This document shows, in pieces, positions 1-64,000 of a stretch of 64,000 nucleotides of DNA. The notes under the pieces were generated by a model that was not told the DNA's origin, did no database searches, and saw only the letters and a list, made by a program, of their open reading frames with translations. Source of the stretch: an uncultured Chloroflexia bacterium (GTDB taxonomy: Bacteria; Chloroflexota; Anaerolineae; CG2-30-64-16); assembly GCA_963810095.1 (NCBI GenBank), contig CAWEMM010000012.1, positions 690,496 through 754,495 on the forward strand. The letters run 5' to 3'. Made by a program: the position numbers and the translations under genes. How positions within the stretch are numbered: the stretch's first letter is position 1; each line of letters starts with the position of its first letter.

Positions 1-1772
1 GGCCAGCGCGCCCCCTTCCAGCGGCTGGAACAGCCGCTCGGGCAGCGTGTCGTCCTGCCGGGTGCGCCCCTCCCGGGCATTGAACACCCGGGCGAGGTTA
101 TTGGCGCGCTCGCCGATCCGCATCAGCTCGTCCAGCGTGACATCCCAGCCCGGTGGCCGCATGCACCGTCTCCACCACGTCGGGAATCGCGATGAACGAG
201 CGCGGCGCGGGCCCGAAGTAGCACAGCCCGCTCGTCTTGCCCCAGTTGTTCCAGTGCTCCATCAGCGTGTAGTACTCGACCTTGCGCCGGCTGAGGTCGC
301 GCGGGGCCAGCGGCTCGGTCACGCCCAGCGGCTCGACGCCCTTGAACTGGAGGGAGTCCGGGTTGGCCAGCACGGGGTCGTGGAATGCCGTCAGGTGCTC
401 GGCGCCGGTCTCGGAGGTGGCATATGACAAGCCCACGCCCACCTTGCCGCGCGGCTCGTGCATGGCCAGCTCCTGCCCCTTCACCTGCATGGCAAAGAGC
501 GGTGCGTCGCCCCCGATCGCTTCCGCGGCCCGCTTGCTCCCTTCGGCCAGCAGGTTGCCGATGCCCTCCCGGCGCCCGATCAGCTCCACGCAGCGGACCA
601 TGGCCGGGGCGTTTCCGAAGCGGAGGTCGAGGCCGCCCGTGTCCTCCAGCCCAATCAGCCCGTGCTCGAAGCATTCCATGGCGAATGCGACGGTGGCGCT
701 GCACGAAATCGCGTCCATCGTGAAGCGGTTGCACAGCTCGTTGGCCTTCGCCACGGCCTGCAGGTCGTCGATGCCGCAGTTGGAGCCGAAGCCGGCGACC
801 GCCTCGTACTCGGGCCCGCCGTAGTTGTCGCTCACCTGGTACGCGGTCGCCGGCTGCGCCGCCGACCTTCACTTCGCGCTTGCAGCGCACCGCGCACGCG
901 TAGCAGCTGCGCCGGGCGCTCAGGATCTCCTTCTCGTAGGCTTCCCAGCGCAGGTTGTCGACGCCCTCGAACCCGCCGCTGCGGAAGTTGCGGGTGGGCA
1001 GGATGCCCCCGGCGTTCAGCCCCCCGGTGAGCCCCGGCGTGCCCTTCACCTGCAGGTCCCAGCTCAGCGGGTTCTCTTTGACCTCTTTGGCAAGCTTCTT
1101 GCCGAAGTTCGCGATCCACGGCCCATCTTCCGCCATGTCGACGTAGCGCGTGCTGCCGCGCACGGCGACGGCCTTCAGGTTCTTCGACCCCATGACCGCG
1201 CCCATGCCCGTGCGCCCGTTGAAATGGCGCAGGTCGTTCGTGATCGCTGCGAACCGCACGCCCTTTTCGCCGGCCTCGCCGATCTGCAGCACGCGGACCA
1301 GCTTATCGCCCAGCTCGCCGCGGATGGTCGCCTGGGCTTCCTCCGGCTCGCGGCCCCACAGGTGCTCGGCCGGGCGCAGCTCGACCTGGTCGTCCTTGAT
1401 CCACAGGTACACCGGTCGCTCGGCCCGCCCCGTGATGACCACGGCCTCCCAGCCGGCCATCTTGAGCTCGGGGCCCCAGAACCCCCCGGCCTCCGACTCG
1501 CCGTAGCCGTCCGTCAGCGGCGACTTCCCGATGGCCGTGAAGCGGGTGGCGGTGGAAAAAGGCGCGGCGGTCAGCAGTCCGTTTGCCAGGATCAGGATGT
1601 TCTCGGGGCCCAGCGGGTCGACATGTGCGGGCAGTTCTGATAGGAGCAGGTAGGCGCCGAGCGCTTTGCCGCCCGGGTACATGCGATAAGTCTTTTCGTC
1701 GAGGGTCTGCGTAGCGATTGAGCCGCTCGCCAGGTCGACGCGTAGGATTTTTCCGGTGTAGCCAAATGGCAT
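1..1772 (-). CDS. aor: Aldehyde:ferredoxin oxidoreductase (W/Mo AOR family); frameshifted, runs off window start
   Basis: ORFs 123..1772 and 98..835: GYTGKILRVDL, KSPLTDGYGESEAGG, GRTGMGAVMGSKNLKAV, CYACAVRC, GPEYE, VKGQELAMHEPRGK. Confidence 0.9.
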
Positions 1773-1786
1773 GATTGAGCCTCGGT

Positions 1787-2585
1787 TTATGAATGGTGCG
1801 GGTCGCCGGCGACGGGCTGCCCGAACTGGCGCGCGAGGAACCGGCGGGTGGCTTCGAAAAGCTCCCCGCGTTCGCAGTCGAGCGCCACGCAGTGCGTGGA
1901 CCGGTCGAGCCAGAGCAGTTCCTTATCGGTCGAGCCGACCCGGTCGTAAATCTCCTGCGGCGCGGCCGGGTCGACCGTGCGGTCCAGCCGGCCGTGGACG
2001 ATGAGGATCGGCTGGCGGATCTCGGGCAGCAGCGGGCGCACGGCAGCCTGCAGGCGCAGCAGTTCCCGGATGCCCCGTGCCGGCCGCACGTCGTATCCTT
2101 GCCAAAGCGCATCGGACTCGGCGGGCGCGCCGGGCTTCGGATGCACCATCACGTCGAAGGGCGCGAGCGCATACGCGGCCCGTTCCTGGAATGAGCTGAT
2201 GGCGAGCTTGAGCGCGGGCGCGTACGAGAGCACCGCCGCAATCTCCGGGTGGGTCGCCGCCAGGTGCAGCGTCAATGCCGCGCCCGTCGACTCGCCGCCA
2301 ACCGCAACCCGGCCGCAGCGGGTCTTCAGTGCCACGTACGACGGCTGTGACGGCCCGCAGCCAATCGCGCCAGCCGTAGTGCCCGAGGTCTTCCGGCTCC
2401 GTGCCGTGCCCGGGCAGCAGGGGCGCAGAGACGGTGTAGCCCGCCGCGTGCAGGTTTTCCGCCAGCGGCCGCATCTCCGCAGTCGTCGCGGTCAGCCCGT
2501 GCACGAGCAGCACGCCGTCCGGCCCCCCGTCCAGGCAGAAGGCGTCGCCGGGCAGGTGGTCGTTGACAAGAAGTCTCTTCGACAT
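1787..2585 (-). CDS. Alpha/beta-hydrolase carboxylesterase / monoacylglycerol lipase-like; frameshifted
   Basis: GVLLVHGLTAT, PLLPGHGT, GESTG nucleophile motif, HGRLDRTV, STH. Confidence 0.85.
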
Positions 2586-2597
2586 GCAGGATCCTTA

Positions 2598-2670
2598 CCA
2601 CTAAGACACAAAGAACCGAAGACGCACGAAGTGATTGTGCAACTTCGTGTCTTGGTGTCTTTGTGGTTAG
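2598..2670. repeat. Intergenic imperfect palindrome (ACCAC..AAGACAC...GTGTCTTTGTGGT type)
   Basis: accactaagacacaaag...cacgaag / cttcgtg...gtgtctttgtggt; related half-copies near 9722-9742 and 38395-38445. Confidence 0.6.
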
Positions 2671-2679
2671 TCGGACGAC

Positions 2680-3597
2680 TTATGGCAGCCACTTCTTTGC
2701 CAGCCGGCATACCATCGTGTAGGCCGGGTCGTAGACGTTGCCCAGGTCGTAGTCCACGCACTGGCCCAGGAGGATGCTCGCCTCCTGCATGGTGAGGCCG
2801 TAGTCGGCGGTCAGCCAGCGGAGCATTTCGGTCGTGGCGTGCTGCAGGGCCTGGTCGAGCGGCCGGGCGTTGCCAACCGTGAAGATGTGCTCCGCATTCT
2901 CGCCCCTGGGCCACCGAACCGGCGCGTGCGCCTCCTGGCCCTTGATCACCCGGAGGCGGAACTCGACCTCGAACGAAATCTCGATCCCCGTTCCCACCAC
3001 CTCGCCGTCGCCCTGCACCGCGTGCCCGTCGCCGATGAAGAAAAGCGCGCCCGGCACCGCAACGGGGAAGTATGCGGTCACGCCCGCACAGAAGCCCCGG
3101 TAGTCCATGTTGCCGCCGTGCGGTCCGGCCGTGGACGTGGAGATGGCCTGGCCGCCGGCGGGCGCGACGCCGAAGCAGCCCACCATCGGCGCAAGCGGCA
3201 GGGCCAGCCGGCCGAGCTTGGGGAACGGCTCCTGCGGCGTGGCACAGCCGGCCGCTGCGTCGACGTCCCAGATCAGCGTTTCGGCCTCGGGCAGCGAGGC
3301 GACAAAGCTCGGATCGACCACGCCGGGCGCGACGACGTCACGGGTGAAGCCGGTCGGCCGGTTGGGCGCCAGGCGGATGAGATCGACGGCCAGGGTATCG
3401 CCGGGCTCGGCCGGCTCGACATAAAAGGGACCCGTCTGCGCGTTCGGGCGGCCGCCAGCAAGCTGGCCGTGGTGGTCCCAGCCGTGCGCGTCGATGGTCG
3501 TGGTCACGACCGTATCGCCGTCGGCGACCGTGAGAACGGGCGGATGCGAGCCGAGCGTGTTGTAATAGCGGGTTGGTGCGAAGTGATGAGTCGTCAT
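2680..3597 (-). CDS. Acetamidase/formamidase family protein
   Basis: TGPFYVEPAEPGDTLAV, HGGNMD, GDGHAVQGDGEVVGTGIE. Confidence 0.9.
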   Translation of the reverse strand: MTTHHFAPTRYYNTLGSHPPVLTVADGDTVVTTTIDAHGWDHHGQLAGGRPNAQTGPFYVEPAEPGDTLAVDLIRLAPNRPTGFTRDVVAPGVVDPSFVASLPEAETLIWDVDAAAGCATPQEPFPKLGRLALPLAPMVGCFGVAPAGGQAISTSTAGPHGGNMDYRGFCAGVTAYFPVAVPGALFFIGDGHAVQGDGEVVGTGIEISFEVEFRLRVIKGQEAHAPVRWPRGENAEHIFTVGNARPLDQALQHATTEMLRWLTADYGLTMQEASILLGQCVDYDLGNVYDPAYTMVCRLAKKWLP

Positions 3598-3601
3598 AAC
3601 A

Positions 3602-4869
3602 CTAGCGTAACACCGGGATTGTGGCGTTGGCAAATGGCATGACGCCAATGCGCGCGCCGGATGGCAGGCGGGCCAGCGCCTCGTCCACGGCCTGCTGGAG
3701 CGAAGGGGCGGGGTTCAGCAGCAGGCGCTCGGCCAGGCTGCGGTCCATGTCTGACACGAACGTAAGGCGGACGCGGGCCGCGTCGCGTGCGATCTGCCAC
3801 GCCTTGTGCGGGCCGATCCGGTAACCCTCCGCCGCATAGCGGTCGAGCACCTGCTCGTGCGTCGTGAAGCCGCCGTCGAGCATCCAGCGCTCGTAGGCTG
3901 CGCTGCCCGTGCCTTCCCCGCAGGCCGCGGCCAGGATCACTGCGCCGCTCAGAGCGGGAACCAGCCGGGTCACCAGGGTGGCGTGCGCGAGGGCCTTTTG
4001 CGCCTGGTACAGGTTGATGTCCTTCGGATGGCCGCCGGGCGACACGATGACCAGGTCGAACGGGCGGCTGACTTCCACCGCGTAGATGGCGCGCAGCAGG
4101 GGGATGCCCGCCTGCATCACGTCGACCGGGCGCCCGGCCAGGACGTGCGCGATCTGCTTGTGGTCATTCAGGATCGCGTTGAGCGCGTAGTCCACCCCGA
4201 TCAGCCGCCCGATCTCTTCGACATCCTGCCGGCAGGGGTTGTCCGCGTAGGAGTTGATCTCGGCGCCGGCCGCGGTCATCATGGCATGGTTCGTGTTGAT
4301 GGTGGCCTTCGCCGTCAGGCCCACCGCCGCGCTCTTGACCCCGCCCGAGAAGCCCATGAACTGGTGCGGCTCGATGTTCCCCACGACCACCCGCAGGTCC
4401 GCCTCCCACCAGCGCCGGTTGACGCTGACGGGCGTGCCGCGGGCCGTCTCGCCGAGGTAGATCAGCTCGCCGTCCGCATTGCAGTCGTGGCTGTACACGG
4501 GGTAGCGGGCGAGGATCTCGGCCGGCAGGATGGCCGGGAATTCCTCGGGCGGCATGGGGGCGTGGGTGCCGGTCGCCACCAGCAGCGTGATGTTCTCGGG
4601 GAGGAACCCGAGCCCTTCGAGCCGGGCGAGCAAGGGCGGCAGAAGGTAGCGGTGGGGGACGGGCCGGGTCTTGTCGTTAACCGCGACGACAGCCCTCCGC
4701 CCTCGGTTCGTGGGCAGGGGCGCGGCGTCCAGGGCCGCCTCGACTGCCGCCAACGGATCGGGCGAGGGCGCGGCCTCGCGGGGCGCGAGCAACTCCACCC
4801 GGCGTCCAGCGCGGCGGGCAGGTCGAACTCGACAAATCCTTTCCCGTAGGGAAGCTGGTAGCGGGTCAA
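3602..4869 (-). CDS. larA: LarA-family nickel-pincer 2-hydroxy-acid racemase; frameshift near 5' end
   Basis: LPYGKG, VNDKTRPVP, ATGTH, IEPHQFMGFSGGVKS, GGHPKDINLYQAQKAL. Confidence 0.85.
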
Positions 4870-4876
4870 CGGCGCC

Positions 4877-5990
4877 TCATGCAAACAGCCGGATCAGCAG
4901 CAGGCTAAACAGCGCCAGGCAGCCGCCCACGGCAAAGCCGAGCGCGAGCGGCTTGAGCCCGGTGCGCCGGATGCTCGCGGCGTTGGTGCTCAGCCCGATG
5001 GCCGAGAGGGCGAGCAGGATGCAGAGCTTCGTCACCTCGTCCAGCAGCTTCAGCACGTTGGCGGCGGCTACCAGGCTGCCCGGGTCGTTCACGTTGACCG
5101 GTGTGAAGCCGAGCGCGTTGCCGAGCGACCGGACCAGGCTCATGCCGACGAAGCCGAGCACGAACCAAGGCACGATCTTGCCGATCGACAGCTTGACCGA
5201 CGCATCCCGCTTCTGCTGCGCCCGGGCGTACACCAGCCCGATGCCGAGGATCAGCGGGGCCATGAGCGTGTTGCGCACGAGCTTGACCACCGTCGCAACG
5301 TCGCGTGCCGCGTCGCTGAACGCCGCGCCCGCGGCCACCACCTGCGACGTGTCGAGGATCGCAGTGCCGGCCCACAGCCCGAAGATCCGGTCGCTCATGC
5401 CCACCAGGTAGCCGAACGTGGGGTAGAGCAGCACGGCCAGCGTGCCGAAGAAGGTGATGGTGGCGACCGCATAACTCACATCCTCGTCCTCGGCCTCGAT
5501 GACCGGGGCCGTCGCAATGATGGCGGAGTTGCCGCAGATGGCGGTGCCGACGCCGATCAGCGCGGCCAAGCCGGGGGCGGATACGGAGGGCGCGCCCCAG
5601 CAGGTAGGCGAGCGACAGGGCAAAAGCCACGCACGCGAGCACCAGCAGCAGCGCAGACCCGCCGATGTTGATCACGTCCTGGAAGCTGAGCCGCACGCCC
5701 AGCAGGATAATGCCAAAGCGCAGGATGCGGGTCAGAGCGAACTTGATGCCCGGCTCGAAGCGGGCGGAAAACCCGATCGCGTTGCGGACGAAGAACCCGA
5801 GCAGCACCGCGATGAAGACTTCGCTCACCGCCCGAGCGATCTCGGGCGAGGGGATCAGCCCGTGCAGGTAGCGCGCGATGAGCGCCACGGCCAGCACCAG
5901 GAACAGGCCCGGCAGGGCAGGGCGCAGCTCCGCGCCGATCTTGCGGAGCTCGGCAACAAGTGGATTGACGTGCGTTGTAGGGGCGATCAT
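4877..5990 (-). CDS. YeiH/UPF0324 (SuyZ-like) putative sulfite/sulfate exporter; frameshifted
   Basis: LRFGIILLG, GTAICGNSAIIA, GLWAGTAI.DTSQVVAA, KLVRNTL, VPWFVLGF; many TM segments. Confidence 0.85.
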
Positions 5991-6081
5991 GGCAGCTTCC
6001 CGACCTTCGGGGTTTCGACCGCGAGCAACCTGACCGGGTCAGGCGCTCGGTGAAACCCCGAAGGTCTCGGATTGGAGCGGG

Positions 6082-7230
6082 TTACGCGCTCTCGTAGAGC
6101 TTCGTCAGGACGAACTCGTCGTGGCGCAGGGCCTCGGCGGCGGTGAAGCGGCCGTTGATGGTGTGTTCCAGCACCTCCATCGCCTTGTCGGCGCCCTCGT
6201 CCAGGTTGATCTCGATGCGGAGGAGCCCGGTCAGGTCCACGTCGATGTGCTCGGACATCGTCGCGACGGTCAGCGGGTTCGCACACAGCTTGATGACGGG
6301 GATGATCGGGTTGCCGATGATGTTGCCCTGCCCCGTGGGGAAGTAATGGACGACCGACCCGGCTGCCGCGCACAGGGTGACCATTTCGGCCGCGGCCGAC
6401 GACGAATCCATGAAGTGCAGGCCCGGGCCCTGGGGCTCCACGGCCTTGTCGAGCACGCCCACGACGGTGCAGCGCCCCATCTTCTGGATGTTGCCCATGG
6501 CCTTCTCTTCGATGGTGGTCAGGCCGCCGCGGATGTTGCCTTCGGTCGGCTGCGAGCCCAGCAGGTCGACGCCCTTGCTCTTCACGAGCGCCTGGTAGTC
6601 GTTGAAGAACTGCATGAACCCGTCGGCCACTTCCTGCGTCGCGCACTGGTTGGCGATGATGTCCTCGCCGCCCGTGACCTCGGTCGTCTCGCCGAAGATG
6701 AGGGTTGCCCCAGCGTCCGCCAGCCGCTCGAACACCCGGCCGACCGTGGGGTTCGCCGCCAGGCCCGACGTGGTGTCCGACTCGCCGCACTTGGTGCTCA
6801 TGCACAGCTGGTCGACGGTGAACGGCTCGCGCTGCAGCTCGGTGGCGTACTGCACGAACTCCATGGCCTTGCGCGCCGCCATCTCGATGGTCTTCAGGTC
6901 GCCGTAGCGCTCGATGCTGAACCCGGCGACCGGCTTGCCCGTCTCGGCGATCGCATCGACCACCCGCTGCGTCCACTTCGGCTCGATGCCGATGACGATG
7001 GCCGCGGCCACGTTCGGGTTGCGCCCGGTGCCCGCCAGCGTGCGGAAGGTCAGCTCGAGGTCCTCGCCGAACTGCAGCCGGCCGTATGGGTGCGGCAGGG
7101 CCATCGTGCCCTTGATCAGGCTGGCAACGCCGTTGGCGGCGGCATTGGAGATGTCGTCGATCGGCAGGATGATGACGTGGTTGCGGACGCCGAAGCGGCC
7201 GTCCGGGCGCTTGTAGCCCAGCAGCTTCAT
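6082..7230 (-). CDS. suyB: (R)-sulfolactate sulfo-lyase beta subunit (UxaA family)
   Basis: GVRNHVIILPIDDISNAA, LPHPYGRLQFGEDL, KCGESDTTSGL, QPTEGNIRGGLTTIEEKA, FMDSSSAAAE, FPTGQGN match the SuyB subfamily as I recall it. Confidence 0.85.
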   Translation of the reverse strand: MKLLGYKRPDGRFGVRNHVIILPIDDISNAAANGVASLIKGTMALPHPYGRLQFGEDLELTFRTLAGTGRNPNVAAAIVIGIEPKWTQRVVDAIAETGKPVAGFSIERYGDLKTIEMAARKAMEFVQYATELQREPFTVDQLCMSTKCGESDTTSGLAANPTVGRVFERLADAGATLIFGETTEVTGGEDIIANQCATQEVADGFMQFFNDYQALVKSKGVDLLGSQPTEGNIRGGLTTIEEKAMGNIQKMGRCTVVGVLDKAVEPQGPGLHFMDSSSAAAEMVTLCAAAGSVVHYFPTGQGNIIGNPIIPVIKLCANPLTVATMSEHIDVDLTGLLRIEINLDEGADKAMEVLEHTINGRFTAAEALRHDEFVLTKLYESA

Positions 7231-7591
7231 TTCCTCCGGCTTCTTGCCGCCCAGGGCCAGCCGCTCGGTGTGCTTCTGGACGATTTCCGGCGCGGGCGCC
7301 TCTTCCAGGCTCCACGCGCATCGTCTTCAGGTTTTGCGTGTGGACGTGGCCGCCGCAGGGGATGGCCGCAGTCGTCTGGCCGATCGTGCGCCCGTACTTG
7401 AGCAGCTTGTGCCCCGCCGGCATGTCGCGCATCGCAACCTTGTGGCCCAAGGGCACGTCGTTCACGACCTTGAGGCTGCCGTGCTCCTGCCCCTCCAGCG
7501 TGACGACGCCCACTTCCTCGCCCGCGTGCAGGTCGCGCACCGCCACGCCGACATCGTCGATGAGTTCGTGAATCAGGATTCCGTGTGCCAT
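7231..7591 (-). CDS. suyA: Sulfolactate sulfo-lyase alpha (SAF) domain, probably fused to SuyB via a linker
   Basis: DDVGVAVRDL, DVPLGHKVAMRD, KYGRTIG, HVHTQNLKTMR(W). Confidence 0.8.
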
Positions 7592-7611
7592 GATGAGTGC
7601 CTTTCGTAAAC

Positions 7612-7718
7612 GGGATTGGAATGGGACTCAGTTAACTGATCAAACTGATCGACCTGATCTTTCTTGAATATCATGAAGATCAGTCCGATCCGTTCGATCT
7701 GTGTCCCATTCTGCGTTC
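7612..7718. repeat. Intergenic CTGATC/GATCAG palindromic repeat, copy 1
   Basis: ggactcag..aactgatc..ctgatc..ctgatc ... gatcagtccgatc..atctg; similar to 11642-11759. Confidence 0.65.
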
Positions 7719-7719
7719 T

Positions 7720-8936
7720 CTACAAGTCGATCCCGTTTTCGCGGAGCAGCTCGTCGATGAGCACGGGCTGCCCGGTCTTGACCGATTTTTCGGCCGCCGC
7801 GCCGACGACGATGGACCAGAAGCCCTCGGCGGCTGTGGCCGCTGTCCTTGGCGCACCGTCGATGTTGTCCACAAAGCTGACGTGCTCGAAGTAGGTCGCG
7901 CCGTGGTGGCCGCTCGCCTGGATGAAGCCGGGTAGCACGGCGTGCCGATGCGGGTGGGCTTGCGGTCGCCGCACTTGATCTCGATGGTCGTGTCGGGCTG
8001 GCCCGCCGGCAGGAAGTCCTCGTTCTCCGACACCTTCAGCCGGCCGTCGTCGCCGCAGAGCACCATCTCCTCGTAGAACATGGGCGAGAACATGCAGAGG
8101 TTGAAGGTGGCCCGCACGCCGTTGGCGTAGTTGACGATGACGAACGGCGTTGTCGATGATGTCCGACTTTTCGCCCTCGTACTCGAAGTCGAGGAAGTTG
8201 ACCGCCGCGCTGCCGCTCGCATACACGCTGACCGGCCGGGCGCCGGCGAACAGGTTCATCAGGTCGAAGTAATGGCAGCACTTCTCGACCAGCGTGCCGC
8301 CCGAGTACTTCGAGAACTTGTTCCACTGCTTCACCTTGTCGAGGAAGGGGAAGCGGTGCTCGAGGATGCTGATCGTCTTGATGTCGCCGATGGTCTTGCG
8401 CTCCAGCGCCTCGTGGATGGCCTCCACGTAGATGGGCTTGAAGCGGTACTGCAGCCCGATCTGGAAGACGGCGGGGTGCCGCTGCGCCATCTGCATGATG
8501 GCATAGGCGTCGCAGACCGTCGTCGCCATCGGCTTCTCGAGCAGGATGTGCTTGCCCGACGCGGCGGCCACCCGCACCACGTCGAGATGCGTGAAGTTCG
8601 GCGTGCAGATGATCAGGCCGTCGACCGCCGGGTCGTTGCACGCCGCTTCGAGCGAGTCGTACACGACCAGCTTTTCCCGCCCGGGCGGAACTGGGCGTGC
8701 ATCCCCTGGGCGCCGGCAATGCTCAGCGGGTTCGGGTCGTACACGCCGTGGATGACCGCGCGGCCCTCCATGCCCGTCACCCGGATGTGCTCCTGCCCGT
8801 TGACGCCCGTTCCGATCACGTTGAAGCGGTAGCGCTCCTCTGCCGGTGCGAAGAGGTAGCGGTCTTCGGCCGGGATGTACGCGAAGACGGGGCTCCGCGC
8901 AAAGACCTGGTTGCGGAATTCTTTACCGATTGGCAT
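7720..8936 (-). CDS. sqgA: Gfo/Idh/MocA-fold protein, probable NAD+-dependent sulfoquinovosidase (GH188); frameshifted
   Basis: VIGTGVNGQEH, TPNFTH, LEKPM, EHRFPFLDKV..WNKF, GGTLVEKCCHYFDL, HHGATYFEH; lies in an SQ cluster. Confidence 0.7.
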
Positions 8937-8951
8937 AGCGTTATCCTCGAC

Positions 8952-9616
8952 TTATTCGTACGGCGTCTTGTCCCAGAAGCTGCAGAACCGCTTCAGCCCC
9001 TCGTCCGTCCACGGGTGCTGGACCATGCCCTTGTACACCGCGAGGCCCGCAGGTCACGATGTCCGCCCCGGCCACGGCCGAGTCCACGATCTGCCGGCCG
9101 TTGCGCACCGCACTGACGATGATCTCGGTCGGGAACTCGTAGTTGTCGCGCATCATCACGATTTCCTGGATGAAGCGCACGGTTTCTTCGCCGGTCTCTT
9201 CCTTCCAGCCGATGAAGGGCGAGACGAACGTCGCGCCGAGCCGCATGGCCTGCAGCGCCTGGCTGCCCGAGAAGACGAGGGTCAGGTTGACGCGGATGTT
9301 CTTCGGCCCGCAGGCCGCGCAGCGCCCGGAACCCGGGCTCGGTGGCGGGCAGCTTGATGACGAAGTTGGGGCTGAGCGCGGCCAGCTTCTTGCCCTCGGC
9401 CACCATCTCGCGCCAGTCGTCGTAGTGCGGGTTGACCTCGACCGACACCGGCAGGTCTGTCCCCTTGAAGATCTCCGCGATCTCCTTGATCACGACCATG
9501 AACGGCTTGCCCGAAGCCTGCACGTGCCGGGGGTTCGTCGTCACGCCGTCGATCCCCACCATCTCCAGCGCGTACGTGATCTCGTCCGTGATCGCGCTGT
9601 CCAGGAAGAACTTCAT
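8952..9616 (-). CDS. sqvA: 6-deoxy-6-sulfofructose transaldolase (SqvA/SftT type); frameshifted
   Basis: MKFFLDSA, DGVTTNPRH..SGKPF, SVEVNPH, FVSPFIGWKE, AVRNGRQIVD: TTNPRH and GWKE as recalled for SF transaldolases. Confidence 0.8.
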
Positions 9617-9753
9617 CCTTGCCTCCGAATGTGTGTCGTCGCCCGCGGGACCAATGTCGAGGCTACCACAAGGTGCCCGATGACATGGCTTCACAAAGCT
9701 CTGCAACTATCGCCTGGCTTCCGTTTGTCTGTGTCTTTGTGTTAAAGTCATGT

Positions 9754-10702
9754 CTACCTGCCGCCGAAGCCCGTCGTTGCGACGCCCTGCACGAAGTAGC
9801 GCTGGGCGAAGACGAACACGATCAGGATCGGGATGAGCACCGCCGTCGACGCCGCGAACAGCAGCTCCCAGTTCCCCGTCATCTGCACGTCGTTGAGCGC
9901 GCGCAAGCCGAGCGCCAGCGTCCAGTTTTGCCGGCCGTTGATGTAGATCAGCGGCTGCAGGAAGTCGTTGTAGCTCTGCAGGAACGCGAACACCGCCACC
10001 GTCGCGATGACCGGCTTGGACAGCGGCAGGATGATGTTGAAGAGGATGCGGACGCGGCTTGCGCCGTCGACCAGCGCGGCTTCCTCCAGCTCCATGGGGA
10101 TGGTCTTGAAGAACTGCCGCATCAGGAACACGTAGAGCGGCGCCAGCGCCAGCCAGAACGGCACGGTCAGCGGCAGGTAGTTGCGCGGCAGGTCGAACAG
10201 CGTGCCCGGCAGGTCGAGCACGTTGCCCGGCTTCGTCCAGCCAAGCGTCCTGAACTCGATGAACATCGGGATCATCGTGATGATCTCGGGCAGCATCATC
10301 GTGCCGAGCAGCATGCCGAAGAAGAAGTCGCGGCCGGGCCAGCGCAGCCGGGCGAACGAGTAGGCCACCAGCGACGACGACAGCACCACGCCCAGCACGG
10401 TCAGGAGGGAGATCTTGAAGGTGTTGACCGCAAACGTGGCGAAGGGCAGCAGCTGCCATCGCGTCGGCGTAGTTGCGCCACTGGGGCACGGCCGGGATCC
10501 ACACGATCGGGTTGGCGAAGATCTCGGGCTGGCTCTTCAGCGACGAAGAGACCATCCACAGCGTGGGGCCCAGGAACGTGAGCAGGATCAGCGTCATCAG
10601 GACCTGCAGGCCGATGATGCCCAGCCGGTCCATCGTCTTGCGCCGCGATTTGGCGGCCGCGTATTTTTCGGTCTCGACCGTTGGCGTGGCAGGGATGTCC
10701 AT
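9754..10702 (-). CDS. CUT1 sugar ABC permease (MalG-like); frameshifted
   Basis: AYSFARLRWPGR, LEEAALVDGAS, PLSKPVIAT, FAQRYFVQG. Confidence 0.9.
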
Positions 10703-10711
10703 GGGGCGCTC

Positions 10712-11623
10712 CTACGACTCGTAATACACCCAGCGGCTCGACACGTAGAACTGCGACGATGGTCAGGCCGATGACGATGATGAAGAGCTCCCACGCCAGC
10801 GCGGAAGCGTAGCCCATGTTGAAGAACTGGAAACCGTTCCGGTAGATGTTGAGCACGACGAACAGCGTCGAGTTTTCCGGCCCGCCGTCGGTCATGATCA
10901 GCGCGGGGACGAACGTCTGGAACGAGTTGATGATCGCGATGATCATGTTGTAAAAGATCAGTGGCGTCATCAGCGGGACGGTGATCTTGAGGATCGAGGT
11001 GAACTTGCTCGCGCCGTCGATCTGCGCGGCTTCCTGCAGCTGGACCGGGATGTTGCCGAGGCCGGCGATAAAGATCACCATCTGGCGGCCGATCATCCAG
11101 AACGACATGAAAGATGAAGGCGGGCTTGGCCAGCTCGGGCTTGAGCAGCCACGGCTGTGCCGGGATGCCCACCCAGCCGAGGATGGTGTTCAGGATGCCG
11201 AAATCGGGGTGCAGCACCCGCTGCCACACGACGGCCGTCGCGACGACAGGGATGATGATGGGCAGGTAAAAGCCCGCCCGGTACATCGCCCGGAACTTGA
11301 GCGGCTGGGTCAGCGCCAGTGCCAGCGAGAAGGAGATGACAAGCTGGAACGGCACGGCAAAGAGGGTGTAAATCGCGCTGTTCACCAGCGCCTTGCGCGC
11401 CAGCTCGTCGGTGAACACCCGCGTGATATTCGCCAGCCCGGCGAACAGCCGGCGGCGAGAGCAGGTCCCATTTCTGAAACATCAGGTAAATGGAGTAGAG
11501 CATGGGAAATGCGACGAAGGCGAAAAAGCCGATCAAGAACGGCGCAGCAAACAGGTAGCCTTGCAGCCATTCGCGGCGCTGAAATGACGACACGCGGCGC
11601 CTGGGTTGCGTTACAGCGGCCAT
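10712..11623 (-). CDS. CUT1 sugar ABC permease (MalF-like); frameshifted
   Basis: YLFAAPFLIGF, LQEAAQIDGAS, TDGGPENST, MGYASALAW. Confidence 0.9.
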
Positions 11624-11641
11624 GCCGTACCTCCCGAAGCA

Positions 11642-11759
11642 GAATTGGACTCAGATTGAACTGATCTGACTGATTTGCCTGATCCTTCACCCTGGGCTGG
11701 CAGGGTAATCACGAACAAGATCAGGTGATCAGTCCGATCAGTCCAATCTGCGTTCTATT
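11642..11759. repeat. Intergenic CTGATC/GATCAG palindromic repeat, copy 2
   Basis: ggactcagattgaactgatctgactgat...gatcagtccgatcagtccaatctgcgttct. Confidence 0.65.
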
Positions 11760-11762
11760 GCA

Positions 11763-13179
11763 CTATGCGCCGAGCGCGGCGTTCAGCTTCTCGTCGACCT
11801 GCGGGAAGACCTCGGCCGGCTTGGCGCTGCCGTTGTTGATCTTGTCCCATGCGGTCGGCTTCACGACCTCGGACCACATCTTCGAGCGCGGCACGTTGGC
11901 GCTGACCACGTCGATCTGGCCTTCCTTGAACGCATCGAGGAACGCCTGGCCGTTCTCGATCTGGTACAGCTCCTTGGTGCGCGGCACCCACCAGCTTTGC
12001 GCCAGGTCGAGGTTCGACGGGATGCGGCCGGTGATGGTGGAGTACTGCTTGTTGCCTGCTTCGCTCACCAGGAACGCGGCGAACGCCCAGGCGGCCTCGG
12101 CCAGGTCGGTCTTCGGTGACCGCGACGCCTTCGCCCCAGCCGCGATGCGGCCGGCCCGAAACGTTGGGGGTCTTGGGCATGAGCACCACGTCGAAGGGCA
12201 CTTCCTTCTTCTGCTCGCGCAGCTTCGGGCTGTTGAGCTGGGGCAGGAACCACGGCCCTTCGTACTTCATGGCGCACTTGCCGGTGTTGATCGTGTTCGC
12301 GCCGGACGTGTCGGCCGGGCTCGGCGCGACCTTCCAGGTGTGGGGCATGTCGTAGGAGGTCGTGGTGATGCGGTCCACGATCTCGGGCTGGTTGAACATG
12401 GCCTTCTTCGGGTCGATGATCGTGTCGAACTCGCGCTTGCCCGTGCCGACGATCCAGCCGATGTCGCGGTACCAGTTGCCGTTGACCTGGTAGCCGAACA
12501 GGCCCTTGCCCGCGTCGGTCAGCTTCTTGGCCGTCTCGACGAACTCGTCGAACGTCCAGTCGGTCTTCGGGTAGGCCACGCCGGCGTCGTCGAAGATCTT
12601 CTTGGCGTAGAACATGATCATCGTCGCGGCCTGCAGCGGGATGAGGAAGGTCTTGCCGTTGCGCTTCGTGCTCTGCTCGACGCTGGTGTAGCCCGAGGGG
12701 TAGACGTTGGTCACCTTGTCGCGGGTGATCCAGTCGTCGACCGGCTGGAGCAGGCCCTTGTCCGCATAGGCTTGCCACTCCCAGCCCTGGAAGGAGGCCA
12801 GGTTGGGCGGCGTGCCGCCGGCGAACATGGTCTGCAGCTTGGTGTAGTAGTTGGCGTTAGGGTCGGCAACCGGCGTGATGTTCACCACGTTCCCGGTCAG
12901 CTTGGTGTACTCGGGCCCCAGCACTTCCCAGGCCGGGACCGTCGGTCGTGTCGCCCCAGGCGAGGAACTCGATCGGGGCGAGCGCTGCCCTTCGCCGCAG
13001 GTGCGGCAGTCGGGGCGGCTGCGGCCGGCGCGGTGGTCGCCGCGGGCGCAGCCGTGGGGGCGCTGCGGCCGGTGCGTGGCCTGCTGGCCGCCGCATGCGG
13101 AGAGCAATGCGGCCGCCGCCAGGCCCCCGCCGCCCAGCTTCAGGAACTCGCGGCGGGACAACTTGGTCTGCTTGGACAT
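11763..13179 (-). CDS. ABC sugar-binding lipoprotein with Tat signal, probable SQ/SQ-glycerol binding; frameshifted
   Basis: SRREFLK twin-arginine motif, LSAC lipobox, KLQTMFAGG, FDDAGVAYP..DWTFDEF. Confidence 0.85.
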
Positions 13180-13253
13180 GTGCCTTTCCCTCCCTGGGTG
13201 GTGTTGAGATCGCGTCGTGGGGCCCGTGCGCAGCACGCCGCCTCATGACAGGA

Positions 13254-13304
13254 GTTGACTTACGACAGGCGTTGACCTACGACAGCTGTTGACTTACGAC
13301 AGGC
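13254..13304. repeat. Three tandem 17-bp repeats
   Basis: gttgacttacgacaggc / gttgacctacgacagct / gttgacttacgacaggc. Confidence 0.9.
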
Positions 13305-14647
13305 GCAGCACGGGCAGGTCGAGCAGCCGCGCCAGCGCCAGCAGGGCGTCCAGGTGGTCGCCGTAGGTCAGGGAGATGTGGTGGTCCAGCCCTTCGGTCA
13401 TGATGGTGTCGAAGCACCTCTTGGGCCGGGCGGTCGAACCGGATGCACGCCGGACGTGCCCGTGTAGCTCATCGGCGCGTGCTGCATTTCGCCCGCCGCC
13501 ACGACCAGCCGGTACTCGCCCGTGGCCTGGCTCAGGCGGGCGAGGGTGACGCGGCCCGGCTTCAGCGGGAACTCCATCAGGAGCGGCTTCTTGCGGTTCG
13601 AGTGGACCGTCGTGCGGGGCCGCAAGTCGGGATCGGCCATCGAGAGCGGCGCGAGCCCGCAGTGCCACAGCACCGCCTCGTCCCGCTCCAGGTCCCAGCC
13701 GACCATGTCGGTCCCAAAGGCGGGCTCGCCGCTCAAACCCTGGAGAATCAGCCCCGTGACCGTGCCGTTCACGTCGGCCTCGCACGAGCACGGCGTCATC
13801 TCGTCGGTCAGCAGCGACATCGCGCCGCACGCGGCGCCGCCCAGCTCGGTGAAGAACTCGGGCCAGCAGCGCACCGCCAGGCCCCGAAAAGGCGTTTTCG
13901 TCGGCCAGCCGCCCCAGCGTGACGTACGCGCCGAGCGTGTTGCGCAGCGGCTCCTGCTCCAGCTCGTCCAGGCCGTCCACCCGCTCGCTGCAGGTTCGCC
14001 AGCACCGGGTCTACCGCGCTGACCGCCGCGCTCCGGGCGCCGTCGAACACTTCGGCCAGCCCGCGCTGCACCACCTGCACGCCCAGCCGGGCCGCCAGCG
14101 CATCGCCGTCATACGTGCACGGCTCGAAGCCGTCCGGGTTGAGCCCGAACCGCCCGATCCGGGCGCTCTTGAGGCGTGCGCCGCACCCGGCCCGCTTGTG
14201 CCAGCGTGAGCAGCTTCTGCATCGCCTGCGCGGTCTTCCGGCTCGGCGTAGACGTACTCATAGCTGAACCCGGCCCGGCGCAGCGCGTGCGCCGCCAGGT
14301 TGATGCCGCAGAACGAGTTCAGCCGCAGCCGGCCCCCGGTGCGCTCTTCGGGCAGCGCCCACAGCAGCAGTGGCGCGCCGGGCACGGTGCGGGCCAGGTC
14401 GACGACCATGGTGCTGTCGGCGAACGAGGCCTGGAACGCGAGCAGCAGGTCGACCGGCTCGGACAGCAGCTCGGCCGGCCGCCGCCCGCACGCCGTCCAG
14501 GTCCATCACGAGGTCGGCCGGACCGTGCACCACGCAGCCGGCCTCGTCGAGCCGGGCGCGCATGCGGGCCATCATTTCGGCCGCCAGGGGGACGTCGAAG
14601 GTGGGACGGGCAATCGGAATGAAGCCGATGTGCAGCGTTGGTTTCAC
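13294..14647 (-). CDS. L-fucose-isomerase-fold protein, probable sulfoquinovose isomerase (SqvD/SftI type); multiple frameshifts
   Basis: [51 protein letters not shown]; SQ-cluster context. Confidence 0.7.
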
Positions 14648-15995
14648 GGTTGGGTTCCTTGTCGGTAGAAGAATGCGTCGAGGGCGAGCGCGGCCGCACC
14701 GATGACGCCCACCTTGCGGCCAAACGCCGTGGTGGAGAGGGTCACCCGCTCGCCCAGGCCGGCGAACGAGCGCCGGCGCATGGTCTCTTCGATGCGGGGC
14801 AGCATCAGGTCGGCCCCGGCGGCGAACAGGCCGCCCAGGATGATCATGTCGGGGTTCACCAGGTTGACGAGGTTCGCCAGCGTCGTGCCCAGGTGGAAGG
14901 CCCGCTCGTCGAGCAGGGCGAGCGCGTCGCGGTCGCCCGCCGCGCCGCATCGAACACCGCATCGATGGCGCCACCGGGGCTGAGTGCGGCGTCGGCGGCA
15001 GCGCCTGGGCCAGGATCGAGCCGGGCGAGCGGCGCTGCGAGCACGGTGGCCTGCCGCACGATCTCCCCTTCGGACACCAACGTTTCGAGGCAGCCGGTGT
15101 TACCGCAGCGGCACGGCGCCCCGCCGGCAGGGATGACGGTCGTGTGCCCGATTTCGCCCGCGCCGTACTGCGTTCCCCGGTAGAACTCGCCGCCGATGAC
15201 GAAGCCCGCGCCCACGCCGACCCGGCTGTAGACGAACGCCAGCATGTTCACGTCGCGGCCCGCGCCGAACATGGACTCGGCCAGGGCCATCGCGCGCACG
15301 TTGTTGTCGACCATGACCGGGCGGCCGGTGATCTCGGTCAGGATGTCGCCGACCGGGCACGTTGCGCCAGCCGAGGCTCGGGCGCGAGCACGTTGACGCC
15401 GGTGTGCGGGTCGGTGAGGCCGGACGCACCGACGCCGATGCCGACCAGGCCGGTCGCGGCAGCCGCCCGACTCGTCGAGCGCGGCGTCGGCGATGTCTGC
15501 GGCCATGCGCAGCAGTTGCTCGGGCGACGACGCGCCGTCCTCGGGCTGGTGCAGCGATGCGGTAGGCCTGCAGCTCGCCAAACAGGTCGGTCACGCCCAC
15601 GTGGACCGTGTCGACGCCGATGTGGATGCCCACGGCGCAGCGTGCGTCGGGGATCAGGCGGACCAGGGTGGGGGGCGGCCGGCGCCCTTGCGCTCGACGT
15701 TCGAGCGCTCGACGGCCGTGCCTTCGACGTTCGAGCGCTCGAAGGGGAGCGCTCGCCTTCAGCAGGCTCCTTGCCCGCTTCCTCGACGATGCCCTGTTCC
15801 AGCAGTTGCGTGACGAGGTTGGTGATGGTCGTGGACGACAAGGCCGGTGAGGCGGGCCATGTCGACCCGGGAGATGGGGCCGCAGCGCAGCAGCGTCGAA
15901 AGGATCGCGTGCAGGTTATGTTCTTTGACGTCAGAAATCGACCGGCCCCGGGGGAGGACGGTGCTATTAAGGGCGAGGGGATGGTGGAGCTTCAT
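14644..15995 (-). CDS. ROK family transcriptional regulator; frameshifted
   Basis: HTH GPISRVDMARLTGL; DNNVRAMALAE, GEIGHTTV, CRCGNTGCLE, NPDMIILGG. Confidence 0.9.
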
Positions 15996-16020
15996 TGGTC
16001 GCGCCTGATCACCCGGGAGG

Positions 16021-16084
16021 AATTAATTAATCAAGAGTAGAAATAATATAACGTGAGTATAGGTCGTCGGCGGGCGTTTGTCAA
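16021..16084 (-). promoter_or_regulatory. Sigma70 promoter of the SQ operon with downstream AT-rich ROK-type operator candidate
   Basis: Minus strand TTGACA(16084-79)-17 bp-TATACT(16061-56), then ttatttctactcttgattaattaa. Confidence 0.7.
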
Positions 16085-16112
16085 GCCCTGAAAAATACGC
16101 CAGAGTGGCTAG

Positions 16113-16294
16113 CGAGTATCTAAGAGTGGGGGCAAGGTCAGCGGAGCATCCTGAGCGGAGCGGAGTGAAACGTAGCGCAGTCGAAGGATGCGGAGCGGCT
16201 TAGCGCTGGGAGGGCCGCATCCTTCGACTGCGGCACGCCAGCTGCGCTGGCGCCTCCGCTCAGGACGCTTTCGCCCCGGAAGTGGAACGCACCC
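16113..16294 (+). mobile_element. MITE-like repeat family A, copy 1 (left end degenerate)
   Basis: gtgggggcaaggtcagcggagcatcctgagcggag...tcgaagg...ccttcgactgcg...cgctcagg...gaacgcaccc. Confidence 0.8.
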
Positions 16295-16315
16295 AAAATG
16301 GAAAGAAAAGCGGGC

Positions 16316-17805
16316 TCACGGTCGGGAGGGAAAGGAGCGTGCGGCGCACGAGGGGGTGCGCCGCACGTTGACCGGGGGAGGCTCGACTGCGGGTGGCAGC
16401 GTCGCGCTACATCCCTGCGGTGGCGGCGCTGTCGGCGCGCTGCCCATGGAATGTGCGACCCACCAGGTCGAAGCCCTTTTGCGCCTGGGTGCCCAGGAAA
16501 GCGCCTGCCCTGCCGGCAAGCGGCCCGACGAACGCCGCCGCCTTACCGGCGCCATCTCCCACTGCTCCAGCAGCAGTGCTGGCGGCAGACCCGACGCTGC
16601 GAGCGGCCGAGCCTACTGCCCCGGCCACGTCGGGCAGCTTACCGGCTACCCGCCCCTTCAGGTCTGACTTGGTGAAAGGCGTGGTGAGTTGGCCGCGCAG
16701 CTCGTACTGGCCCGCGCCGGCCTCCGCGCCTGCGCCCACGCCGAGACGTGCGGCCGGCGCACGGACACTCGCGTCCACGCTTGCATGGCTCGGTCCGGCG
16801 GCCGGGTTGAGCGCGATGAAGGTCGACACCCGGACGCTGCCGTCGAACACCGTGTCCGGCTCGATGGCCGACGTGAGCTGGCCCTCGATCAGGACGCCGT
16901 CGCGGCTGAGCGTCAGCTCGCCCAGCACGCTCGCCAGCCTGTGCATCGACGCCGAGTTGAGCGGGCAGCAGGCCCGCGTCGACGACATAGCCCCCGCGCA
17001 GGGTCAGGCGGCTCTTGGCGATGTCCTTGTTGAACGTGCCCGAGAGGCCGTACTGCGTTCGCTCACGCAGCGGCAGCGTGTCGGGGACATAGGGCCCAAG
17101 CGGGGTGCTTTCGAGAATGCCGCCGAGCAGTGCAATCTGGTCGGTCAGCGACAGGGTCACCTGGCCGTCGAGGTAGGCGACCGGGTCCACGGTGTCGACC
17201 ACCAGTGTCAGGCGCTGGCCCGGCGTGAACGCCAGCGATGCGGGCTCGGAACTGCCCGGCGCGCGGCCGGCCACTGCCATGAAGCTGTTCGCATTGAAGA
17301 ACAGGTAGGGGCGGTCGGGCTGCAGCCGGCCGTCGGCAAGGGGGATGTTCTTGCCCAGGTCGAGCCCGACGCTGGCCCGGGCGGGCGTGACCACGTTGAC
17401 GTCGTTCAGCAGGCCGAACGTGGGAAACGGCATGTCGGCCGAACCGTTAAGCCGGCTGATCTTGCCGTCGGGAGCGACTTCAACCTGCAGCCGGGCATTG
17501 GTCAGCGTGAGCTGGCCGATGGGCAGCGAGAGGGTGAGGTCCTTCTGGGCGTCGAGCGTGGCTTGGGTCGCGCCGTCCGCCGTCGTCGTGAAAGGGAGTT
17601 GAGTCAGCGCGAGGTTCGCGCCGAGTTGGAGCAGGCCGAGCGGACCGGCTGCAGCACCTGTAATCTGGCACAAGCCGCCCGCACACTGCAGCGCGGGGGG
17701 CGGGGGTTGGGGCTGGGCGACCTCCGCAGCCGCCGGGCTCACCACGCCGGCGACCAGCGCGACGACGGAGAGCAGAACAAGACCGATCTTCCTGTGTGAC
17801 TTCAT
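16316..17805 (-). CDS. Secreted hypothetical protein (beta-rich, Ala/Gly-rich C-terminus); frameshifted
   Basis: Signal peptide MKSHRKIGLVLLSVVALVAGVVSPAAA; overlapping long ORFs. Confidence 0.6.
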
Positions 17806-18140
17806 GCGATTCCCTCCAGCATGAACGGGCCGGCGGGCGGGACCGGATGAATGAGAATGAAACCGGGTCCGCACGCGCGATAAGGACGCGCCCGAGCAGT
17901 CTCGCGGCGCTGATGAGTGTAGTCTATCCCGAATTTCGCTTAGCTACCTGAGAGAAATGCTGACACCGAGCCGATAGTCAGCGGACGAAGGCATTCTAGC
18001 GGCCGGCTGTGTTGGAACAGATTAAGAACGAGTATGGATCAAAGTAGGGCGGGCCGCACCTGGGGCCGCACTTTGCCCGCCCGGCGCACCCCTTGTAAAA
18101 TGGCTCTCCGAACCTCCATGCCAGACAGGAAGACGCGACC

Positions 18141-18575
18141 ATGAAATCGACCGCAGAAGTCATCATCGACCGGCCCCGGGAAAAGGTGCTCGAACTGATT
18201 ATGGCGCCCGGCAATTTCGCCATGTGGCAGCCGGGCGTCAAGACGTTCCAGCTGCTCAGCGGGCAGCAGGGTTATCCCGGCGCCAAGGCGAAGGTGGTCA
18301 TCGAGACGCACGGGATCAAGCTCGAGATGACCGAAACGATCGTCGAGCGCAAGCTGCCCGACGTGTACACGCTGCGCTATGATGGCAAGGGCGTGAAGAA
18401 CGTGGTGGAGAACCGGTTCTACGAGGCCGGGCCGGGGCAGACCCGCTGGGTGATGACCAACACGCTCGACGTGAGCCTGATGATGGCGATGGCCGCGCCG
18501 GTCATCCACGATATCGTGACGAAGCAGAACGCCGAGTCGATGCGACGCTTTAAGGCGTGGGCGGAGGAGGGGTAG
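18141..18575 (+). CDS. SRPBCC family protein
   Basis: EVIIDRPREKV, WQPG, typical length. Confidence 0.8.
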   Translation: MKSTAEVIIDRPREKVLELIMAPGNFAMWQPGVKTFQLLSGQQGYPGAKAKVVIETHGIKLEMTETIVERKLPDVYTLRYDGKGVKNVVENRFYEAGPGQTRWVMTNTLDVSLMMAMAAPVIHDIVTKQNAESMRRFKAWAEEG

Positions 18576-18753
18576 GCGGAGGGGTAGGGAGGACTGGGGG
18601 GGCGCCGGAGAAGAGCGAGCCTCGAAGATTGTATCACACCGGCTGCTGCCTTGCGCCAGCCAACTCAATCGCGCGCCCTGTCCCCTGCCGCGTGGTATAC
18701 TTGGGGCGTCACCCGGGCCTTTCTTCGGGATCGATCTCCACAAGGAGCTCCAA

Positions 18754-19755
18754 TTGCCTGACGCACTTCACGCGCGACATCTGACACGTAAGGAACTGCT
18801 CAGGAGCGCCGGAGCGCTGGCCGTTGGGTCCTGGCTGGCGGCATGCGCGGGGGAGACCCCGGCCCCATCGCCAACCGGCGCGCCGGAGCCCGCTCCCGTC
18901 GCACAGGTTTCCACAACCCCAACGGGCGGAGCAACCATGCAGCCATGCGACAAGACCCTCAACATCGCGCATCGCGGCGCGCTGGCTCGCGCCCGAGAAC
19001 ACGCTTGCCGCGGCCCGCAAGGCTCTGGCGATCGGCGCGGACATGTGGGAGCTGGATGTGGCGATGTCGGGCGACGGGGAACTGTTCGTGGTACACGACG
19101 ATACGTTGGAGCGGACCTCGAACGCAGCTCAGGTCTTCCCCCAGCGCCGCCCGTGGTCGAACCACACCTTCACCCTGGCCGAGATCCGCAGCCTGGATTT
19201 TGGTTCCTGGTTCGTCGAGCAAGACCCGTTTAAGCAGATCCAGTCCGGGCAAGTGAGCGCTGCGGAACAAGCGGCCTACCGGGGTGAGCGCGCGCCACGC
19301 TGCGCGAGGCGCTGGTCTTTACGCGCGAGAACAACTGGCGGGTCAACGTGGAGCTGAAGGACCTGAGCGGCCTGCCGGGCGATGCCACGGTCGTTGAACG
19401 GACCGTGGAGCTGATTCGGGAATTGGGTATGGTCGAGCGGGTGCTGATTTCATCCTTCAATCACAGCTACCTGCCGCGCGTGAAGGTCGCCGACCCGCGC
19501 ATTGCCACAGGCGCGCTCGTCACCGATGCCGACCCCGACCCCCTGGCCCTGGTGCGCCGGCTGGGCAGCCAGGCGTACAATCCCCGCGTCACCGCGATCC
19601 GGCCCGACGCGATCCCCGCGCTGCGCGACGGCGGGTGCGATGTGTACATCTGGACGGTGAACGATGAGGCGATCATGCGCGGCCTGGTTGCCGCCCGGGC
19701 GAGCGGCATCTTCACCGATTTTCCACAGGTGCTGAAGCCCATCGTCGCGTGCTGA
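18754..19755 (+). CDS. Glycerophosphodiester phosphodiesterase lipoprotein; frameshifted
   Basis: IAHRG, APENTLAA, WELDV, HDDTLERTSN, ISSFNH, WTVND, IFTDFP; LAAC lipobox. Confidence 0.9.
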
Positions 19756-20392
19756 ACGCGTCCGCTGGCCGCAGCATGGCATAGACCGTGACGTCGCTGC
19801 CCGGCATCCGGCCTTCCTCTGCCACGCCGAAGCCGTATTTCTGGTAGAAACCGACGTTGCGGGCGTAGTGCGTCTCCAGGTAAACCGGCATGCCTTCTCG
19901 GTCGGCACGTCCGAGCATGGGCCTGAGGAGAGCAGAGCCGATCCCCTGGCCCTGGCACTCAGGCTCCACCCCGATCGCGAACAAGTACCAGTGGCGGCCC
20001 GGCACGCAGCGCCTGTGCAGCGCGTCGGCGTACAGGTCATTGGCGATGTTCCCGATCAGCTCCCGGGGCCGCAGTCGAAAGAGCAATGCTCCCATGCCAG
20101 CAGCCAGCTCGCGGGGCAAGCTCTTGTGTGTTGCGCCCGGCGGCAGCCAGCACGCCACCCCGGCGAATCCGGGCGCAGCCCACGCCTCGCCGTGGCGGAT
20201 GGAGTAGCGGCACGCGGCGGACCAGGTGTGATACTGGGCTTCGTCCCGGCGTCGCTCGTTGGGGAATAGGAATGTGATGGCGGGGTAGTCGTGGAAGGCG
20301 CGCGCCAGCAGCCGGCCCGCCTCACCGGCCTGCTTCCACGTCAACCGCACAAGGGGGGTGTTCTCGCCGGCAGTGCTCGCTGTCGTAAACAT
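19712..20392 (-). CDS. GNAT N-acetyltransferase
   Basis: WYLFAIGVEPECQGQGIGSALL, YLET, NVGFYQKYGF. Confidence 0.85.
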   Translation of the reverse strand: MFTTASTAGENTPLVRLTWKQAGEAGRLLARAFHDYPAITFLFPNERRRDEAQYHTWSAACRYSIRHGEAWAAPGFAGVACWLPPGATHKSLPRELAAGMGALLFRLRPRELIGNIANDLYADALHRRCVPGRHWYLFAIGVEPECQGQGIGSALLRPMLGRADREGMPVYLETHYARNVGFYQKYGFGVAEEGRMPGSDVTVYAMLRPADAFSTRRWASAPVENR

Positions 20393-20588
20393 GTGGCAGC
20401 CTCCCTCAGCGTGCTGCGCGGAGTGACTCCGGGACGAATCTGAGTTTCGGGGCTTAACACTCCATCCAGCCGGCTCCGATCTCAGGCCGCTTGTTCTTCC
20501 AACTCGATCAAATCATATGGCGTGCTCTGCACCCCGATCCTGTTCTCCGCAAGCAGTCGCACGAGTTGGCGAGTTGAAGACGTCGCCC

Positions 20589-22127
<1,539 letters not shown>

Positions 22128-22128
<1 letters not shown>

Positions 22129-22727
22129 TAGTCCTTATTAAACGCGTTGGGCAATGCATCCGGATGCAGTTGGTCGGCGCTCCAGCGCGCTGGGTTACCC
22201 TGGATGTACTCCTCAATGCGGCGCAGCTCGCTCTCGTTGCGAATCACGTGCTCCCAGTAGTTGCGCTGCCAGAACCTCGCGCCCGGCATTTCGCGCAGCA
22301 GATTGACGGCCTTGGTCGTTTGGTATTTGTAGTATGCCACGATTTGACCCAACGTGGGCTGTAGGGGCGGGGTCTCCCCGCCCGGAGGGCCTGCGAGCGC
22401 GCATGGGAGCCTGGGCGGGGAGACCCCGCCCCTACAGGTGTTGGCGCAGGATGGGTTGTCGAGGATCACGATGTTCGCGTGGGTGTGATTGGGCATGACG
22501 ACGAATGTCGTGACGGCGACGTTCGGGAAACGGGCTGGGATCTGTGCCCAGTATTGAGACGCAATTTCGCCGCAGGCGTTGGGGATCATGACCCCGCAGT
22601 CGATGTTACCCAATGTGCATTCACGTTGGTGTGTACAGACGGTAACGAAATAGACGCCCGGCTGCGCATAATCGAACTGCGGTATGCGGATTGACCGGCG
22701 GTGCTGGGTGTCAGGGTCGTATGTCAT
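22128..22727 (-). CDS. rayT: REP-associated tyrosine transposase (RAYT, Y1 HUH)
   Basis: HRRSIR..FDY, YFVTVCT, VVMPNHTH, FWQRNYWEHVIRN, YIQGNP. Confidence 0.9.
22359..22437. repeat. REPIN: inverted GTAG-type REP pair inside the RAYT gene
   Basis: ctgtaggggcggggtctccccgccc (22359-22383) and its exact reverse complement (22413-22437). Confidence 0.9.
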
Positions 22728-22776
22728 CGGCAGTGGGGGCGCGGCGGCGTGAGCCGGTGGGTTGGGTAGGCATAGA

Positions 22777-23115
22777 TCAGTCTTCCGGCGCGTACTGAGC
22801 GCGGTCTTCGTGCAGCGCCGTCGCCTGATTCTCTTCCTGAAGCGGCACGAGGCGAACTTCGAGACGCGCCCCCAGGGCCTCCGCAACCTTGCGCAAGAAG
22901 GAGAGCGTCGGCGTCGAAGCGCCGCTCTCGAGGCGCGCGATGCCCGGCTGCTTCGTGCCCACCAGCTCGGCAAGCTGTTCTTGCGTTAGCCCCCGAAGGA
23001 TGCGCAGACGAGCAACCTGGTACGCCGGCTCCAGCTCGGCCAGTGCGGTCACGAATTGCGGGTCGCGCATCTGCTCGGCTTCCCATTCTTGCAGCGGCAG
23101 CAGCCTTCTCGACAT
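22777..23115 (-). CDS. HigA-like XRE HTH antitoxin
   Basis: RILRGLTQEQLAELVGTKQPGIARLESG..PTLSFLRKVAEALG. Confidence 0.85.
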   Translation of the reverse strand: MSRRLLPLQEWEAEQMRDPQFVTALAELEPAYQVARLRILRGLTQEQLAELVGTKQPGIARLESGASTPTLSFLRKVAEALGARLEVRLVPLQEENQATALHEDRAQYAPED

Positions 23116-23463
23116 CAGTCCTCCGTCAACTCCGCCATGCGTTTCTCGGCAGTGGCGATCTCCTCCGCCGGCGCCTTCCGTCCTTGCTTACGGTAGCCGT
23201 GCAACAACACGAAGGTCCGATCGACATGCGCGAAGTAGAAGATGCCGTTCGGACCCGGTCGCAGCTCCCAGAGCTTGGGATGCCCGCTGACCGGCCGTGC
23301 ATGGGGCATGCCGAGCAGAGTGCCAAACTCGCACAGGAGGCGGAACGCATTCTCGGCCTCCACCGCGTTCATGCGGCGGCAGCTTGCTCAGAAACTCGAC
23401 CAACGGGCTCCTGGCCCGCCGGTCGGTGTAGAACGCGATCCGCCATCGACGGTCGTCGGTCAA
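23115..23463 (-). CDS. RelE/HigB (Gp49-like) toxin; frameshifted
   Basis: WRIAFY..SPLVEFL, LGMPHARP, LWELR, FVLLHGYRKQ. Confidence 0.85.
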
Positions 23464-23475
23464 GGTGATGCACCT

Positions 23476-23504
23476 AATATAACGTCTTTGTTATACTAAG
23501 TCAA
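23476..23504 (-). promoter_or_regulatory. Sigma70 promoter of the TA operon with palindromic operator
   Basis: TTGACT-17 bp-TATATT on minus strand; inverted repeat tataac-N6-gttata at 23478-23495. Confidence 0.75.
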
Positions 23505-23608
23505 GACGCGCCACCAGGCGTTGACCACCGATTTGGAGTTCGTCGCGCAGGACGTCGGATTGCTTCCAGACCCTTTGTCCATGGCCGTAGGCTGGATGCG
23601 TCCTGCCC

Positions 23609-24284
23609 TTACCCGCGTTGCGCTGGCTGGTTTCTGCCGCTTCGAAGCTTATTCCTTTGCTCTATTAGGATTTGGCGGTTTAGCAACTCTAGTAGCTTTG
23701 TGGCACCAGCGATGTCGTTCTTCATTTCGTCGCAGTCTTGCCTTAGCGCGTCGACTTTGCCCTGCGCGGTACGCACTGCGGGCATAGGCTCGCGACGCAG
23801 GGCGAGCCATTTGTTGAGGTGATACGCGAGCCCAGCCGCACAAGCAATGGCGAGGGCTAACCACAGCACGGCATCTGTGGAGCCACCCTGTGCTACAGCA
23901 AGCAGAAACATAACCACCAAGCCAGCGCCAAACCCCAGAACAAACTTCGAAAGCCGGTCCTCTTCCAACTTCTGCTCAGCAAGCGCCTTTGCGGCTTCGG
24001 CCTCGGCGAGCGGGATTTCGCTCTCACGTCTGACGAGTTCGCCTTGCGTTCGCACGATAAAGTCTCTCCATTCTTCTTCCTCCTCCTTAACTTCTCTGCT
24101 CGTCCTGACCGAGAGGAGGCGCTCTATCGCAGCTTGCAGTGAGAGCAGGACCCGTCGCCCGTCAGCGTCCTCTTCGAACTTCTGCCAAATGTGGCAGTAC
24201 GAACACTCATAGTAGACTCGTTCGGCTTTGGGCTCAATCGGCGCGCCGCACTTGACGCACTGGTAAACAATCGTTGCGCTCATT
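23609..24284 (-). CDS. Hypothetical Zn-ribbon / coiled-coil / 2-TM membrane protein
   Basis: CVKC..CSYC, acidic coiled coil, two hydrophobic helices, C-terminal coiled coil; lower GC. Confidence 0.7.
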
Positions 24285-24414
24285 GTCCCTCTGATGCTGA
24301 TGCGATAAGCCGGCGCAAGAAACGGGCTTTGACGCACTTCCCGGCTCCAATGGTCAGCCCGCCAGTTTTGCCAAAGTCGCCTTCAACGAATGTCGATCTC
24401 AACGTGAAGGATAG

Positions 24415-25801
24415 CTACAAAAGCTTCCCTTCAAACGCCCGCTTCAGCACCGCCTGCCGCAGCCGCTCAGCGCGAGCCAGGTTGGCTTCGACACTCTCGT
24501 CTAGCGACCGAATCACGGACAATGCCCGTTCGACCTCCGCCACAATGCGATGCTGTTCCTGCAGGGGGGGTAAGGGAACGGCTAGGGGCCGTAGATCGCC
24601 GCATGTTCACATGAGGGGCCGCAGTGCCAGCTGATAAATGGACGATACTGAGTCCGAAAGATGGCCGAGTTCAAGACCTTCTCCAGATATGCTCCCAGCA
24701 GGGCCCTGCTCGGCCTGAAGATCATCATCCGTTGACCGAGGCAGAAGGGCAGGTCTTCGGGGACGCGACAGCGATTCCGAGCAAGCTCGCCTCGCGGCTG
24801 AAGATCATGTCTCCCGCCTCTGGCGTCATCCGACGATTCCGTTCAATGAAGATGTGCTCATCGACATAGCGTCCCCGTTCGACAATAATTCGCCCTGGCT
24901 CTATGCAGTTCGCGTCAACGCAGAGCGTGCCCCTCTCCTGGAACACCGGCGTGCTGTGAAGGCAATCGACAATGCGGTCAGACACCAGCTCAACACTTGC
25001 CCAGCACCACCCCGCCGGCAACTCCGGCAACCCCTCTACGTCCGGCCCTTCCGGCTCCACGTACTTCTTCCCCGGGTGCTCCGCCTCCCACTTCGCGCGG
25101 CGCTCGGCGAGGATGCGGCGCAGGAGGACGTCCGCCGGCTCGTCGTTCGGGTCCTGAGGGACGAGGCGACCTTCGCAGGCGGCTTTGAGGACGGCGGCGC
25201 GATAACGGCGGAGGTTGGCTTGGACGCGGCGCAGGGCACTAACTCGCCGGCTCCAGACCGGCTGAAATGCTGTTCGATCTCGGCGACGATCGCGCTGTTG
25301 ATCCTCGTAGGGCGGAAGTGGAATGAGCAAGGTCTTCAATGCTCGCGTTGTCGAAGATTATCGATGTTGATGCCCGACGACGCTTCGCTGAACGAGATGC
25401 GCTAACGGCGTGGAGCCGATAGCAGATAGCACCGAAGTGGGGATCAATCGCCGATCGACCTTCAGCCGACATGAAGCGTCCCGAGAGAGCCCGATCCAGC
25501 ACTGCTTGCAGCGAGCCGTCTTGCCCACTAGATGTCATTGCTGCCGCTGGACAATGCAGAGAACCACGTCGCACGGCCTCAGCATTGATGCGGCTTGCGA
25601 ACCGATTTGGCACGTAGACCAGGTGTTCCGTCCACGACGAGCCGATCATGCCTGCACGTTCGTGGCCCGGAGTGATCGGGGAATAGCCTTCTTGTCGGCG
25701 TTCCTCCGTGCCGACAACTCCGTCATAGCGTACGCCTCAGACGCCTCCAGCCGACCAGTCGCCAGTTGGCTGCCTGCAATCGCATTCGCCGAAGGCTTCA
25801 T
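24415..25801 (-). CDS. hsdS: Type I R-M specificity subunit; several frameshifts
   Basis: IPLPPYEDQQ, YRAAVLKAACEGRLVPQDPNDEPA, LPELPAGWCW, C-terminal LRQAVLKRAFEGKLL. Confidence 0.9.
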
Positions 25802-28618
25802 ACGTACCAGACGCCTCATTCAGCTCTTCCAGCAACTCGCGGCAGCTTCGCGCCCAAACTGCTTCTTCGCGCCCAGCCGCCCGCCCTTGTCGAAGAACTC
25901 GCCGTAATCGAAATCGTCCAGCGTCATCGCCAGGTTCAGGCCGATGTGGTCCACGATGCGATCGAGCCACCAGCGCTGCTGCTCCGTGAAACGCTGCCCC
26001 GCCGCCTCCTGCTCCCCCAGCCACGCTTCGTACCGCTGCCGCACGAGGCGGGGGTAAGGCACGAGCTCGTCGTCCAACTGCACAGCATGGCGCACGAGCG
26101 AGACGAGGTCGGTGAGCACCCGCTCCGATGCCGCGCCCTTGACCCGGTCCGCCTCGAGCTGGAGATACGCCAGCCACAGGCTCTCGGTGGTCCAGTTCGG
26201 GTGCGCAGCCGTGATCGCATCCGCCAACTGCTTGACCTGTTCGTACGTCAGCCGCTGCCGGCTGCGTGGCTCGTTGTAGATGATCTGCAGCGCCGTGATC
26301 TCGTCGCGGTGCTCCTCGATGAACTCCTTGAACGAGCGGACCGTGGCACGGGCCCGCTCGGTCGCTGCCTCGCTGAAGCCCGCCTCCAACACCCGGTCGA
26401 CGCTGACCCGGTCGATGGTTTGCTCCGACGCGGCGGTGGATGGCGATGAGCGCCGCGCGCAGGCCCGGCTTCATGAGCGGCGCGACGGCGGCCTCCGCCA
26501 GGGACTCGGCAGTCGCCGCAACCTCTTCGGGGCTCGGCTCGGTGCCAGGCGGGAGAGCCCGGCGAGCCGCTTCGACTGCCCGGTCCGGGTCCAGCGCATC
26601 GAGCAGCCCGTTCGCGAGGTCCTGCAGCGATGCGCCGCCGGACTGGGTCGCGATGTCCTGGCGGTCGGCCTCAGTCAGTATGCGCTCGAGCCGCGCGAGC
26701 CGGGCCGTCAAGCGAGGAAAGGGTGTCGGCGTCGGTCGCGCCCCAGGCGACCTGTTCGAGCAGCTTCTCGAACGATACCGTGCGTTTGCGCTCCAGGGTC
26801 TGCGTGTCGACCTTCTCCTGCTCGACCACGCCGACCGCATCGACGATGACGAAGCGGGTCTTCTCCCGGGCGTCGGGCGTGACGGCCTGGAGGTCCTCCG
26901 GGTTGATGATGCGGGTGCCCCGGCCCAGCATCTGCTCGAAGAGCACGCGCGACCTGACCGGCCGCATGAAGAGCAGGGCTTCGAGCGGCTTGATGTCGGT
27001 GCCGGTCGCAATCATGTCGACCGTGACCGCAATGCGGGGGAAGTAGGAGTTGCGGAACGAGTTGATCAGGTCCTCGGGCGAGACGCCGGAGACGCGATAG
27101 GTGATCTTCTGGCAGAAGTCGTTGCCCTTGCCAAACTCCTCGCGCACGATCCGGACGATGTCCTCGGCGTGGCTGTCGTCCTTCGCGAAGACGAGCGTCT
27201 TGGGCACCTCCGTGCGGCCGGGGAACAGGTCGGTGAAGAGCCGGTCGCGGAACGTGCGGACGACGGTGCGGATCTGGTCCATCGGCAACCACGTCGCGGT
27301 CGAGCTGGCTGCCCGCGTACGCGAAGTCCTCGTCCAGCCGCTCCCAGCGCACTGCCCGCGTCAGCCGGTCGCGGCGGTCCACGAAGTAGCCCGCATCGAC
27401 CTTGCTCCCGCCCTCGGTGATCTGCGTGCGGATGCGGTAGACCTCGCCGTCGACGTTCACCCCGTCAGCCACGGCCCGGGTGCGGGGGTATTCCATCACC
27501 AGGTTGCCGTTGAAGAAACCGAGGGTCTGCTTCGAAGGCGTGGCGGTCAGGCCGACGAGGTGCGCGTCGAAGTACTCGAGCACCTGTCGCCACAGGTTGT
27601 AGATCGACCGGTGACACTCGTCGGTGAAGATCACGTCGAAGTACTCGACCGGCACGCGAGGGTTATAGGAGACGGTGACGGGCGGGCCGCTCAGGGCGGC
27701 CTCCATGTCAAACCACGAGCGCTCCTCCGCTTCCGGGTCGAGCTCTTCGCCCGTCAGGATCGAGTAGAGCCGCTGGATGGTGGTGATGCACACCCGGCTC
27801 ACCGGGTCGAGGACGCTCGAAGTCAGGCGCTGGACGTTGTACAGCTCGGTGAACTTGCGGCCGTCGTCCGGCGTGACGTACTGCTGGAACTCCTTCAGCG
27901 TCTGGCGGCCCAGGTTGCTGCGGTCGACGAGGAAGAGCACCCGTCGCGCGCCCGCGTGCTTGATCAGGCGATAGACGGCGCTGACCGCAGTGTAGGTCTT
28001 GCCCGAGCCGGTGGCCATCTGGACGAGCGAGCGGGGCCGGTCCGCCGCGAGCGAGCCCTCGAGGTTGTGGATCGCCTCGATCTGCGCGCCCCATAGGCCC
28101 GTCGTCAGTAGGGGCGGAGACCCGTCGGCCGACGGACCCCCGCCCAACTCGCGCAGGCGGGTGCGCAGCGTAGGAGGCGGAGCAAGCAAGCCAGGGCGCC
28201 CGGCGCCCACCCATTCGGCAAGCGTTTCGGGGCGGTGAAAGGCGAAGACGCGGCGGCTGCGCGGCTCCGGGTCCAGGCAGTTGGTGAAGAAGGTCTCGAC
28301 CCCCGAGCTTTCATAGAGGAAGGGCAACGGCCGGGTCCATGCCTTGAGCGACGTGGGCAGGCCCGCCCCGTAGCTTGCCGACTGCGACTCGATGCCGCTG
28401 AGCGGCGTGCCGGCGGCCTTGGCCTCGATCGCGCCCGCGGCCTTCCTGTCGACGAAGAGAAGGTAGTCGGCGAAGCCGGTGGTGAGCGGAAACTCCCGGA
28501 TGGCTACCCCGCGAGCAGCGGTCAGGTCGGATTCGGCGCGGTCCTGAACGGCCCAGCCGGCCGCGGCGAGCGCGCGGTCGATGAGCGTTGCCCGGGTGCC
28601 GGCTTCGGAGAGAGTCAT
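25798..28618 (-). CDS. hsdR: Type I R-M restriction subunit (EcoAI/EcoEI-like); frameshifted
   Basis: ADYLLFV..IEAKA, MATGSGKT, FLVDR, DECHRS, GLTATP, EQMLGRGTR. Confidence 0.95.
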
Positions 28619-28647
28619 GCTGCTGCCGCGCCTCGTTGGGTGGTGAG

Positions 28648-28685
28648 GGAAGAAAAAGCCGCCTCGGTTTGCCCCGGGGCGGCTG
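28648..28685 (-). terminator. Intrinsic terminator-like hairpin about 30 nt upstream of the hsdR start
   Basis: Minus strand agccgccccgg-ggcaaa-ccgaggcggct followed by ttttcttcc. Confidence 0.65.
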
Positions 28686-28875
28686 GATGAGCAAAGGCTC
28701 CACGCTGTCAGGAGGCCTGCGTTGCCGCCCTGAAGGACGGTGCGCCTTTGGGGGCCTGCTGCCGTCCGACGCCAGATATGTTACCACACCGGCTTAGTGC
28801 CCGCAAAGTCCTCCAGGCCTCGCAACATCGATTGATGCAAATACGATCGTTTGTGCTATCATCCATCTGGCACCG

Positions 28876-29529
28876 GTGGCCGACGGCCATCCCATCAAGT
28901 CATGTTGGAGATCTGCATTGCGGGATAATCAATACGCCACCATCGCCGCCACGTTCGATGAACTCATCCGACGGCTGCAGGAATATGGGGACGCGTTCCC
29001 ACCGCCCGGGTGCAAGGGCATCCGGTTTGCATTTCCAGATCAGATGTACGTCTTTGACTCCGGGCCGTCCGGGGGTTGGACCGCAACCGCCCACTGCTAC
29101 TCCCGCTGGGAGACCAACGAGCCGCTCTTCCTGGTCGTCGGGCATGAAGCCAAGGCGAGCTGCCGCGTCCGCACGCGCTGCGTCGAACCGCGCATCAAGG
29201 GCTGGTTTGAGGTCATGCTGGACTGGCTCGCGCCTAAATGGGATACAGACGAGGTTCAGCCACTGCCCGCCGTGCCCTTGATCGGCGCGACCGCCCCCGT
29301 CCTTCCGGTCGAGCCTGAGCCCGGCGCGCCGCCCAAACGCCGTCGCGGCCCCAAGCCGGGTAAAACGCCCGAAGAGATGGAGGCCATCTGCGTCGAATGG
29401 CTGGAGAAGGCGCAATTTGTCGACGAGATGTGGCTCTTCTGCGACAAGCACCGTATCTCAGAAGATGCACTCAAAAAGGCGCTGCGCGCACGAGAAGAGC
29501 GTATAAAGAAGGGACTGCCTCCGATCTAA
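28876..29529 (+). CDS. Hypothetical protein with probable C-terminal HTH
   Basis: Pro-rich linker, then KRRRGPKPG and a helical ISEDALKKAL segment. Confidence 0.55.
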   Translation: MADGHPIKSCWRSALRDNQYATIAATFDELIRRLQEYGDAFPPPGCKGIRFAFPDQMYVFDSGPSGGWTATAHCYSRWETNEPLFLVVGHEAKASCRVRTRCVEPRIKGWFEVMLDWLAPKWDTDEVQPLPAVPLIGATAPVLPVEPEPGAPPKRRRGPKPGKTPEEMEAICVEWLEKAQFVDEMWLFCDKHRISEDALKKALRAREERIKKGLPPI

Positions 29530-29573
29530 AACGAAATAGCAGCGAAACTCGAAGGAAATAGCAGTGGAATTAT

Positions 29574-29618
29574 CCGCCTCCGGTGGCCTACAGTGAGGGC
29601 CAAGGGAGGCGGTTTTTT
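29574..29618 (+). terminator. Hairpin + T6 abutting the rep start codon, with the GGAGG SD inside the stem
   Basis: ccgcctcc(29574-81)...ggaggcgg(29605-12) tttttt ATG. Confidence 0.6.
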
Positions 29619-31187
29619 ATGTCCGACACACCGGCATCGCCCGGCTTCACCCGTATCGACAACCGGGTCATCACGGAGCACGCGCCGCGCATCGGCGCGC
29701 ACGCGCTGGCGGTCTACGCCGTCCTGGCGCTGCACGCGCACAACATTACCCGGCAGTGCTATCCGTCGACCCGGACCATCAGCCGGCTGTCGAAGCTCAG
29801 CCGGCCAACGGTGCTGAAGGCAATCGAGAAACTAGAGGAGGAAGGATTGATCAGGATCGAGCGAAAGCGGACGAAAGGCGGCAAGCCCCTAGTGAATGTC
29901 TACACGCTGCTGCCGGTAGGTCACACCGGTATACCGACAAAGGTCAAGCAGGTTGACCAAGTAGGTCAAGGAGCTTTACCAGAACAAGACTTAATTAACA
30001 AGACTAAGGAGAACTATGCCGCGGGCACCCAGCCGGCACCGGGGATAGATCCCGATCCGGATCACCCTGCCGTCGCAGCTTACCAGGCACGCTTCCGGCT
30101 GAAGCCGAACCGGGCGCAGGCCGAGGCGATCGCGGCGACGGTGTCCGACCTGGCCGCCTGGGACGAGGTGCTGCGGCTCTGGGAGCTGCGGGACTACCGG
30201 ACCTCGAACGTCGAAGGTCTGCTCGACCGGTACCTGAAGGAGATGTCGGGGAGGAACGGCAGGAATGGGAACCATGCAGGCAGTTGGGGGAATCCGCGCA
30301 GTAGGCGACCTGGTTGCCAGGGCGATGGCGACGGCGAGCGGCGAGCATACCGGTCAGAAACTCCTGAGGAGGCCGCCCGACGAGACGCCGAGTGGGAGGC
30401 CCTGGTTAGAGACTCCCTGCCGGCAGGGACTCCCTCGGCAGGGACTCCCTCGGCAGAGAATCCCGAACAAGGAGTGCAGGCGGTGATTCATAACCTGATT
30501 CCGATCGACAGGCGGCCCGAAGTGGTGTGCCCTCTCTGCAAGGACAAGGCGTTCGTGCAGATGGACGTGCCCTACGGACACCCGATGTTCGGCAAGCTGA
30601 TCCCGTGCCCTCAGTGCAGCCAGGCCAACCAGCAGCAGCTCCTGGTTTCAGCCTGCGGGCTCACGGTCGAGAAGCTGGGCTGGACGTTCGCCAACACGAT
30701 GCGCCGGCCCGAGCTCGCAGAGGTGTACGACACGGCGCTGGCCCTGGCCGGGAAGCCCCGCCGCTTCCTGACCCTCCAAGGGGAGCCTGGCGTCGGCAAG
30801 ACCCGGTTCCTGGCTTGCATCATCAATGAAGCCGTTGCGAAAGGGTTCACGGCCGTCTATATGACCATGCCCGACCTTTTGGATTACCTGCGCACCGGCT
30901 ACGCACCGAACGCGGCCACAACCTATGATGCGCGCTGGCAGCCGCTGATAGACGCCCGCGTGCTGTGCATCGACGAGATCGACCGGTACAGCCCGACGCC
31001 ATGGGCCGAGCAGAAAGTCTTCCAGTTGATCAACGCCCGGTACGAGAACGGGCAGGACCACCTGACGTGCTTTGCGTTGAACGCAGCAATTGACACGCTG
31101 CCCGATTACCTGCAGAGCCGCCTCCGGGACCGCCAGTGTTACCTGTTCCACCTGGCCGGCCAGGACGTGCGGCAGCGGAAGCGTTGA
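29619..31187 (+). CDS. Phage-type replication initiator (wHTH + DnaD-like) in frame with DnaC/IstB-like helicase-loader ATPase
   Basis: FTRIDN, CYPS.RTI..LSRPTVLKAIEKLEEEGLI; CPLC..CPQC, Walker A GEPGVGKT, Walker B LCIDEID, FQLINARY, SRL. Confidence 0.85.
   Translation: MSDTPASPGFTRIDNRVITEHAPRIGAHALAVYAVLALHAHNITRQCYPSTRTISRLSKLSRPTVLKAIEKLEEEGLIRIERKRTKGGKPLVNVYTLLPVGHTGIPTKVKQVDQVGQGALPEQDLINKTKENYAAGTQPAPGIDPDPDHPAVAAYQARFRLKPNRAQAEAIAATVSDLAAWDEVLRLWELRDYRTSNVEGLLDRYLKEMSGRNGRNGNHAGSWGNPRSRRPGCQGDGDGERRAYRSETPEEAARRDAEWEALVRDSLPAGTPSAGTPSAENPEQGVQAVIHNLIPIDRRPEVVCPLCKDKAFVQMDVPYGHPMFGKLIPCPQCSQANQQQLLVSACGLTVEKLGWTFANTMRRPELAEVYDTALALAGKPRRFLTLQGEPGVGKTRFLACIINEAVAKGFTAVYMTMPDLLDYLRTGYAPNAATTYDARWQPLIDARVLCIDEIDRYSPTPWAEQKVFQLINARYENGQDHLTCFALNAAIDTLPDYLQSRLRDRQCYLFHLAGQDVRQRKR
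29915..30005. promoter_or_regulatory. Putative replication origin inside the initiator gene
   Basis: Repeated aggtca/ttgacc motifs followed by AT-rich acaagacttaattaacaagact, placed after the HTH as in lambdoid origins. Confidence 0.45.
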
Positions 31188-31200
31188 GGGGAGGAATAAC

Positions 31201-31617
31201 ATGGCTGCTTCGAGCAATACCACGTGGTCGAAGGGGTTCAGCGAGAACCCGTACGGGCTGGCGAGAGGCGACGTTGGGCTGGCCGAGATGGTCCGCCAGG
31301 TGGCCGGCGAGTGGCTCGTCTATCCAGCCGGCAACGATGGTGACTTGCACATGAGCCGGCAAGAAGCCCTGGTGCGCACGCTTTGGACCCGGGCCGTGAT
31401 CGATGGCGACATGACGGCCATCAAGCTTCTGGTGGAGCTGCTGGAGGGCAAGGGCGCCGGGACCGGCGAGGCCGGCGGCGCCGTGCTCACCGCCGACGAC
31501 CTGGCCCGGGCCGAGGCGGCGCTCCTCGCCTGGGCCGACGAGCACCTTCTGCCCGAGACCGGGACGGCGGCCGGCGACGACCAGCCGGCGCAGGAGGGGC
31601 GCGACGATGGACGATAA
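31201..31617 (+). CDS. DUF5681-like terminase small subunit
   Basis: WSKGFSENPYG (cf. FKKGQSGNPxG), EALVRTLWTRA..GDMTAIKLLVE; SD ggagg; overlaps TerL. Confidence 0.65.
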   Translation: MAASSNTTWSKGFSENPYGLARGDVGLAEMVRQVAGEWLVYPAGNDGDLHMSRQEALVRTLWTRAVIDGDMTAIKLLVELLEGKGAGTGEAGGAVLTADDLARAEAALLAWADEHLLPETGTAAGDDQPAQEGRDDGR

Positions 31618-33138
31618 CCTCGATTCGGGTGCGCTCTGGCTGGCGTGCTCGAGGTCGCCGGCCTTTTTCCTCGACCGCTGCGGCTATCTCTATGACCCGA
31701 CGGGGCGGCCGGGCGAGGCGGGTGGCTGGCGGCGCTTTCGCCTCTGGCCCAGCCAGGTGCGGGCGATGGAGACGCTGGCGGCCAACCCGCGATGCGTGAT
31801 GCTCAAGGCCCGCCAGCTCGGCATGAGTTGGCTGACCGTCGGATTCGCCCTGTGGCTCATGCTGTTCCGCCCGGCCGCCACGGTGCTGCTCTTCTCCAAG
31901 CGCGACGACGAGGCGGTGCACCTGCTCAGCTTCCGCCTGCGGGGCATGTACGACCGCCTGCCCCGCCCGCTGCAGGCCGCCGCCATCGTCCGGGACAACG
32001 CGCACGAGTTCCGCCTGTCCAACGGGTCGGCGGCGTTGGCGTTCCCAACCACGGGCGGGCGGTCCTACACGGCCAGCCTGGCGATCGTGGACGAGGCCGA
32101 CTTTGTCGGCGGGGCCGCCGGCGACGACCTGGACAGCCTGCTCAACGCGGTCAAGCCGACCGTGGACGCGGGCGGGCGGCTGATCCTGCTCTCCACGGTC
32201 GACAAGTCCCGCCCGGAATCCGCCTTCAAGCGCATCTACCGGGCGGCGGCCAGCCGCCGGAACGGGGCCGCCGGGGGCGGGTGGGCGCCCATCTTCCTGC
32301 CCTGGGACGCCCGCCCCGGCCGGACGCTCCAATGGTACGCGGAGCAGGCGGACGACGTGCGGGCGCGCACCGGCGGGCTCGACGACCTGTACCAGGAGTA
32401 CCCGGCGACCGAGGCCGAGGCGCTGGCCCCCCGGGCGGTCGACAAGATCTTCCGGGCCGAGTGGCTGGCCGCCTGCTACAAGCCGCTCGTGTGGCCGGGC
32501 CAGTTGCCCAAGAAGTACGCGAGCCGCGCCAGCCCTTGCCCGAGCTGCCGCAGGCCATCATCCACGTTCCGCCTGCACCGGGCAGGTATTACGTGATCGG
32601 GGCCGACCCAGCCGAAGGCAACCCCGAGTCGGACGAGAGCGCGGCGGTCGTGCTGGATGCGATCACGGGCGAGCAGGCCGCAACATTGGGCGAGCGGGCC
32701 GATCCTGCCCGCTTCGCCGACCACTTGAACGTGCTCGGCCGCTTCTACAACGACGCGGCGGTCATGGTCGAGCGCAACAACCACGGCCATGCGGTGCTGT
32801 TGCGGCTGCGGGAGACGACGATGCTCAACGTGCTGCGGGGGCTCGACAAGGAGCCAGGCTGGATGACGACGGGCGCGAGCAAGCCAGTAGCCTTCGACCA
32901 TGCCGCCGCAACCATCCGGGAAGGCGGCCTCGCCCTGCACGATGAGACGACGTATTTCCAGATGGCGTCGGTGGACGGCAACACGCTGAAGGCGCCGCCG
33001 GGGCAGCACGACGACCGAGCCATGGCGGTGGTGCTGGCACTCGCGGCGCTCAAGTGGTGCAGCGTCATCAGCTGCGGCGCGAGCGTGATGATTCCGCCAA
33101 GGGACTGGCTGTGGGAGGCGGACCACGGTCCCTGGTGA
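31607..33138 (+). CDS. terL: Terminase large subunit; one frameshift near 32520
   Basis: LWPSQ, Walker A KARQLGMS, Walker B IVDEA, LLST; nuclease YVIGADPAEG, VERNNHG, HDDRAMA. Confidence 0.9.
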
Positions 33139-33160
33139 GAGGAGGGGCGGGGCGTATCAG

Positions 33161-33187
33161 GTAGGGGCGGGCGGTGTGCCCGCCCCT
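33161..33187 (+). repeat. Single GTAG-type REP between convergent genes
   Basis: gtaggggcgggc-ggtgt-gcccgcccct. Confidence 0.6.
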
Positions 33188-33261
33188 GTCATTTGCGCTG
33201 CGACCGCTTAACCTCCGTGGCACACGCTGAGAGGGTTGGAGCTGGTTCCGGCGCAGGGGCT

Positions 33262-33834
33262 TTATGCGGCGTCCGCCGCCTCGCCGCCTGCCATGAATGC
33301 CGGGTGAAAAGCCACCCTGCCCTCCGGCATGCGTGCGGCCGAAGACGCCGCGGAATCGAAAGCCAGGGCGAAGAAGGCCTCCGGTGGCACACCTTCAACC
33401 ACCAGTCCCGCCGGGTTTTTGAACCCGAACCTCGGGTAGTAACTCGGGTGCCCCACCAGCACGCACCCACGGGCGCCCAGCGCCTTCAGGCGCGCGAGGC
33501 CCTCCCAAATGAGGGCCTCGCCGATTCCCTGCCGCTGGTGCGCGGGCAACACCGAAACAGGCCCAAGGCCATACCAGCCCGCCGTGCCGTCCGAAATGGT
33601 GACGGGAGAAAAGGCGATATGTCCGACCAGCCGGCCGTGCAGCTCAGCGACAAGCGACACGGTGAGCGCGTTGTCGGCGCGCAGCGCGGCGACGATGAAC
33701 TGCTCTGTCTGGCTGCTGATCTCCAATGTCTCGAACGCCTCAACAGTCACTGCAGTGATGGCGCTGGCATCCGCCTCGGTTTCGTCCCGGATAACGAGGC
33801 CAGGAATCAGGGGTGTCGCGTTTCGGTCTCCCAT
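33262..33834 (-). CDS. GNAT acetyltransferase (YhbS-like)
   Basis: LVGHIAFSPV, LGPVSVLPAHQRQGIG, VLVGHPSYYPRFGF. Confidence 0.9.
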   Translation of the reverse strand: MGDRNATPLIPGLVIRDETEADASAITAVTVEAFETLEISSQTEQFIVAALRADNALTVSLVAELHGRLVGHIAFSPVTISDGTAGWYGLGPVSVLPAHQRQGIGEALIWEGLARLKALGARGCVLVGHPSYYPRFGFKNPAGLVVEGVPPEAFFALAFDSAASSAARMPEGRVAFHPAFMAGGEAADAA

Positions 33835-33842
33835 GCTAATCC

Positions 33843-34851
33843 TTACCCGCTCGCCGCCACGGCGGCTGCAAAGCGAGCGTTTGCTTCCCGGAGGCTGCTC
33901 TCGGCCTCCACACCGCGCGCCAGGGACCACGCCACCAGGTCGAACAGCGCCTGGCCCAGCACTTCGGGCGTCAGGGGCTCGCCGGGCCCCAGGTTCTCCA
34001 GCGGCGCCCAGGGGTGGGCGGGGGGCGTGCTCGCCCGCAGGCGCGGCTCGTCCGACTTTACGAGGCGCGACATGCGATCCAGGTACGACTCGGCCTGGGC
34101 CAATGCGGGCAAACCCTTGGGCACGCCCGACAGCGGCGATTTCTTCTCCGGCGTCGAGTCCGCCCCGCTCTTGGCCCGCTCGGCCGCCTTGATCGCCTCC
34201 CAGTTCGCCAGCACCTCATCCGTCCCGCTCACGGCCACCTCGCCGAACACATGCGGGTGGCGCCGGATCAGCTTCTCCACGATATGGCGCACGACCTCGG
34301 GGAAGCGGTAGTCGCCTTCCTCCGTCGCGATCTGCGCCTGGAGCGAGATCTGCAGGAGCAGGTCGCCCTCTTCCTCCAGCACCTTGTGGGGGTCGCCCTG
34401 ATCCAGCGCGTCGAGCAACTCGTAGGTCTCTTCGAGCAGGAAGGGGCGCAGCTTGTCCCACGTCAGTTCGCGATCCCACGGGCAGCCGTCCGGCGCGCGC
34501 AGCCGCGCAGAGATGTTCTGCAGCGCAGAGTAGGAGCCGGGATAAGGCAGGGGCGGCACATAGAGGGCCGTCGCGCCGAGACCGTCTGCCAGGTCCGAAA
34601 GCGGCACCGCCTGCGCCGCGCTCGCGCACGACCTGTACCCCGTGGCCGCCCGGATACGCTTGCAGCAACACCTGGCGGATGCGCGCAGCGTCGGCTCCGG
34701 ACAGATTCAGCACCAGGACCGGGCTGGAGGGGTCGAACAAGGGGTAGTACTGCTCTGCCAGCGCCGCAGCGTCGATCAACTGCAGGGTATCTAGCGACGG
34801 CGACCCCAGGAGCTCGAGCGCCGCCGTCACTTCACTCATTACAATGGTCAT
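33843..34851 (-). CDS. mazG: MazG nucleoside triphosphate pyrophosphohydrolase (YabN-like); frameshifted
   Basis: LRAPDGCPWDRE, EETYELLDA, EEEGDLLLQ, KLIRRHPHVFG, WEAIKAAE. Confidence 0.9.
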
Positions 34852-34941
34852 GCTTCACGCCTCCGGCCCCGATTATACTCGACGGCCCGGTCCCGACGAA
34901 TGAAGCGGCGAGTTCAAACACGGGATGCCGGCGCCCGTAGC

Positions 34942-35388
34942 TTAAGCACGCGCGTACTGAGCCAGAACGGCGATTTCCTCCTGCCCGTCCGGGGTGATGT
35001 TGAACATCCGCAGTAGGAAGGCGCCGCCCTCCGTGCCGAGCTCCAGGCGCCAGCCCCAGTCGGGCCCCGGCGGAGCGGCATAAGAGCCGCGCAGGGCGAC
35101 GAAACCGGCCGGGTCGATCGAGGCCTCGCACACCATGATGACCTCGCTCATGTGCCACGAGTCGAGCCAGGTGGCGACCACCGGCGTGGCGCCAAGAGAC
35201 GCCGGGAAAATGATGAGACCCTCCGCCGGCTCGTCCTCCACCTGCCAGGCATAGTCGATCGAGACGAAACGGTCGCGGGCAATCATGCGCACGGAGGCGG
35301 TTGATACACAGTCGTAGGTCTTGCCCTCGAGAAAAAGCCGGCTGGGTCCGGACCACTCGCCCAGCAGGGCTGAAAACGGTGAAGTCAT
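34942..35388 (-). CDS. DUF1579-like protein
   Basis: LGEWSG, WLDSWHM, GSYAAPPGPDWGWR. Confidence 0.65.
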   Translation of the reverse strand: MTSPFSALLGEWSGPSRLFLEGKTYDCVSTASVRMIARDRFVSIDYAWQVEDEPAEGLIIFPASLGATPVVATWLDSWHMSEVIMVCEASIDPAGFVALRGSYAAPPGPDWGWRLELGTEGGAFLLRMFNITPDGQEEIAVLAQYARA

Positions 35389-35430
35389 CGTTCCCTCTTT
35401 TCTTGTACCCCGTTCTTCTTCTGCATCGAG

Positions 35431-35715
35431 CTAGCCCACCTGGAGCCGCACGGTCACCGTCTCGCCGTTTTCCAGCCCCTCGGCCTTGCGGACGCTGTCC
35501 TTGAGCGGCACGATGTAGCTGCCGTCCTTGGGAAACAGGGCCGTCTCCCACTTGGTCTGGCCGATCTGCACGCGGGCCGGAATCATGCCCCAGCCATAGG
35601 TGAGGACCTTAAGCATGGCCTTCAGCGCGTCGCTCGGCTCGGCCGGCACGGTGACGAAGTAGAACGGGGCCGGGCCCCGCCAGTACCAAATCTCGCCGCT
35701 AAACTCGATATCCAT
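35431..35715 (-). CDS. DUF1905 family protein
   Basis: WRGPAPFYFV, GWGMIP, TALFPKDGSYIVPLK. Confidence 0.8.
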   Translation of the reverse strand: MDIEFSGEIWYWRGPAPFYFVTVPAEPSDALKAMLKVLTYGWGMIPARVQIGQTKWETALFPKDGSYIVPLKDSVRKAEGLENGETVTVRLQVG

Positions 35716-35787
35716 AATTGGAACCCCTGCCCTCATGGTAAAATGCGTCGGGGCATTGTACCACGGGAGGCTGCGCACCCTTGACCC

Positions 35788-35860
35788 TTCGCAGGGGGCG
35801 AGCCCGCCCCTGCATCTTATTGCCTTTGCTTATATTCGCAGGGGGCGAGCCCGCCCTGCA
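35788..35860. repeat. Two direct copies of a GGGGCGAGCCCGCCCC hairpin (family B variant)
   Basis: ttcgcagggggcgagcccgccc(c)tgca at 35788 and 35835. Confidence 0.8.
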
Positions 35861-36152
35861 CCCTGGCCGGGGGGCTTCGCAGACATGGCTTTTTGGCAGG
35901 GGCCCTCCGGCCCCCGCCGCCCCCGACGAGGGGCTTCGCCCCCTCGACCCCTAAAGGTTAAGGGGGCGCGGGGCTTTCGCCATAGAACGCAGTGTCTGGA
36001 CAGCCCTCTGGGCGTGTCAGCAACGACATTCCACGAACGTGGGTCTGTGGAGATATGCTTGTGGTGGCCCCATGGGTTTGGAGCCTGGACCGTTATCCGT
36101 CGAGACAAACGATTGGGGCGTAGCCTTTGGGGGTTTCGGGGGCAAGGCCCCC

Positions 36153-36395
36153 GAAGCGGGGGCGTTGGGGGCGAGCCCGCCCCCAACAGAAGAAAGCAGA
36201 AGCGGGGGCGTCGGGGGCGAGCACGCCCCCGACAGAAAGAAGAAAGATGAAGAGGGGCGTCGGGGGCGAGCCCGCCCCCGACAGAAAGAAAGAAGAAGAG
36301 GGGCGAGGGGGCGGGCCCGCCCCCCACAGAAGAAAGATGAAGAGGGGCGTCGGGGGCGAGCCCGCCCCCGACAGAAGAAAGATGAAGAGGGGGCG
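36153..36395 (+). repeat. Tandem array of five 44-50-bp units (REP-like hairpin + purine tract), family B
   Basis: gaag(a/c)ggggcgtcgggggcgagcccgcccccgacagaa(a)gaaagat repeated. Confidence 0.9.
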
Positions 36396-36508
36396 CCGGC
36401 CCGCACGCTGCGGGTGGCCCGCCCTGCTCCTTTGCGCTATAATCGGGCCAGTCCGTTGCAGGATCGAGCGGCTTCTCGGCCGCTCGCTTTCTTTGTGGGA
36501 GGTGAGCC

Positions 36509-37282
36509 ATGTATCCGCTTCCAGTCGCATTGCAGCTTTATTCGATCCGTGACATCCTCAGCCAGGGGTACGAGGCCGGCGTGCGTCGCGTCGCCCAGAT
36601 GGGCTATGCCGGCGTCGAAACGGCAGGCTTTCCGGGCACCACCCCCCAGGCTGCGGCCAAACTTTTCGGCGAGCTTGGCCTGACCGTTTGCTCGGCCCAC
36701 AGTGCGCTGCCCCTCGGCGACAAGAAGAACGAGGTGCTTGACACGATGGCGGCCATCGGCTGCAAGCGGATCGTCCTGGCCTGGCTCAATGAGGACCAGT
36801 TCACCAGCCTCGAGGGCATCTACCGTGCGGCAGACATGCTGAACGCGGGCGCGACAGTCGCACACGAGCACGGCCTGACCGTCGGCTACCACAACCACTG
36901 GCAGGAGTTCAACCTGGTCGAAGGCCGGCCCGCATACGAGCACATGCTGGAACGGCTCGACCCCGAGGTGTTTTGGGAACTGGACACCTACTGGGCCATG
37001 GTTGCCGAGCACCGGCCCGAAGATGTGATCGCCAAGCTGGGCCACCGGGCGTCCCTGCTGCACCTCAAGGACGGGCCCGGCACCCGGCAGGACCCCATGA
37101 GCGCGGTGGGCGACGGCGTGCAGGACTGGCCCCCGATCCTGGCCGCCGGCGAGCAGTATGCCGAGTGGCTCATCGTCGAAATTGATCGTGCGGCCGGCGA
37201 CATGATGACCGCCGTCGAGCGGAGCTACCGCTACATCTTGGCGAAAGGGTGGGGGCATGGCGCAGTCAGCGGCAGGGCTTAG
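36509..37282 (+). CDS. Sugar phosphate isomerase/epimerase (xylose isomerase-like TIM barrel)
   Basis: LQLYSIR, GYHNHWQEF, ELDTYW, LHLKDG, IVEID. Confidence 0.85.
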   Translation: MYPLPVALQLYSIRDILSQGYEAGVRRVAQMGYAGVETAGFPGTTPQAAAKLFGELGLTVCSAHSALPLGDKKNEVLDTMAAIGCKRIVLAWLNEDQFTSLEGIYRAADMLNAGATVAHEHGLTVGYHNHWQEFNLVEGRPAYEHMLERLDPEVFWELDTYWAMVAEHRPEDVIAKLGHRASLLHLKDGPGTRQDPMSAVGDGVQDWPPILAAGEQYAEWLIVEIDRAAGDMMTAVERSYRYILAKGWGHGAVSGRA

Positions 37283-38355
37283 GGTCGGCATCATCGGCTG
37301 CGGCAACATCAGCGGCATCTACATGAAGAACTGCCGGACGCTGCCCGGCCTCCAGTTGGTCGCCTGCGCCGACATGGTGCAAGAGCGGGCCGAGGCGAAG
37401 GCCCGGGAGCACGGCATCCACGCGCTGCCGGTCGACGCGCTGATCCAGAGCCCGGAGATCGACCTGGTCATCAACCTCACCATCCCCGGCGCGCACGGCG
37501 TGGTCGACGGCGCCGCGCTCGAAGCGGGCAAGCACGTCTACGCCGAGAAGCCGCTGGCCATCACCCGGGCCGACGGCGCGGCGATCCTGGCGCTGGCCGG
37601 CGCCAAGGGGCTGCGGGTGGGCAGCGCGCCCGACACGTTCCTCGGGTGCGGGGCTGCAGACCTGCGGCCGCCTCATCGACGAGGGCGTAATCGGCGAGCC
37701 GGTGGCTGCAGTCGCGTTCATGGCGGGCCACGGGCCCGAGAGCTGGCACCCCGACCCGGCCTTCTTCTACAGAAAGGGCGCGGGACCCATGTTCGATATG
37801 GGCCCGTATTACCTGACCGCACTCATCAGCATGCTCGGGCCGGTCGCCCGGGTTTCGGGCACTGCCCGCAAGTCCTTCCCCGAGCGGATCGCGACGAGCG
37901 AAGCCCGGCGGGGCGAACGGTTGCCGGTTGAGGTGTCGACGCACTACGCGGCCACATTGGACTTCGCGTCCGGCCCGGTGGCCACGCTGATGATGAGCTT
38001 CGACGTGTGGGCGCACAATCTTCCGCGCATCGAGGTTTACGGCTCGGAGGGCAGCTTGAGCGTGCCCGACCCGAACACCTTTGGCGGCGTCGTGCGCGTG
38101 AAGCTGGCGAAGGACGAAGCGTGGCGCGAGGTTCCGCTGACGCACCCGCACAGTGAGAACAGTCGCGGGCTGGGCGTCTCGGACATGGCGCTGGCGATTG
38201 TCGAGGGCCGGCCGCACCGGGCCAGCGGCGAGCTGGCGCTGCATGTCCTGGACCTGATGGAGTCCGTGCAGGAAGCGTCCGAGTCGGGGCAGTACGTGCA
38301 GGTAAGGACGACCTGTCCCCGGCCCGCCGCCATGCCCGACACGGTGGCAGGATAG
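37257..38355 (+). CDS. Gfo/Idh/MocA oxidoreductase; frameshifted
   Basis: GIIGCGNIS, YAEKP, GSAPDTFLG, GPESWHPDP, DMGPYY. Confidence 0.9.
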
Positions 38356-38412
38356 GGCTTGGAGAGCTCTCGCGTGTGGAACACGGGGGATTTGGAACAC
38401 GAAGGCGCGAAG

Positions 38413-39191
38413 GTGACTGAAGGCGCGCGCAGCGCGAAGGCCCGGCGCCGCACGACGCGGAGGCTGCCCCGCCCGAGGGTGCGAAGCGGGCCGGGCACAT
38501 CGGCACGCTGAACGAGAAGCCGTTGCACGCGGCGCTGAAGACCTGGTACGGCCGTGAGGGCGACCGGTTCGAGGTGCGCGTGGACGGCTTCTTTATCGAC
38601 ATCGTGCGGCCCCGGCCCGCCGGCGACGACCTGCTGGTCGAGATTCAGACGAAAAACCTCTTCGGACTGAAGCGCAAGCTGGCCCGGCTGACCGAGACGC
38701 ACGAGGTGCGGCTGGTCTACCCGATCGGGCAGGAAAAGTGGATCGTGCGGGTGGGCGACGGCGGCGAGATCGTCGGACGGCGGCGCTCGCCGAAGCGGAG
38801 CGGCGTGGAGACGGTGTTCGCCGAATTGGTCAGCTTCCCGAGGCTCTTGCAGCACCCGAACTTCACCCTCGAGGTGCTGCTGATCCAGGAGGAAGAGGTG
38901 CGGGTGCGCGACGAAACGGTGAACTGGCGGCGGCGGGGCTGGGCTACCAGCGAGCGGCGGCTGCTCGGCGTGCTGAGCTCGCACGTGTTCCAGCAGCCCG
39001 CCGACTTCCTCGCGCTCGTGCCCCCGGCCCTGCCCGACCCCTTCACGCCCGTCGAGCTCGCCCGGGCGCTCGACCGGCCGGCCTGGCTGGCCCGCCGGAT
39101 GACGTACTGCCTGAAGGAAATGGGCGTGCTGGCGCCGGCGGGGAAGCGGGGGAGAAGCAACCTGTTCGTGCGCAGCACGGCCCTGGTGTAG
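38413..39191 (+). CDS. Hypothetical PD-(D/E)xK-like nuclease-fold protein; start uncertain
   Basis: IGTLNEKPLHAALK, FIDIV..LVEIQT, C-terminal wHTH-like segment. Confidence 0.6.
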
Positions 39192-39239
39192 CCGGGCAAG
39201 CTCGACCGGGGTAGCTCGCGTTCAAATCGGGAGGCTCAG

Positions 39240-39701
39240 ATGGGAAACGAGAAATTGCTGGACAAGATCGCAGCGGCGTGGGCCGGGCTCCAGGCGTCCT
39301 ACGCGGGGCTGACCGCCGAGCAGATGCAGGAGCCGGGCGCGGCGGGCGAGTGGTCGGTGAAGGACACGCTGGCACACGTAACGACGTGGGAGCAGGAATC
39401 GCTGGACCACCTGCCCGTCATCGTGCGCGGGGAGCGTGCCCCGAGCTACAGCAAGTCCTATGGGGGGATCGACGCGTTCAACGCGCAGGCGATGGCGCGC
39501 AAGCGCGAGCTCTCGCTGGACGAAGTTTTGCGGCAGCTCGAAGACACGCACCGGCGGCTGGTCGAGTATATCGCGCTGTCGCCGGTGGAACAGTTCAACT
39601 CGAAATCGCGGGGCCGCCGCCGGCTCGGGTGGGACAGCTTCAAGCACTACCCCCACCACGAGCAGGCCATCCGCGAGTGGCGCGAACGGCAGGGATACTG
39701 A
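39240..39701 (+). CDS. DinB/DUF1706 family protein
   Basis: WSVKDTLAHVTTWE, HYPHH. Confidence 0.8.
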   Translation: MGNEKLLDKIAAAWAGLQASYAGLTAEQMQEPGAAGEWSVKDTLAHVTTWEQESLDHLPVIVRGERAPSYSKSYGGIDAFNAQAMARKRELSLDEVLRQLEDTHRRLVEYIALSPVEQFNSKSRGRRRLGWDSFKHYPHHEQAIREWRERQGY

Positions 39702-39712
39702 GGGGGCAAGCG

Positions 39713-40201
39713 ATGACCCGCTGGAACATGCCGCCCATCGCGAAAGTCTATGAAGCGTTGAGCGCACTGGCCGACGGCCGGGTGACGCAGACGAGCGAAA
39801 GCAGCGCCCAGGTGCTGTCGTCCGAGCGCGACAAGTCGTACACGGTGAAATGGACGGCGGAAGGCGCGACCGGTGGGCGCAGCATCACGTCGAACGACAA
39901 CGCGACGAAGTGGCAGGGGTACACCGGCTACCCCATCATCGCCGTGCTGCTGCAGACGGGGCAGCTGCCTTACGATCCCGCCATCTCCGCTGCGCTCGCC
40001 GGCGTGCCGTGGCATGCGCTGAACCAGCAGTACAAGCGCGACTACGACGCGGCGGTCGAGCACGTCCTGGCCGAGGTGCGGCAGCGGGGCGGGGATGACC
40101 GGGCCATTCGCGCCGAGGTCGAGCGCATCTACGCGGCATTGGGAGAACTGGCGCTGGAGCGACCGGAACCAAAACGAAGTGGGAGTCAGAAGGAGAAGTG
40201 A
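39713..40201 (+). CDS. Conserved hypothetical protein
   Basis: PPIAKVYEAL, SNDNATKWQGYTGYP; coding-type codon bias. Confidence 0.6.
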   Translation: MTRWNMPPIAKVYEALSALADGRVTQTSESSAQVLSSERDKSYTVKWTAEGATGGRSITSNDNATKWQGYTGYPIIAVLLQTGQLPYDPAISAALAGVPWHALNQQYKRDYDAAVEHVLAEVRQRGGDDRAIRAEVERIYAALGELALERPEPKRSGSQKEK

Positions 40202-40202
40202 T

Positions 40203-40586
40203 ATGAGTACTTACAAACCCGAGGGTTACACGAGCGTTGCGCCTTACCTGATCGTGGAGAACGCAGACCGGACAATCCGGTTCCTCATCCGGGCGTTCGG
40301 CGCCACCGAAATCCGGCGCATCCCCGACAGAACCGGCGGCATCAGACACGCCGAAGTCCGCATCGACGACTCGGTCGTCATGCTGGCCGACAAAGCGCCG
40401 GACTGGCCCGCAGTCGAGGCGCACGTGCATGTCTACGTCCCGGACGTGGATGCCACGTATCGCCGGGCGATCGAGGCGGGAGCGTTTCCTGTTCAGGAGC
40501 CGGTCAAGAAGGATGACCCGGACAAGCGCGGCGGGGTCAAGGATGCAGGCGGCACGACCTGGTGGATCGCGACAAAGGTCGAGTAG
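40203..40586 (+). CDS. VOC/glyoxalase (PhnB-like) protein
   Basis: YTSVAPYL, HAEVRIDDSVVML, YVPDVDATY, RGGVKDAGGTTWWI. Confidence 0.85.
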   Translation: MSTYKPEGYTSVAPYLIVENADRTIRFLIRAFGATEIRRIPDRTGGIRHAEVRIDDSVVMLADKAPDWPAVEAHVHVYVPDVDATYRRAIEAGAFPVQEPVKKDDPDKRGGVKDAGGTTWWIATKVE

Positions 40587-40590
40587 ATCG

Positions 40591-40665
40591 ATGCTGACCA
40601 TGCGCCCGGCGGATGAAGACGACCTGGCGGCGCTCTTTGCCCTGGACGAGGTCGCCCAGGGCTGA
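40591..40665 (+). pseudogene. Short GNAT-like N-terminal fragment ending beside a MITE
   Basis: MLTMRPADEDDLAAL..., stop just before the MITE target duplication. Confidence 0.4.
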
Positions 40666-40676
40666 TCTACGTCAAA

Positions 40677-40858
40677 GGGTGCGTTTTCGTTTGGGGGCCA
40701 AAGCATCCTGAGCGGAGGCGCCAGCGCAGCTGGCGTGCCGCAGTCGAAGGATGCTGCCCTCGCAGCGCAACGCCGCTCCGCATCCTTCGACTGCGCTACG
40801 TTTCACTCCGCTCCGCTCAGGATGCTCCGCTGAGCTTGCCCCACTCTGAAACGCGCCC
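40677..40858 (-). mobile_element. MITE family A, copy 2, with intact TIRs and 9-bp TSD
   Basis: TIR gggtgcgttt / aaacgcgccc; TSD tacgtcaaa at 40668-76 and 40859-67. Confidence 0.85.
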
Positions 40859-40962
40859 TACGTCAAATACCTCGCAGGTCACTGACGGCAACACCGTTTC
40901 GTGCTAAGCTTCACCTGTTCCTACCCATAAGGCACCGTGCCTCAGTCGTTCGAGGAGGAGCA

Positions 40963-41478
40963 ATGGGCGAGACAGGCGAGCTTTATCGCAGCGTGATGAT
41001 GACCGTGCTGATGACGCCCGACATGGCGAACTTTTCGGGCCATGTCCATGGGGGCGCCATCCTCCGGCTGATGGACCAGGCGGCTTACGCCTGCGCGGCC
41101 CGCTACTCGGGCAGCTACGTCGTCACGGTCTCGGTCGACCAGGTGACCTTCCGGCAGCCGGTATACGTGGGCGAACTGCTGACCTTCCAGGCGTCGATCA
41201 ACTACACGGGGACCACGTCGATGGAGGTTGGCATCCGGGCCGAGGCGGAGAACATCCGCCTGCGCACGTCGCGCCACGTACTAACGTGCTACCTGACCAT
41301 GGTTGCCGTAGACGAGGAAGGCAAGCCCGCCCGAGTGCCCACCGTCCCGGTCGACACTCCGACCGAGCACCGCCGGTGGGCCGCCGCACAGCTCCGCCGG
41401 ACGTTCCGCAAGGAGATCGAAGAGCGCAGCCTGGAAATCCGCCAGCACCCGGAGGAACTGCTGGAGCGCGAAGGGTAG
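40963..41478 (+). CDS. Acyl-CoA thioesterase (hotdog, YciA-like)
   Basis: NFSGHVHGG..MDQ, VTVSVD, TSMEVGI. Confidence 0.9.
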   Translation: MGETGELYRSVMMTVLMTPDMANFSGHVHGGAILRLMDQAAYACAARYSGSYVVTVSVDQVTFRQPVYVGELLTFQASINYTGTTSMEVGIRAEAENIRLRTSRHVLTCYLTMVAVDEEGKPARVPTVPVDTPTEHRRWAAAQLRRTFRKEIEERSLEIRQHPEELLEREG

Positions 41479-41493
41479 GCCGGCCGTTTCGCC

Positions 41494-42598
41494 TTAGTTC
41501 AGATGCCCTTCCCGCTGATACCGGGCAAATAGCTGCCCCCACTCCGTCTCGGCGCGCCAGTGCTCGTACACGTGCTTCTCCTTGAGCGGCCAGTGCACGT
41601 AGTCGTGCTCCACCTCTGACACGAGCGTCGGGATCGCGACGACCGGCGTGTGGAACACCAGGTGCTGCAGGAACTTGAGCGGCCCGAACCACCCCAGCCA
41701 GGCCAGGAACAGGTGGAAGCTCTTGCCCACCTCGAAATGCCAGTTCACCCCCGACACGTCGTCGCCCACGACTTCGATCTCCCGCACGTCGCCGCAGCCC
41801 AGCCCCGCCTCGTGCGCCATCCGGATGTACGGGATGGTCAGCGGGTCGAAGCCCATCATCTTTGCCGACAGTGCGTCGATGGCAACCTGGTCGGCCGAGC
41901 CGAGGATCACGTTCTTGATCTCCGGCTTGACGATGCGCGGCCCCGGCCCGTTGCCGGCCGTGGTCCCGTCCATAAACGCGAAGATGCCGGGGTGGATCTC
42001 CTGCTGGATGGCGAGCAGGTCGACCAGTGTCTCGTGGATCCACGTATGGGTGTAGTGCCTGTGATGGTTCAGCAGGCCCCCGAACGCGTTCTTCATCGCG
42101 CCGGTCGTCGTGGTGTAGATGTGGCACTTGACCGTGGGGAGGTGGACGATGTTGCGGCCGCAGAAGTAGTCGGGGATGCGGATGCCCTCGGGAAACACCC
42201 GGTCGAGCGCCAGCATCTTTGCCTTCGGCCGGAACGGCACCCACTTCATGTCCTCATCCCGAAAGTTGTACTTGACCGGGATGTCGTAGTGCCGGCAAAT
42301 GGGCATGTAGCCGTTGAGGTCCTCGCCCTTGAACGCGTTGGTGACCACGGTCTTGTTCTGCACGCACACCAGGTCGTCAAACCCGGCGCCCTGCAGCGCC
42401 AGGATGGTCCCTTCCAGCTGCCAGGGCGTCGTGTTCGCGCCGGGCATGGGGTAGTGCCAGGAGATATTGTCCTTAAGAATGGTGGTCGCCTGCTTGTCGA
42501 GGCTGGCGGGACCGCCTGCCAGCTCGAACAGGCGCCGGTAGTCTTCGAGAATCAGTGCCGGGCCGCGTGTAGAGGACGGCCACCTTGGTGCTTGTCAT
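41494..42598 (-). CDS. DUF362 domain protein; frameshifted
   Basis: LKDNISWH, TTPWQLEG, LPTVKCH..TGAMKNAFG, GNGPGP, DQVAIDA. Confidence 0.8.
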
Positions 42599-42640
42599 CA
42601 CTCGACTCCCTCATGCGCCCGGGCGGCGGGCAGTGCGTTC

Positions 42641-43669
42641 CTACCAGGCCCGCTGGTACTGGAACGGGATTTCGACCGCCTGCCCCAACTGCCTGGCGGC
42701 CTGCAAGGGCCAGTAGGGATTTCGCAGCGATGCCCGGGCGATCAGCACCGCGTCGGCCTTGCCCTCCCGGATCACCGCATCGGCGTGGGCCGCATCCGTG
42801 ATGAGCCCCACCGCTGCGGTGGGCACGCCGGCCTCGCGGCGGATGCGCTCGGCAAAGGGCACCTGGTAGCCCGGGCCCAGCTGGATCTGCTGGGCCGCCG
42901 AAAGCCCGCCCGACGACGTATCGACCAGGTCGACGCCCAGGGGCGCGAGCATCCTTGCCAGCTCCACGCTCTCGTCGATGTCCCAGCCGCCCTCGATCCA
43001 GTCCGTCGCGCTGATGCGGACCAGCAAGGGGAGCCCTTCGGGCATGGCCTCCCGGACGACCTCGACGACCCGCCGCAGCAAGCGGCTGCGGTTGTCCAGG
43101 CTGCCGCCGTACTCGTCGGTCCGCCGGTTAGACAGCGGGGAGAGGAACTCGTGCATCAGGTAGCCGTGGGCAGCGTGCAGCTCGATCCCCTGGAACCCCG
43201 CCGCCATCGAGTAGCGAGCCGACCGCCCGAACCCACTCACGACCGCTTCGATCTCGGCCGGGCCCATGGCTTCGGGCACGGGCATCTTCTCGAAGGCGAT
43301 GGCGCTCGGCGCGATGGCGCCGGGCACGCCTGCCTTGCGGCCCGCATGCGCGAGCTGGATCACCGGGACCGCGCCGTGCTCGGCCATGAACGCGACGATC
43401 GGGGCCAGTGCGACCGCCTGCTCCTCGTTCCACAGGCCCAGGTCGCGCGCGCTGATGCGGCCGCGCGCCTCGACGGCCGTGGCCTCGACGATGATCAGGC
43501 CCGCGCCGCCCACGGCCCGGCTGCCCAGGTGCACCATGTGCCAGGGTGTCGCGATCCCGTCCTCGGCGAAGACCGAGTACTGGCACATCGGCGAAATCCA
43601 GATGCGGTTGCGGGCGGTCACGTCGCGCAGCTGAATCGGCGAGAAGAGATGAACGTCGTTGTCAGGCAT
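42641..43669 (-). CDS. NADH:flavin oxidoreductase (Old Yellow Enzyme, YqjM/NamA type)
   Basis: SPMCQYS, QLAHAGRK, HAAHGYL, RTDEYGGS, VRISATDW, PGYQVPFA. Confidence 0.9.
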   Translation of the reverse strand: MPDNDVHLFSPIQLRDVTARNRIWISPMCQYSVFAEDGIATPWHMVHLGSRAVGGAGLIIVEATAVEARGRISARDLGLWNEEQAVALAPIVAFMAEHGAVPVIQLAHAGRKAGVPGAIAPSAIAFEKMPVPEAMGPAEIEAVVSGFGRSARYSMAAGFQGIELHAAHGYLMHEFLSPLSNRRTDEYGGSLDNRSRLLRRVVEVVREAMPEGLPLLVRISATDWIEGGWDIDESVELARMLAPLGVDLVDTSSGGLSAAQQIQLGPGYQVPFAERIRREAGVPTAAVGLITDAAHADAVIREGKADAVLIARASLRNPYWPLQAARQLGQAVEIPFQYQRAW

Positions 43670-44033
43670 TAGGTCTCACTTCCTCTTGGTCCCAGGCTTC
43701 CTGCAGCCAGGCCCGCACCTCGGCATCGACCTCGTGCGGCGCCCAAAGTTCGAGGTGGTGGGTGAAGCGTCGGGGTGCTGCCTCGTAGATCTGCTTCCAG
43801 CGCTGCCAGGGCCGCCGCTCACGGAATGAGAGCGTCAGGACGAGCGGCGCACCCTCTCGGCGCAGGTAGATTTCCGGAATCCAGACCCACGCAAACGGCT
43901 TGCCGTGCACCAGGGCGATCTGGCTCTTCGTCACGCGCAGGTCGACCGGGCCGAGCGCGCGGGCGGCGAGCAGTACCTCGTCAAAGATGCGCTTCGACCG
44001 GTCGCGACCGGCGAAAAACTCGGCAACGTCCAT
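43662..44033 (-). CDS. DUF5655-like protein
   Basis: VTKSQIAL, RFTHHLEL..EVDAEVRAWLQEAW. Confidence 0.65.
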   Translation of the reverse strand: MDVAEFFAGRDRSKRIFDEVLLAARALGPVDLRVTKSQIALVHGKPFAWVWIPEIYLRREGAPLVLTLSFRERRPWQRWKQIYEAAPRRFTHHLELWAPHEVDAEVRAWLQEAWDQEEVRPNA

Positions 44034-44086
44034 GCCTGTTTATAGTGCCGGCCGGCCGAAAAAGCAAGGTGGGCGGCTCTTTGGCC

Positions 44087-44198
44087 GGGCGGGTTTCAGA
44101 GTGGGGGCAAGGTCAGCGGAGCATCCTTCGACTGCGGCACGCCAGCTGCGCTGGCGCCTCCGCTCAGGATGCTTTCGCCCCCAAACTGAAACGCACCC
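44087..44198 (+). mobile_element. MITE family A, copy 3 (internal deletion)
   Basis: Same ends; central ~70 bp lost between two gcatcct direct repeats. Confidence 0.8.
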
Positions 44199-44251
44199 GC
44201 TTTTGGGGGGTATTCCTGCTGCACCGGCGAGAGCAACATCCCGGGCTGCAC

Positions 44252-45326
44252 CTACAAGTCCTCGCGCGTGACCCCGCCGATCTCCATCACGAGGTCTGGG
44301 CCGTACGCCTTCGCCGGCGTCTGGAAGCCGGGCGGGGCATCGCCGGCCAGCACGCGGCCGCACGACCTCCAGTGCGGTCAGTGCGGTCAGCGTGTACGCA
44401 TGCGGGGTCCTCATGCGCGAGACGGCCCGGCGCCCCTCCCCATCGCTCACTTCCGCCACCAGCAGCGCGTAGCCCTTCGCCCGGGCCTCCGCGCTGGGAC
44501 CCTCTGGCACCAGATCCATCAGCCGCATCAGCACCCGCTGGCCGAGCGCGCTGTCCGTGACCGGCTTGAGCAGGTCGGCGCTCTTGAGCACGGCTGCGCC
44601 GGCCGGGCCCAGCCCCATGTAGGTCTCAATGTTCGGGATGCCGGTCGAGTAGTAGGCGGTGGCCACGTCGCCCCATGGAATCGTCGTGCACTCGACAGGG
44701 CCCTGTCCGAAGTCGAACGAACGCGACTTGAACCCGGCCGGCACCGGGGTGAGCACGCCCTCCTGGCGGATCATGCCGGGGCGCCCCGCGGTGTCCATGG
44801 TCGACTTCATCGTGCCCCTCGAGAAGCCGCCCTGCTGGGTGAACGCCATCGCAAGGTGGGTGGCCGAGGGGAGTCGCCGGGCTGTGTGCAGCGCCAGGCA
44901 GTCGGAGGGCACCACGTCATAGCCCACACTGGGCAGCAGCATGACGCCGGCCTTCTTCGCCTCCTCGTCCCGCTTCGGCAGCGCCTCCAGCTCGATCATC
45001 TCCCCCGTGATGTCGAGGTAATGCGTGCCGGTGTGCAGGCAGGCCTCGACCATGGGCGGATAAGTGCGCGAGTACGGCCCCGCGCAGTGCAGCACGACCG
45101 GGACGTCGCGCAGGGCCTGGCGCAAGGCACCGCCCGCACCGGGCGCCCCGTCGTCCAGCCCGAAGGCCCGCCACGTCAGCCCCAGCTCGCCCGCCAGCCG
45201 TGACACCTTCTCCCGGTTTCGCCCGGCCAGCACCGGCCGCATGCCCAAATCTACCGCAGTGCGTGCGGTGAGCTGCCCGGTATACCCGGTTGCGCCGTAG
45301 ATGAGAAATGGCTGATCCGCGCTCAT
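44252..45326 (-). CDS. Saccharopine dehydrogenase-like oxidoreductase; frameshifted
   Basis: IYGATGYTG, HCAGPY, HYLDITGE, GYDVVPSDCLA, WGDVATAY. Confidence 0.85.
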
Positions 45327-46760
45327 GGTGACTCCTGCTCCCGCATCATGTGCTCCAACTGGGCGTGCTTCGTCGCGTGCAGCGCCAGCACGTCGGCCTG
45401 CATCTTCTTGAGCGTCCGCCCGCGCAAAGGATACCACACCAACACGATCGCCGCCACGATCATGGCGACGCCGGGGATCAGGCCGATCAGCGTGCGAATG
45501 CCGAACAGCGCGCCCGCCGGCTGGTCAAGATAGAGCCGCCCGCCGTTCGACTCCCGGGTGACGAACCCGCCCAGCTCGAGGATGAACGGCGTCAGCGCGA
45601 GGGCCAGCGACTGTGCGGGCTTGGTGATCAGCGCGTTGATGCCGAAGAAGGAGCCCTCCCGCCGCACTCCCGAACGCAGCTCGTCCTGGTCGGCCACCTG
45701 CCCGAACAGGAGATTGGTGATGGTTTGCGGCCCGGCCAGGCCGAAGCCCGGCCAGCGCGAGGCACGGCAGGATCAACGCGGCGGGCGCGAAGGTGAGCAG
45801 GATCAGCCCGATGCCGGCCAGGAGCAGGAACGCCTGTTGCGTGCCCACAATGCCCAGCCGCCGGGCCACCAGCTGCGTGACGGGTACGCCGATCAGGAGC
45901 GGGACGAACACGGCCGCCAGGGGCACCAGCGCGTTGGTGCGCAGGACGTAGTCGGACAGGTAGAACATCGACCCGAGCAGGAGCGAGTTCATCAGGATCG
46001 CCATGAAGTTGGCCGAGACGAGCACGAGGAAAGCCCGGCTGGTGAACGTGTAGCGGAGGGACGGGCGAAGCGGCAGCGGCTTGTCGACCTGGGTGAACTC
46101 GGGCCGCTCCTTGACGCGGGTGGTGTAGAGCAGCAGCAGCGCCACGCACACGATCGCGACGACCACCATCGAGGCTTGCAGGGGGAGAAACGAGACGCTG
46201 CCGGCCGCGCCTGCGCCCCCCTTGGGGCGGAACAGGTCGGGGATGATGAAGCCGAGCAGCATGCCGACGAGGCCGAGCAACGACGCCGACACCTGGAGCC
46301 GGTGACGCTCGCTGTCGAGCTCGGTCACCTCGGGCAGGAGGGCCGAAACCACCAGGCCCACGATGGTGTAGCAGGTGTCGAACAGCAGCATGGCGCCCAA
46401 CATCCACCAGAATAGCCCCTGCTGCCCCGCACCCTGGGGTGCGACCCACACCAGGATGAAGGTCAGGCCGAGGAAGGGTGCGGTGAAGCGGATGTAGGGG
46501 ATGCGGCGCCCGCGCTTCGATCGTGTGTTGTCGGTGATGTAGCCGAAGAGGGGGTCGTTGATCGCGTTCCAAATCGCATAGATGGCGGACGCAAGCGCGA
46601 TCCAGCGTGCGGCGAGGCCGAGGTAGTCCTGGTAGAAGATGGGGAGCAGCGCGCCGAACGTGCCTGCCACGAGGGACTTGCCCAGCTCGGCCAGGCCCCA
46701 GATGGCGACGTAGCTGCGGCTGAAGCGGGCGGGCTGGGGGACCGTGAGGACCTGCGCCAT
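45323..46760 (-). CDS. MFS GPH-family (MelB-like) transporter; frameshifted
   Basis: WNAINDPLFGYITDNTRSKRGRRIPY, DELRSGVRREG. Confidence 0.9.
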
Positions 46761-46853
46761 GGGCGCCTCCTTGAAAGCCGGCAGTGGAGCCGGCTTGATC
46801 GGATGGCTGCACTGTACACCATGGCGAGACGACGCGCAATGGCGCGCCGATGG

Positions 46854-47038
46854 GTGCGCGTTTCGAAGTGGGGGCAAGGTCAGCGGAGCATCCTGAGCGG
46901 AGTGGAGTGAAACGTAGCGCAGTCGAAGGATGCGGAGCGGCTTTGCGCTGCGAGGGCCGCATCCTTCGACTGCGTTCCGCCCAAACTGCAGGCGGAACTC
47001 CGCTCAGGATGCTTTCGCCCCCAACCTGGAATGCACCC
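46854..47038 (+). mobile_element. MITE family A, copy 4
   Basis: Near-identical to the 16.1 kb copy apart from a different right hairpin loop. Confidence 0.8.
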
Positions 47039-47290
47039 CGGATGGGGGTGCCTCCCGCGCTCTGCCCCCCCATCGCCTCATCCTCGTGTATGGTCTGAAC
47101 CCGGCGTGTGCCGACTGCTGCTAAGCCCAGAAACGGCGCTTGACGCCATTCTTTGTGACTGCTGTCACTGACATCCTCGCTAAAGCGTGCTAAACTGGCG
47201 GTACGGGTCAGGTCAGCGGCGCGGGCCATCCGTGAATTGCCCGAACCCTCCACGCCGGTATGACGAACCCTCTCAGAAAGGAACATCTTA

Positions 47291-49255
47291 ATGTTGCGGC
47301 GAGTCCTCCTGATTGCCCTCGTGCTGCTGCTCTTTCCCATGATGCCGGCCCTGACGCCGGGCGCCCATGCGGCAGCCAGCCTTCCCAGCTACCAGCTTCA
47401 GTATCTCGGCCCGGGCGCGCCGGCGGCGATCAACAACAGTGGCACCGTGGCCGGTGCATTGCTGAGCGGTAACAACTACACGCCGTTGGTCAGCACCGGG
47501 GGCGGGGCCTGGAAGCCGCTGCCGGTTCCGCCCGGCGCGGTCAGCACCTTCCCCAACGACATCAACGACAGCGGCGTGATCGTCGGCGTCTCGTTCGATG
47601 GGGGCTGGATCGCCAGCGCTCTGCGCTGGACACCCTCGGCAGGCGGCTACACGGTCGAGGTGCTGCCCCGGCTTCCGGGCGACACCGCATCGTATGCCAC
47701 CGGCATCAACAACCTCGGCCAGATCGTCGGCGCCCGCAGCACGTTGGGTTATACGCCCACCGGCACCGGTTGGCTCTACACCGACGGGCAGGGTCTCGTC
47801 AGCCTGTCGGCCCAGTACGGGTTATGGGTCGTTCCGTGGGACATCAACGACGCGGGGCTGATCATCGCGGGCGGCGAGCAGCTCAACCTCTCTTCGGGTC
47901 AAGTCACGCCGCTCGCGCCGGGTCCGTCCAACTACTACACCCCCACCGGCCGCTACCTTAATAACAACGGCCAGATCGGCGCCTACGCTTCGACGACCTC
48001 GAGCTCGCTCAACATCGTTTCAGTGTTCCGCTACGATCCCGGCAAGGGCTGGCTGTTCATTGCCGGCTCGAGCAAGTACACGGCGGTCTCGAGCTTGAAT
48101 CTGGGCGGCGACGTCGGCTACGGCGAGCTGGGCGCGGGCCTGTACCTCGAAGGGCAGGGTGCGTACGCGCTGTCCTCGCTCCTCGACCCGGCGGTCGCCG
48201 CGGCCGGCTGGACGATCACGGGCAGCAGTCCGAAGATCAACGACGGCCGGCAGGTGGCCGTCAGCGGCAGCAATTCGTCCACCGGCCAGGCCGGCGGCGT
48301 GCTGCTGACGCCGGTGGGCGCGGTGCAGCCACCGACGGCGCCGGTCAACCTACAGGGCCAAGCGCACCCGGCCACGGGGTCCGAACCGTGGAACGCGATC
48401 AACCTGACGTGGCAGAACACCAGCAGCCTGACCAACTCGTACGAGATGGAGCGCAGGGCAGCCGGCACGACGACCTGGACGCAGCTGACCCTGGCCGTTC
48501 CGCCTTCGCCGTCTAACACGTCGCACGCCGACACCACCGTGGCCGCAGGCGTCACGTATGACTACCGTGTGCGGGCCGTGGGCTTGGCCGGGCCGAGCCC
48601 CTGGTCGAACATCGCCACCGTCACGGCGCCGGCCACGCCGCTCGACACCACCCCGCCCACCGTGACGATTACCGCGCCGGCTAACGGCGCCAAGGTCTCG
48701 GGCACGGTGACGGTCTCGGCGCAAGCCACCGATAATGTCGGCGTCACGTATCTCGAAATCAGCTTCTGGAATCAATACACGGGGCAAGAAGTCATCCTGG
48801 GCTCGGTCGCCAACTCGGGCACCCTCTCCGTGCCCTGGAACACCGCGGGCCTGACCGCGGCGACCTACCAGGTGCACGCGACGGCGAACGACGCGCTCGG
48901 GAACTGGTCGCGGGCCGAGATTTCCGTGAGCGTCGGGTCGGCCGGTGCGGTGCTGCGGGTCACGAGCATCGCGATGAGCGGTTCGGTGCGGGGTAGCACG
49001 GCCAGCATCAGCGGCACTGTCACGGTCAAGGACGGCAGCGGCAAAGCCATCTCCGGTGCGACGGTGGCGGCCCGCTGGAACCTGCCGAACGGCGCTACTC
49101 GCACCGCCAGCGGCACGACCGGCTCGTCGGGCACGGTCAAATTTTCGACCTCGGGCTCGCGGGGCACGTACACCCTGACCGTCACGAACGTGACCAAGTC
49201 GGGCTACACGTTTGATGCTGCGGGGAGCGTGCTTTCGGCCAGCATCACGAAATAA
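47291..49255 (+). CDS. Secreted protein: HAF-like repeats + FN3 + two Ig-like domains
   Basis: Signal peptide; INNSG/INDSG/INNLG repeats; YDYRVRAV..SPWS; DTTPPTVTITAPANGA. Confidence 0.85.
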   Translation: MLRRVLLIALVLLLFPMMPALTPGAHAAASLPSYQLQYLGPGAPAAINNSGTVAGALLSGNNYTPLVSTGGGAWKPLPVPPGAVSTFPNDINDSGVIVGVSFDGGWIASALRWTPSAGGYTVEVLPRLPGDTASYATGINNLGQIVGARSTLGYTPTGTGWLYTDGQGLVSLSAQYGLWVVPWDINDAGLIIAGGEQLNLSSGQVTPLAPGPSNYYTPTGRYLNNNGQIGAYASTTSSSLNIVSVFRYDPGKGWLFIAGSSKYTAVSSLNLGGDVGYGELGAGLYLEGQGAYALSSLLDPAVAAAGWTITGSSPKINDGRQVAVSGSNSSTGQAGGVLLTPVGAVQPPTAPVNLQGQAHPATGSEPWNAINLTWQNTSSLTNSYEMERRAAGTTTWTQLTLAVPPSPSNTSHADTTVAAGVTYDYRVRAVGLAGPSPWSNIATVTAPATPLDTTPPTVTITAPANGAKVSGTVTVSAQATDNVGVTYLEISFWNQYTGQEVILGSVANSGTLSVPWNTAGLTAATYQVHATANDALGNWSRAEISVSVGSAGAVLRVTSIAMSGSVRGSTASISGTVTVKDGSGKAISGATVAARWNLPNGATRTASGTTGSSGTVKFSTSGSRGTYTLTVTNVTKSGYTFDAAGSVLSASITK

Positions 49256-49343
49256 CGCGCCGGAGCGGTGCTCTGGCACTGCAGCGAATCCTTCGGCCCC
49301 GCAGGCCGGCAACCTGACCTGCGGGGCTATTTCAATTCTGTAC

Positions 49344-49375
49344 TGTCGGGGGCGGGCTCGCCCCCGACGCCCCCG
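49344..49375 (-). repeat. Solitary family B unit abutting the IS481 end
   Basis: Reverse complement cgggggcgtcgggggcgagcccgcccccgacag. Confidence 0.8.
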
Positions 49376-49950
49376 TGTATGGGCCGAATACATCGTAGAC
49401 AGGTGTTCGGGGACATCGTAGACACCGGAACACCTTAAAGAATGGTGTCGTCGCAGTAGGGCCTGTGGGTAAGTGGGCAGGCGTGTGGCCTGCCCACTTA
49501 CCCACAGGCTAGACTAAATCCGTTGCCCGGCGGATAGCTGAATTTGGCCAATGCGCTGGGCGCAGAAGTAAACGTCATAGCAGCCGTCCTGGTTCGTGGG
49601 CCGGAGGCCCACCGGGTAGCCGATGAAGGCTTTGCCGATGCGAAACGCGTGGCCGCCGACTTTGATCTGGCCCTTATCTTGCACCCGGCGCACTCGGTCG
49701 CTGGCCGAATACTCGATCGCGGGCAGGCGGGCGGGCCACGGGCGCGGGCTGGGCCGATAGCGGGCCGCCGGCACCTGCATGGCTAGCGCCTCATGCGGGC
49801 GCTGCTCATTATACATCTGCCGCCAGGTATCGAAGGCGGGCTGACAGGCCGGCAGATCGGCGAACGTCTGCCCGCGCAGCAACTCGGCCCGCAACGTGCG
49901 ATGCAACCGCTCGTCCTTGCCTTGCGTCTGCGGATGCTTGGGCCGCCCGT
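49376..49950 (-). mobile_element. IS481-family remnant (right end + transposase C-terminus)
   Basis: HPQTQGKDERLHRTL, YNEQRPHEAL; terminus TGT at 49376 with internal repeat acatcgtagaca x2; hairpin 49462-49509. Confidence 0.8.
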
Positions 49951-51909
49951 GCCGAACAGGTCCTGGTACACGTTCGAGACGGCCCGGCTGTAAAGGTCGA
50001 GGCCGATGTCGCCCGAGAAGGCGCGACTGAAGGGACTGGCGTTCGCCGACGTGGGAGTGATCTCGGCACGCGGCTGGAGTATGCCGTAGCCACGGGTCAC
50101 GCAGCCGGTGGTCGCGTCGAACTCCGCACGGTTGAGCGGGTGTGCGATCGTCGACACCAGCCGCTGGGCTGTGTCGCGAGGTAACACGGTGTCCGCGTCG
50201 AGCGTGATCACGTAGCGGACGTCGCCCAGTTCTGCGAGCGTACCTTCCACCGCGGCGAAGGTGGTGTCAGTCGCGCCGCGCAGCCAGCGGTTCAGTTCGT
50301 GCAGCTTACCGCGCTTGCGCTCCCACGCCATCCAGACGCCTTCGCTCGTGTTCCACAGCCGGGCGCGATACAGGAGATAGAACCGCCGCGCGCCGTCCGC
50401 CGCGTAGCGGGCGTTGAGCGTGCGGATGCCGTCGCGCACCTGCTCGAGCAGCGGCGCGTCCTCGGGCGTCTCCTGCGCGGCGGCATCGGGTGGGTCGGCG
50501 AGCAGCGCGAACGAAAGGTTCGGGTCCAGGTTGCCGAGGTAGTACACCTCGAGCTGCTGGAGCAGCGCGGTCACATCGGTTGCCGACCCGAGCAGCGCGG
50601 GCACGACCACCAGCGTCCGGAAAGGATCGGGGATGCCTTCGTCGAGGTCAAGCTTGGGCAGGCACGCGGGGCGACGCTAGCAAAGTCACCAGCCAGTCCA
50701 CGACGCTCACCGCGACGGTCAGCGCGGGCACGATGCCGAGCACGAGGATCAGGACCTGCTGCGCCGCGCTTGCGCCCCACGCCCGGCCCGACGGCGAGCC
50801 CGGCGAGCAGCAAGAGGGCGGCCAACAGCCAGATCGGGCCGAGGTAGAGCGGCGTCGGGTGGCGCCGGGCCGCGTCGGACAGGCGATCACGCAGCCCTGC
50901 CCGGTATCCCACGGCCAACTTCAGCTGGCGCACGCCCGCGTCGATCAGGTAGTAGCCAGCGTGCGCCTGCGGTGGCGCAAGCCAGTCGGGCGGTGGGACG
51001 GCGCTCGCATCTGCATCGGGCGGCCCCGCCCCGCGGCGGGCCAGCGCTACGGCCTCGGCGGCCACGGCCTGCTCGTCGCGGCCGGCGGATGCGGCGAGAT
51101 CCTCGACCGCCTTGCGGTACTGGTCGCGGCGTCGTCCCGGTCCATCCCGCGTAGATCCCGGCCGGGTCCCCGCGCAGGATCGCCTCGACCCGGCTGACCG
51201 CCTCGAAGAAGCGGCGCCAGTCGTGCGTCGCGATCGCACGCAGGCTGATGAAGCAGTTGCCGACAAGCTCGTCGGGGGTTGCCGCGCCGGGCAGCGGCTG
51301 CGCGGGCAGCGCCGGCGGCACCGGGCAGGCCCGTGATCGCGCGCAGCGTGCGGGCGAGCCCGGTCGAGGCTCAGGCGGAGCATGGCGGGCAGCGCCCAAA
51401 GGTCGCCCTTGTCGAGCGGCGCTGCCATCCTGGTAGAACTGGAGGAACTGGCGGCGTAGTCCAGGTCGAGACGGGCCGCGCCGGCGAAACCAGCCGCTGG
51501 CTGATGTCGTAGATGCGGGGGTAGACCGGCCAGCGGACCATCGGCCAGCAGGGGCAGCTGACCGTAGAAGCCGCGCGGCATGTCCTCGCGGATCTCGCGC
51601 ACGGCCTGGTGGGCGAGGTACGAAGTTGTCGAGCAGCCATTCTGCGGCATGGGAGAGCGCCTCCTCGCCCGACGCGGTGCGGTAGTGAACTGTCGCGGCC
51701 GGCAGGAAGTCGCTCAGCCGGTCGAGGCCGGCGAGGAGCCACGGCGACGCGGCGCGACCCCGCCGGATGGTTCCCTCCGAGGCCGCCTCGCGCGGCTGCG
51801 GCCACATCCGGGCGCGGCGTTCGGGGTCTCAGCGGACCTCGGAGGCGGGGCGTTCGGCTGCGATGTCAGGCGGCGCGTCCTGGACGACCTCTTCCTCGGG
51901 TGCGGCCAA
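49947..51909 (-). pseudogene. ndvB: Cyclic beta-1,2-glucan synthase (Cgs/NdvB) N-terminal part, truncated
   Basis: EWLLDNF, WERKRGKLHELN, YVITLDADT, AHPLNR, GYGILQPR, RAVSNVYQDLFG; stops at the IS481 junction. Confidence 0.8.
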
Positions 51910-51912
51910 GCT

Positions 51913-52868
51913 TTACCGCCTCCCCATGCGCTGCAGGGCCAGCTCCGCGTGGGTCGGATGGGCCTGGCTGTGGGGGACATCCTGTATCATCAGCACCGGC
52001 GCAAGCCCGTACGCGAGGAAACTGACCACGGCCGCGCCGTAGGGCCAGGACGATTCGCTGCTGTAGCCATGGGCGGTGAGCACGACGAGGTCAGCGCCCT
52101 CTTGCTCCGCGAGCTGGTGCAGGGCGCCCACGGCCTGGTTCCCCATGATCAGCCGCGTCTCGACGTCGAGATCGGCGAGTCGACCCGGATCTCCTCCAGG
52201 TAGCGCTGCGCCTCGAGCCGGTTGCGCGCGGTGACCCGGTCAAGCAGCTCGATGTCCTCCCCGGTGGGCGGCGTACGCCGGGCAGCTCGGGCCGCGGGAC
52301 CACGTGGGCCAGGAGGACGTGACTGTCATGCGCGCGGCCGAGATCGGCGACCAGGCGGAGCGCGCTCTCCGCACGCATTGAACCGTCGAGAGGCACAAGC
52401 AGCCGCTCGTACCGCAGGCCGGTGAGGTCGGGCGGGACGGGCTGGTACGCGCGCACGACCATGACGTTGGTGTACACGGCCAGGACCACTTTCTGCACGA
52501 CGCTGCTCATGTTCCAGCCGGTGAGGCCGCTCTGACCATGGCTGCTCATGATCACCAGGTCCGCGCCGTTCTCGTGCGCGTACTTGACGATCTGCTCCGC
52601 GCCTTCCCGTCGACGACCTGGCTCTGGACGCTCAGGCCCGCGGCCTCGAGCCGCTCCCGGACGCCCTGCAGATAGGTCTCGGCTCGGCCTGCTGGACGCG
52701 CCACTCGAGCGGATCGACGCGGCCCCCGCCACCCCGACCGGCGGGCGAATGCATGGCGTGGAATAGCGTCACCCTGGCGTCCAGGGCGGTGGCGATCGCA
52801 ACGGCATGGGGTAGAACGCATTCGGCCAAGACCGAGCGGTCCAGAGGCAACAGGACGGATTTGAACAT
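51913..52868 (-). CDS. Universal stress protein (tandem USP); frameshifted
   Basis: VLLPLDRS, DLVIMSSHGQSG, LVPLDGS, DLVVLTAHG. Confidence 0.85.
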
Positions 52869-53186
52869 CTCACCTGTTCCTTAACGCGGGGGCGGCCCGG
52901 ATAAGACCGGGTGGCCGGAACTGCGGCAGACTCAATTAGCGTCCAAGACCGCAGCGGTGCGCGTGGCTGCTGAGACGAGCAAACGACGAATGGCAGGGGA
53001 ATGTTCCGAGGATGGCGGAGAGCCGTTCTCGAGCGCGGCGGCTGCTCTCATGCGTGGTGCAAGTGCGTGCGCAGGAAGGCGGCTTGGCCATGTTCATCAT
53101 GTCGGCCATAGTGGTCATCGAATGCAAGGAGACGGAGCGCCAGCCCCCCGCCCTTATTCATCGGGTGAGCGGCCCAGGCGCAAGCC

Positions 53187-54430
53187 TTACAGAGGCCCCG
53201 AGGGTCGCCGGCCCAGCCAAATATCGGCCACCTGCGGTGCGGTGAACGGCGCGTCGAGCAGTGCATCGTCCACATGATAGGCGGGAACAAGTCCGCGATG
53301 TAGCGCATGCGCTGCTGCAAGTTCGACCAATCCGTGCCCGCGGGCTCGGTGGCCCCGGGGGTGATACCCGGCCCGGCGGCGCCCGACGCCGTATCATTGT
53401 CCGCGCCTGCGCCGACCGATTTGAGCAGCGCCAACAATTCGGCCGAGGTCAGCGTGGCAAGGACCTCCGGGAAGCGACCGGGCAGGGCCCGGCCGAGCCA
53501 CAGAACGCGATCGGGCGGCAAAGTGATGGTCATGAGCGCGACCGTGACGACCCGCCGGCCAACCGCCTGCGCTTCCTCGGCCAAGCGGTCGCGGGCAGCC
53601 AGGAAGGGGTCCATGCGTTGCGCGGCCCGGCGCAGCCAGTACCGGATGCGGGAGCGGGGATCTGGGAAAAGCTCGACCACGAGGCGCTTGCGGAGCACTT
53701 TCGGATCGACCACGGGGGCGTTCATCGCCTCGACGATCTCCGGCTGCAGCCGCGTCTGCTCGTGGAACCCGATTTCCAGGTTGGCCAGGAGCAGCAGTTC
53801 GGCCTTCGCTTTCGGGTCCGCGGTGAGGCTGGCGTGGGCGTAGTGTGCGAAGGCCTGGCGGAGATAGCGCTGCCCGCCGGGCGGATCGCCGGGGCGCAGG
53901 CCCTCGAGGAACGCGGCGAGCGCGGCATCGGAAGGCGGCGCCCCGGCGCACAGCGCCAGGAAACGAGCGAACTCGGCGCCGATCTCTGCGAAGACCTTCA
54001 GATTGCCCTGACCTACGGCGTCGCTCGTACGGTCGAATGCGGCCGCCGGGTTGATGGCTGACCACAGGGCGTCGACTGCACCCGCCAAGCTGCGCGGGGC
54101 AGCCCCGTTGATCACGGCGCTCGCGTCGAGCACCGCCGAGGCACTCTCCTCGACCTGGGGGACGTCGCGCAAGAGTCGCTCGAACGCCGCGGACAGGTCC
54201 TCGCGCCGGATGCTTTGGCCGGCCTGCTTCGAGGCCCAGGTCGCGAACGTGCACCAGTTGGCCCCCGGGCCAGTGAACCGGGACATCGCGACCGCGAGCT
54301 CGTGGTAAGCCTGCGTGATCTGGAGATTCCGCACGACTGGGTCGGCGAGCGCCGAGATAGCCCGGACGAGGTCGAGGCTCGGCACTGACACGTCCGCAGG
54401 GCCCTGGTCACTTGCAACGGTAGCCGCCAT
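53187..54430 (-). CDS. Hypothetical protein (DUF2515-like)
   Basis: [41 protein letters not shown]. Confidence 0.55.
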
Positions 54431-54603
54431 GATCACTGATCCTTCGTCTCGACTGCAGACTCGGCGGCGAGCAGGAAGAAGGCGCTCGCCGCCTGCGCAA
54501 GCATTGCATGTCAGTGCAGCAGGGTCAGTGAGCCGAATTCCGGCGCCACCAGGATATTGAACCGGATCGCGGAGCCGTCCACTCGCCCGGTTCCGGGGTG
54601 TGC

Positions 54604-55060
54604 TTATCCAACGGGCGCGGCCGTCACCTGCCGGTGACTCATGCAGCACGAATTGGCTCCACCCTTTCTTCGACCTCGACTCAACGGCCCACCAGAACCC
54701 ACGGCCTTGATTAGCATGTCCGAGGCGGCCGTCGCGAACGCGCGCTTGTTGTAGTCCTGCCCGTAAACGTAGAGCCGCGCCGCCGAGTGGTGCTGCCGCA
54801 GGTAGTTCTGTGCCCCGGCCGGCATCCCGCCCGTCCCGCACGCCGGAGCCAGCAGTTTTCGCACCGTGCCAGGCGTCGCCAGCAGTTCGCCGTCGTTGAT
54901 GAAAAGGATGCTCACCATTAGCCGGATTACTTCACGCGGGGTGAAGTGGTCGCCCGCCGTCTCGTTCGCCAGCTCGTTGAACCGCCGGATCAGGTCCGCC
55001 AGCACGCAGTCGAAGCGGCGCAGCACGGTCATCGGCAGCATGACGCGCTCGTACTGCCGG
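54604..55060 (-). pseudogene. hsdM: Type I HsdM remnant, internally deleted
   Basis: LPMTVLRRFDCVL joined directly to LIRRFNE..AGDHFTPREVI; degenerate APACGTGG; no NPPF region. Confidence 0.8.
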
Positions 55061-55208
55061 TAGTGATCCGATTAGTCCGGGAGACGATTTTTGGCCTGAG
55101 CAGAGTGTCGCGCGACACGGTACCCTCCCTGTAGAGAGTAACTGTGCCTGCAATGAGAGGAAAAACCGGGAGAAAACACGGCTAGATGGTAATCTAGCCT
55201 ACAAAACA

Positions 55209-55280
55209 AGCGGGTAACGGGATTCGAACCCGTGACATTCTGCTTGGAAGGCAGACGCTCTACCCCTGAGCTACACCCGC
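55209..55280 (-). tRNA. tRNA-Gly(TCC), CCA not encoded
   Basis: gcgggtgtagctcaggggtagagcg tctgc cttccaa gcaga atgtcacgg gttcgaatc ccgttacccgct folds as a cloverleaf. Confidence 0.95.
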
Positions 55281-55371
55281 ATGTCTTACCACAACATCTA
55301 GGGTCTCCGCCAGACGTCACCCACTACATATAGGCGTCTGGAGCGGCGGACGGATCACCCGAAAACACGTA

Positions 55372-55439
55372 GAGCAGACGCTCACCTTTTGCCTGAGCAG
55401 ACGCTCAACTTCACCGTCTGCCCTCTAGAGTAGACGCTC
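55372..55439. repeat. Three GAGYAGACGCTC mini-palindromes upstream of the tRNA
   Basis: Copies start at 55372, 55395 and 55428. Confidence 0.7.
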
Positions 55440-55500
55440 TCTACGCCTCCAAGTGTACCCCACGCCTGCCCTACCGTCAAGTTCGCCGACAGTCGGCGGG

Positions 55501-56517
55501 TTAGTGCGCCAGCGAAACGAGCATGTCGGTGTACCCGTCCGCCTGCGCCCTTTCGAGCACGGTTTGCAACCGGGAGGGAGTGGCGGCGTAGATTTTGCGT
55601 TCGTCGCCGGGATCGTCGTCGTCGGCGGGCGGGCGGGCTGCGTACACGAACGCGCCGACAACGGGCGATCCGTGCTCGACGAGCACCTTTGCGTCGGGCG
55701 GGATGGTCTGGAGCAAGGCGATTAGTTCTGCGGCTGTCATCGGAGTCCTCCCTCTGTCTCGACCGCCGGATCAGGTTCGTTGTCCGGCTCAATCTCTCCG
55801 CACCACGGACGGGGAGGCGCACCCATCGGGTAGGCCGACTTGCAGACCCACGGCGGGCAGTCGACGGTCAGTTGCAGCGTGCCCCGGTCTCCCCAGTGGG
55901 AGAAGAAGAAGTCCAGGTTGGCGATGCACGACTCGACCATGTGTACCGCCCCGTCGACCCGCTCGACCTTGAACACGGCGGGCACTTCGCCCGCCCCGGT
56001 GTCGAGCTTGATCAGCGTATCGGCGGGCAAGCGGGCGAGCAGGACCGTCAATTCGCCTACTGTGACGAACTGGTTCTCGCCGGGATTCGGCGTCATTGTC
56101 ATCGGAGACCTCCAGAGAGAGGGAGGGATTGCTCCCCTCCCGGCGGGATTGGCGGCGGAAGAAGAAGTCGACCAGCCGAACGTACCACGGGCGGCGCATC
56201 CGGCGGAGGATGTCAGCCAACTCGACGGGCGGGTTGAACATGGTGTACTCCTGCCATGCTTCGTCGGCCATCTCGTTTGCGACGACGGTCAGCCACTCCG
56301 GGTCGTCCAGATCGGCGGCACAGTCGACGGCGACCTTGAGAACGTCAGCGTAACCTTCCGGCGTCCAGCCGTTGATCACTGCGAACACGTTCTGCTTGTC
56401 GTTCTCCGTCCAGTTGCCAGTGATCAAGTCCGGGCAGTTGCACGGGAACCGGACGTCGTTCCGGGCATTAGCTGCCTGCACCAGCCTGAACTTCTCCTCT
56501 ACCCACTTTTCGTCCAA
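55501..56517 (-). CDS. Operon of 2-3 small hypothetical proteins (55501..55740, 55737..56102, ~56100..56517)
   Basis: ggagg SDs and ATGA coupling; TAAELIALLQTIPPDA and TVGELTVLLARLPADT resemble phage small-protein starts. Confidence 0.6.
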
Positions 56518-56568
56518 CGTAAGCCTCCGGCTCTGAAGTTTCGTCGGGAATGTCTCCCGACACTGAAA

Positions 56569-56597
56569 ACTATATCATATACGATATAGCTTGTCAA
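56569..56597 (-). promoter_or_regulatory. Sigma70 promoter with palindromic operator
   Basis: TTGACA-17 bp-TATAGT; inverted repeat ctatatc-N6-gatatag at 56570-56589. Confidence 0.7.
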
Positions 56598-56958
56598 TCC
56601 CTGAGCTTATCAGTCTGATTTATGATCAGGAACGTTCGATCATAAGAACAAATGATAACGACACGAGACGCTGGTCTGGGTCGTCGAGCAGGTTTCGTAA
56701 GAAGACATAATTCCACGTTTTGACTCTAGGATCGTCTAGGACGGTCTCTGTCCCCTTGCTTGATTACGACATGGGTTCATCATGCTAAACGTCTGTACGG
56801 TCAAGAAAACGAGCATTCTGGGCATTCTTGACCCGTGGTTCCGTAGTATGAACATCCGTTGTTCAGTGTGTTGATTGACTATTGACATGAACGAACATTC
56901 GTGATACCATCCTCCCAGTACGTGACGTTTTGCAGACACACACAAGGAGGAATCACCG

Positions 56959-58365
56959 ATGCCTACTCCAGCCGTAATGCAACCGACCGTCAAGAGGTTC
57001 ATTGTTACCGTGCCTGCCTGCTACTGGGATCGGCAAGACGGTCTCCGACAGGGTCACGGTTTCCAGATCGAGACACGGGCAGTCGACCATAAGTCCGCCC
57101 TTGAGAACGCTCTGTTCGAGATGCTGCCGTGCCTCTGCCGGACGTGTGATCACTTCAGGGTTTTTCAGGTTGGAGTCGCCCGGTGTGCTCGTCGTCCCGA
57201 AAACCGGACGGTCAAGCACTTCCGGGTGAACCGCGTGGGTCGCATTCTGGGTCGGCAACTTCGCCCGTGGATGTGTGATTAATCGGGGGGTCGACGTGGG
57301 GGTCTGGGCATTCATTTATCCGCTGCCCGACTCCCGCCCCGGGTGACAGAACGCCGTCTTGGACGCAGCAAACGCGCTGCTGGGCGGGAGACGTGTCTGT
57401 CTCGGACGGCACAATCGTCCGGGCTATCGTCGAGGATGCCGGAGGCGATTGTGCTCCGCCGTTTCGAGCACCAGTTCCCGGTACGGGTCAGCATCGAGCC
57501 GGTTTCCCGACCGCCGGCCCGCCCGGGTGTTACCCGTCCCGTGCGGAGGTCTCCCCGATGACTCTGAAATGGGAGGATTACATCCGCTCCGAAGAAGCTG
57601 CGGAGGCGGGACGCTGCTACGGCGTCGCACTCTCGAACGGTCACTCAATTGCGCAGGCCGACGAGTGCGACGATGGGTCTCTCAAGTGCTCCGATTGCCC
57701 TTGGGCACTGCCGGAGGTTTCGCTGGAGGAATGATATGAAGGGGAGTCGCAAACGCTGGTTCGTGGTCGAAATCGGCTCCTGTCCAAGCGTGTCTACGCC
57801 GCGTTTTGCTCGAACTACTTCTCGGCGGTCCGGGCGGTGAGGCGACATCTGAAGGGGATGCCCCGGTCGAGCGACAGGATCACGGACGTCACGGAGCACT
57901 GGCGTCTCGCCAAGGGCAGCTCATGGTCTCGCTGCGGACGGGTCGACGACCCGAACTCCCCACGCATCCCCGACCCAGAGGCAAAACCGGGGAATGCGGC
58001 GGACAGTTATAATGGAAACGGGAGGCACTGATGCAGCCGTCTGATCTCGTCGTCAGTACTGAGCGCTATCTCGATCCGCTAGACATTCTCCGGTTCGGTC
58101 GCTCATGGCTGGTTGATGCGTTTCGAGGATTAGTTCCCGAGCCGCAGGACACAGCTACTCGCGTTTCGCGCACGCTTGCGTGTTGGTGGCGGGTCAGATC
58201 GTCAAGCAACACTACGGTGAGAATGAGCACGCAAGCGAAGGCGGTCGGGAAGATTGCGTTGGGGCAACGAACTCCCTCGCCGTTTGGCTGCAGACACGCG
58301 AGGTGCTAAGCACCGACACGCTCGTGTCGCTGGAAGCCGAGTACTTTAGCCAGGGCAATGGCTGA
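56959..58365 (+). CDS. Run of small hypothetical ORFs (56959..57282, ~57558..57734, ~57737..58031, 58031..58365)
   Basis: aaggagg/ggagg SD before each; upstream TTGACA-17-TACCAT near 56882. Confidence 0.5.
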
Positions 58366-58543
58366 CGGACTTGCACCGCACAGATAGGGCGTGCAGTTGT
58401 GAGAGAAGCCCAGCAGGTCCCGACAGGTGTTTCCGTGCATCGGCCTTGCGTAATCGGGGATCGAATGCTAAATCCGGCCTACGAGACACACGACCTGCAT
58501 GTTTGCCACGCTTAGCGCCAGCGGTGTTGAGCGATCTTCACAG

Positions 58544-59397
58544 ATGAGTGCCCCAGTGCTCGAACTAAGTTCATCCGCAATGATCGAGGGCGACTGCCCG
58601 CTGTGTTGCAGACCCTTCCCTCCGCGTCATGCCAGACCTGCGTCACGTCTCCACCATACTGGGGCTTGCGCGACTAATGGTATCGAGCGACAAGTAGGCG
58701 CGGAAGAACGGCTTGACGACTACATCTCCGGTCTCGTTGATGCCTTTCGTGAGGTCAAGCGAGTATTGCGGCCCGATGGGACTTTGTGGCTGAATATCGG
58801 CGACGGATACACCAGCGGCGGCAGGACGTGGCGTGCGCCGGACCGCAAGTACCGCAGCGAGGGATGGAGTACCGGCCCGGCACCCCCGACGGTTTGAAGC
58901 CCAAGGATCTACTAGGAGTTCCTTGGCGGCTTGCGTTCGCTTTGCAGGCCGATGGCTGGTATCTTCGCTCGGAGATTATTTGGGACAAGCCGAATGCGAA
59001 TCCCGAGAGTGTACGTGATCGTCCCATTCGATCGCATGAGCACATCTTCTTGCTCACCCAGTCGGAGAAGTATCTGTACGACCGGGAAGCGACGAAGGAG
59101 AAAGCCAACGGCGGTTGGCGTTACCGGCGTAGCGTGTGGTCGATCAACACCGAACCCGTGAAGGAAGCGCATTTCGCCAAGTTTCCTCCCGGCCTGGTCG
59201 AGCCCTGCATTCTGGCAGCGACCCGCCCGGGTGATTTTGTACTCGATCCGTTCCTAGGCTCGGGCACCGTCGCGCTCGTCGCACGACGGCTTGGCCGCCG
59301 TTATCTGGGCATCGAAATCAACCCTGAGTACATAAAGCTTGCTTGCAGGCGAGTCGGCGCGGTTGAACAGCCCCCCCTGGTCGATACTGTCGATTAG
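58544..59397 (+). CDS. N4-cytosine DNA methyltransferase, M.SmaI/M.Cfr9I-like; frameshifted
   Basis: CVTSPPYWGLRD, LWLNIGDGYTSGGRTWR, GLKPKDLLGVPWRLAFALQ, PESVRDRP, DPFLGSGT. Confidence 0.85.
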
Positions 59398-59448
59398 AAC
59401 CGCACAAACGCATAAACCGAATACTGCGAAGATAGAGGACGGTAATCT

Positions 59449-61603
59449 TTGCTCCTTAGTTCGACGACGAATAATGGCGGCATTACTCCGTATCAGCAGC
59501 TACTCCTACGGCGACTGAGACATGCCTTTAGCTCCGTCCGGTGCTGGATCAATCCTCACTCCGATCTTGTGGTCACCGACTTCGAAAGCGCATTCCGCAC
59601 CCGTCTTGTGTTCCACGACTCCGTGATCGAAGAACCACTGAACAAGAAGTCCTTTGAGTACGCGTTCCGTGATGCGTATCCGAGCGACGGGTAAACACGC
59701 GGTTTTGAGCGTAAGCGATACCGAGCGGGGCTACGACGTCCTAGCCGCCGGGCAACGCTTCTCGCTCAAGACAGAGGGCGCCAAGGATATCAAGCCAGAT
59801 CAGATTATCATCTCAAAGCTGATGGAATGCGCATGGCTCAGGCATTGCGAGCGATCAACGGAAATCCTACTGGCGAAAATACACGAGTACGTCCTTCCCC
59901 ATTTCCAAGAGTACGATCGAGTCCTAACACTTCGTATTTTCCGCTTGCCCCAGGAATGCGCCATCAATTACGTGTTGATAGAGATACCCAAGTCGCTCTT
60001 GACCGCAATGGGCACTTTGACCGAGAGTGTTGGATAACTCCCCGAAAACTCGCGCGATTTTGGGAAGTGCTTACAATGAGGTCATCGCAGCCGACAGGGG
60101 GTAACGATGGCCAAGAAGCACTTCAAGCCGTTAGGTTTAGGTTCGTTCTTTGGTGCGCCGATTTACGAGCGGGTGGTGCCCCGGGACCATTTTCTGGTGC
60201 AGTTGAACCGCGTCATCGACTGGGACAGCTTTACGGAGATCCTCCTGCCGGCGTACAAGGGCTTGGCGGAAGCCGGGCGGCCGCCGTATCCGCCGGTCAC
60301 GATCCTGAAAATGCTGGTGATCGCCTATCTATACCGCTTCTCGGAGCGGCAGGTGGAGGAGGCGACCAACCTCAACCTGGCGATCAAAGAGTTCGTCGGG
60401 CTGGCGGTGGACGAACTGGCGCCGGATCACAGTACGCTCAGCGAGTTCAACCGGCGGCTGCGCGAAGCCAACGGCTGGCAGCAGTTGCAGGCCATCGGCG
60501 ATAGCGTGCTGCGCCAGGCGCAGGCCGCCGGGATTCGCCTGGGCCAGATTCAGGTCGTCGACAGCGTGCACACGGTGGCGGACGTCGACAACGACGCCGA
60601 CCGACAACGCCAGGCGCAGGGCCGGCCACCGCGGGATAAGCAAGCCCAGTGGGTCAAGAAAGGCAAGCGCCGCAAGACGGTCCCGATGGCAAGATCAGCA
60701 TGCAGGACGTGCAGTACCTGGGTTACAAAAGCCATGTCAGTGTCAACGCCAAGACGGGCCTGATCACCTCCCTGGCGCCCACGCCGGGCAGTGCGGCGGA
60801 CAACAAGCAGGTGCCGCAGCTGCTGGCCCACGATGCCGAAGTGGGCGTGCCGGCCAAGATCTATGCGGGCGACAAGGCCTACGATTACACCGAGTTGGAT
60901 TATCAAGTTGCGGCCCAAGGCAAGCATTCGGCGCTGACCCTGAATGACTACCGCACGGCGACACGTAACGAACACCGGGACGCTTGGCAGCAGCTCAAGG
61001 ACTCGCCGGAATACCACGCCGGACACGCCAAGCGCTACAAGATTGAGCGCAAGTTTGGCGAGGCCAAACGCTGGCACGGCTTTGGCCGCTGCCGCTACCT
61101 CGGCCTGCGGCGCTATGGGTTACAAGCCCAGCTGACGGCCCTGGTGCTGAACTTGAAGCGCATCGTCACGCTGCTGACCGGCGTACGCTTGCGCCCCACG
61201 CAGCGTCTGGCCCCCGTGCGCGCCAGCTAACCCCTTGGCTTTGGCGCGCCTACTGACCGCCCGGCCAGCCTCACACGCACCTCCGACGCCCTCTTTTGCA
61301 CCCGTAACGACCTTCAGCACTCCTGAAACCGCTACTTTCGCCGCGACAGGGTGCCTTTGCCCTTCCTCTGCCACGTTATCCAACACTCTCACTTTGACCG
61401 CCGCGGACCTTCAGCCAGTTCTCAAGTCCAACGGAAGCAGCGCAAGGGTACACGTCAATGATCAGATTGCATACACGCTTCGGTTTGATGGCAGTGATGA
61501 GAAGGTGACTATAAGTGGTCTTAGGGTAAGCCTGTGCATCACGCACGCACAGTGGGCGGTACCTATCATCGCGGCAGAAAGAATGCGGATCGCCCGACTA
61601 TAG
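59449..61603 (+). pseudogene. SmaI-like type II restriction endonuclease interrupted by an IS
   Basis: FEYAF, GYDV, SLKTEGAK, ISKLME, LTLR, LIEIPKSLL | LRFDGSDEKV..LCITHAQW; halves rejoin in frame across the TSD. Confidence 0.7.
60023..61390 (+). mobile_element. Complete IS5/IS1182-family element (1368 bp)
   Basis: 16-bp IR gagagtgttggataac / gttatccaacactctc; 9-bp TSD actttgacc (60014-22, 61391-99); DDE transposase 60107..61230 (GRPPYPP, PDHSTL, DKAYD, IERKFGEAK) with one frameshift. Confidence 0.9.
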
Positions 61604-61670
61604 CGAGGGTCTCTTCGCTGTGTCAGACGAATCGTGAGCGAAGACGCAGCGAACAGGCGATGATTGCGGG

Positions 61671-64000
61671 ATGCAGCAATCGCTCTTCTCTGATCACGAT
61701 CTCGCCAAGGCTTTCGATGGCCTGGAGCGCTTGGGCCTCTCACGAGGCGCCTACAACGCACTAAGACGTGCAGGAATCGACACGTATCGTCAGTTGATGG
61801 AGCGTGTGCACCGACGGGGGACTGGAAGACGTGCGAGGGCTTGGCCGGTCTACAATGAACGAGATTCTGGAGATGCTACGATTGAGTCCCGAACACGAAG
61901 AGGATGACGAAGAAGCATCTGATGAAGCAGTCGAGGAAGAGGCTGCCCATAAGAAGCCTGGCGATTCTTCGATTCGCCGCCCCGAACGGCGAGCAGGAGA
62001 TGGGATAGGCGAGGGGGCAAGTCCGGCAACGGAAGAAGCCGGCCACGTTTGGCCCCCCACAAACTGGGACGAGGTTGGTAGTGAGGGTCCGCTCAAGTCG
62101 GATGCTTCTTGGCGAGCATACCTACCAATGGATGTCTCAGCTCTGCAATTGAGCATTAGGACGACGAACGCTCTTCGCAAGTACGGGGAGTGTAATACGA
62201 TTAGGTCGCTGCTTACTCTTTGGCGGAGTGGGGAGTTGCCCCACGTTCGGAACATCGGTCAGTTCGCCCTGGATGAGATTGAAGTCGCGCTTTACCGGAT
62301 AGTGCCGAAAGAAGAGATAGAAAAGGAGACTGGAACGACGGGGATACGGACGAACTTCATGACAAGCTCACGATGAGATCGCGTCCCTGCATCATGATAT
62401 CGCATCCTTGCAAGGCGAGTTGGCGGAACAGGCGCGGGTCCTCGCAAATGCCCAGTCCTGGTTGACGCAAAGCCTGCGCAACCAGCTTGTCGACGGGATT
62501 CTTCATCCGCGTGCCTGCATTTTCCGCAAGACAATTGCTGAAGTGGGAGTCCTCGTTCGCAGACATGCCAGACTCGCGCGCTGTTCAGGTGCTGCTTCCG
62601 ATTACATTAGGACCACAGACCGTCTGCGATGAGCTCGAAATCTTCCTCCAGGGCATTTCGCCACGGAACATCAGCATAGCGGTGGCGCGACATGGGGTAA
62701 AAGAGAGGACGCTTGACGAAATTGGACAAGCTCATGATCTGACAGAGAGCGCGTCCGACAGTTGAGTGACAAAGTAAGCAAGAAGATCAGGGATCGCGTC
62801 GAAAGCCAGCGTGCGCTCTTGTTTTCGCCCACCATCATTGACTTCCAACCATATCGAGGCGAACATCTTCGCATACAGACGGCCCTACTAATAGCTGAAG
62901 ATCTCGGCCCGGACCTGACTTACAATCTCTGGCGCGCCGCTGTAACCGCTTCGGGACTAATGGGGCAGTTGCACCCCGGCTCAGGCAGCCTCGACCCGGT
63001 GGAGCTACTGGTCGCTTTCTGTTCTATCGTATTCGGCATGGGCTACTCCGAGTTTCGCATCCCGGAGAATCTCGATCTTGTGTTGCGTGCGCAAGCCGCC
63101 GGCAAACCTGACGAGCCAGCTCGTGTCTGGCAGGCAGGAGCGGAGTTACGGTCAGATTTGCGCAAACTGGTCCTGAGGCACGAACGGCATTCGGCGCGGT
63201 AAACGCACGCCTGGGTTGCAGAAGAGGCGAAACTAGACGTCGGATATGCCCAGGATGTGCTCACGTCACTCAGTTTTAGTGCGGTGGACGAGAATTGGTA
63301 TGCCCGGCTCTCGAATGACGACGACCAGAGTTCGTTCTTCAATGTATTCGATCATAAAGTGCGCAAAATGCTCAAGTTTTGCGGTCCACTGCGGCTGGAA
63401 GATTTGGTGCGGGGGCTTAGGACCATCGGAGCACGCACAGATTTTCCCGCCCCCCCAGCACATGTGCTATCCCACTTGCTCACGATCCGAGGCTACAGAA
63501 ACCGACGGCGAGTACCACATATGCTGGCGAGAGCGACGAAGGAGTTGAGCGAGGGCGAGGGCCTGATCTGGCAATGTTTGGCCCAGCGCGGCCCTGTAGT
63601 TCACCACTCCGAACTGGCCCAAGAGTTTATAGATAGCCCGCTTTCATTTGCTTCCCTCCATCCGACACTCCAAGCCTCTCCGTTATTCGAGAGGGTAGAT
63701 GAGGGATTGTACAAGCTCCGCGGCTCCGTAGTCACCGCAGAAGATGTCGCAAGGGCAAGAGCGGCGGGCGAATCGACACCGCTGACACCGCGATAGACTA
63801 CGACGGAGAGGACTGATAACCGTTTCTGCAAACCTGGGCGTCTTGACTGTAGGTCTGGGAGCATTGGTTTCGGACGGGCTTCCTAATCTGGAAGGGCAAT
63901 GGGGTTGCGTGGTGGACGGCACGGATCTGGGCGTCATCACTGCCAGACCCCGTGAGATACGAAATCTCCGTCCCGCCTTCGAGCGACTGCAGTGCCGAGT
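61671..64000 (+). CDS. Large protein with two RNAP alpha-CTD-like domains and a sigma70 region-4-like HTH; frameshifted, may run off window
   Basis: LGLSRGAYNALRRAGIDT..VRGLGRSTMNEI; LQLSIRTTNALRKYG..VRNIGQFALDEI; RTLDEIGQAHDLT.ERVRQL. Confidence 0.7.

Follow-up and report, generated by a model that had tools for sequence, protein, structure and literature searches.

A LarAH5-family LarA homolog as a candidate sulfolactate racemase beside the sulfolactate sulfo-lyase genes of an uncultured Chloroflexota bacterium

Introduction

The sulfolactate sulfo-lyase SuyAB is described as specific for the (R)-enantiomer in the literature consulted on the proteobacterial enzymes, and the sequence (S)-sulfolactaldehyde, (S)-sulfolactate, (R)-sulfolactate, SuyAB is given in the relevant passages of an mBio 2025 paper. 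The described route of inversion, attributed to Denger and Cook (2010) in later papers, involves SlcC and ComC, two NAD(P)-dependent enzymes which convert (S)- to (R)-sulfolactate via free sulfopyruvate upstream of SuyAB. Extended clusters combining the sulfo-TAL pathway with SuyAB are reported for Chloroflexi and Thermotogae (Liu et al. 2020, as cited in PMC9594981); they unite sulfoquinovose (SQ) isomerase, sulfofructose (SF) transaldolase and SuyAB at a single locus, as in the DNA described here. In the text passages of PMC9594981 on these clusters, the inversion from S to R is not assigned to any enzyme, nor does LarA appear. A search of openly readable literature text returned no paper naming a sulfolactate racemase or pairing sulfolactate with nickel-pincer or 'lactate racemase'. 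Among the matches listed for sulfolactate with LarA or nickel, none was judged relevant, most of them by title alone, and those for SuyAB, or sulfoquinovose/Chloroflexi, with racemase mentioned only SlcC/ComC in the portions of text retrieved.

The only tested member of the LarAH5 group of LarA homologs is Mar1 (Dhaf_4417) of Desulfitobacterium hafniense, a 'malate racemase' which, according to the sections consulted, was tested with malate and a small number of further acids (Desguin et al. 2020, PMC7583248). Its Km for malate is 55 mM and its kcat/Km, 0.39 per s per mM, about 470-fold below that of Mar2, a LarAH6 member from Thermoanaerobacterium thermosaccharolyticum (structure 6D6Z) with a sub-millimolar malate Km and a malic-enzyme gene context (PMC7583248). 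In Table S1 of the same paper, COG2721 'altronate dehydratase' is given for 100% of the group-5 contexts (19 entries versus 15 LarAH), and its strain table contains the Mar1 plasmid pGIR313. The word 'sulfo' is absent from PMC7583248. D. hafniense DCB-2 is reported, in the part of PMC12890257 covered, to use sulfolactate as an electron acceptor. Here, a LarAH5-type gene was analyzed in a stretch of 64,000 nucleotides (the window) of an uncultured Chloroflexota bacterium (contig CAWEMM010000012.1, positions 690,496 to 754,495). 3-Sulfolactate is the sulfonate analogue of malate.

Family assignment and catalytic residues

The larA gene (Table 1) lies 7 bases from the stop codon of the exporter gene (4877-4879), in agreement with a preliminary description of this DNA that had placed its start a few bases after the exporter. 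The sequence GAGG is found 5 bases upstream of the TTG, and the frame opened by this codon encodes the N-terminus usual for the family (..LPYGKG..). The main frame of 398 codons extends from GTG 4798 down to the stop at 3602. The Pfam domains Lar_N (PF09861, 2.4e-49) and LarA_C (PF21113, 1.5e-11) cover the full length of the protein. With the out-of-frame N-terminus excluded from the score, the protein matched NF052595, named 'malate racemase, LarAH5 family' by NCBI, with 471.3 bits (E 2.8e-141; curated cut-off 462 bits), and the LarAH6 model NF052593 with only 370 bits (cut-off 500). Among solved structures, Mar2 (6D6Z) was the best match (E 3.6e-69, residues 4-396).

An alignment with 40 homologs showed that the equivalents of the catalytic LarA residues D72, H108, H174 and K298 (numbering and roles as in the text of PMC7583248) are kept, in the motifs NDKTRPVP, ATGTH, EPH and YQAQK, the last one matching Y-Q-x-Q-K298. 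The NPN-binding equivalents R75, K184 (tether) and H200 (nickel ligand) are conserved in the motifs TRP, GGVK and NH. Mar2 has the same catalytic and NPN-binding residues but differs in the loop that follows the second catalytic His, which is H-Y-K in Mar2 and H-Q-F in the window LarA, and the window LarA is encoded in a predicted sulfonate operon instead of a malic-enzyme context. The signature of group 5, given in the text and dataset of PMC7583248 as Gln (or His) followed by Phe after the second catalytic His plus a GHK motif, is present as EPHQF and GPHK. Compared by model and motifs, the window LarA shares with Mar1 the family NF052595, the 'HQF' loop, the GHK motif and presumably a COG2721-type neighbor. 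The COG2721 proteins recorded around the group-5 genes are presumably UxaA-type dehydratases like the SuyB of the window. The gene product is, by its sequence, a predicted NPN-dependent 2-hydroxyacid racemase of the LarAH5 family. Phylogenetically it belongs to clade A, on a deep branch apart from the Desulfobacterota-type sequences, which are the top scorers on the NF052595 model. Four members of clade A, all lacking a SuyAB context, carry a change from HQF to HHF in this specificity loop.

Gene neighborhood

Table 1. Features around larA; positions refer to the window, L numbers to loci of other genomes.
Feature	Position	Strand	Evidence or remark
Aldehyde:ferredoxin oxidoreductase (AOR), three frames, running off the left window end	4..1766	-	Pfam AFOR_N, AFOR_C; tblastn
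Alpha/beta hydrolase (Hydrolase_4)	1787..2491	-	Pfam
Acetamidase/formamidase-family gene directly after LarA	2680..3600	-	PF03069
LarAH5-family LarA homolog, candidate sulfolactate racemase	3602..4869	-	Start TTG 4867-4869, stop 3602-3604
LarA frame break at GGG run	4798..4800	-	First 24 codons in another frame than the remaining 398
YeiH/PSE-family putative sulfite/sulfate exporter	4877..5990	-	PF03601 on both pieces, TIGR00698
SuyB part of sulfolactate sulfo-lyase	6082..7242	-	Pfam GD_AH_second + GD_AH_C
SuyA (SAF-domain) part	7316..7591	-	tblastn to SuyA of L015, L016, L023, L027
Gfo/Idh/MocA-type oxidoreductase, frameshifted	7720..8922	-	Pfam
Transaldolase/FSA-family gene, sulfofructose transaldolase-like, three frames	8955..9625	-	tblastn
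Two ABC transporter permeases, frameshifted	9757..11626	-	Pfam BPD_transp_1, tblastn pieces
Solute-binding protein (SBP) of ABC transporter	11766..13203	-	Pfam SBP_bac_1; 63-77% identity to L015 homolog
SftI-like sulfoquinovose isomerase, C-terminal part	13297..13889	-	tblastn to L015, L023 homologs
ROK-family regulator, frameshifted	14647..15341	-	Pfam ROK, tblastn

The operon around LarA is a predicted sulfoquinovose pathway. Its genes follow each other on the minus strand in the order SuyA, SuyB, exporter, LarA, so that LarA is situated downstream of suyAB as initially described. The predicted SuyB is at least 79% identical to the corresponding protein of 119 other clusters among the matches listed, 59 of which carry the JGI automatic name '(2R)-sulfolactate sulfo-lyase subunit beta'. 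With the SuyB proteins of loci from Halomonadaceae and Cupriavidus it shares 65-68% identity, and in these loci the layout is SuyA-SuyB-Ldh_2 with TctC and, in Halomonadaceae, also TctA. We take this layout to resemble the canonical suyAB-comC cluster. HpsN-like, TauE and ComC neighbors are found elsewhere in the orthogroup of the window SuyB. A galactarate dehydratase identity was ruled out for SuyB, which scored 124 bits on the respective model (cut-off 731).

The two long pieces of the transaldolase are 58-76% identical to the homologs of L015, L023 and L027 and the short C-terminal piece 53-56%; the TAL_FSA Pfam domain is found on these homologs. The SftI-like assignment covers the C-terminal part of the isomerase, the N-terminal part of which would extend towards 14640; the only NCBIfam match of the L015 homolog is NF048012 (SftI) with 296 bits, below the cut-off of 700. 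The Gfo-type gene is 56% identical to the gene located between transaldolase and SuyA in L027 and possibly encodes a putative NAD-dependent sulfoquinovosidase in place of GH31, a role for which the family GH188, as presented in the part of PMC10755693 consulted, gives a lead.

The three genes following LarA differ in their conservation. The acetamidase/formamidase-family gene was found in none of the 80 SuyB loci described below; 3 of the 80 metagenome loci have it downstream of LarA, and it is outside the conserved module. The alpha/beta hydrolase is a recurrent, minor neighbor, adjacent to LarA in 6 of the 80 metagenome loci as well as in L095, L102 and L108. The AOR was present in 10 of the 20 SuyB loci of the LarA type and in 0 of the 60 others, and is a candidate sulfolactaldehyde oxidase.

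Cofactor biosynthesis and dehydrogenases

As the preliminary description had asked of the genome, larE, larB and larC are present; they form one operon (C2:113532-116260), and each product exceeds its curated cut-off (LarE 319 bits, cut-off 150; LarB 277, 175; LarC 475, 22). The three genes were found in 3 of 5 LarA-type genomes tested and not in G302 and G303, two possibly incomplete MAGs. The window cluster contains neither an Ldh_2 (ComC family) gene nor one of the 3-hydroxyisobutyrate-dehydrogenase type, which bears out the claimed absence of an SlcC/ComC-like pair. The two Ldh_2 genes of the genome are located at C12:571 kb, approximately 120 kb away, and on contig C7. Since dsrA was not found in the genome (88.5% complete), export of sulfite is assumed rather than its respiration.

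LarA and ComC-like partners at SuyB loci

Eighty SuyB loci from other, named genomes (63-83% identity to the window SuyB) were surveyed for genes next to SuyAB. LarA was present in 20 of them and invariably shares the strand of SuyAB; in 19 it flanks SuyAB directly or with the exporter alone in between. LarAH5 was the best match for all 20 LarA proteins, 17 of which exceed the cut-off. These loci span Chloroflexota, Verrucomicrobiota, Acidobacteriota, Actinomycetota, Spirochaetota, Planctomycetota, Thermodesulfobacteriota and Myxococcota, and the gene order, which is that of sulfonate pathways, is conserved across phyla. In the Chloroflexota type it is ROK, SftI-like isomerase, SBP, permeases, GH31, transaldolase, SuyAB, (YeiH), LarA and AOR; in the Desulfobacterota type it is sigma-54 activator, DhpA/YihU-like dehydrogenase, SuyAB, LarA, TRAP or TTT transporter and AOR. 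LarA was absent within about 10 kb of SuyAB in the close, fully flanked relatives L017 and L027.

A ComC-like Ldh_2 was present in 29 of the 80 loci, mostly in Pseudomonadota, whereas the LarA type is mostly found in anaerobe-rich phyla. Both genes occurred together in one locus out of 80, and in none of the 40 loci whose flanks reach 8 kb or more on each side (LarA 11, Ldh_2 22, neither 7). Near-sister SuyB genes differ in their partner, L029 being accompanied by LarA and L030 by Ldh_2. The exclusion of LarA and ComC that had been predicted is thus visible in these counts (Fisher p 1.4e-5 in a raw test ignoring relatedness) but is not absolute: L066, L115 and L116 carry both genes, and 5 of the 80 metagenome loci have an Ldh_2 in the vicinity of LarA. 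Correction for relatedness leaves only 5 independent contrasts, too few for an adequately powered test (sign test p about 0.5).

LarA relatives in metagenomes and genomes

Among the 80 closest metagenomic LarA relatives, SuyAB was encoded on the same contig in 42 cases, ComA in 3, other sulfo-pathway genes in 10 and nothing of this kind in 25, mostly short contigs. For the 31 loci with at least 3 kb upstream, the numbers are 20 (SuyAB), 3 (ComA), 1 (other) and 7 (none). The co-occurrence of this LarA clade with suyAB, proposed as a check in the preliminary description, was hence observed from both sides, in 20 of 80 SuyB loci and in 42 of 80 metagenomic LarA relatives.

In one genus of the phylum to which the window belongs, LarAH5 is located directly after the gene for phosphosulfolactate synthase ComA (TIGR03849, 337 bits, cut-off 280) in 7 of 9 genomes, which ties the family to sulfolactate independently of SuyAB. 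Out of 18 above-cut-off LarAH5 genes in the sample of this phylum, 7 have no sulfonate context (G234, G076, G148, G086, G235 and two of nine g72 genomes). In a class of Bacillota, LarAH5 was above the cut-off in 2 of 162 genomes, both times adjoining Ldh_2-SuyB-TctC-TctA.

Proposed function and alternatives

The physiological substrate of the window LarA is probably 3-sulfolactate, which would be inverted from (S) to (R) in one step, because LarA is encoded next to the enzyme that splits sulfolactate, both in this operon and in numerous bacteria unrelated to one another. Comparative genomics supports the preliminary proposal of a nickel-pincer sulfolactate racemase in place of the two-enzyme shuttle. 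The flux, as we infer it, would start with import of sulfoquinovose by the ABC transporter. The SftI-like enzyme would isomerize it, and the transaldolase would split the product to yield (S)-sulfolactaldehyde, which the AOR may oxidize to (S)-sulfolactate. LarA would then invert C2 by proton-coupled hydride transfer via enzyme-bound sulfopyruvate on the NPN cofactor, SuyAB would cleave (R)-sulfolactate to pyruvate and sulfite, and the YeiH-type protein may export the sulfite. A single cofactor-bearing LarA would take the place of the SlcC and ComC dehydrogenases, with an equal net reaction and, in other genomes, an equivalent place beside SuyAB. The two systems share no protein homology, and the proposed one would operate with one enzyme, a tethered nickel cofactor and a bound intermediate instead of two NAD(P)-dependent enzymes and free sulfopyruvate. 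It may well be that the entire LarAH5 family, which NCBI names 'nickel-dependent malate racemase', consists of 3-sulfolactate racemases, some lineages also using them for biosynthesis beside ComA, with the AOR (tungsten/molybdenum) as a source of (S)-sulfolactate in a complete operon for NAD-sparing mineralization of sulfoquinovose.

It is unlikely that the enzyme is an NPN-dependent racemase or epimerase of another 2-hydroxy acid, e.g. lactate, glycerate or a sulfosugar acid. Promiscuous LarA homologs with as many as 16 substrates are described in the part of PMC11770544 consulted, SuyAB is missing near roughly one quarter to one third of the LarAH5 genes, and the recurrence of the alpha/beta hydrolase beside this clade would fit such a substrate as well. 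However, 3-sulfolactate is the sole metabolite common to the three conserved contexts (sulfo-TAL with SuyAB, DHPS-type with SuyAB, and ComA), the sulfo-TAL pathway as described in the passages of PMC9594981 has no sugar-acid intermediate, and loss of the SuyAB context in four clade-A members coincides with the change from HQF to HHF.

As deposited, 3602-4869 comprises 1268 bases, which is not a multiple of 3, and the reading frame is interrupted. Homolog alignments and tblastn revealed approximately 20 frame changes in window positions 1-16000, affecting AOR, exporter (two tblastn pieces against the L015 and L023 homologs, meeting near 5568-5575), transaldolase, both permeases, SBP, ROK regulator and Gfo-type gene, without in-frame stops and with similarity kept on both sides. 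In addition, a single surplus base is present at about 7316-7318 of the window, between SuyA and SuyB, which are fused in the closest relatives (497-504 aa); these proteins read through the junction, and the base is absent from contigs of three public runs (X1, X3, X5), one of them 98% identical. Seven public sequencing runs were considered, each containing at most 0.12 of the sampled window words, and no clear contig across 4798-4800 was obtained from four of them (short, low-depth contigs). The alignment of one 151-base record ends precisely at 4800, no more than a hint. The LarA frame break is most likely an assembly indel and not decay, because of the approximately 20 breaks in 16 kb and the base missing from other contigs at 7316-7318. 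A genuine frameshift in a decaying cluster of the present genome, whatever the family does elsewhere, is decidedly unlikely: the break stands in the deposited sequence, most cluster genes are broken and the genome is only 88.5% complete, but the pattern of frame changes is that of indel errors, the LarA break falls at a homopolymer and the catalytic residues are all intact.

A malate (or tartrate) racemase or epimerase as named in the database, with a UxaA-type neighbor acting on a non-sulfonated acid and an incidental sulfonate link, is very unlikely, since the NF052595 name and cut-off, the malate activity of Mar1 (for which, in the sections of PMC7583248 consulted, tartrate or 2-hydroxysuccinamate was proposed as an alternative) and the formamidase-family gene here and in three metagenome loci stand against the 55 mM Km, the absence of the amidase from all 80 SuyB loci, the resemblance of SuyB to that of the Halomonadaceae and Cupriavidus Ldh_2/TctC loci, and conserved partners which comprise the SftI-like isomerase, sulfofructose-type transaldolase, GH31, YeiH, DhpA/YihU-like dehydrogenase and ComA but not malic enzyme or TCA genes.

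Implications

If 3-sulfolactate is the substrate of LarA, the 'malate racemase' family name propagated by NCBI would be corrected, and an organosulfonate would join the short list of nickel-pincer reactions as a new reaction of this cofactor. The enzyme would be the one-enzyme answer of anaerobes to SlcC/ComC and would supply the missing stereochemical step from the S series (sulfoglycolysis, DHPS oxidation) to SuyAB. This would account for the entry of sulfoquinovose, DHPS and (S)-sulfolactate into the reaction of a presumably (R)-specific SuyAB in phyla without the ComC system, among them Chloroflexota, Desulfobacterota and Verrucomicrobiota, and would allow better readings of the flux from sulfonates to sulfite and H2S in metagenomes.

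Operon structure and identity of the LarA-family gene

The minus-strand operon starts with a ROK regulator, an SftI-like sulfoquinovose isomerase, a binding protein, two permeases and a transaldolase/FSA, followed by a Gfo/Idh/MocA oxidoreductase, SuyA-SuyB (sulfolactate sulfo-lyase), a YeiH/PSE exporter, LarA, a formamidase-family gene, an alpha/beta hydrolase and an aldehyde:ferredoxin oxidoreductase (AOR). It corresponds to the 'extended' cluster type of the transaldolase route of sulfoquinovose breakdown. A 2022 review (PMC9594981) records such clusters from Thermotogae and Chloroflexi, and its passages on them leave the sulfolactate-inverting enzyme unnamed. As stated in the preliminary description, an SlcC/ComC-like pair is missing: neither Ldh_2 (the Pfam family of ComC) nor a YihU/DhpA-type dehydrogenase is encoded in the cluster.

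Features of the operon (window positions)
Feature	Position	Strand	Remark
AOR	4-1766	minus	Last operon gene within the window
Formamidase-family gene and Hydrolase_4 alpha/beta hydrolase	1787-3600	minus	Just 3' of LarA
LarA-family gene	3602-4869	minus	Pfam Lar_N 2.4e-49, LarA_C 1.5e-11
SuyA-SuyB	6082-7591	minus	Apparent split due to one extra base at 7316-7318
Gfo/Idh/MocA-type gene	7720-8922	minus	Between transaldolase and SuyA, the place of GH31 in other clusters

LarA was described as beginning a few bases past the exporter, and the exporter stop (4877-4879) is indeed closely followed by a TTG start codon (4867-4869), which is preceded by GAGG and opens a frame with a family-typical N-terminus. 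The coordinates first assigned to the gene are correct; as deposited, however, it contains a one-base frame break: the TTG frame covers only 24 codons, while the other 398, down to the stop at 3602, lie in a second frame joined at a GGG run (4798-4800). Against the NCBIfam model NF052595 ('nickel-dependent malate racemase, LarAH5 family'), LarA scored 471.3 bits (cut-off 462) with the N-terminus absent from the query. Its scores for LarAH6 (370 bits, cut-off 500) and lactate racemase (245 bits, cut-off 460) lie far under the respective thresholds. The top match of solved structure was the LarAH6 member Mar2 (6D6Z, E 3.6e-69). Equivalents of LarA D72, R75, H108, H174, K184, H200 and the Y-Q-x-Q-K298 helix (roles and numbering as in PMC7583248) are retained, and the H-Q-F loop marking group 5 is present. 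The cofactor genes larB, larC and larE, whose presence the preliminary description had left to be checked, form a larE-larB-larC operon on contig C2, all three over their cut-offs.

Four LarA paralogs are encoded elsewhere in the genome. One, frameshifted, adjoins a second AOR-like gene (C12:583077-585708, outside the window), which gives the genome two AOR-LarA pairs. The Gfo/Idh/MocA-type gene also takes the place between transaldolase and SuyA at the loci L027, L020, L125-L128, L130 and L145 of other genomes or metagenomes; it may act as a GH188-type, NAD-dependent sulfoquinovosidase (PMC10755693). A formamidase-family gene and/or Hydrolase_4 is located just 3' of members of the LarA clade at L145, L131, L133, L118, L157, L159, L167, L176, L095, L102 and L108; L145 repeats the LarA-FmdA-hydrolase order of the window. 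Unrelated to LarA, mobile and defence genes (type I restriction-modification with HsdM and HsdR pieces, a Gp49/HTH toxin-antitoxin-like pair, an IstB-like ATPase and a DDE transposase) are located at 20767-28780, 22780-23387, 29562-31184 and 60080-61227.

Frame breaks and assembly quality

Alignment to homologs revealed about 20 frame changes within positions 1-16000 (e.g. 4798-4800, 5568-5575, 7316-7318 and about 850, 9050 and 9315), affecting AOR, the exporter, the transaldolase, both permeases, the binding protein, ROK and the Gfo-type gene besides LarA. From the sequence comparisons, the breaks, including that in LarA, are read as assembly indels, since they are widespread, high similarity continues on either side of each, the extra base at 7316-7318 is absent from contigs of three public runs (one 98% identical), and SuyA-SuyB is fused in the closest relatives (about 502 aa, range 497-504 aa, 95-98% identical), reading through this junction. 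The genome comprises 16 contigs with a completeness of 88.5%, in which dsrA was not found. In this indel-rich assembly, gene calls and completeness must be expected to suffer badly.

Gene neighbourhoods of SuyB

Among the best 80 of at least 599 matches to an alignment of SuyB relatives in species-representative genomes (63-83% identity, flanks up to 10 kb), SuyA was found at 79 loci, LarA at 20, Ldh_2 at 29 and neither of the latter two at 32, many of which sit on contigs that end early. Of the 40 loci with at least 8 kb on either side, 11 contained LarA, 22 Ldh_2 and seven neither. The expected exclusion of ComC holds at these 40 loci, none of which has both genes, but one of the 80 does hold both. 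At two 'neither' loci (L049, L057) an HpsN-like gene is present, whose product would yield (R)-sulfolactate directly, and L093 has an Ldh_2 below the threshold used. The proposed co-occurrence of this LarA clade with suyAB was borne out, NF052595 being the best family for all 20 SuyAB-linked LarA proteins. Seventeen exceed its cut-off; two of the others are cut by contig ends, and the third (L064:8230-9603, beside SuyAB) lacks the Asp/Arg motif, the first catalytic His and the YQ of the YQAQK helix and is probably a decayed copy. LarA is always on the SuyAB strand and in 19/20 cases adjoins SuyAB or is separated from it by the exporter only.

Two layouts were found. The Chloroflexota type (ROK, SftI-like, ABC transporter, GH31, transaldolase, SuyAB, optionally YeiH, LarA, then AOR or aldehyde dehydrogenase) also occurs in Verrucomicrobiota, Acidobacteriota, Actinomycetota, Spirochaetota and Planctomycetota. 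The Desulfobacterota/Myxococcota type consists of a sigma-54 activator, a YihU/DhpA-like dehydrogenase, SuyAB, LarA, a TRAP or TTT transporter and AOR. AOR was present at 10/20 LarA-type loci (L015, L019, L023, L024, L028, L047, L065, L066, L081, L091) versus 0/60 others, and an NAD-type aldehyde dehydrogenase at four further LarA-type loci and one Ldh_2-type locus. AOR is a candidate sulfolactaldehyde:ferredoxin oxidoreductase, an enzyme of which we know no description. Ldh_2-type orders were SuyAB-TctC-TctA-Ldh_2 (Halomonadaceae) and SuyAB-Ldh_2-TctC (Cupriavidus), which we take to be the canonical ComC pattern; their presence supports a single SuyB orthogroup for all 80 loci. TauE and HpsN are present at other loci of the same orthogroup.

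Gene neighbourhoods of LarA

In 301 genomes of the phylum (including the unpublished G038 and G227, both without an above-cut-off match), 18 encoded LarAH5 above cut-off. It adjoins SuyB in two (G000, G175) and a transaldolase on short contigs in two (G002, G015). In seven of nine genomes of one genus it lies immediately 3' of phosphosulfolactate synthase ComA (L099, L100, L101, L103, L105, L107, L109). Five (G234, G076, G148, G086, G235) lack a sulfonate context, besides the two of this genus not after ComA. In a Bacillota class, both above-cut-off LarAH5 (162 genomes) lie beside a divergently transcribed Ldh_2-SuyB-TctC-TctA. The 80 metagenome contigs whose LarA is nearest to that of the window (52-65% identity) contained SuyAB (42), ComA (3), other sulfo-pathway genes (10) or none of these (25); where 3 kb or more of upstream sequence is available (31 contigs), the numbers were 20, 3, 1 and 7. 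The LarA of the metagenome loci L152, L164 (ComA-LarA-Ldh_2) and L193, likewise directly preceded by ComA, belong to another branch than those of the ComA-linked genus. Pairing with ComA suggests a biosynthetic or sulfite-fixing route needing sulfolactate inversion. Three of five LarA-type genomes have larB, larC and larE, and no lar cofactor genes were found in the other two, both MAGs; LarC was found in 0/5 ComC-type genomes.

In a quick IQ-TREE of 41 sequences, the window's LarA clade (100% support) comprised 13 SuyAB-linked members including the window, two transaldolase-linked ones and four others, in which the HQF loop is HHF (HYF in non-LarAH5 paralogs). A second group contained seven SuyAB-linked Desulfobacterota sequences (100%) and the nine of the ComA-linked genus (99%). 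A FastTree of SuyB divides the LarA-type loci between two clades; nearly sister loci have different partners (L029 LarA, L030 Ldh_2), and at least five changes of partner are needed. The raw Fisher p for LarA versus Ldh_2 (1.4e-5) overstates the case, as only five pairs are independent, too few for a sign test to reach significance.

Proposed function of LarA

The function first proposed has the support of gene neighbourhoods in nine or more phyla, and the window's LarA is likely a sulfolactate racemase. The transaldolase step would deliver (S)-sulfolactaldehyde, which AOR would oxidise to (S)-sulfolactate. In the next step, LarA would take the C2 hydride onto its nickel-pincer cofactor while one histidine accepts the hydroxyl proton, and would hand the hydride back to the opposite face of bound sulfopyruvate. 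SuyAB would then eliminate sulfite from (R)-sulfolactate, and YeiH would export it. Beside ComA, the LarA reaction would start from the (R) side. The order (S)-sulfolactaldehyde, (S)-sulfolactate, (R)-sulfolactate, SuyAB is described in a 2025 mBio paper. The main doubts are LarAH5 genes lacking sulfonate neighbours, the few loci with LarA and ComC, the two MAGs lacking lar cofactor genes, the frameshift in the deposited gene and the only putative enantiomer preference of this SuyAB clade.

COG2721, judged by its COG name, is presumably a UxaA-type dehydratase like the SuyB of the window. Table S1 of Desguin et al. 2020 (PMC7583248) lists COG2721 ('altronate dehydratase') at 100% for the group-5 contexts, with 19 entries versus 15 for LarAH. 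For malate racemisation by Mar1, the LarAH5 member from D. hafniense, the same paper gives a Km of 55 mM; kcat/Km is 0.39 per s per mM, compared with 185 for Mar2. Malate was considered perhaps not native to Mar1, and tartrate or 2-hydroxysuccinamate was suggested. The string 'sulfo' occurs neither there nor in a 2024 follow-up (PMC11770544). D. hafniense DCB-2 uses sulfolactate as terminal electron acceptor (2026 review, PMC12890257). In the freely accessible article text searched, no proposal of a LarA-type sulfolactate racemase was found. Sulfolactate is malate with a sulfonate replacing the distal carboxylate, and this analogy would explain the weak malate activity.

Follow-up and report, generated by a model that had tools for sequence, protein, structure and literature searches.

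The window, which is the whole 64,000-nucleotide stretch of DNA that we analysed, carries a cassette of five genes between positions 28876 and 33138. Open reading frame (ORF) and profile scans identify them, all on the + strand, as orf1, rep, a gene for a DnaC-like helicase loader, a DUF5681 gene in the position of a small terminase (TerS) gene, and the large terminase gene terL. The initial annotation had described a co-oriented replication and packaging cassette with no portal, capsid or integrase gene, and this description holds: Pfam, PHROG and PADLOC profiles match no portal, capsid or integrase family in the ORFs of the window between 16 and 49 kb. The features are as follows.

20767-28618, - strand: type I restriction-modification genes (hsdM 20767-22134; hsdS from 24725; hsdR 25823-28618)
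28876-29529, + strand: orf1, 217 aa (203 aa if it starts at the ATG at 28918), conserved as the opening gene of the Rep-type cassette
29530-29569: direct repeats, two of 18 nt, 22 nt apart, in the gap between orf1 and rep; candidate operator or iterons
29583-31187, + strand: Rep/DnaC ORF (HTH_36 E 7e-12; DnaD_N weak; IstB_IS21 E 5.5e-10)
29583-30493, + strand: rep, winged-helix replication initiator, HTH_36/DnaD_N-like by Pfam and PHROG
29941-29981: iteron-like repeats, two of 19 nt (GGTCAAGnAGnTTnACC), 22 nt apart, within rep; candidate origin
30411-30464: tandem repeat of 15 nt, 3.5 copies, at the rep/dnaC junction; contains a 2-nt length difference
30483-31187, + strand: dnaC/dnaI-like AAA+ helicase loader gene (IstB_IS21 and AAA Pfam matches; PHROG)
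about 31198-31617, + strand: DUF5681 protein gene, 139 aa, TerS candidate (Pfam E 1.2e-7)
31607-32535, + strand: terL, ATPase domain (PHROG TerL families); frame valid to about 32491, open to 32596
32492-32535: terL frame-change interval in the variable inter-domain linker; one-base change needed
about 32536-33138, + strand: terL, RNase H-like nuclease domain, in another frame (Terminase_6C E 1e-3, and PHROG)
33164-33186: GC-rich hairpin, terminator-like, 26 nt past the terL stop

The PHROG matches of the Rep/DnaC ORF are to a replication initiator and a DnaC-like loader (loader E 6.5e-24), and a winged-helix initiator followed by an AAA+ loader is the arrangement of a phage O/DnaD-type initiator with a DnaC/P-type loader. 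The loader has PDB sequence matches to IstB, DnaI and DnaC and carries a CxxC...CxxC zinc motif at its N-terminus. In the window sequence the rep frame runs on into dnaC, and the two had been taken for a fusion. We consider the fusion doubtful, because a short-read contig is shorter by 2 nt at 30419, so that rep then ends at the TAA at 30491-30493, and because rep and dnaC are two separate ORFs in the congener G003. There are probably two genes, and the loader's own start is probably the GTG at 30483, 8 nt after AAGGAG.

An origin inside the cassette had also been suggested. Iteron-like repeats are present at 29530-29569, 29941-29981 and 30411-30464 and may mark one, the candidates comprising only two copies per pair and the GGTCAAGnAGnTTnACC pair lying within coding sequence. 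The 19-nt repeats sit just past the DNA-binding domain of rep; the GGTCAAGnAGnTTnACC motif is also found twice at the same place in the rep gene of genome G004 (L022 1252-1314, reverse strand), and a different repeat pair occupies the matching position in G003.

The first gene had been labelled a helix-turn-helix protein, a label that finds no family support. Orf1 matches no Pfam, PHROG or PADLOC family, and its AF2 model (pLDDT 74) consists of an alpha/beta domain and three C-terminal helices, for which Foldseek returned no PDB match at E<=1e-3. Homologues also come first in the cassettes of G003 (32% identity) and G004 (39%), and one more (60%) was found among 5.8 billion proteins. The dN/dS values of orf1 (0.39-0.65) and dnaC (0.53-0.80) point to weak constraint or to saturation.

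The DUF5681 gene, which runs 11 nt into terL, encodes a small terminase candidate, assigned by position and DUF family; the family recurs immediately upstream of TerL in both orphan and portal-linked loci. The protein has no PHROG match and no PDB profile match, and its low-confidence AF2 model (pLDDT 62) gave only weak fold matches (E at least 0.035), some of them to a TerS and to DUF5681 phage proteins.

PHROG matches of TerL are as low as E 5e-15; the Terminase_6C match (19.5 bits) is under the Pfam cut-off of 22.6, and the G003 orthologue has no PDB sequence match. The ATPase motifs LKARQLGMS (Walker A), IVDEAD (Walker B) and LLSTVDK (C-motif) show little or no difference between orphan and portal-linked TerLs, and the nuclease motifs GADPAEGNP, VERNNHGH and HDDR are conserved in relatives. 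All six match those of portal-linked relatives and, as proposed earlier, are intact. The window terL is split between two frames (31607-32596 and about 32536-33138), but we do not trust this frameshift, because the same assembly also breaks rpoB, rpoC and hsdR, the last into three frames. The gene is uninterrupted in G003, L161, L163, L253, L254 and L257. A short-read contig spans 32527-32682 without a gap and so covers the frame-change interval from 32527 on, the short-read evidence over this region consisting of low-depth DNA contigs. Nor was the relaxed selection expected of a simple remnant observed: dN/dS of terL is 0.24-0.37 between the window and five members of the clade described below and 0.17-0.39 among L161, L162 and L163, in the range of purifying selection.

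Surroundings of the cassette

The type I restriction-modification genes hsdM, hsdS and hsdR lie upstream of orf1, with hsdR divergent from it, as had been noted, and a HigBA-like pair (22780-23387) is inserted among them. The hsdR-orf1 junction recurs in G004 (L022; hsdR 87% amino acid identity). The cassette and its neighbours occupy a 15-kb variable island (18.6-33.85 kb); the genes on its two sides, at 18.2-18.6 kb and 33.86 kb, are direct neighbours in the congener G001. Two labels at the downstream end did not survive: the convergent GNAT gene (33262-33930), taken for a host gene, is itself within the variable island, and the supposed REP element is a single hairpin, rich in GC, at 33164-33186, whose motif in a relaxed form has only four occurrences in 6.13 Mb.

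In line with the earlier claim that attachment sites are absent, no direct repeats of at least 13 nt flank the cassette or the island. Tyrosine integrase (PF00589) has 14 matches genome-wide and none on the 754-kb contig C12, and resolvase (PF00239) is not matched anywhere in the genome. Neither in the 15-kb island nor beside the seven other resolved members of the clade did we find broken genes for structural proteins, lysis or integration. As a unit for replication and packaging the cassette is self-contained, and it lacks portal, capsid and integrase genes as well as attachment sites.

A clade of large terminases without portal genes

A search for the same synteny in relatives, as the initial annotation had proposed, recovered the five-gene order orf1-rep-dnaC-DUF5681-terL in G003 (L020 7966-12977), with an intact terL. 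This cassette is at another locus than that of the window, with a GntR gene on one side and a convergent oxidoreductase gene on the other. In G004 the order hsdR/orf1-rep-dnaC-DUF5681 is found as far as the contig end. Four of the eight genomes of the genus have an orphan, each at a separate locus; the loci differ among G000, G002, G003 and G004.

Six portal-less TerLs form one clade, with support 99 in a FastTree tree of 158 rows and 100/100 in an IQ-TREE PMSF tree of 32 rows. Adding metagenome contigs enlarges the clade to 11 rows (SH-aLRT 95), and among the 158 + 13 rows no portal-linked TerL falls inside it. The clade has a single origin. Path lengths within it are 0.5-1.0 substitutions per site, and the window TerL is 72-76% identical to the orphan TerLs. 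All eight members with at least 1.4 kb of downstream sequence go directly into host genes, terL being the final phage gene in each and head genes being present in none; the remaining three rows end on short contigs. The replication module has been swapped among three unrelated types: the window, G003 and G004:C56 have Rep and DnaC beside TerL, G002 has a DnaG-type primase/helicase there, and L257 a PrimPol-D5 helicase. Neither a single-protein Rep/DnaC scan nor TerL scans yielded a viral or metagenome contig with a free form of the element. In a second portal-less TerL clade, a dynamin-like protein of the LeoBC/LeoA type is always the next gene (4 of 4 rows).

Judged by these sequence comparisons, the cassette belongs to a conserved lineage of stripped-down, phage-derived modules in Anaerolineae and is not a one-off remnant. 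The synteny in a congener, the single clade, the purifying selection and the intact motifs all bear out the earlier suspicion on this point, and the closest homologues do not lie in complete prophages: the nearest TerLs are portal-less, and the next nearest are in head-only clusters.

A rival explanation would be that these loci are inert prophage remnants of one phage lineage infecting these bacteria, alike because deletions tend to end at the same places. The TerL family is a bona fide phage family, with a relative encoded in 593 of 600 IMG/VR pattern matches, and 31 of the 62 downstream ORFs in genome loci match PHROG portal families. The elements also lie in variable islands, where debris collects, and there are damaged copies: an exact 59-nt tandem duplication disrupts the frame of rep in G004, and frameshifts interrupt terL in the window, in L162 and, once, in L164 (G004:C520, a many-contig assembly), the last of which suggests that some copies may be decaying. 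However, the window's assembly breaks essential genes as well, and deletion debris does not readily account for eight resolved members that all end on terL and lack head genes, for a clade that is this deep yet keeps its motifs and its dN/dS of 0.17-0.39, or for the absence of portal-linked TerLs from within it. We therefore consider this explanation unlikely.

Restriction genes adjoin several clade members, namely type I genes in the window and G004, GmrSD and type IIG genes in L161, and a type III Res gene in L163 (PADLOC E 4e-115). Such neighbours, the dynamin-like protein of the second portal-less clade, and the ability of satellites to interfere with helper packaging could all be read as signs of an anti-phage module, in which the terminase pair, amplified on infection by its own replicon, would mis-cut or compete for the concatemers or procapsids of the invader and would hence be kept in defence islands. 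Yet orf1, the DUF5681 protein and TerL match no model of known anti-phage systems in PADLOC 2.0, and the only match of the DnaC part is a weak one to DrmD AAA. Moreover, four of the eight resolved members lack a restriction gene within the flanks that were inspected, and any mobile element at a hotspot would also be expected beside defence genes, which makes an anti-phage role, in our view, distinctly unlikely.

Head-only clusters and known packaging systems

The sister TerLs reside in 9-gene head-only clusters with host genes on their flanks and the content TerS-TerL-portal-protease/MCP-adaptor (portal phrog_10963, a protease-MCP fusion and an SU10-type adaptor). Looking for capsid and portal loci elsewhere in this genome, a check that had been recommended, we found one such cluster at C7:499966-509213, with a TerL about 63% identical. 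Head-only clusters are present in two of the five orphan-bearing genomes (G000 and G301) and were not found in G002, G003 and G004 (completeness 84, 89 and 76%). One might suppose that the two kinds of locus are arms of one dispersed, domesticated gene-transfer system, the head-only clusters supplying capsids and the orphan terminase-replicon loci choosing the region to be amplified and packaged. Host-flanked head clusters at the same locus in several genomes (rpL9/TMEM260-like and Na/Ca exchanger genes in L054 and L189, the upstream flank recurring in L055, whose contig stops short of the other flank; ABC-F/GNAT in L175 and L184), the presence of both kinds of locus in G000 and G301, and the nesting of the orphan clade among head-cluster TerLs would fit this idea, but it is made very improbable by the lack of synteny of orphan loci among congeners, by the three orphan genomes with no head cluster, and by tail, lysis and regulator genes not being found (PF10145 and PF05065 have no matches in the genome).

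The cassette resembles PICI/SaPI-type satellites in several ways. It is compact, sits in the chromosome and brings its own replication initiator module together with a small-terminase-type gene; it has neither capsid nor tail genes, and its replication module is exchangeable. In the form proposed below it would also take capsids from another element. PICIs, however, carry terS without terL, whereas the cassette has both, and the integrase and attachment sites of a PICI are missing here, with no PF00589 match on the whole contig and no flanking repeats of at least 13 nt. In the available text of one study, capsid-forming PICIs (cf-PICIs) are set apart by TerL, head-tail adaptor and connector (PMC10085698). 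Like the cassette they have their own TerL and TerS, and their packaging and head module is resembled by the sister head-only clusters (TerS, TerL, portal, protease-MCP, SU10-type adaptor), although these have no int, regulator or rep gene in the flanks examined. Capsid, portal, adaptor and connector, as well as integrase, are absent from the cassette (ORFs of 16-49 kb), the head genes being confined to the C7 locus elsewhere in the genome.

Lateral transduction by pac-type prophages and PICIs is described, in the text available of a further source, as mobilising the defence islands beside such elements (PMC12829572). It combines in-situ replication and terminase cutting with subsequent headful packaging into the adjacent chromosome; the cassette, too, adjoins restriction-modification genes. 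Known cases involve complete prophages or PICIs that also excise, whereas the cassette has no excision machinery. In the Bartonella gene transfer agent (GTA) with run-off replication, part of the chromosome is amplified from an origin of phage descent and then enters capsids whose genes lie elsewhere in the genome. A GTA, that of Bartonella included, is vertically inherited at a fixed locus as a structural cluster, whereas the orphan cassettes have no structural genes and lie at different loci in their congeners. Lastly, the PICMIs of Vibrionaceae, as far as their available description extends, are minimalist satellites that resemble the cassette in having very few genes and no capsid-remodelling genes, but a TerL-bearing, integrase-less form is not among the PICMIs described there.

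Proposed action of the module

Our preferred reading, to which we give a little less than an even chance, is that the cassette is a working, or very recently working, integrase-less, satellite-like replication and packaging module that would use capsids made in trans. A signal would set this off, for instance when a related phage infects the cell or a resident head-only cluster is expressed. Rep would then bind the iterons within or beside the rep gene, and the DnaC-like loader would bring in the host helicase, leading to over-replication of the locus. The DUF5681 protein, as small terminase, would mark element DNA, and TerL would cut the marked DNA and dock on procapsids supplied in trans, a likely source of which would be heads of the sister-TerL lineage (portal phrog_10963 and protease-MCP fusion). 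The element would be packaged along with neighbouring DNA and become established in the new cell through homologous recombination via flanking chromosomal DNA. We invoke recombination because there is no integrase, and this route would fit the location in variable islands amid conserved genes, beside co-travelling restriction systems.

The cassette may be a phage hitch-hiker of a new type. That it represents a whole new class, with a replicon and a complete terminase (TerS and TerL) but neither integrase nor structural gene, is a bolder proposal that we regard as possible but doubtful; such elements would never excise but over-replicate in place, cut at their own pac site and fill capsids that come from related phages or from head-only clusters resembling a GTA or a cf-PICI. 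If this were true, the element and the adjoining restriction and defence island would be moved by a built-in form of lateral transduction and fixed in recipients by homologous recombination.

Gene content and reading frames of the cassette

The source genome (G000) is a 6.13-Mb assembly of 65% GC, and the window is the end of a 754-kb contig. Genes were called manually, guided by GC3 and open frames, and these calls, together with Pfam and PHROG searches, gave five genes on the + strand in 28876-33138.

Genes of the cassette, in order
orf1, + strand: 217 aa, without a family in Pfam, PHROGs or PADLOC
rep part, + strand: N-terminal part of a 534-aa ORF, winged-helix replication initiator (HTH_36, E 7e-12; DnaD_N, weak; PHROG 'replication initiation')
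loader part, + strand: C-terminal part of the 534-aa ORF, DnaC/IstB-type AAA+ protein (IstB_IS21, E 5.5e-10; PHROG 'DnaC-like helicase loader', E 6.5e-24)
DUF5681 protein, + strand: its stop overlaps the start of the next gene, terL
large terminase (terL), + strand: spread over two frames

The PDB sequence matches of the loader part are IstB, DnaI and DnaC. For orf1, the model found nothing in the PDB at E<=1e-3 (Foldseek) and nothing scoring >=0.9 in the ESM Atlas, and a word-indexed search of 5.8 billion proteins returned one homologue. The DUF5681 protein, the candidate small terminase (TerS), gave a low-confidence model with no fold match at E<=1e-3 and an empty PDB profile search, and PADLOC holds no model for orf1, DUF5681 or TerL. 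Iteron-like repeats lie within and ahead of rep, one motif being common to G000 and its congener G004. Elsewhere in the genome, two DnaC/DnaI-like chromosomal genes in tandem (G000:C6:611247-612516) are about 37% identical to the cassette loader; such a pair is found in nearly all class genomes searched (40 relatives with one locus each) and presumably serves the host itself as its helicase loaders. The sole tRNA of the window is tRNA-Gly(TCC) at 55209-55280 on the minus strand, and the last 9 kb hold few long ORFs.

The initial annotation described the cassette as having no portal, capsid, integrase or att site. Indeed, the ORFs between 16 and 49 kb gave none of these gene families, nor any tail or lysis family, in Pfam, PHROGs and PADLOC, with absence of a portal judged by Pfam and PHROGs and by a tblastn search using a single portal. 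Tyrosine integrases (PF00589) have 14 matches in G000 and none on the cassette's contig, resolvases (PF00239) have none across G000, and no direct repeats of >=13 nt were found bracketing the cassette or its island. The 'REP' said to follow terL is a single GC-rich hairpin, whose loose form occurs only four times in the genome.

The reading of the 534-aa ORF as a Rep-DnaC fusion is doubtful. A short-read contig is 2 nt shorter at 30419, within a 15-nt tandem repeat, and in this version rep terminates at TAA 30491-30493 while the loader gains its own GTG at 30483, 8 nt past AAGGAG. Because this gives the layout of the congener G003, where the two are separate ORFs, the 'fusion' is probably two genes.

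The frame switch in terL is confined to 32492-32535, the variable linker joining the ATPase and nuclease domains. Frame changes near the cassette also affect hsdR (25823-28618, twice), a GDPD gene (18785-19752) and a GFO/IDH/MocA gene (37209-38352). At G000:C14:146935-155374, rpoB has at least one frame change and rpoC at least four plus in-frame TGA codons, and since essential genes cannot be pseudogenes, these point to indel errors in the assembly, in agreement with its completeness of 88.5% in only 16 contigs. One shift in terL, over 4.3 kb, is within this error load and may be such an error, and pseudogene calls in G000 need read-level support. Short-read contigs of low depth, from four runs of public sediment metagenomes, align piecewise with the cassette at >=99%, and among the pieces listed one spans 32527-32682 gap-free, taking in the end of the interval that holds the terL shift.

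The island and the recurrence of the cassette

In G001, a congener, the SRPBCC gene (window 18177-18566) directly adjoins mazG (window 33855-34857), and in G007 the same gap holds a different 8 kb of unrelated genes. With the gap closed in one relative and differently filled in the other, the stretch from 18.6 to 33.85 kb of the window counts as a variable island. Besides the cassette it carries two GNAT genes, a GDPD gene, hsdM, hsdS, hsdR and a HigBA-like pair. The GNAT genes at its ends were considered as a target duplication, which is ruled out by the two being unrelated. Within the type I restriction-modification operon, a Gp49/HigB-like and HTH_3 pair occupies 22780-23387 with hsdM and hsdS on either side, and a low-GC stretch (0.58) at 23400-24700 has ORFs without a family in Pfam, PHROGs or PADLOC.

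A search for the same synteny in related genomes, as the initial annotation had proposed, found the gene order again in G003 and part of it in G004. The G003 genes are 32% (orf1), 43% (rep), 42% (loader) and 50% (DUF5681) identical to those of the window, and terL, intact in G003, is 72% and 61% identical to the window's two domains. A GntR/FCD regulator and a convergent oxidoreductase gene flank this cassette, whose locus has no counterpart in G000. A 3.9-kb contig of G004 has hsdR (87% aa identity) divergent from orf1, rep, loader and DUF5681, which run to the contig end, and shares the hsdR/orf1 junction with the window. In G004:C56, the rep frame is broken by an exact 59-nt tandem duplication (1352-1469 of this locus, L022).

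An apparent third example, G397:C147, was not counted as independent, because its identity to G003:C5 is 99.85% even across the flanks. The two contigs come from bins of different genera and have a 12.7-kb stretch in common, host flanks included; this probably reflects a mis-binned contig or one population binned twice. The G003 cassette (L020) further contains an 88-nt unit in three tandem copies between the loader gene and DUF5681 (10635-10898) and three GGGCGGGG(N3)CCCCGCCC palindromes between DUF5681 and terL (11261-11373), and a related stretch of 80 nt is present in the window (22359-22443). Lastly, a free form was sought with the Rep/DnaC single protein, and these pattern-based scans, which detect close relatives only, found no relative in IMG/VR or metagenome contigs.

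Portal-less terminases and their portal-linked relatives

TerL matches were found in 7 of the 8 genus genomes and in 14 of 401 sampled class genomes (a tally that counts the unpublished G362). A TerL relative is encoded in 593 of 600 pattern matches in IMG/VR, the best 80 being at most 56% identical, and in 344 of 380 matches among one-genome-per-species contigs. Among ORFs downstream of TerL in genome loci (n=62), 31 matched a PHROG portal and 3 head protease/MCP families; tblastn added a portal at 5 further loci. The TerLs closest to that of the window differ in being orphans (no downstream portal), with host genes after them.

Genes 3' of terL at orphan loci
G003 (L020): oxidoreductase
G301:C79 (L161/L053): CDGSH protein
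G002:C3 (L162): beta-lactamase/PD40 protein
G004:C520 (L164): thioesterase, phosphofructokinase
L253: serine dehydratase, enolase-superfamily enzyme, fucosidase
L254: alpha/beta hydrolases
L257: PrimPol-D5 helicase, then host genes

One clade unites the TerLs of the window, G003, L161, L162, L164 and L163 (a short contig), with SH-like support of 99 in a 158-row FastTree (six duplicate loci and five short fragments left out) and 100/100 in a 32-row IQ-TREE PMSF tree, where it is nested at 96/98 among the TerLs of head clusters. TerL sequences for the trees were derived by tblastn, frame breaks being written as X, and several of the compared loci belong to MAGs that are fragmentary or error-prone. 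Scanning metagenomes with a TerL alignment of three rows added L253, L254, L257 and two short contigs, giving a clade of 11 rows (SH-aLRT 95; quick IQ-TREE, 45 rows) in which all 8 rows that could be resolved are portal-less, the other 3 being unresolved. Sister to the orphan clade is L258, a metagenome contig of 4467 nt with a portal on the opposite strand upstream of DUF5681-TerL and a DUF4397 gene between, which may be a rearranged intermediate. A second, separate portal-less clade (4 rows, support 100) comprises L193, L194 (= L061, G318:C146 3721-7192), L195 and L208, where each TerL is followed by a 613-aa dynamin-family protein matching the PADLOC LeoBC/LeoA models.

Selection on terL, which the initial annotation had suggested as a check, was in the purifying range (Nei-Gojobori). 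Against five clade members, the window TerL had dN/dS of 0.24-0.34 (ATPase domain) and 0.29-0.37 (nuclease domain), and values were 0.17-0.39 among L161, L162 and L163 and 0.43 against the portal-linked paralogue; a GC3 above 0.9 leaves little room for synonymous change, so these are if anything too high. Walker A, Walker B, the C-motif and three nuclease motifs are alike in orphan and portal-linked TerLs. The picture is less clear for the loader (0.53-0.80) and orf1 (0.39-0.65), and one frameshift in the L164 terL, from a many-contig assembly, counts against uniform health, as does the 59-nt duplication in the G004 rep.

Orphan loci are accompanied by three unrelated kinds of replication genes: Rep with a DnaC-like loader (window, G003, G004:C56), a divergent DnaG-type primase/helicase (G002) and a PrimPol-D5 helicase (L257). 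Type I restriction genes adjoin the cassette in the window and G004, GmrSD and type IIG restriction genes are near L161, a type III Res is near L163, and a cI-type HTH regulator is near L164.

The nearest portal-linked TerLs belong to clusters of about nine genes: DUF5681, TerL, portal (phrog_10963), a small ORF, a protease-MCP fusion, a 132-aa ORF, an SU10-type adaptor and two more genes. The search for capsid and portal loci elsewhere in the genome turned up one such head-only cluster.

Head-only cluster of G000
C7:499966-509213 (L007 5967-15214), minus strand: flanked by a fatty-acid desaturase and an MFS transporter

These clusters directly adjoin host genes and in several genomes share their locus: in L054 and L189 one flank has ribosomal protein L9 plus a TMEM260-like gene and the opposite flank a Na/Ca exchanger, L055 has the same upstream flank before its contig ends, and L175 and L184 are bordered at one end by an ABC-F ATPase and GNATs; further clusters are at L248-L252. 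No tail, integrase or replication genes were seen in their flanks, and PF05065 and PF10145 had no match across G000. Within the genus, head-only clusters are present in G000, G001, G005 (two) and G006 (two) and orphans in G000, G002, G003 and G004, so that both kinds co-occur in G000 only; G301, in family f1, also has both. The head-only clusters look GTA-like or cf-PICI-like.

Likeness to phage satellites

We argue that the cassette is a maintained kind of element and not debris, because the portal-less state has a single origin and has persisted long under constraint, the right end is fixed at the terL stop, chromosomal positions shift and the replication module is swappable. That the orphan cassettes are inert remnants is nonetheless a live alternative.

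As a maintained element, the cassette would in function most resemble a phage satellite, bringing a replicon and a packaging specificity of its own and using capsids made elsewhere. Nearly all known satellites have an integrase. To our knowledge, they rely on the large terminase of the helper (PICI, P4, PLE) or else supply a complete head themselves (cf-PICI). The cassette differs from a PICI in lacking an integrase and from a cf-PICI in lacking head genes, following the definitions of de Sousa et al. (2023; PMC10085698). Amplification in situ with packaging of neighbouring DNA, as put forward in the initial annotation, would be compatible with the missing excision genes, the iteron-like repeats and the adjoining restriction systems. 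Such cassette-driven packaging would echo lateral transduction, by which, according to PMC12829572, defence islands beside phage and PICI sites travel. Further live alternatives to the satellite-like reading are that the cassette acts in packaging interference, or that it is part of a dispersed gene-transfer system. Searches with most subscription journals outside their coverage found no description of such an element: 'orphan terminase' was absent, DUF5681 appeared only in unrelated phage work, and nothing paired 'gene transfer agent' with Anaerolineae and terminase.

Whether these bacteria possess a gene-transfer-agent-like system is a separate question, posed by the syntenic head-only clusters. 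A lineage that retained just a replicon and both terminase subunits, under purifying selection at changing loci near restriction systems, would have solved the hitch-hiking problem in a new way, and the cassette lineage could account for the movement of chromosomal defence islands in Anaerolineae, a class of the poorly studied Chloroflexota.
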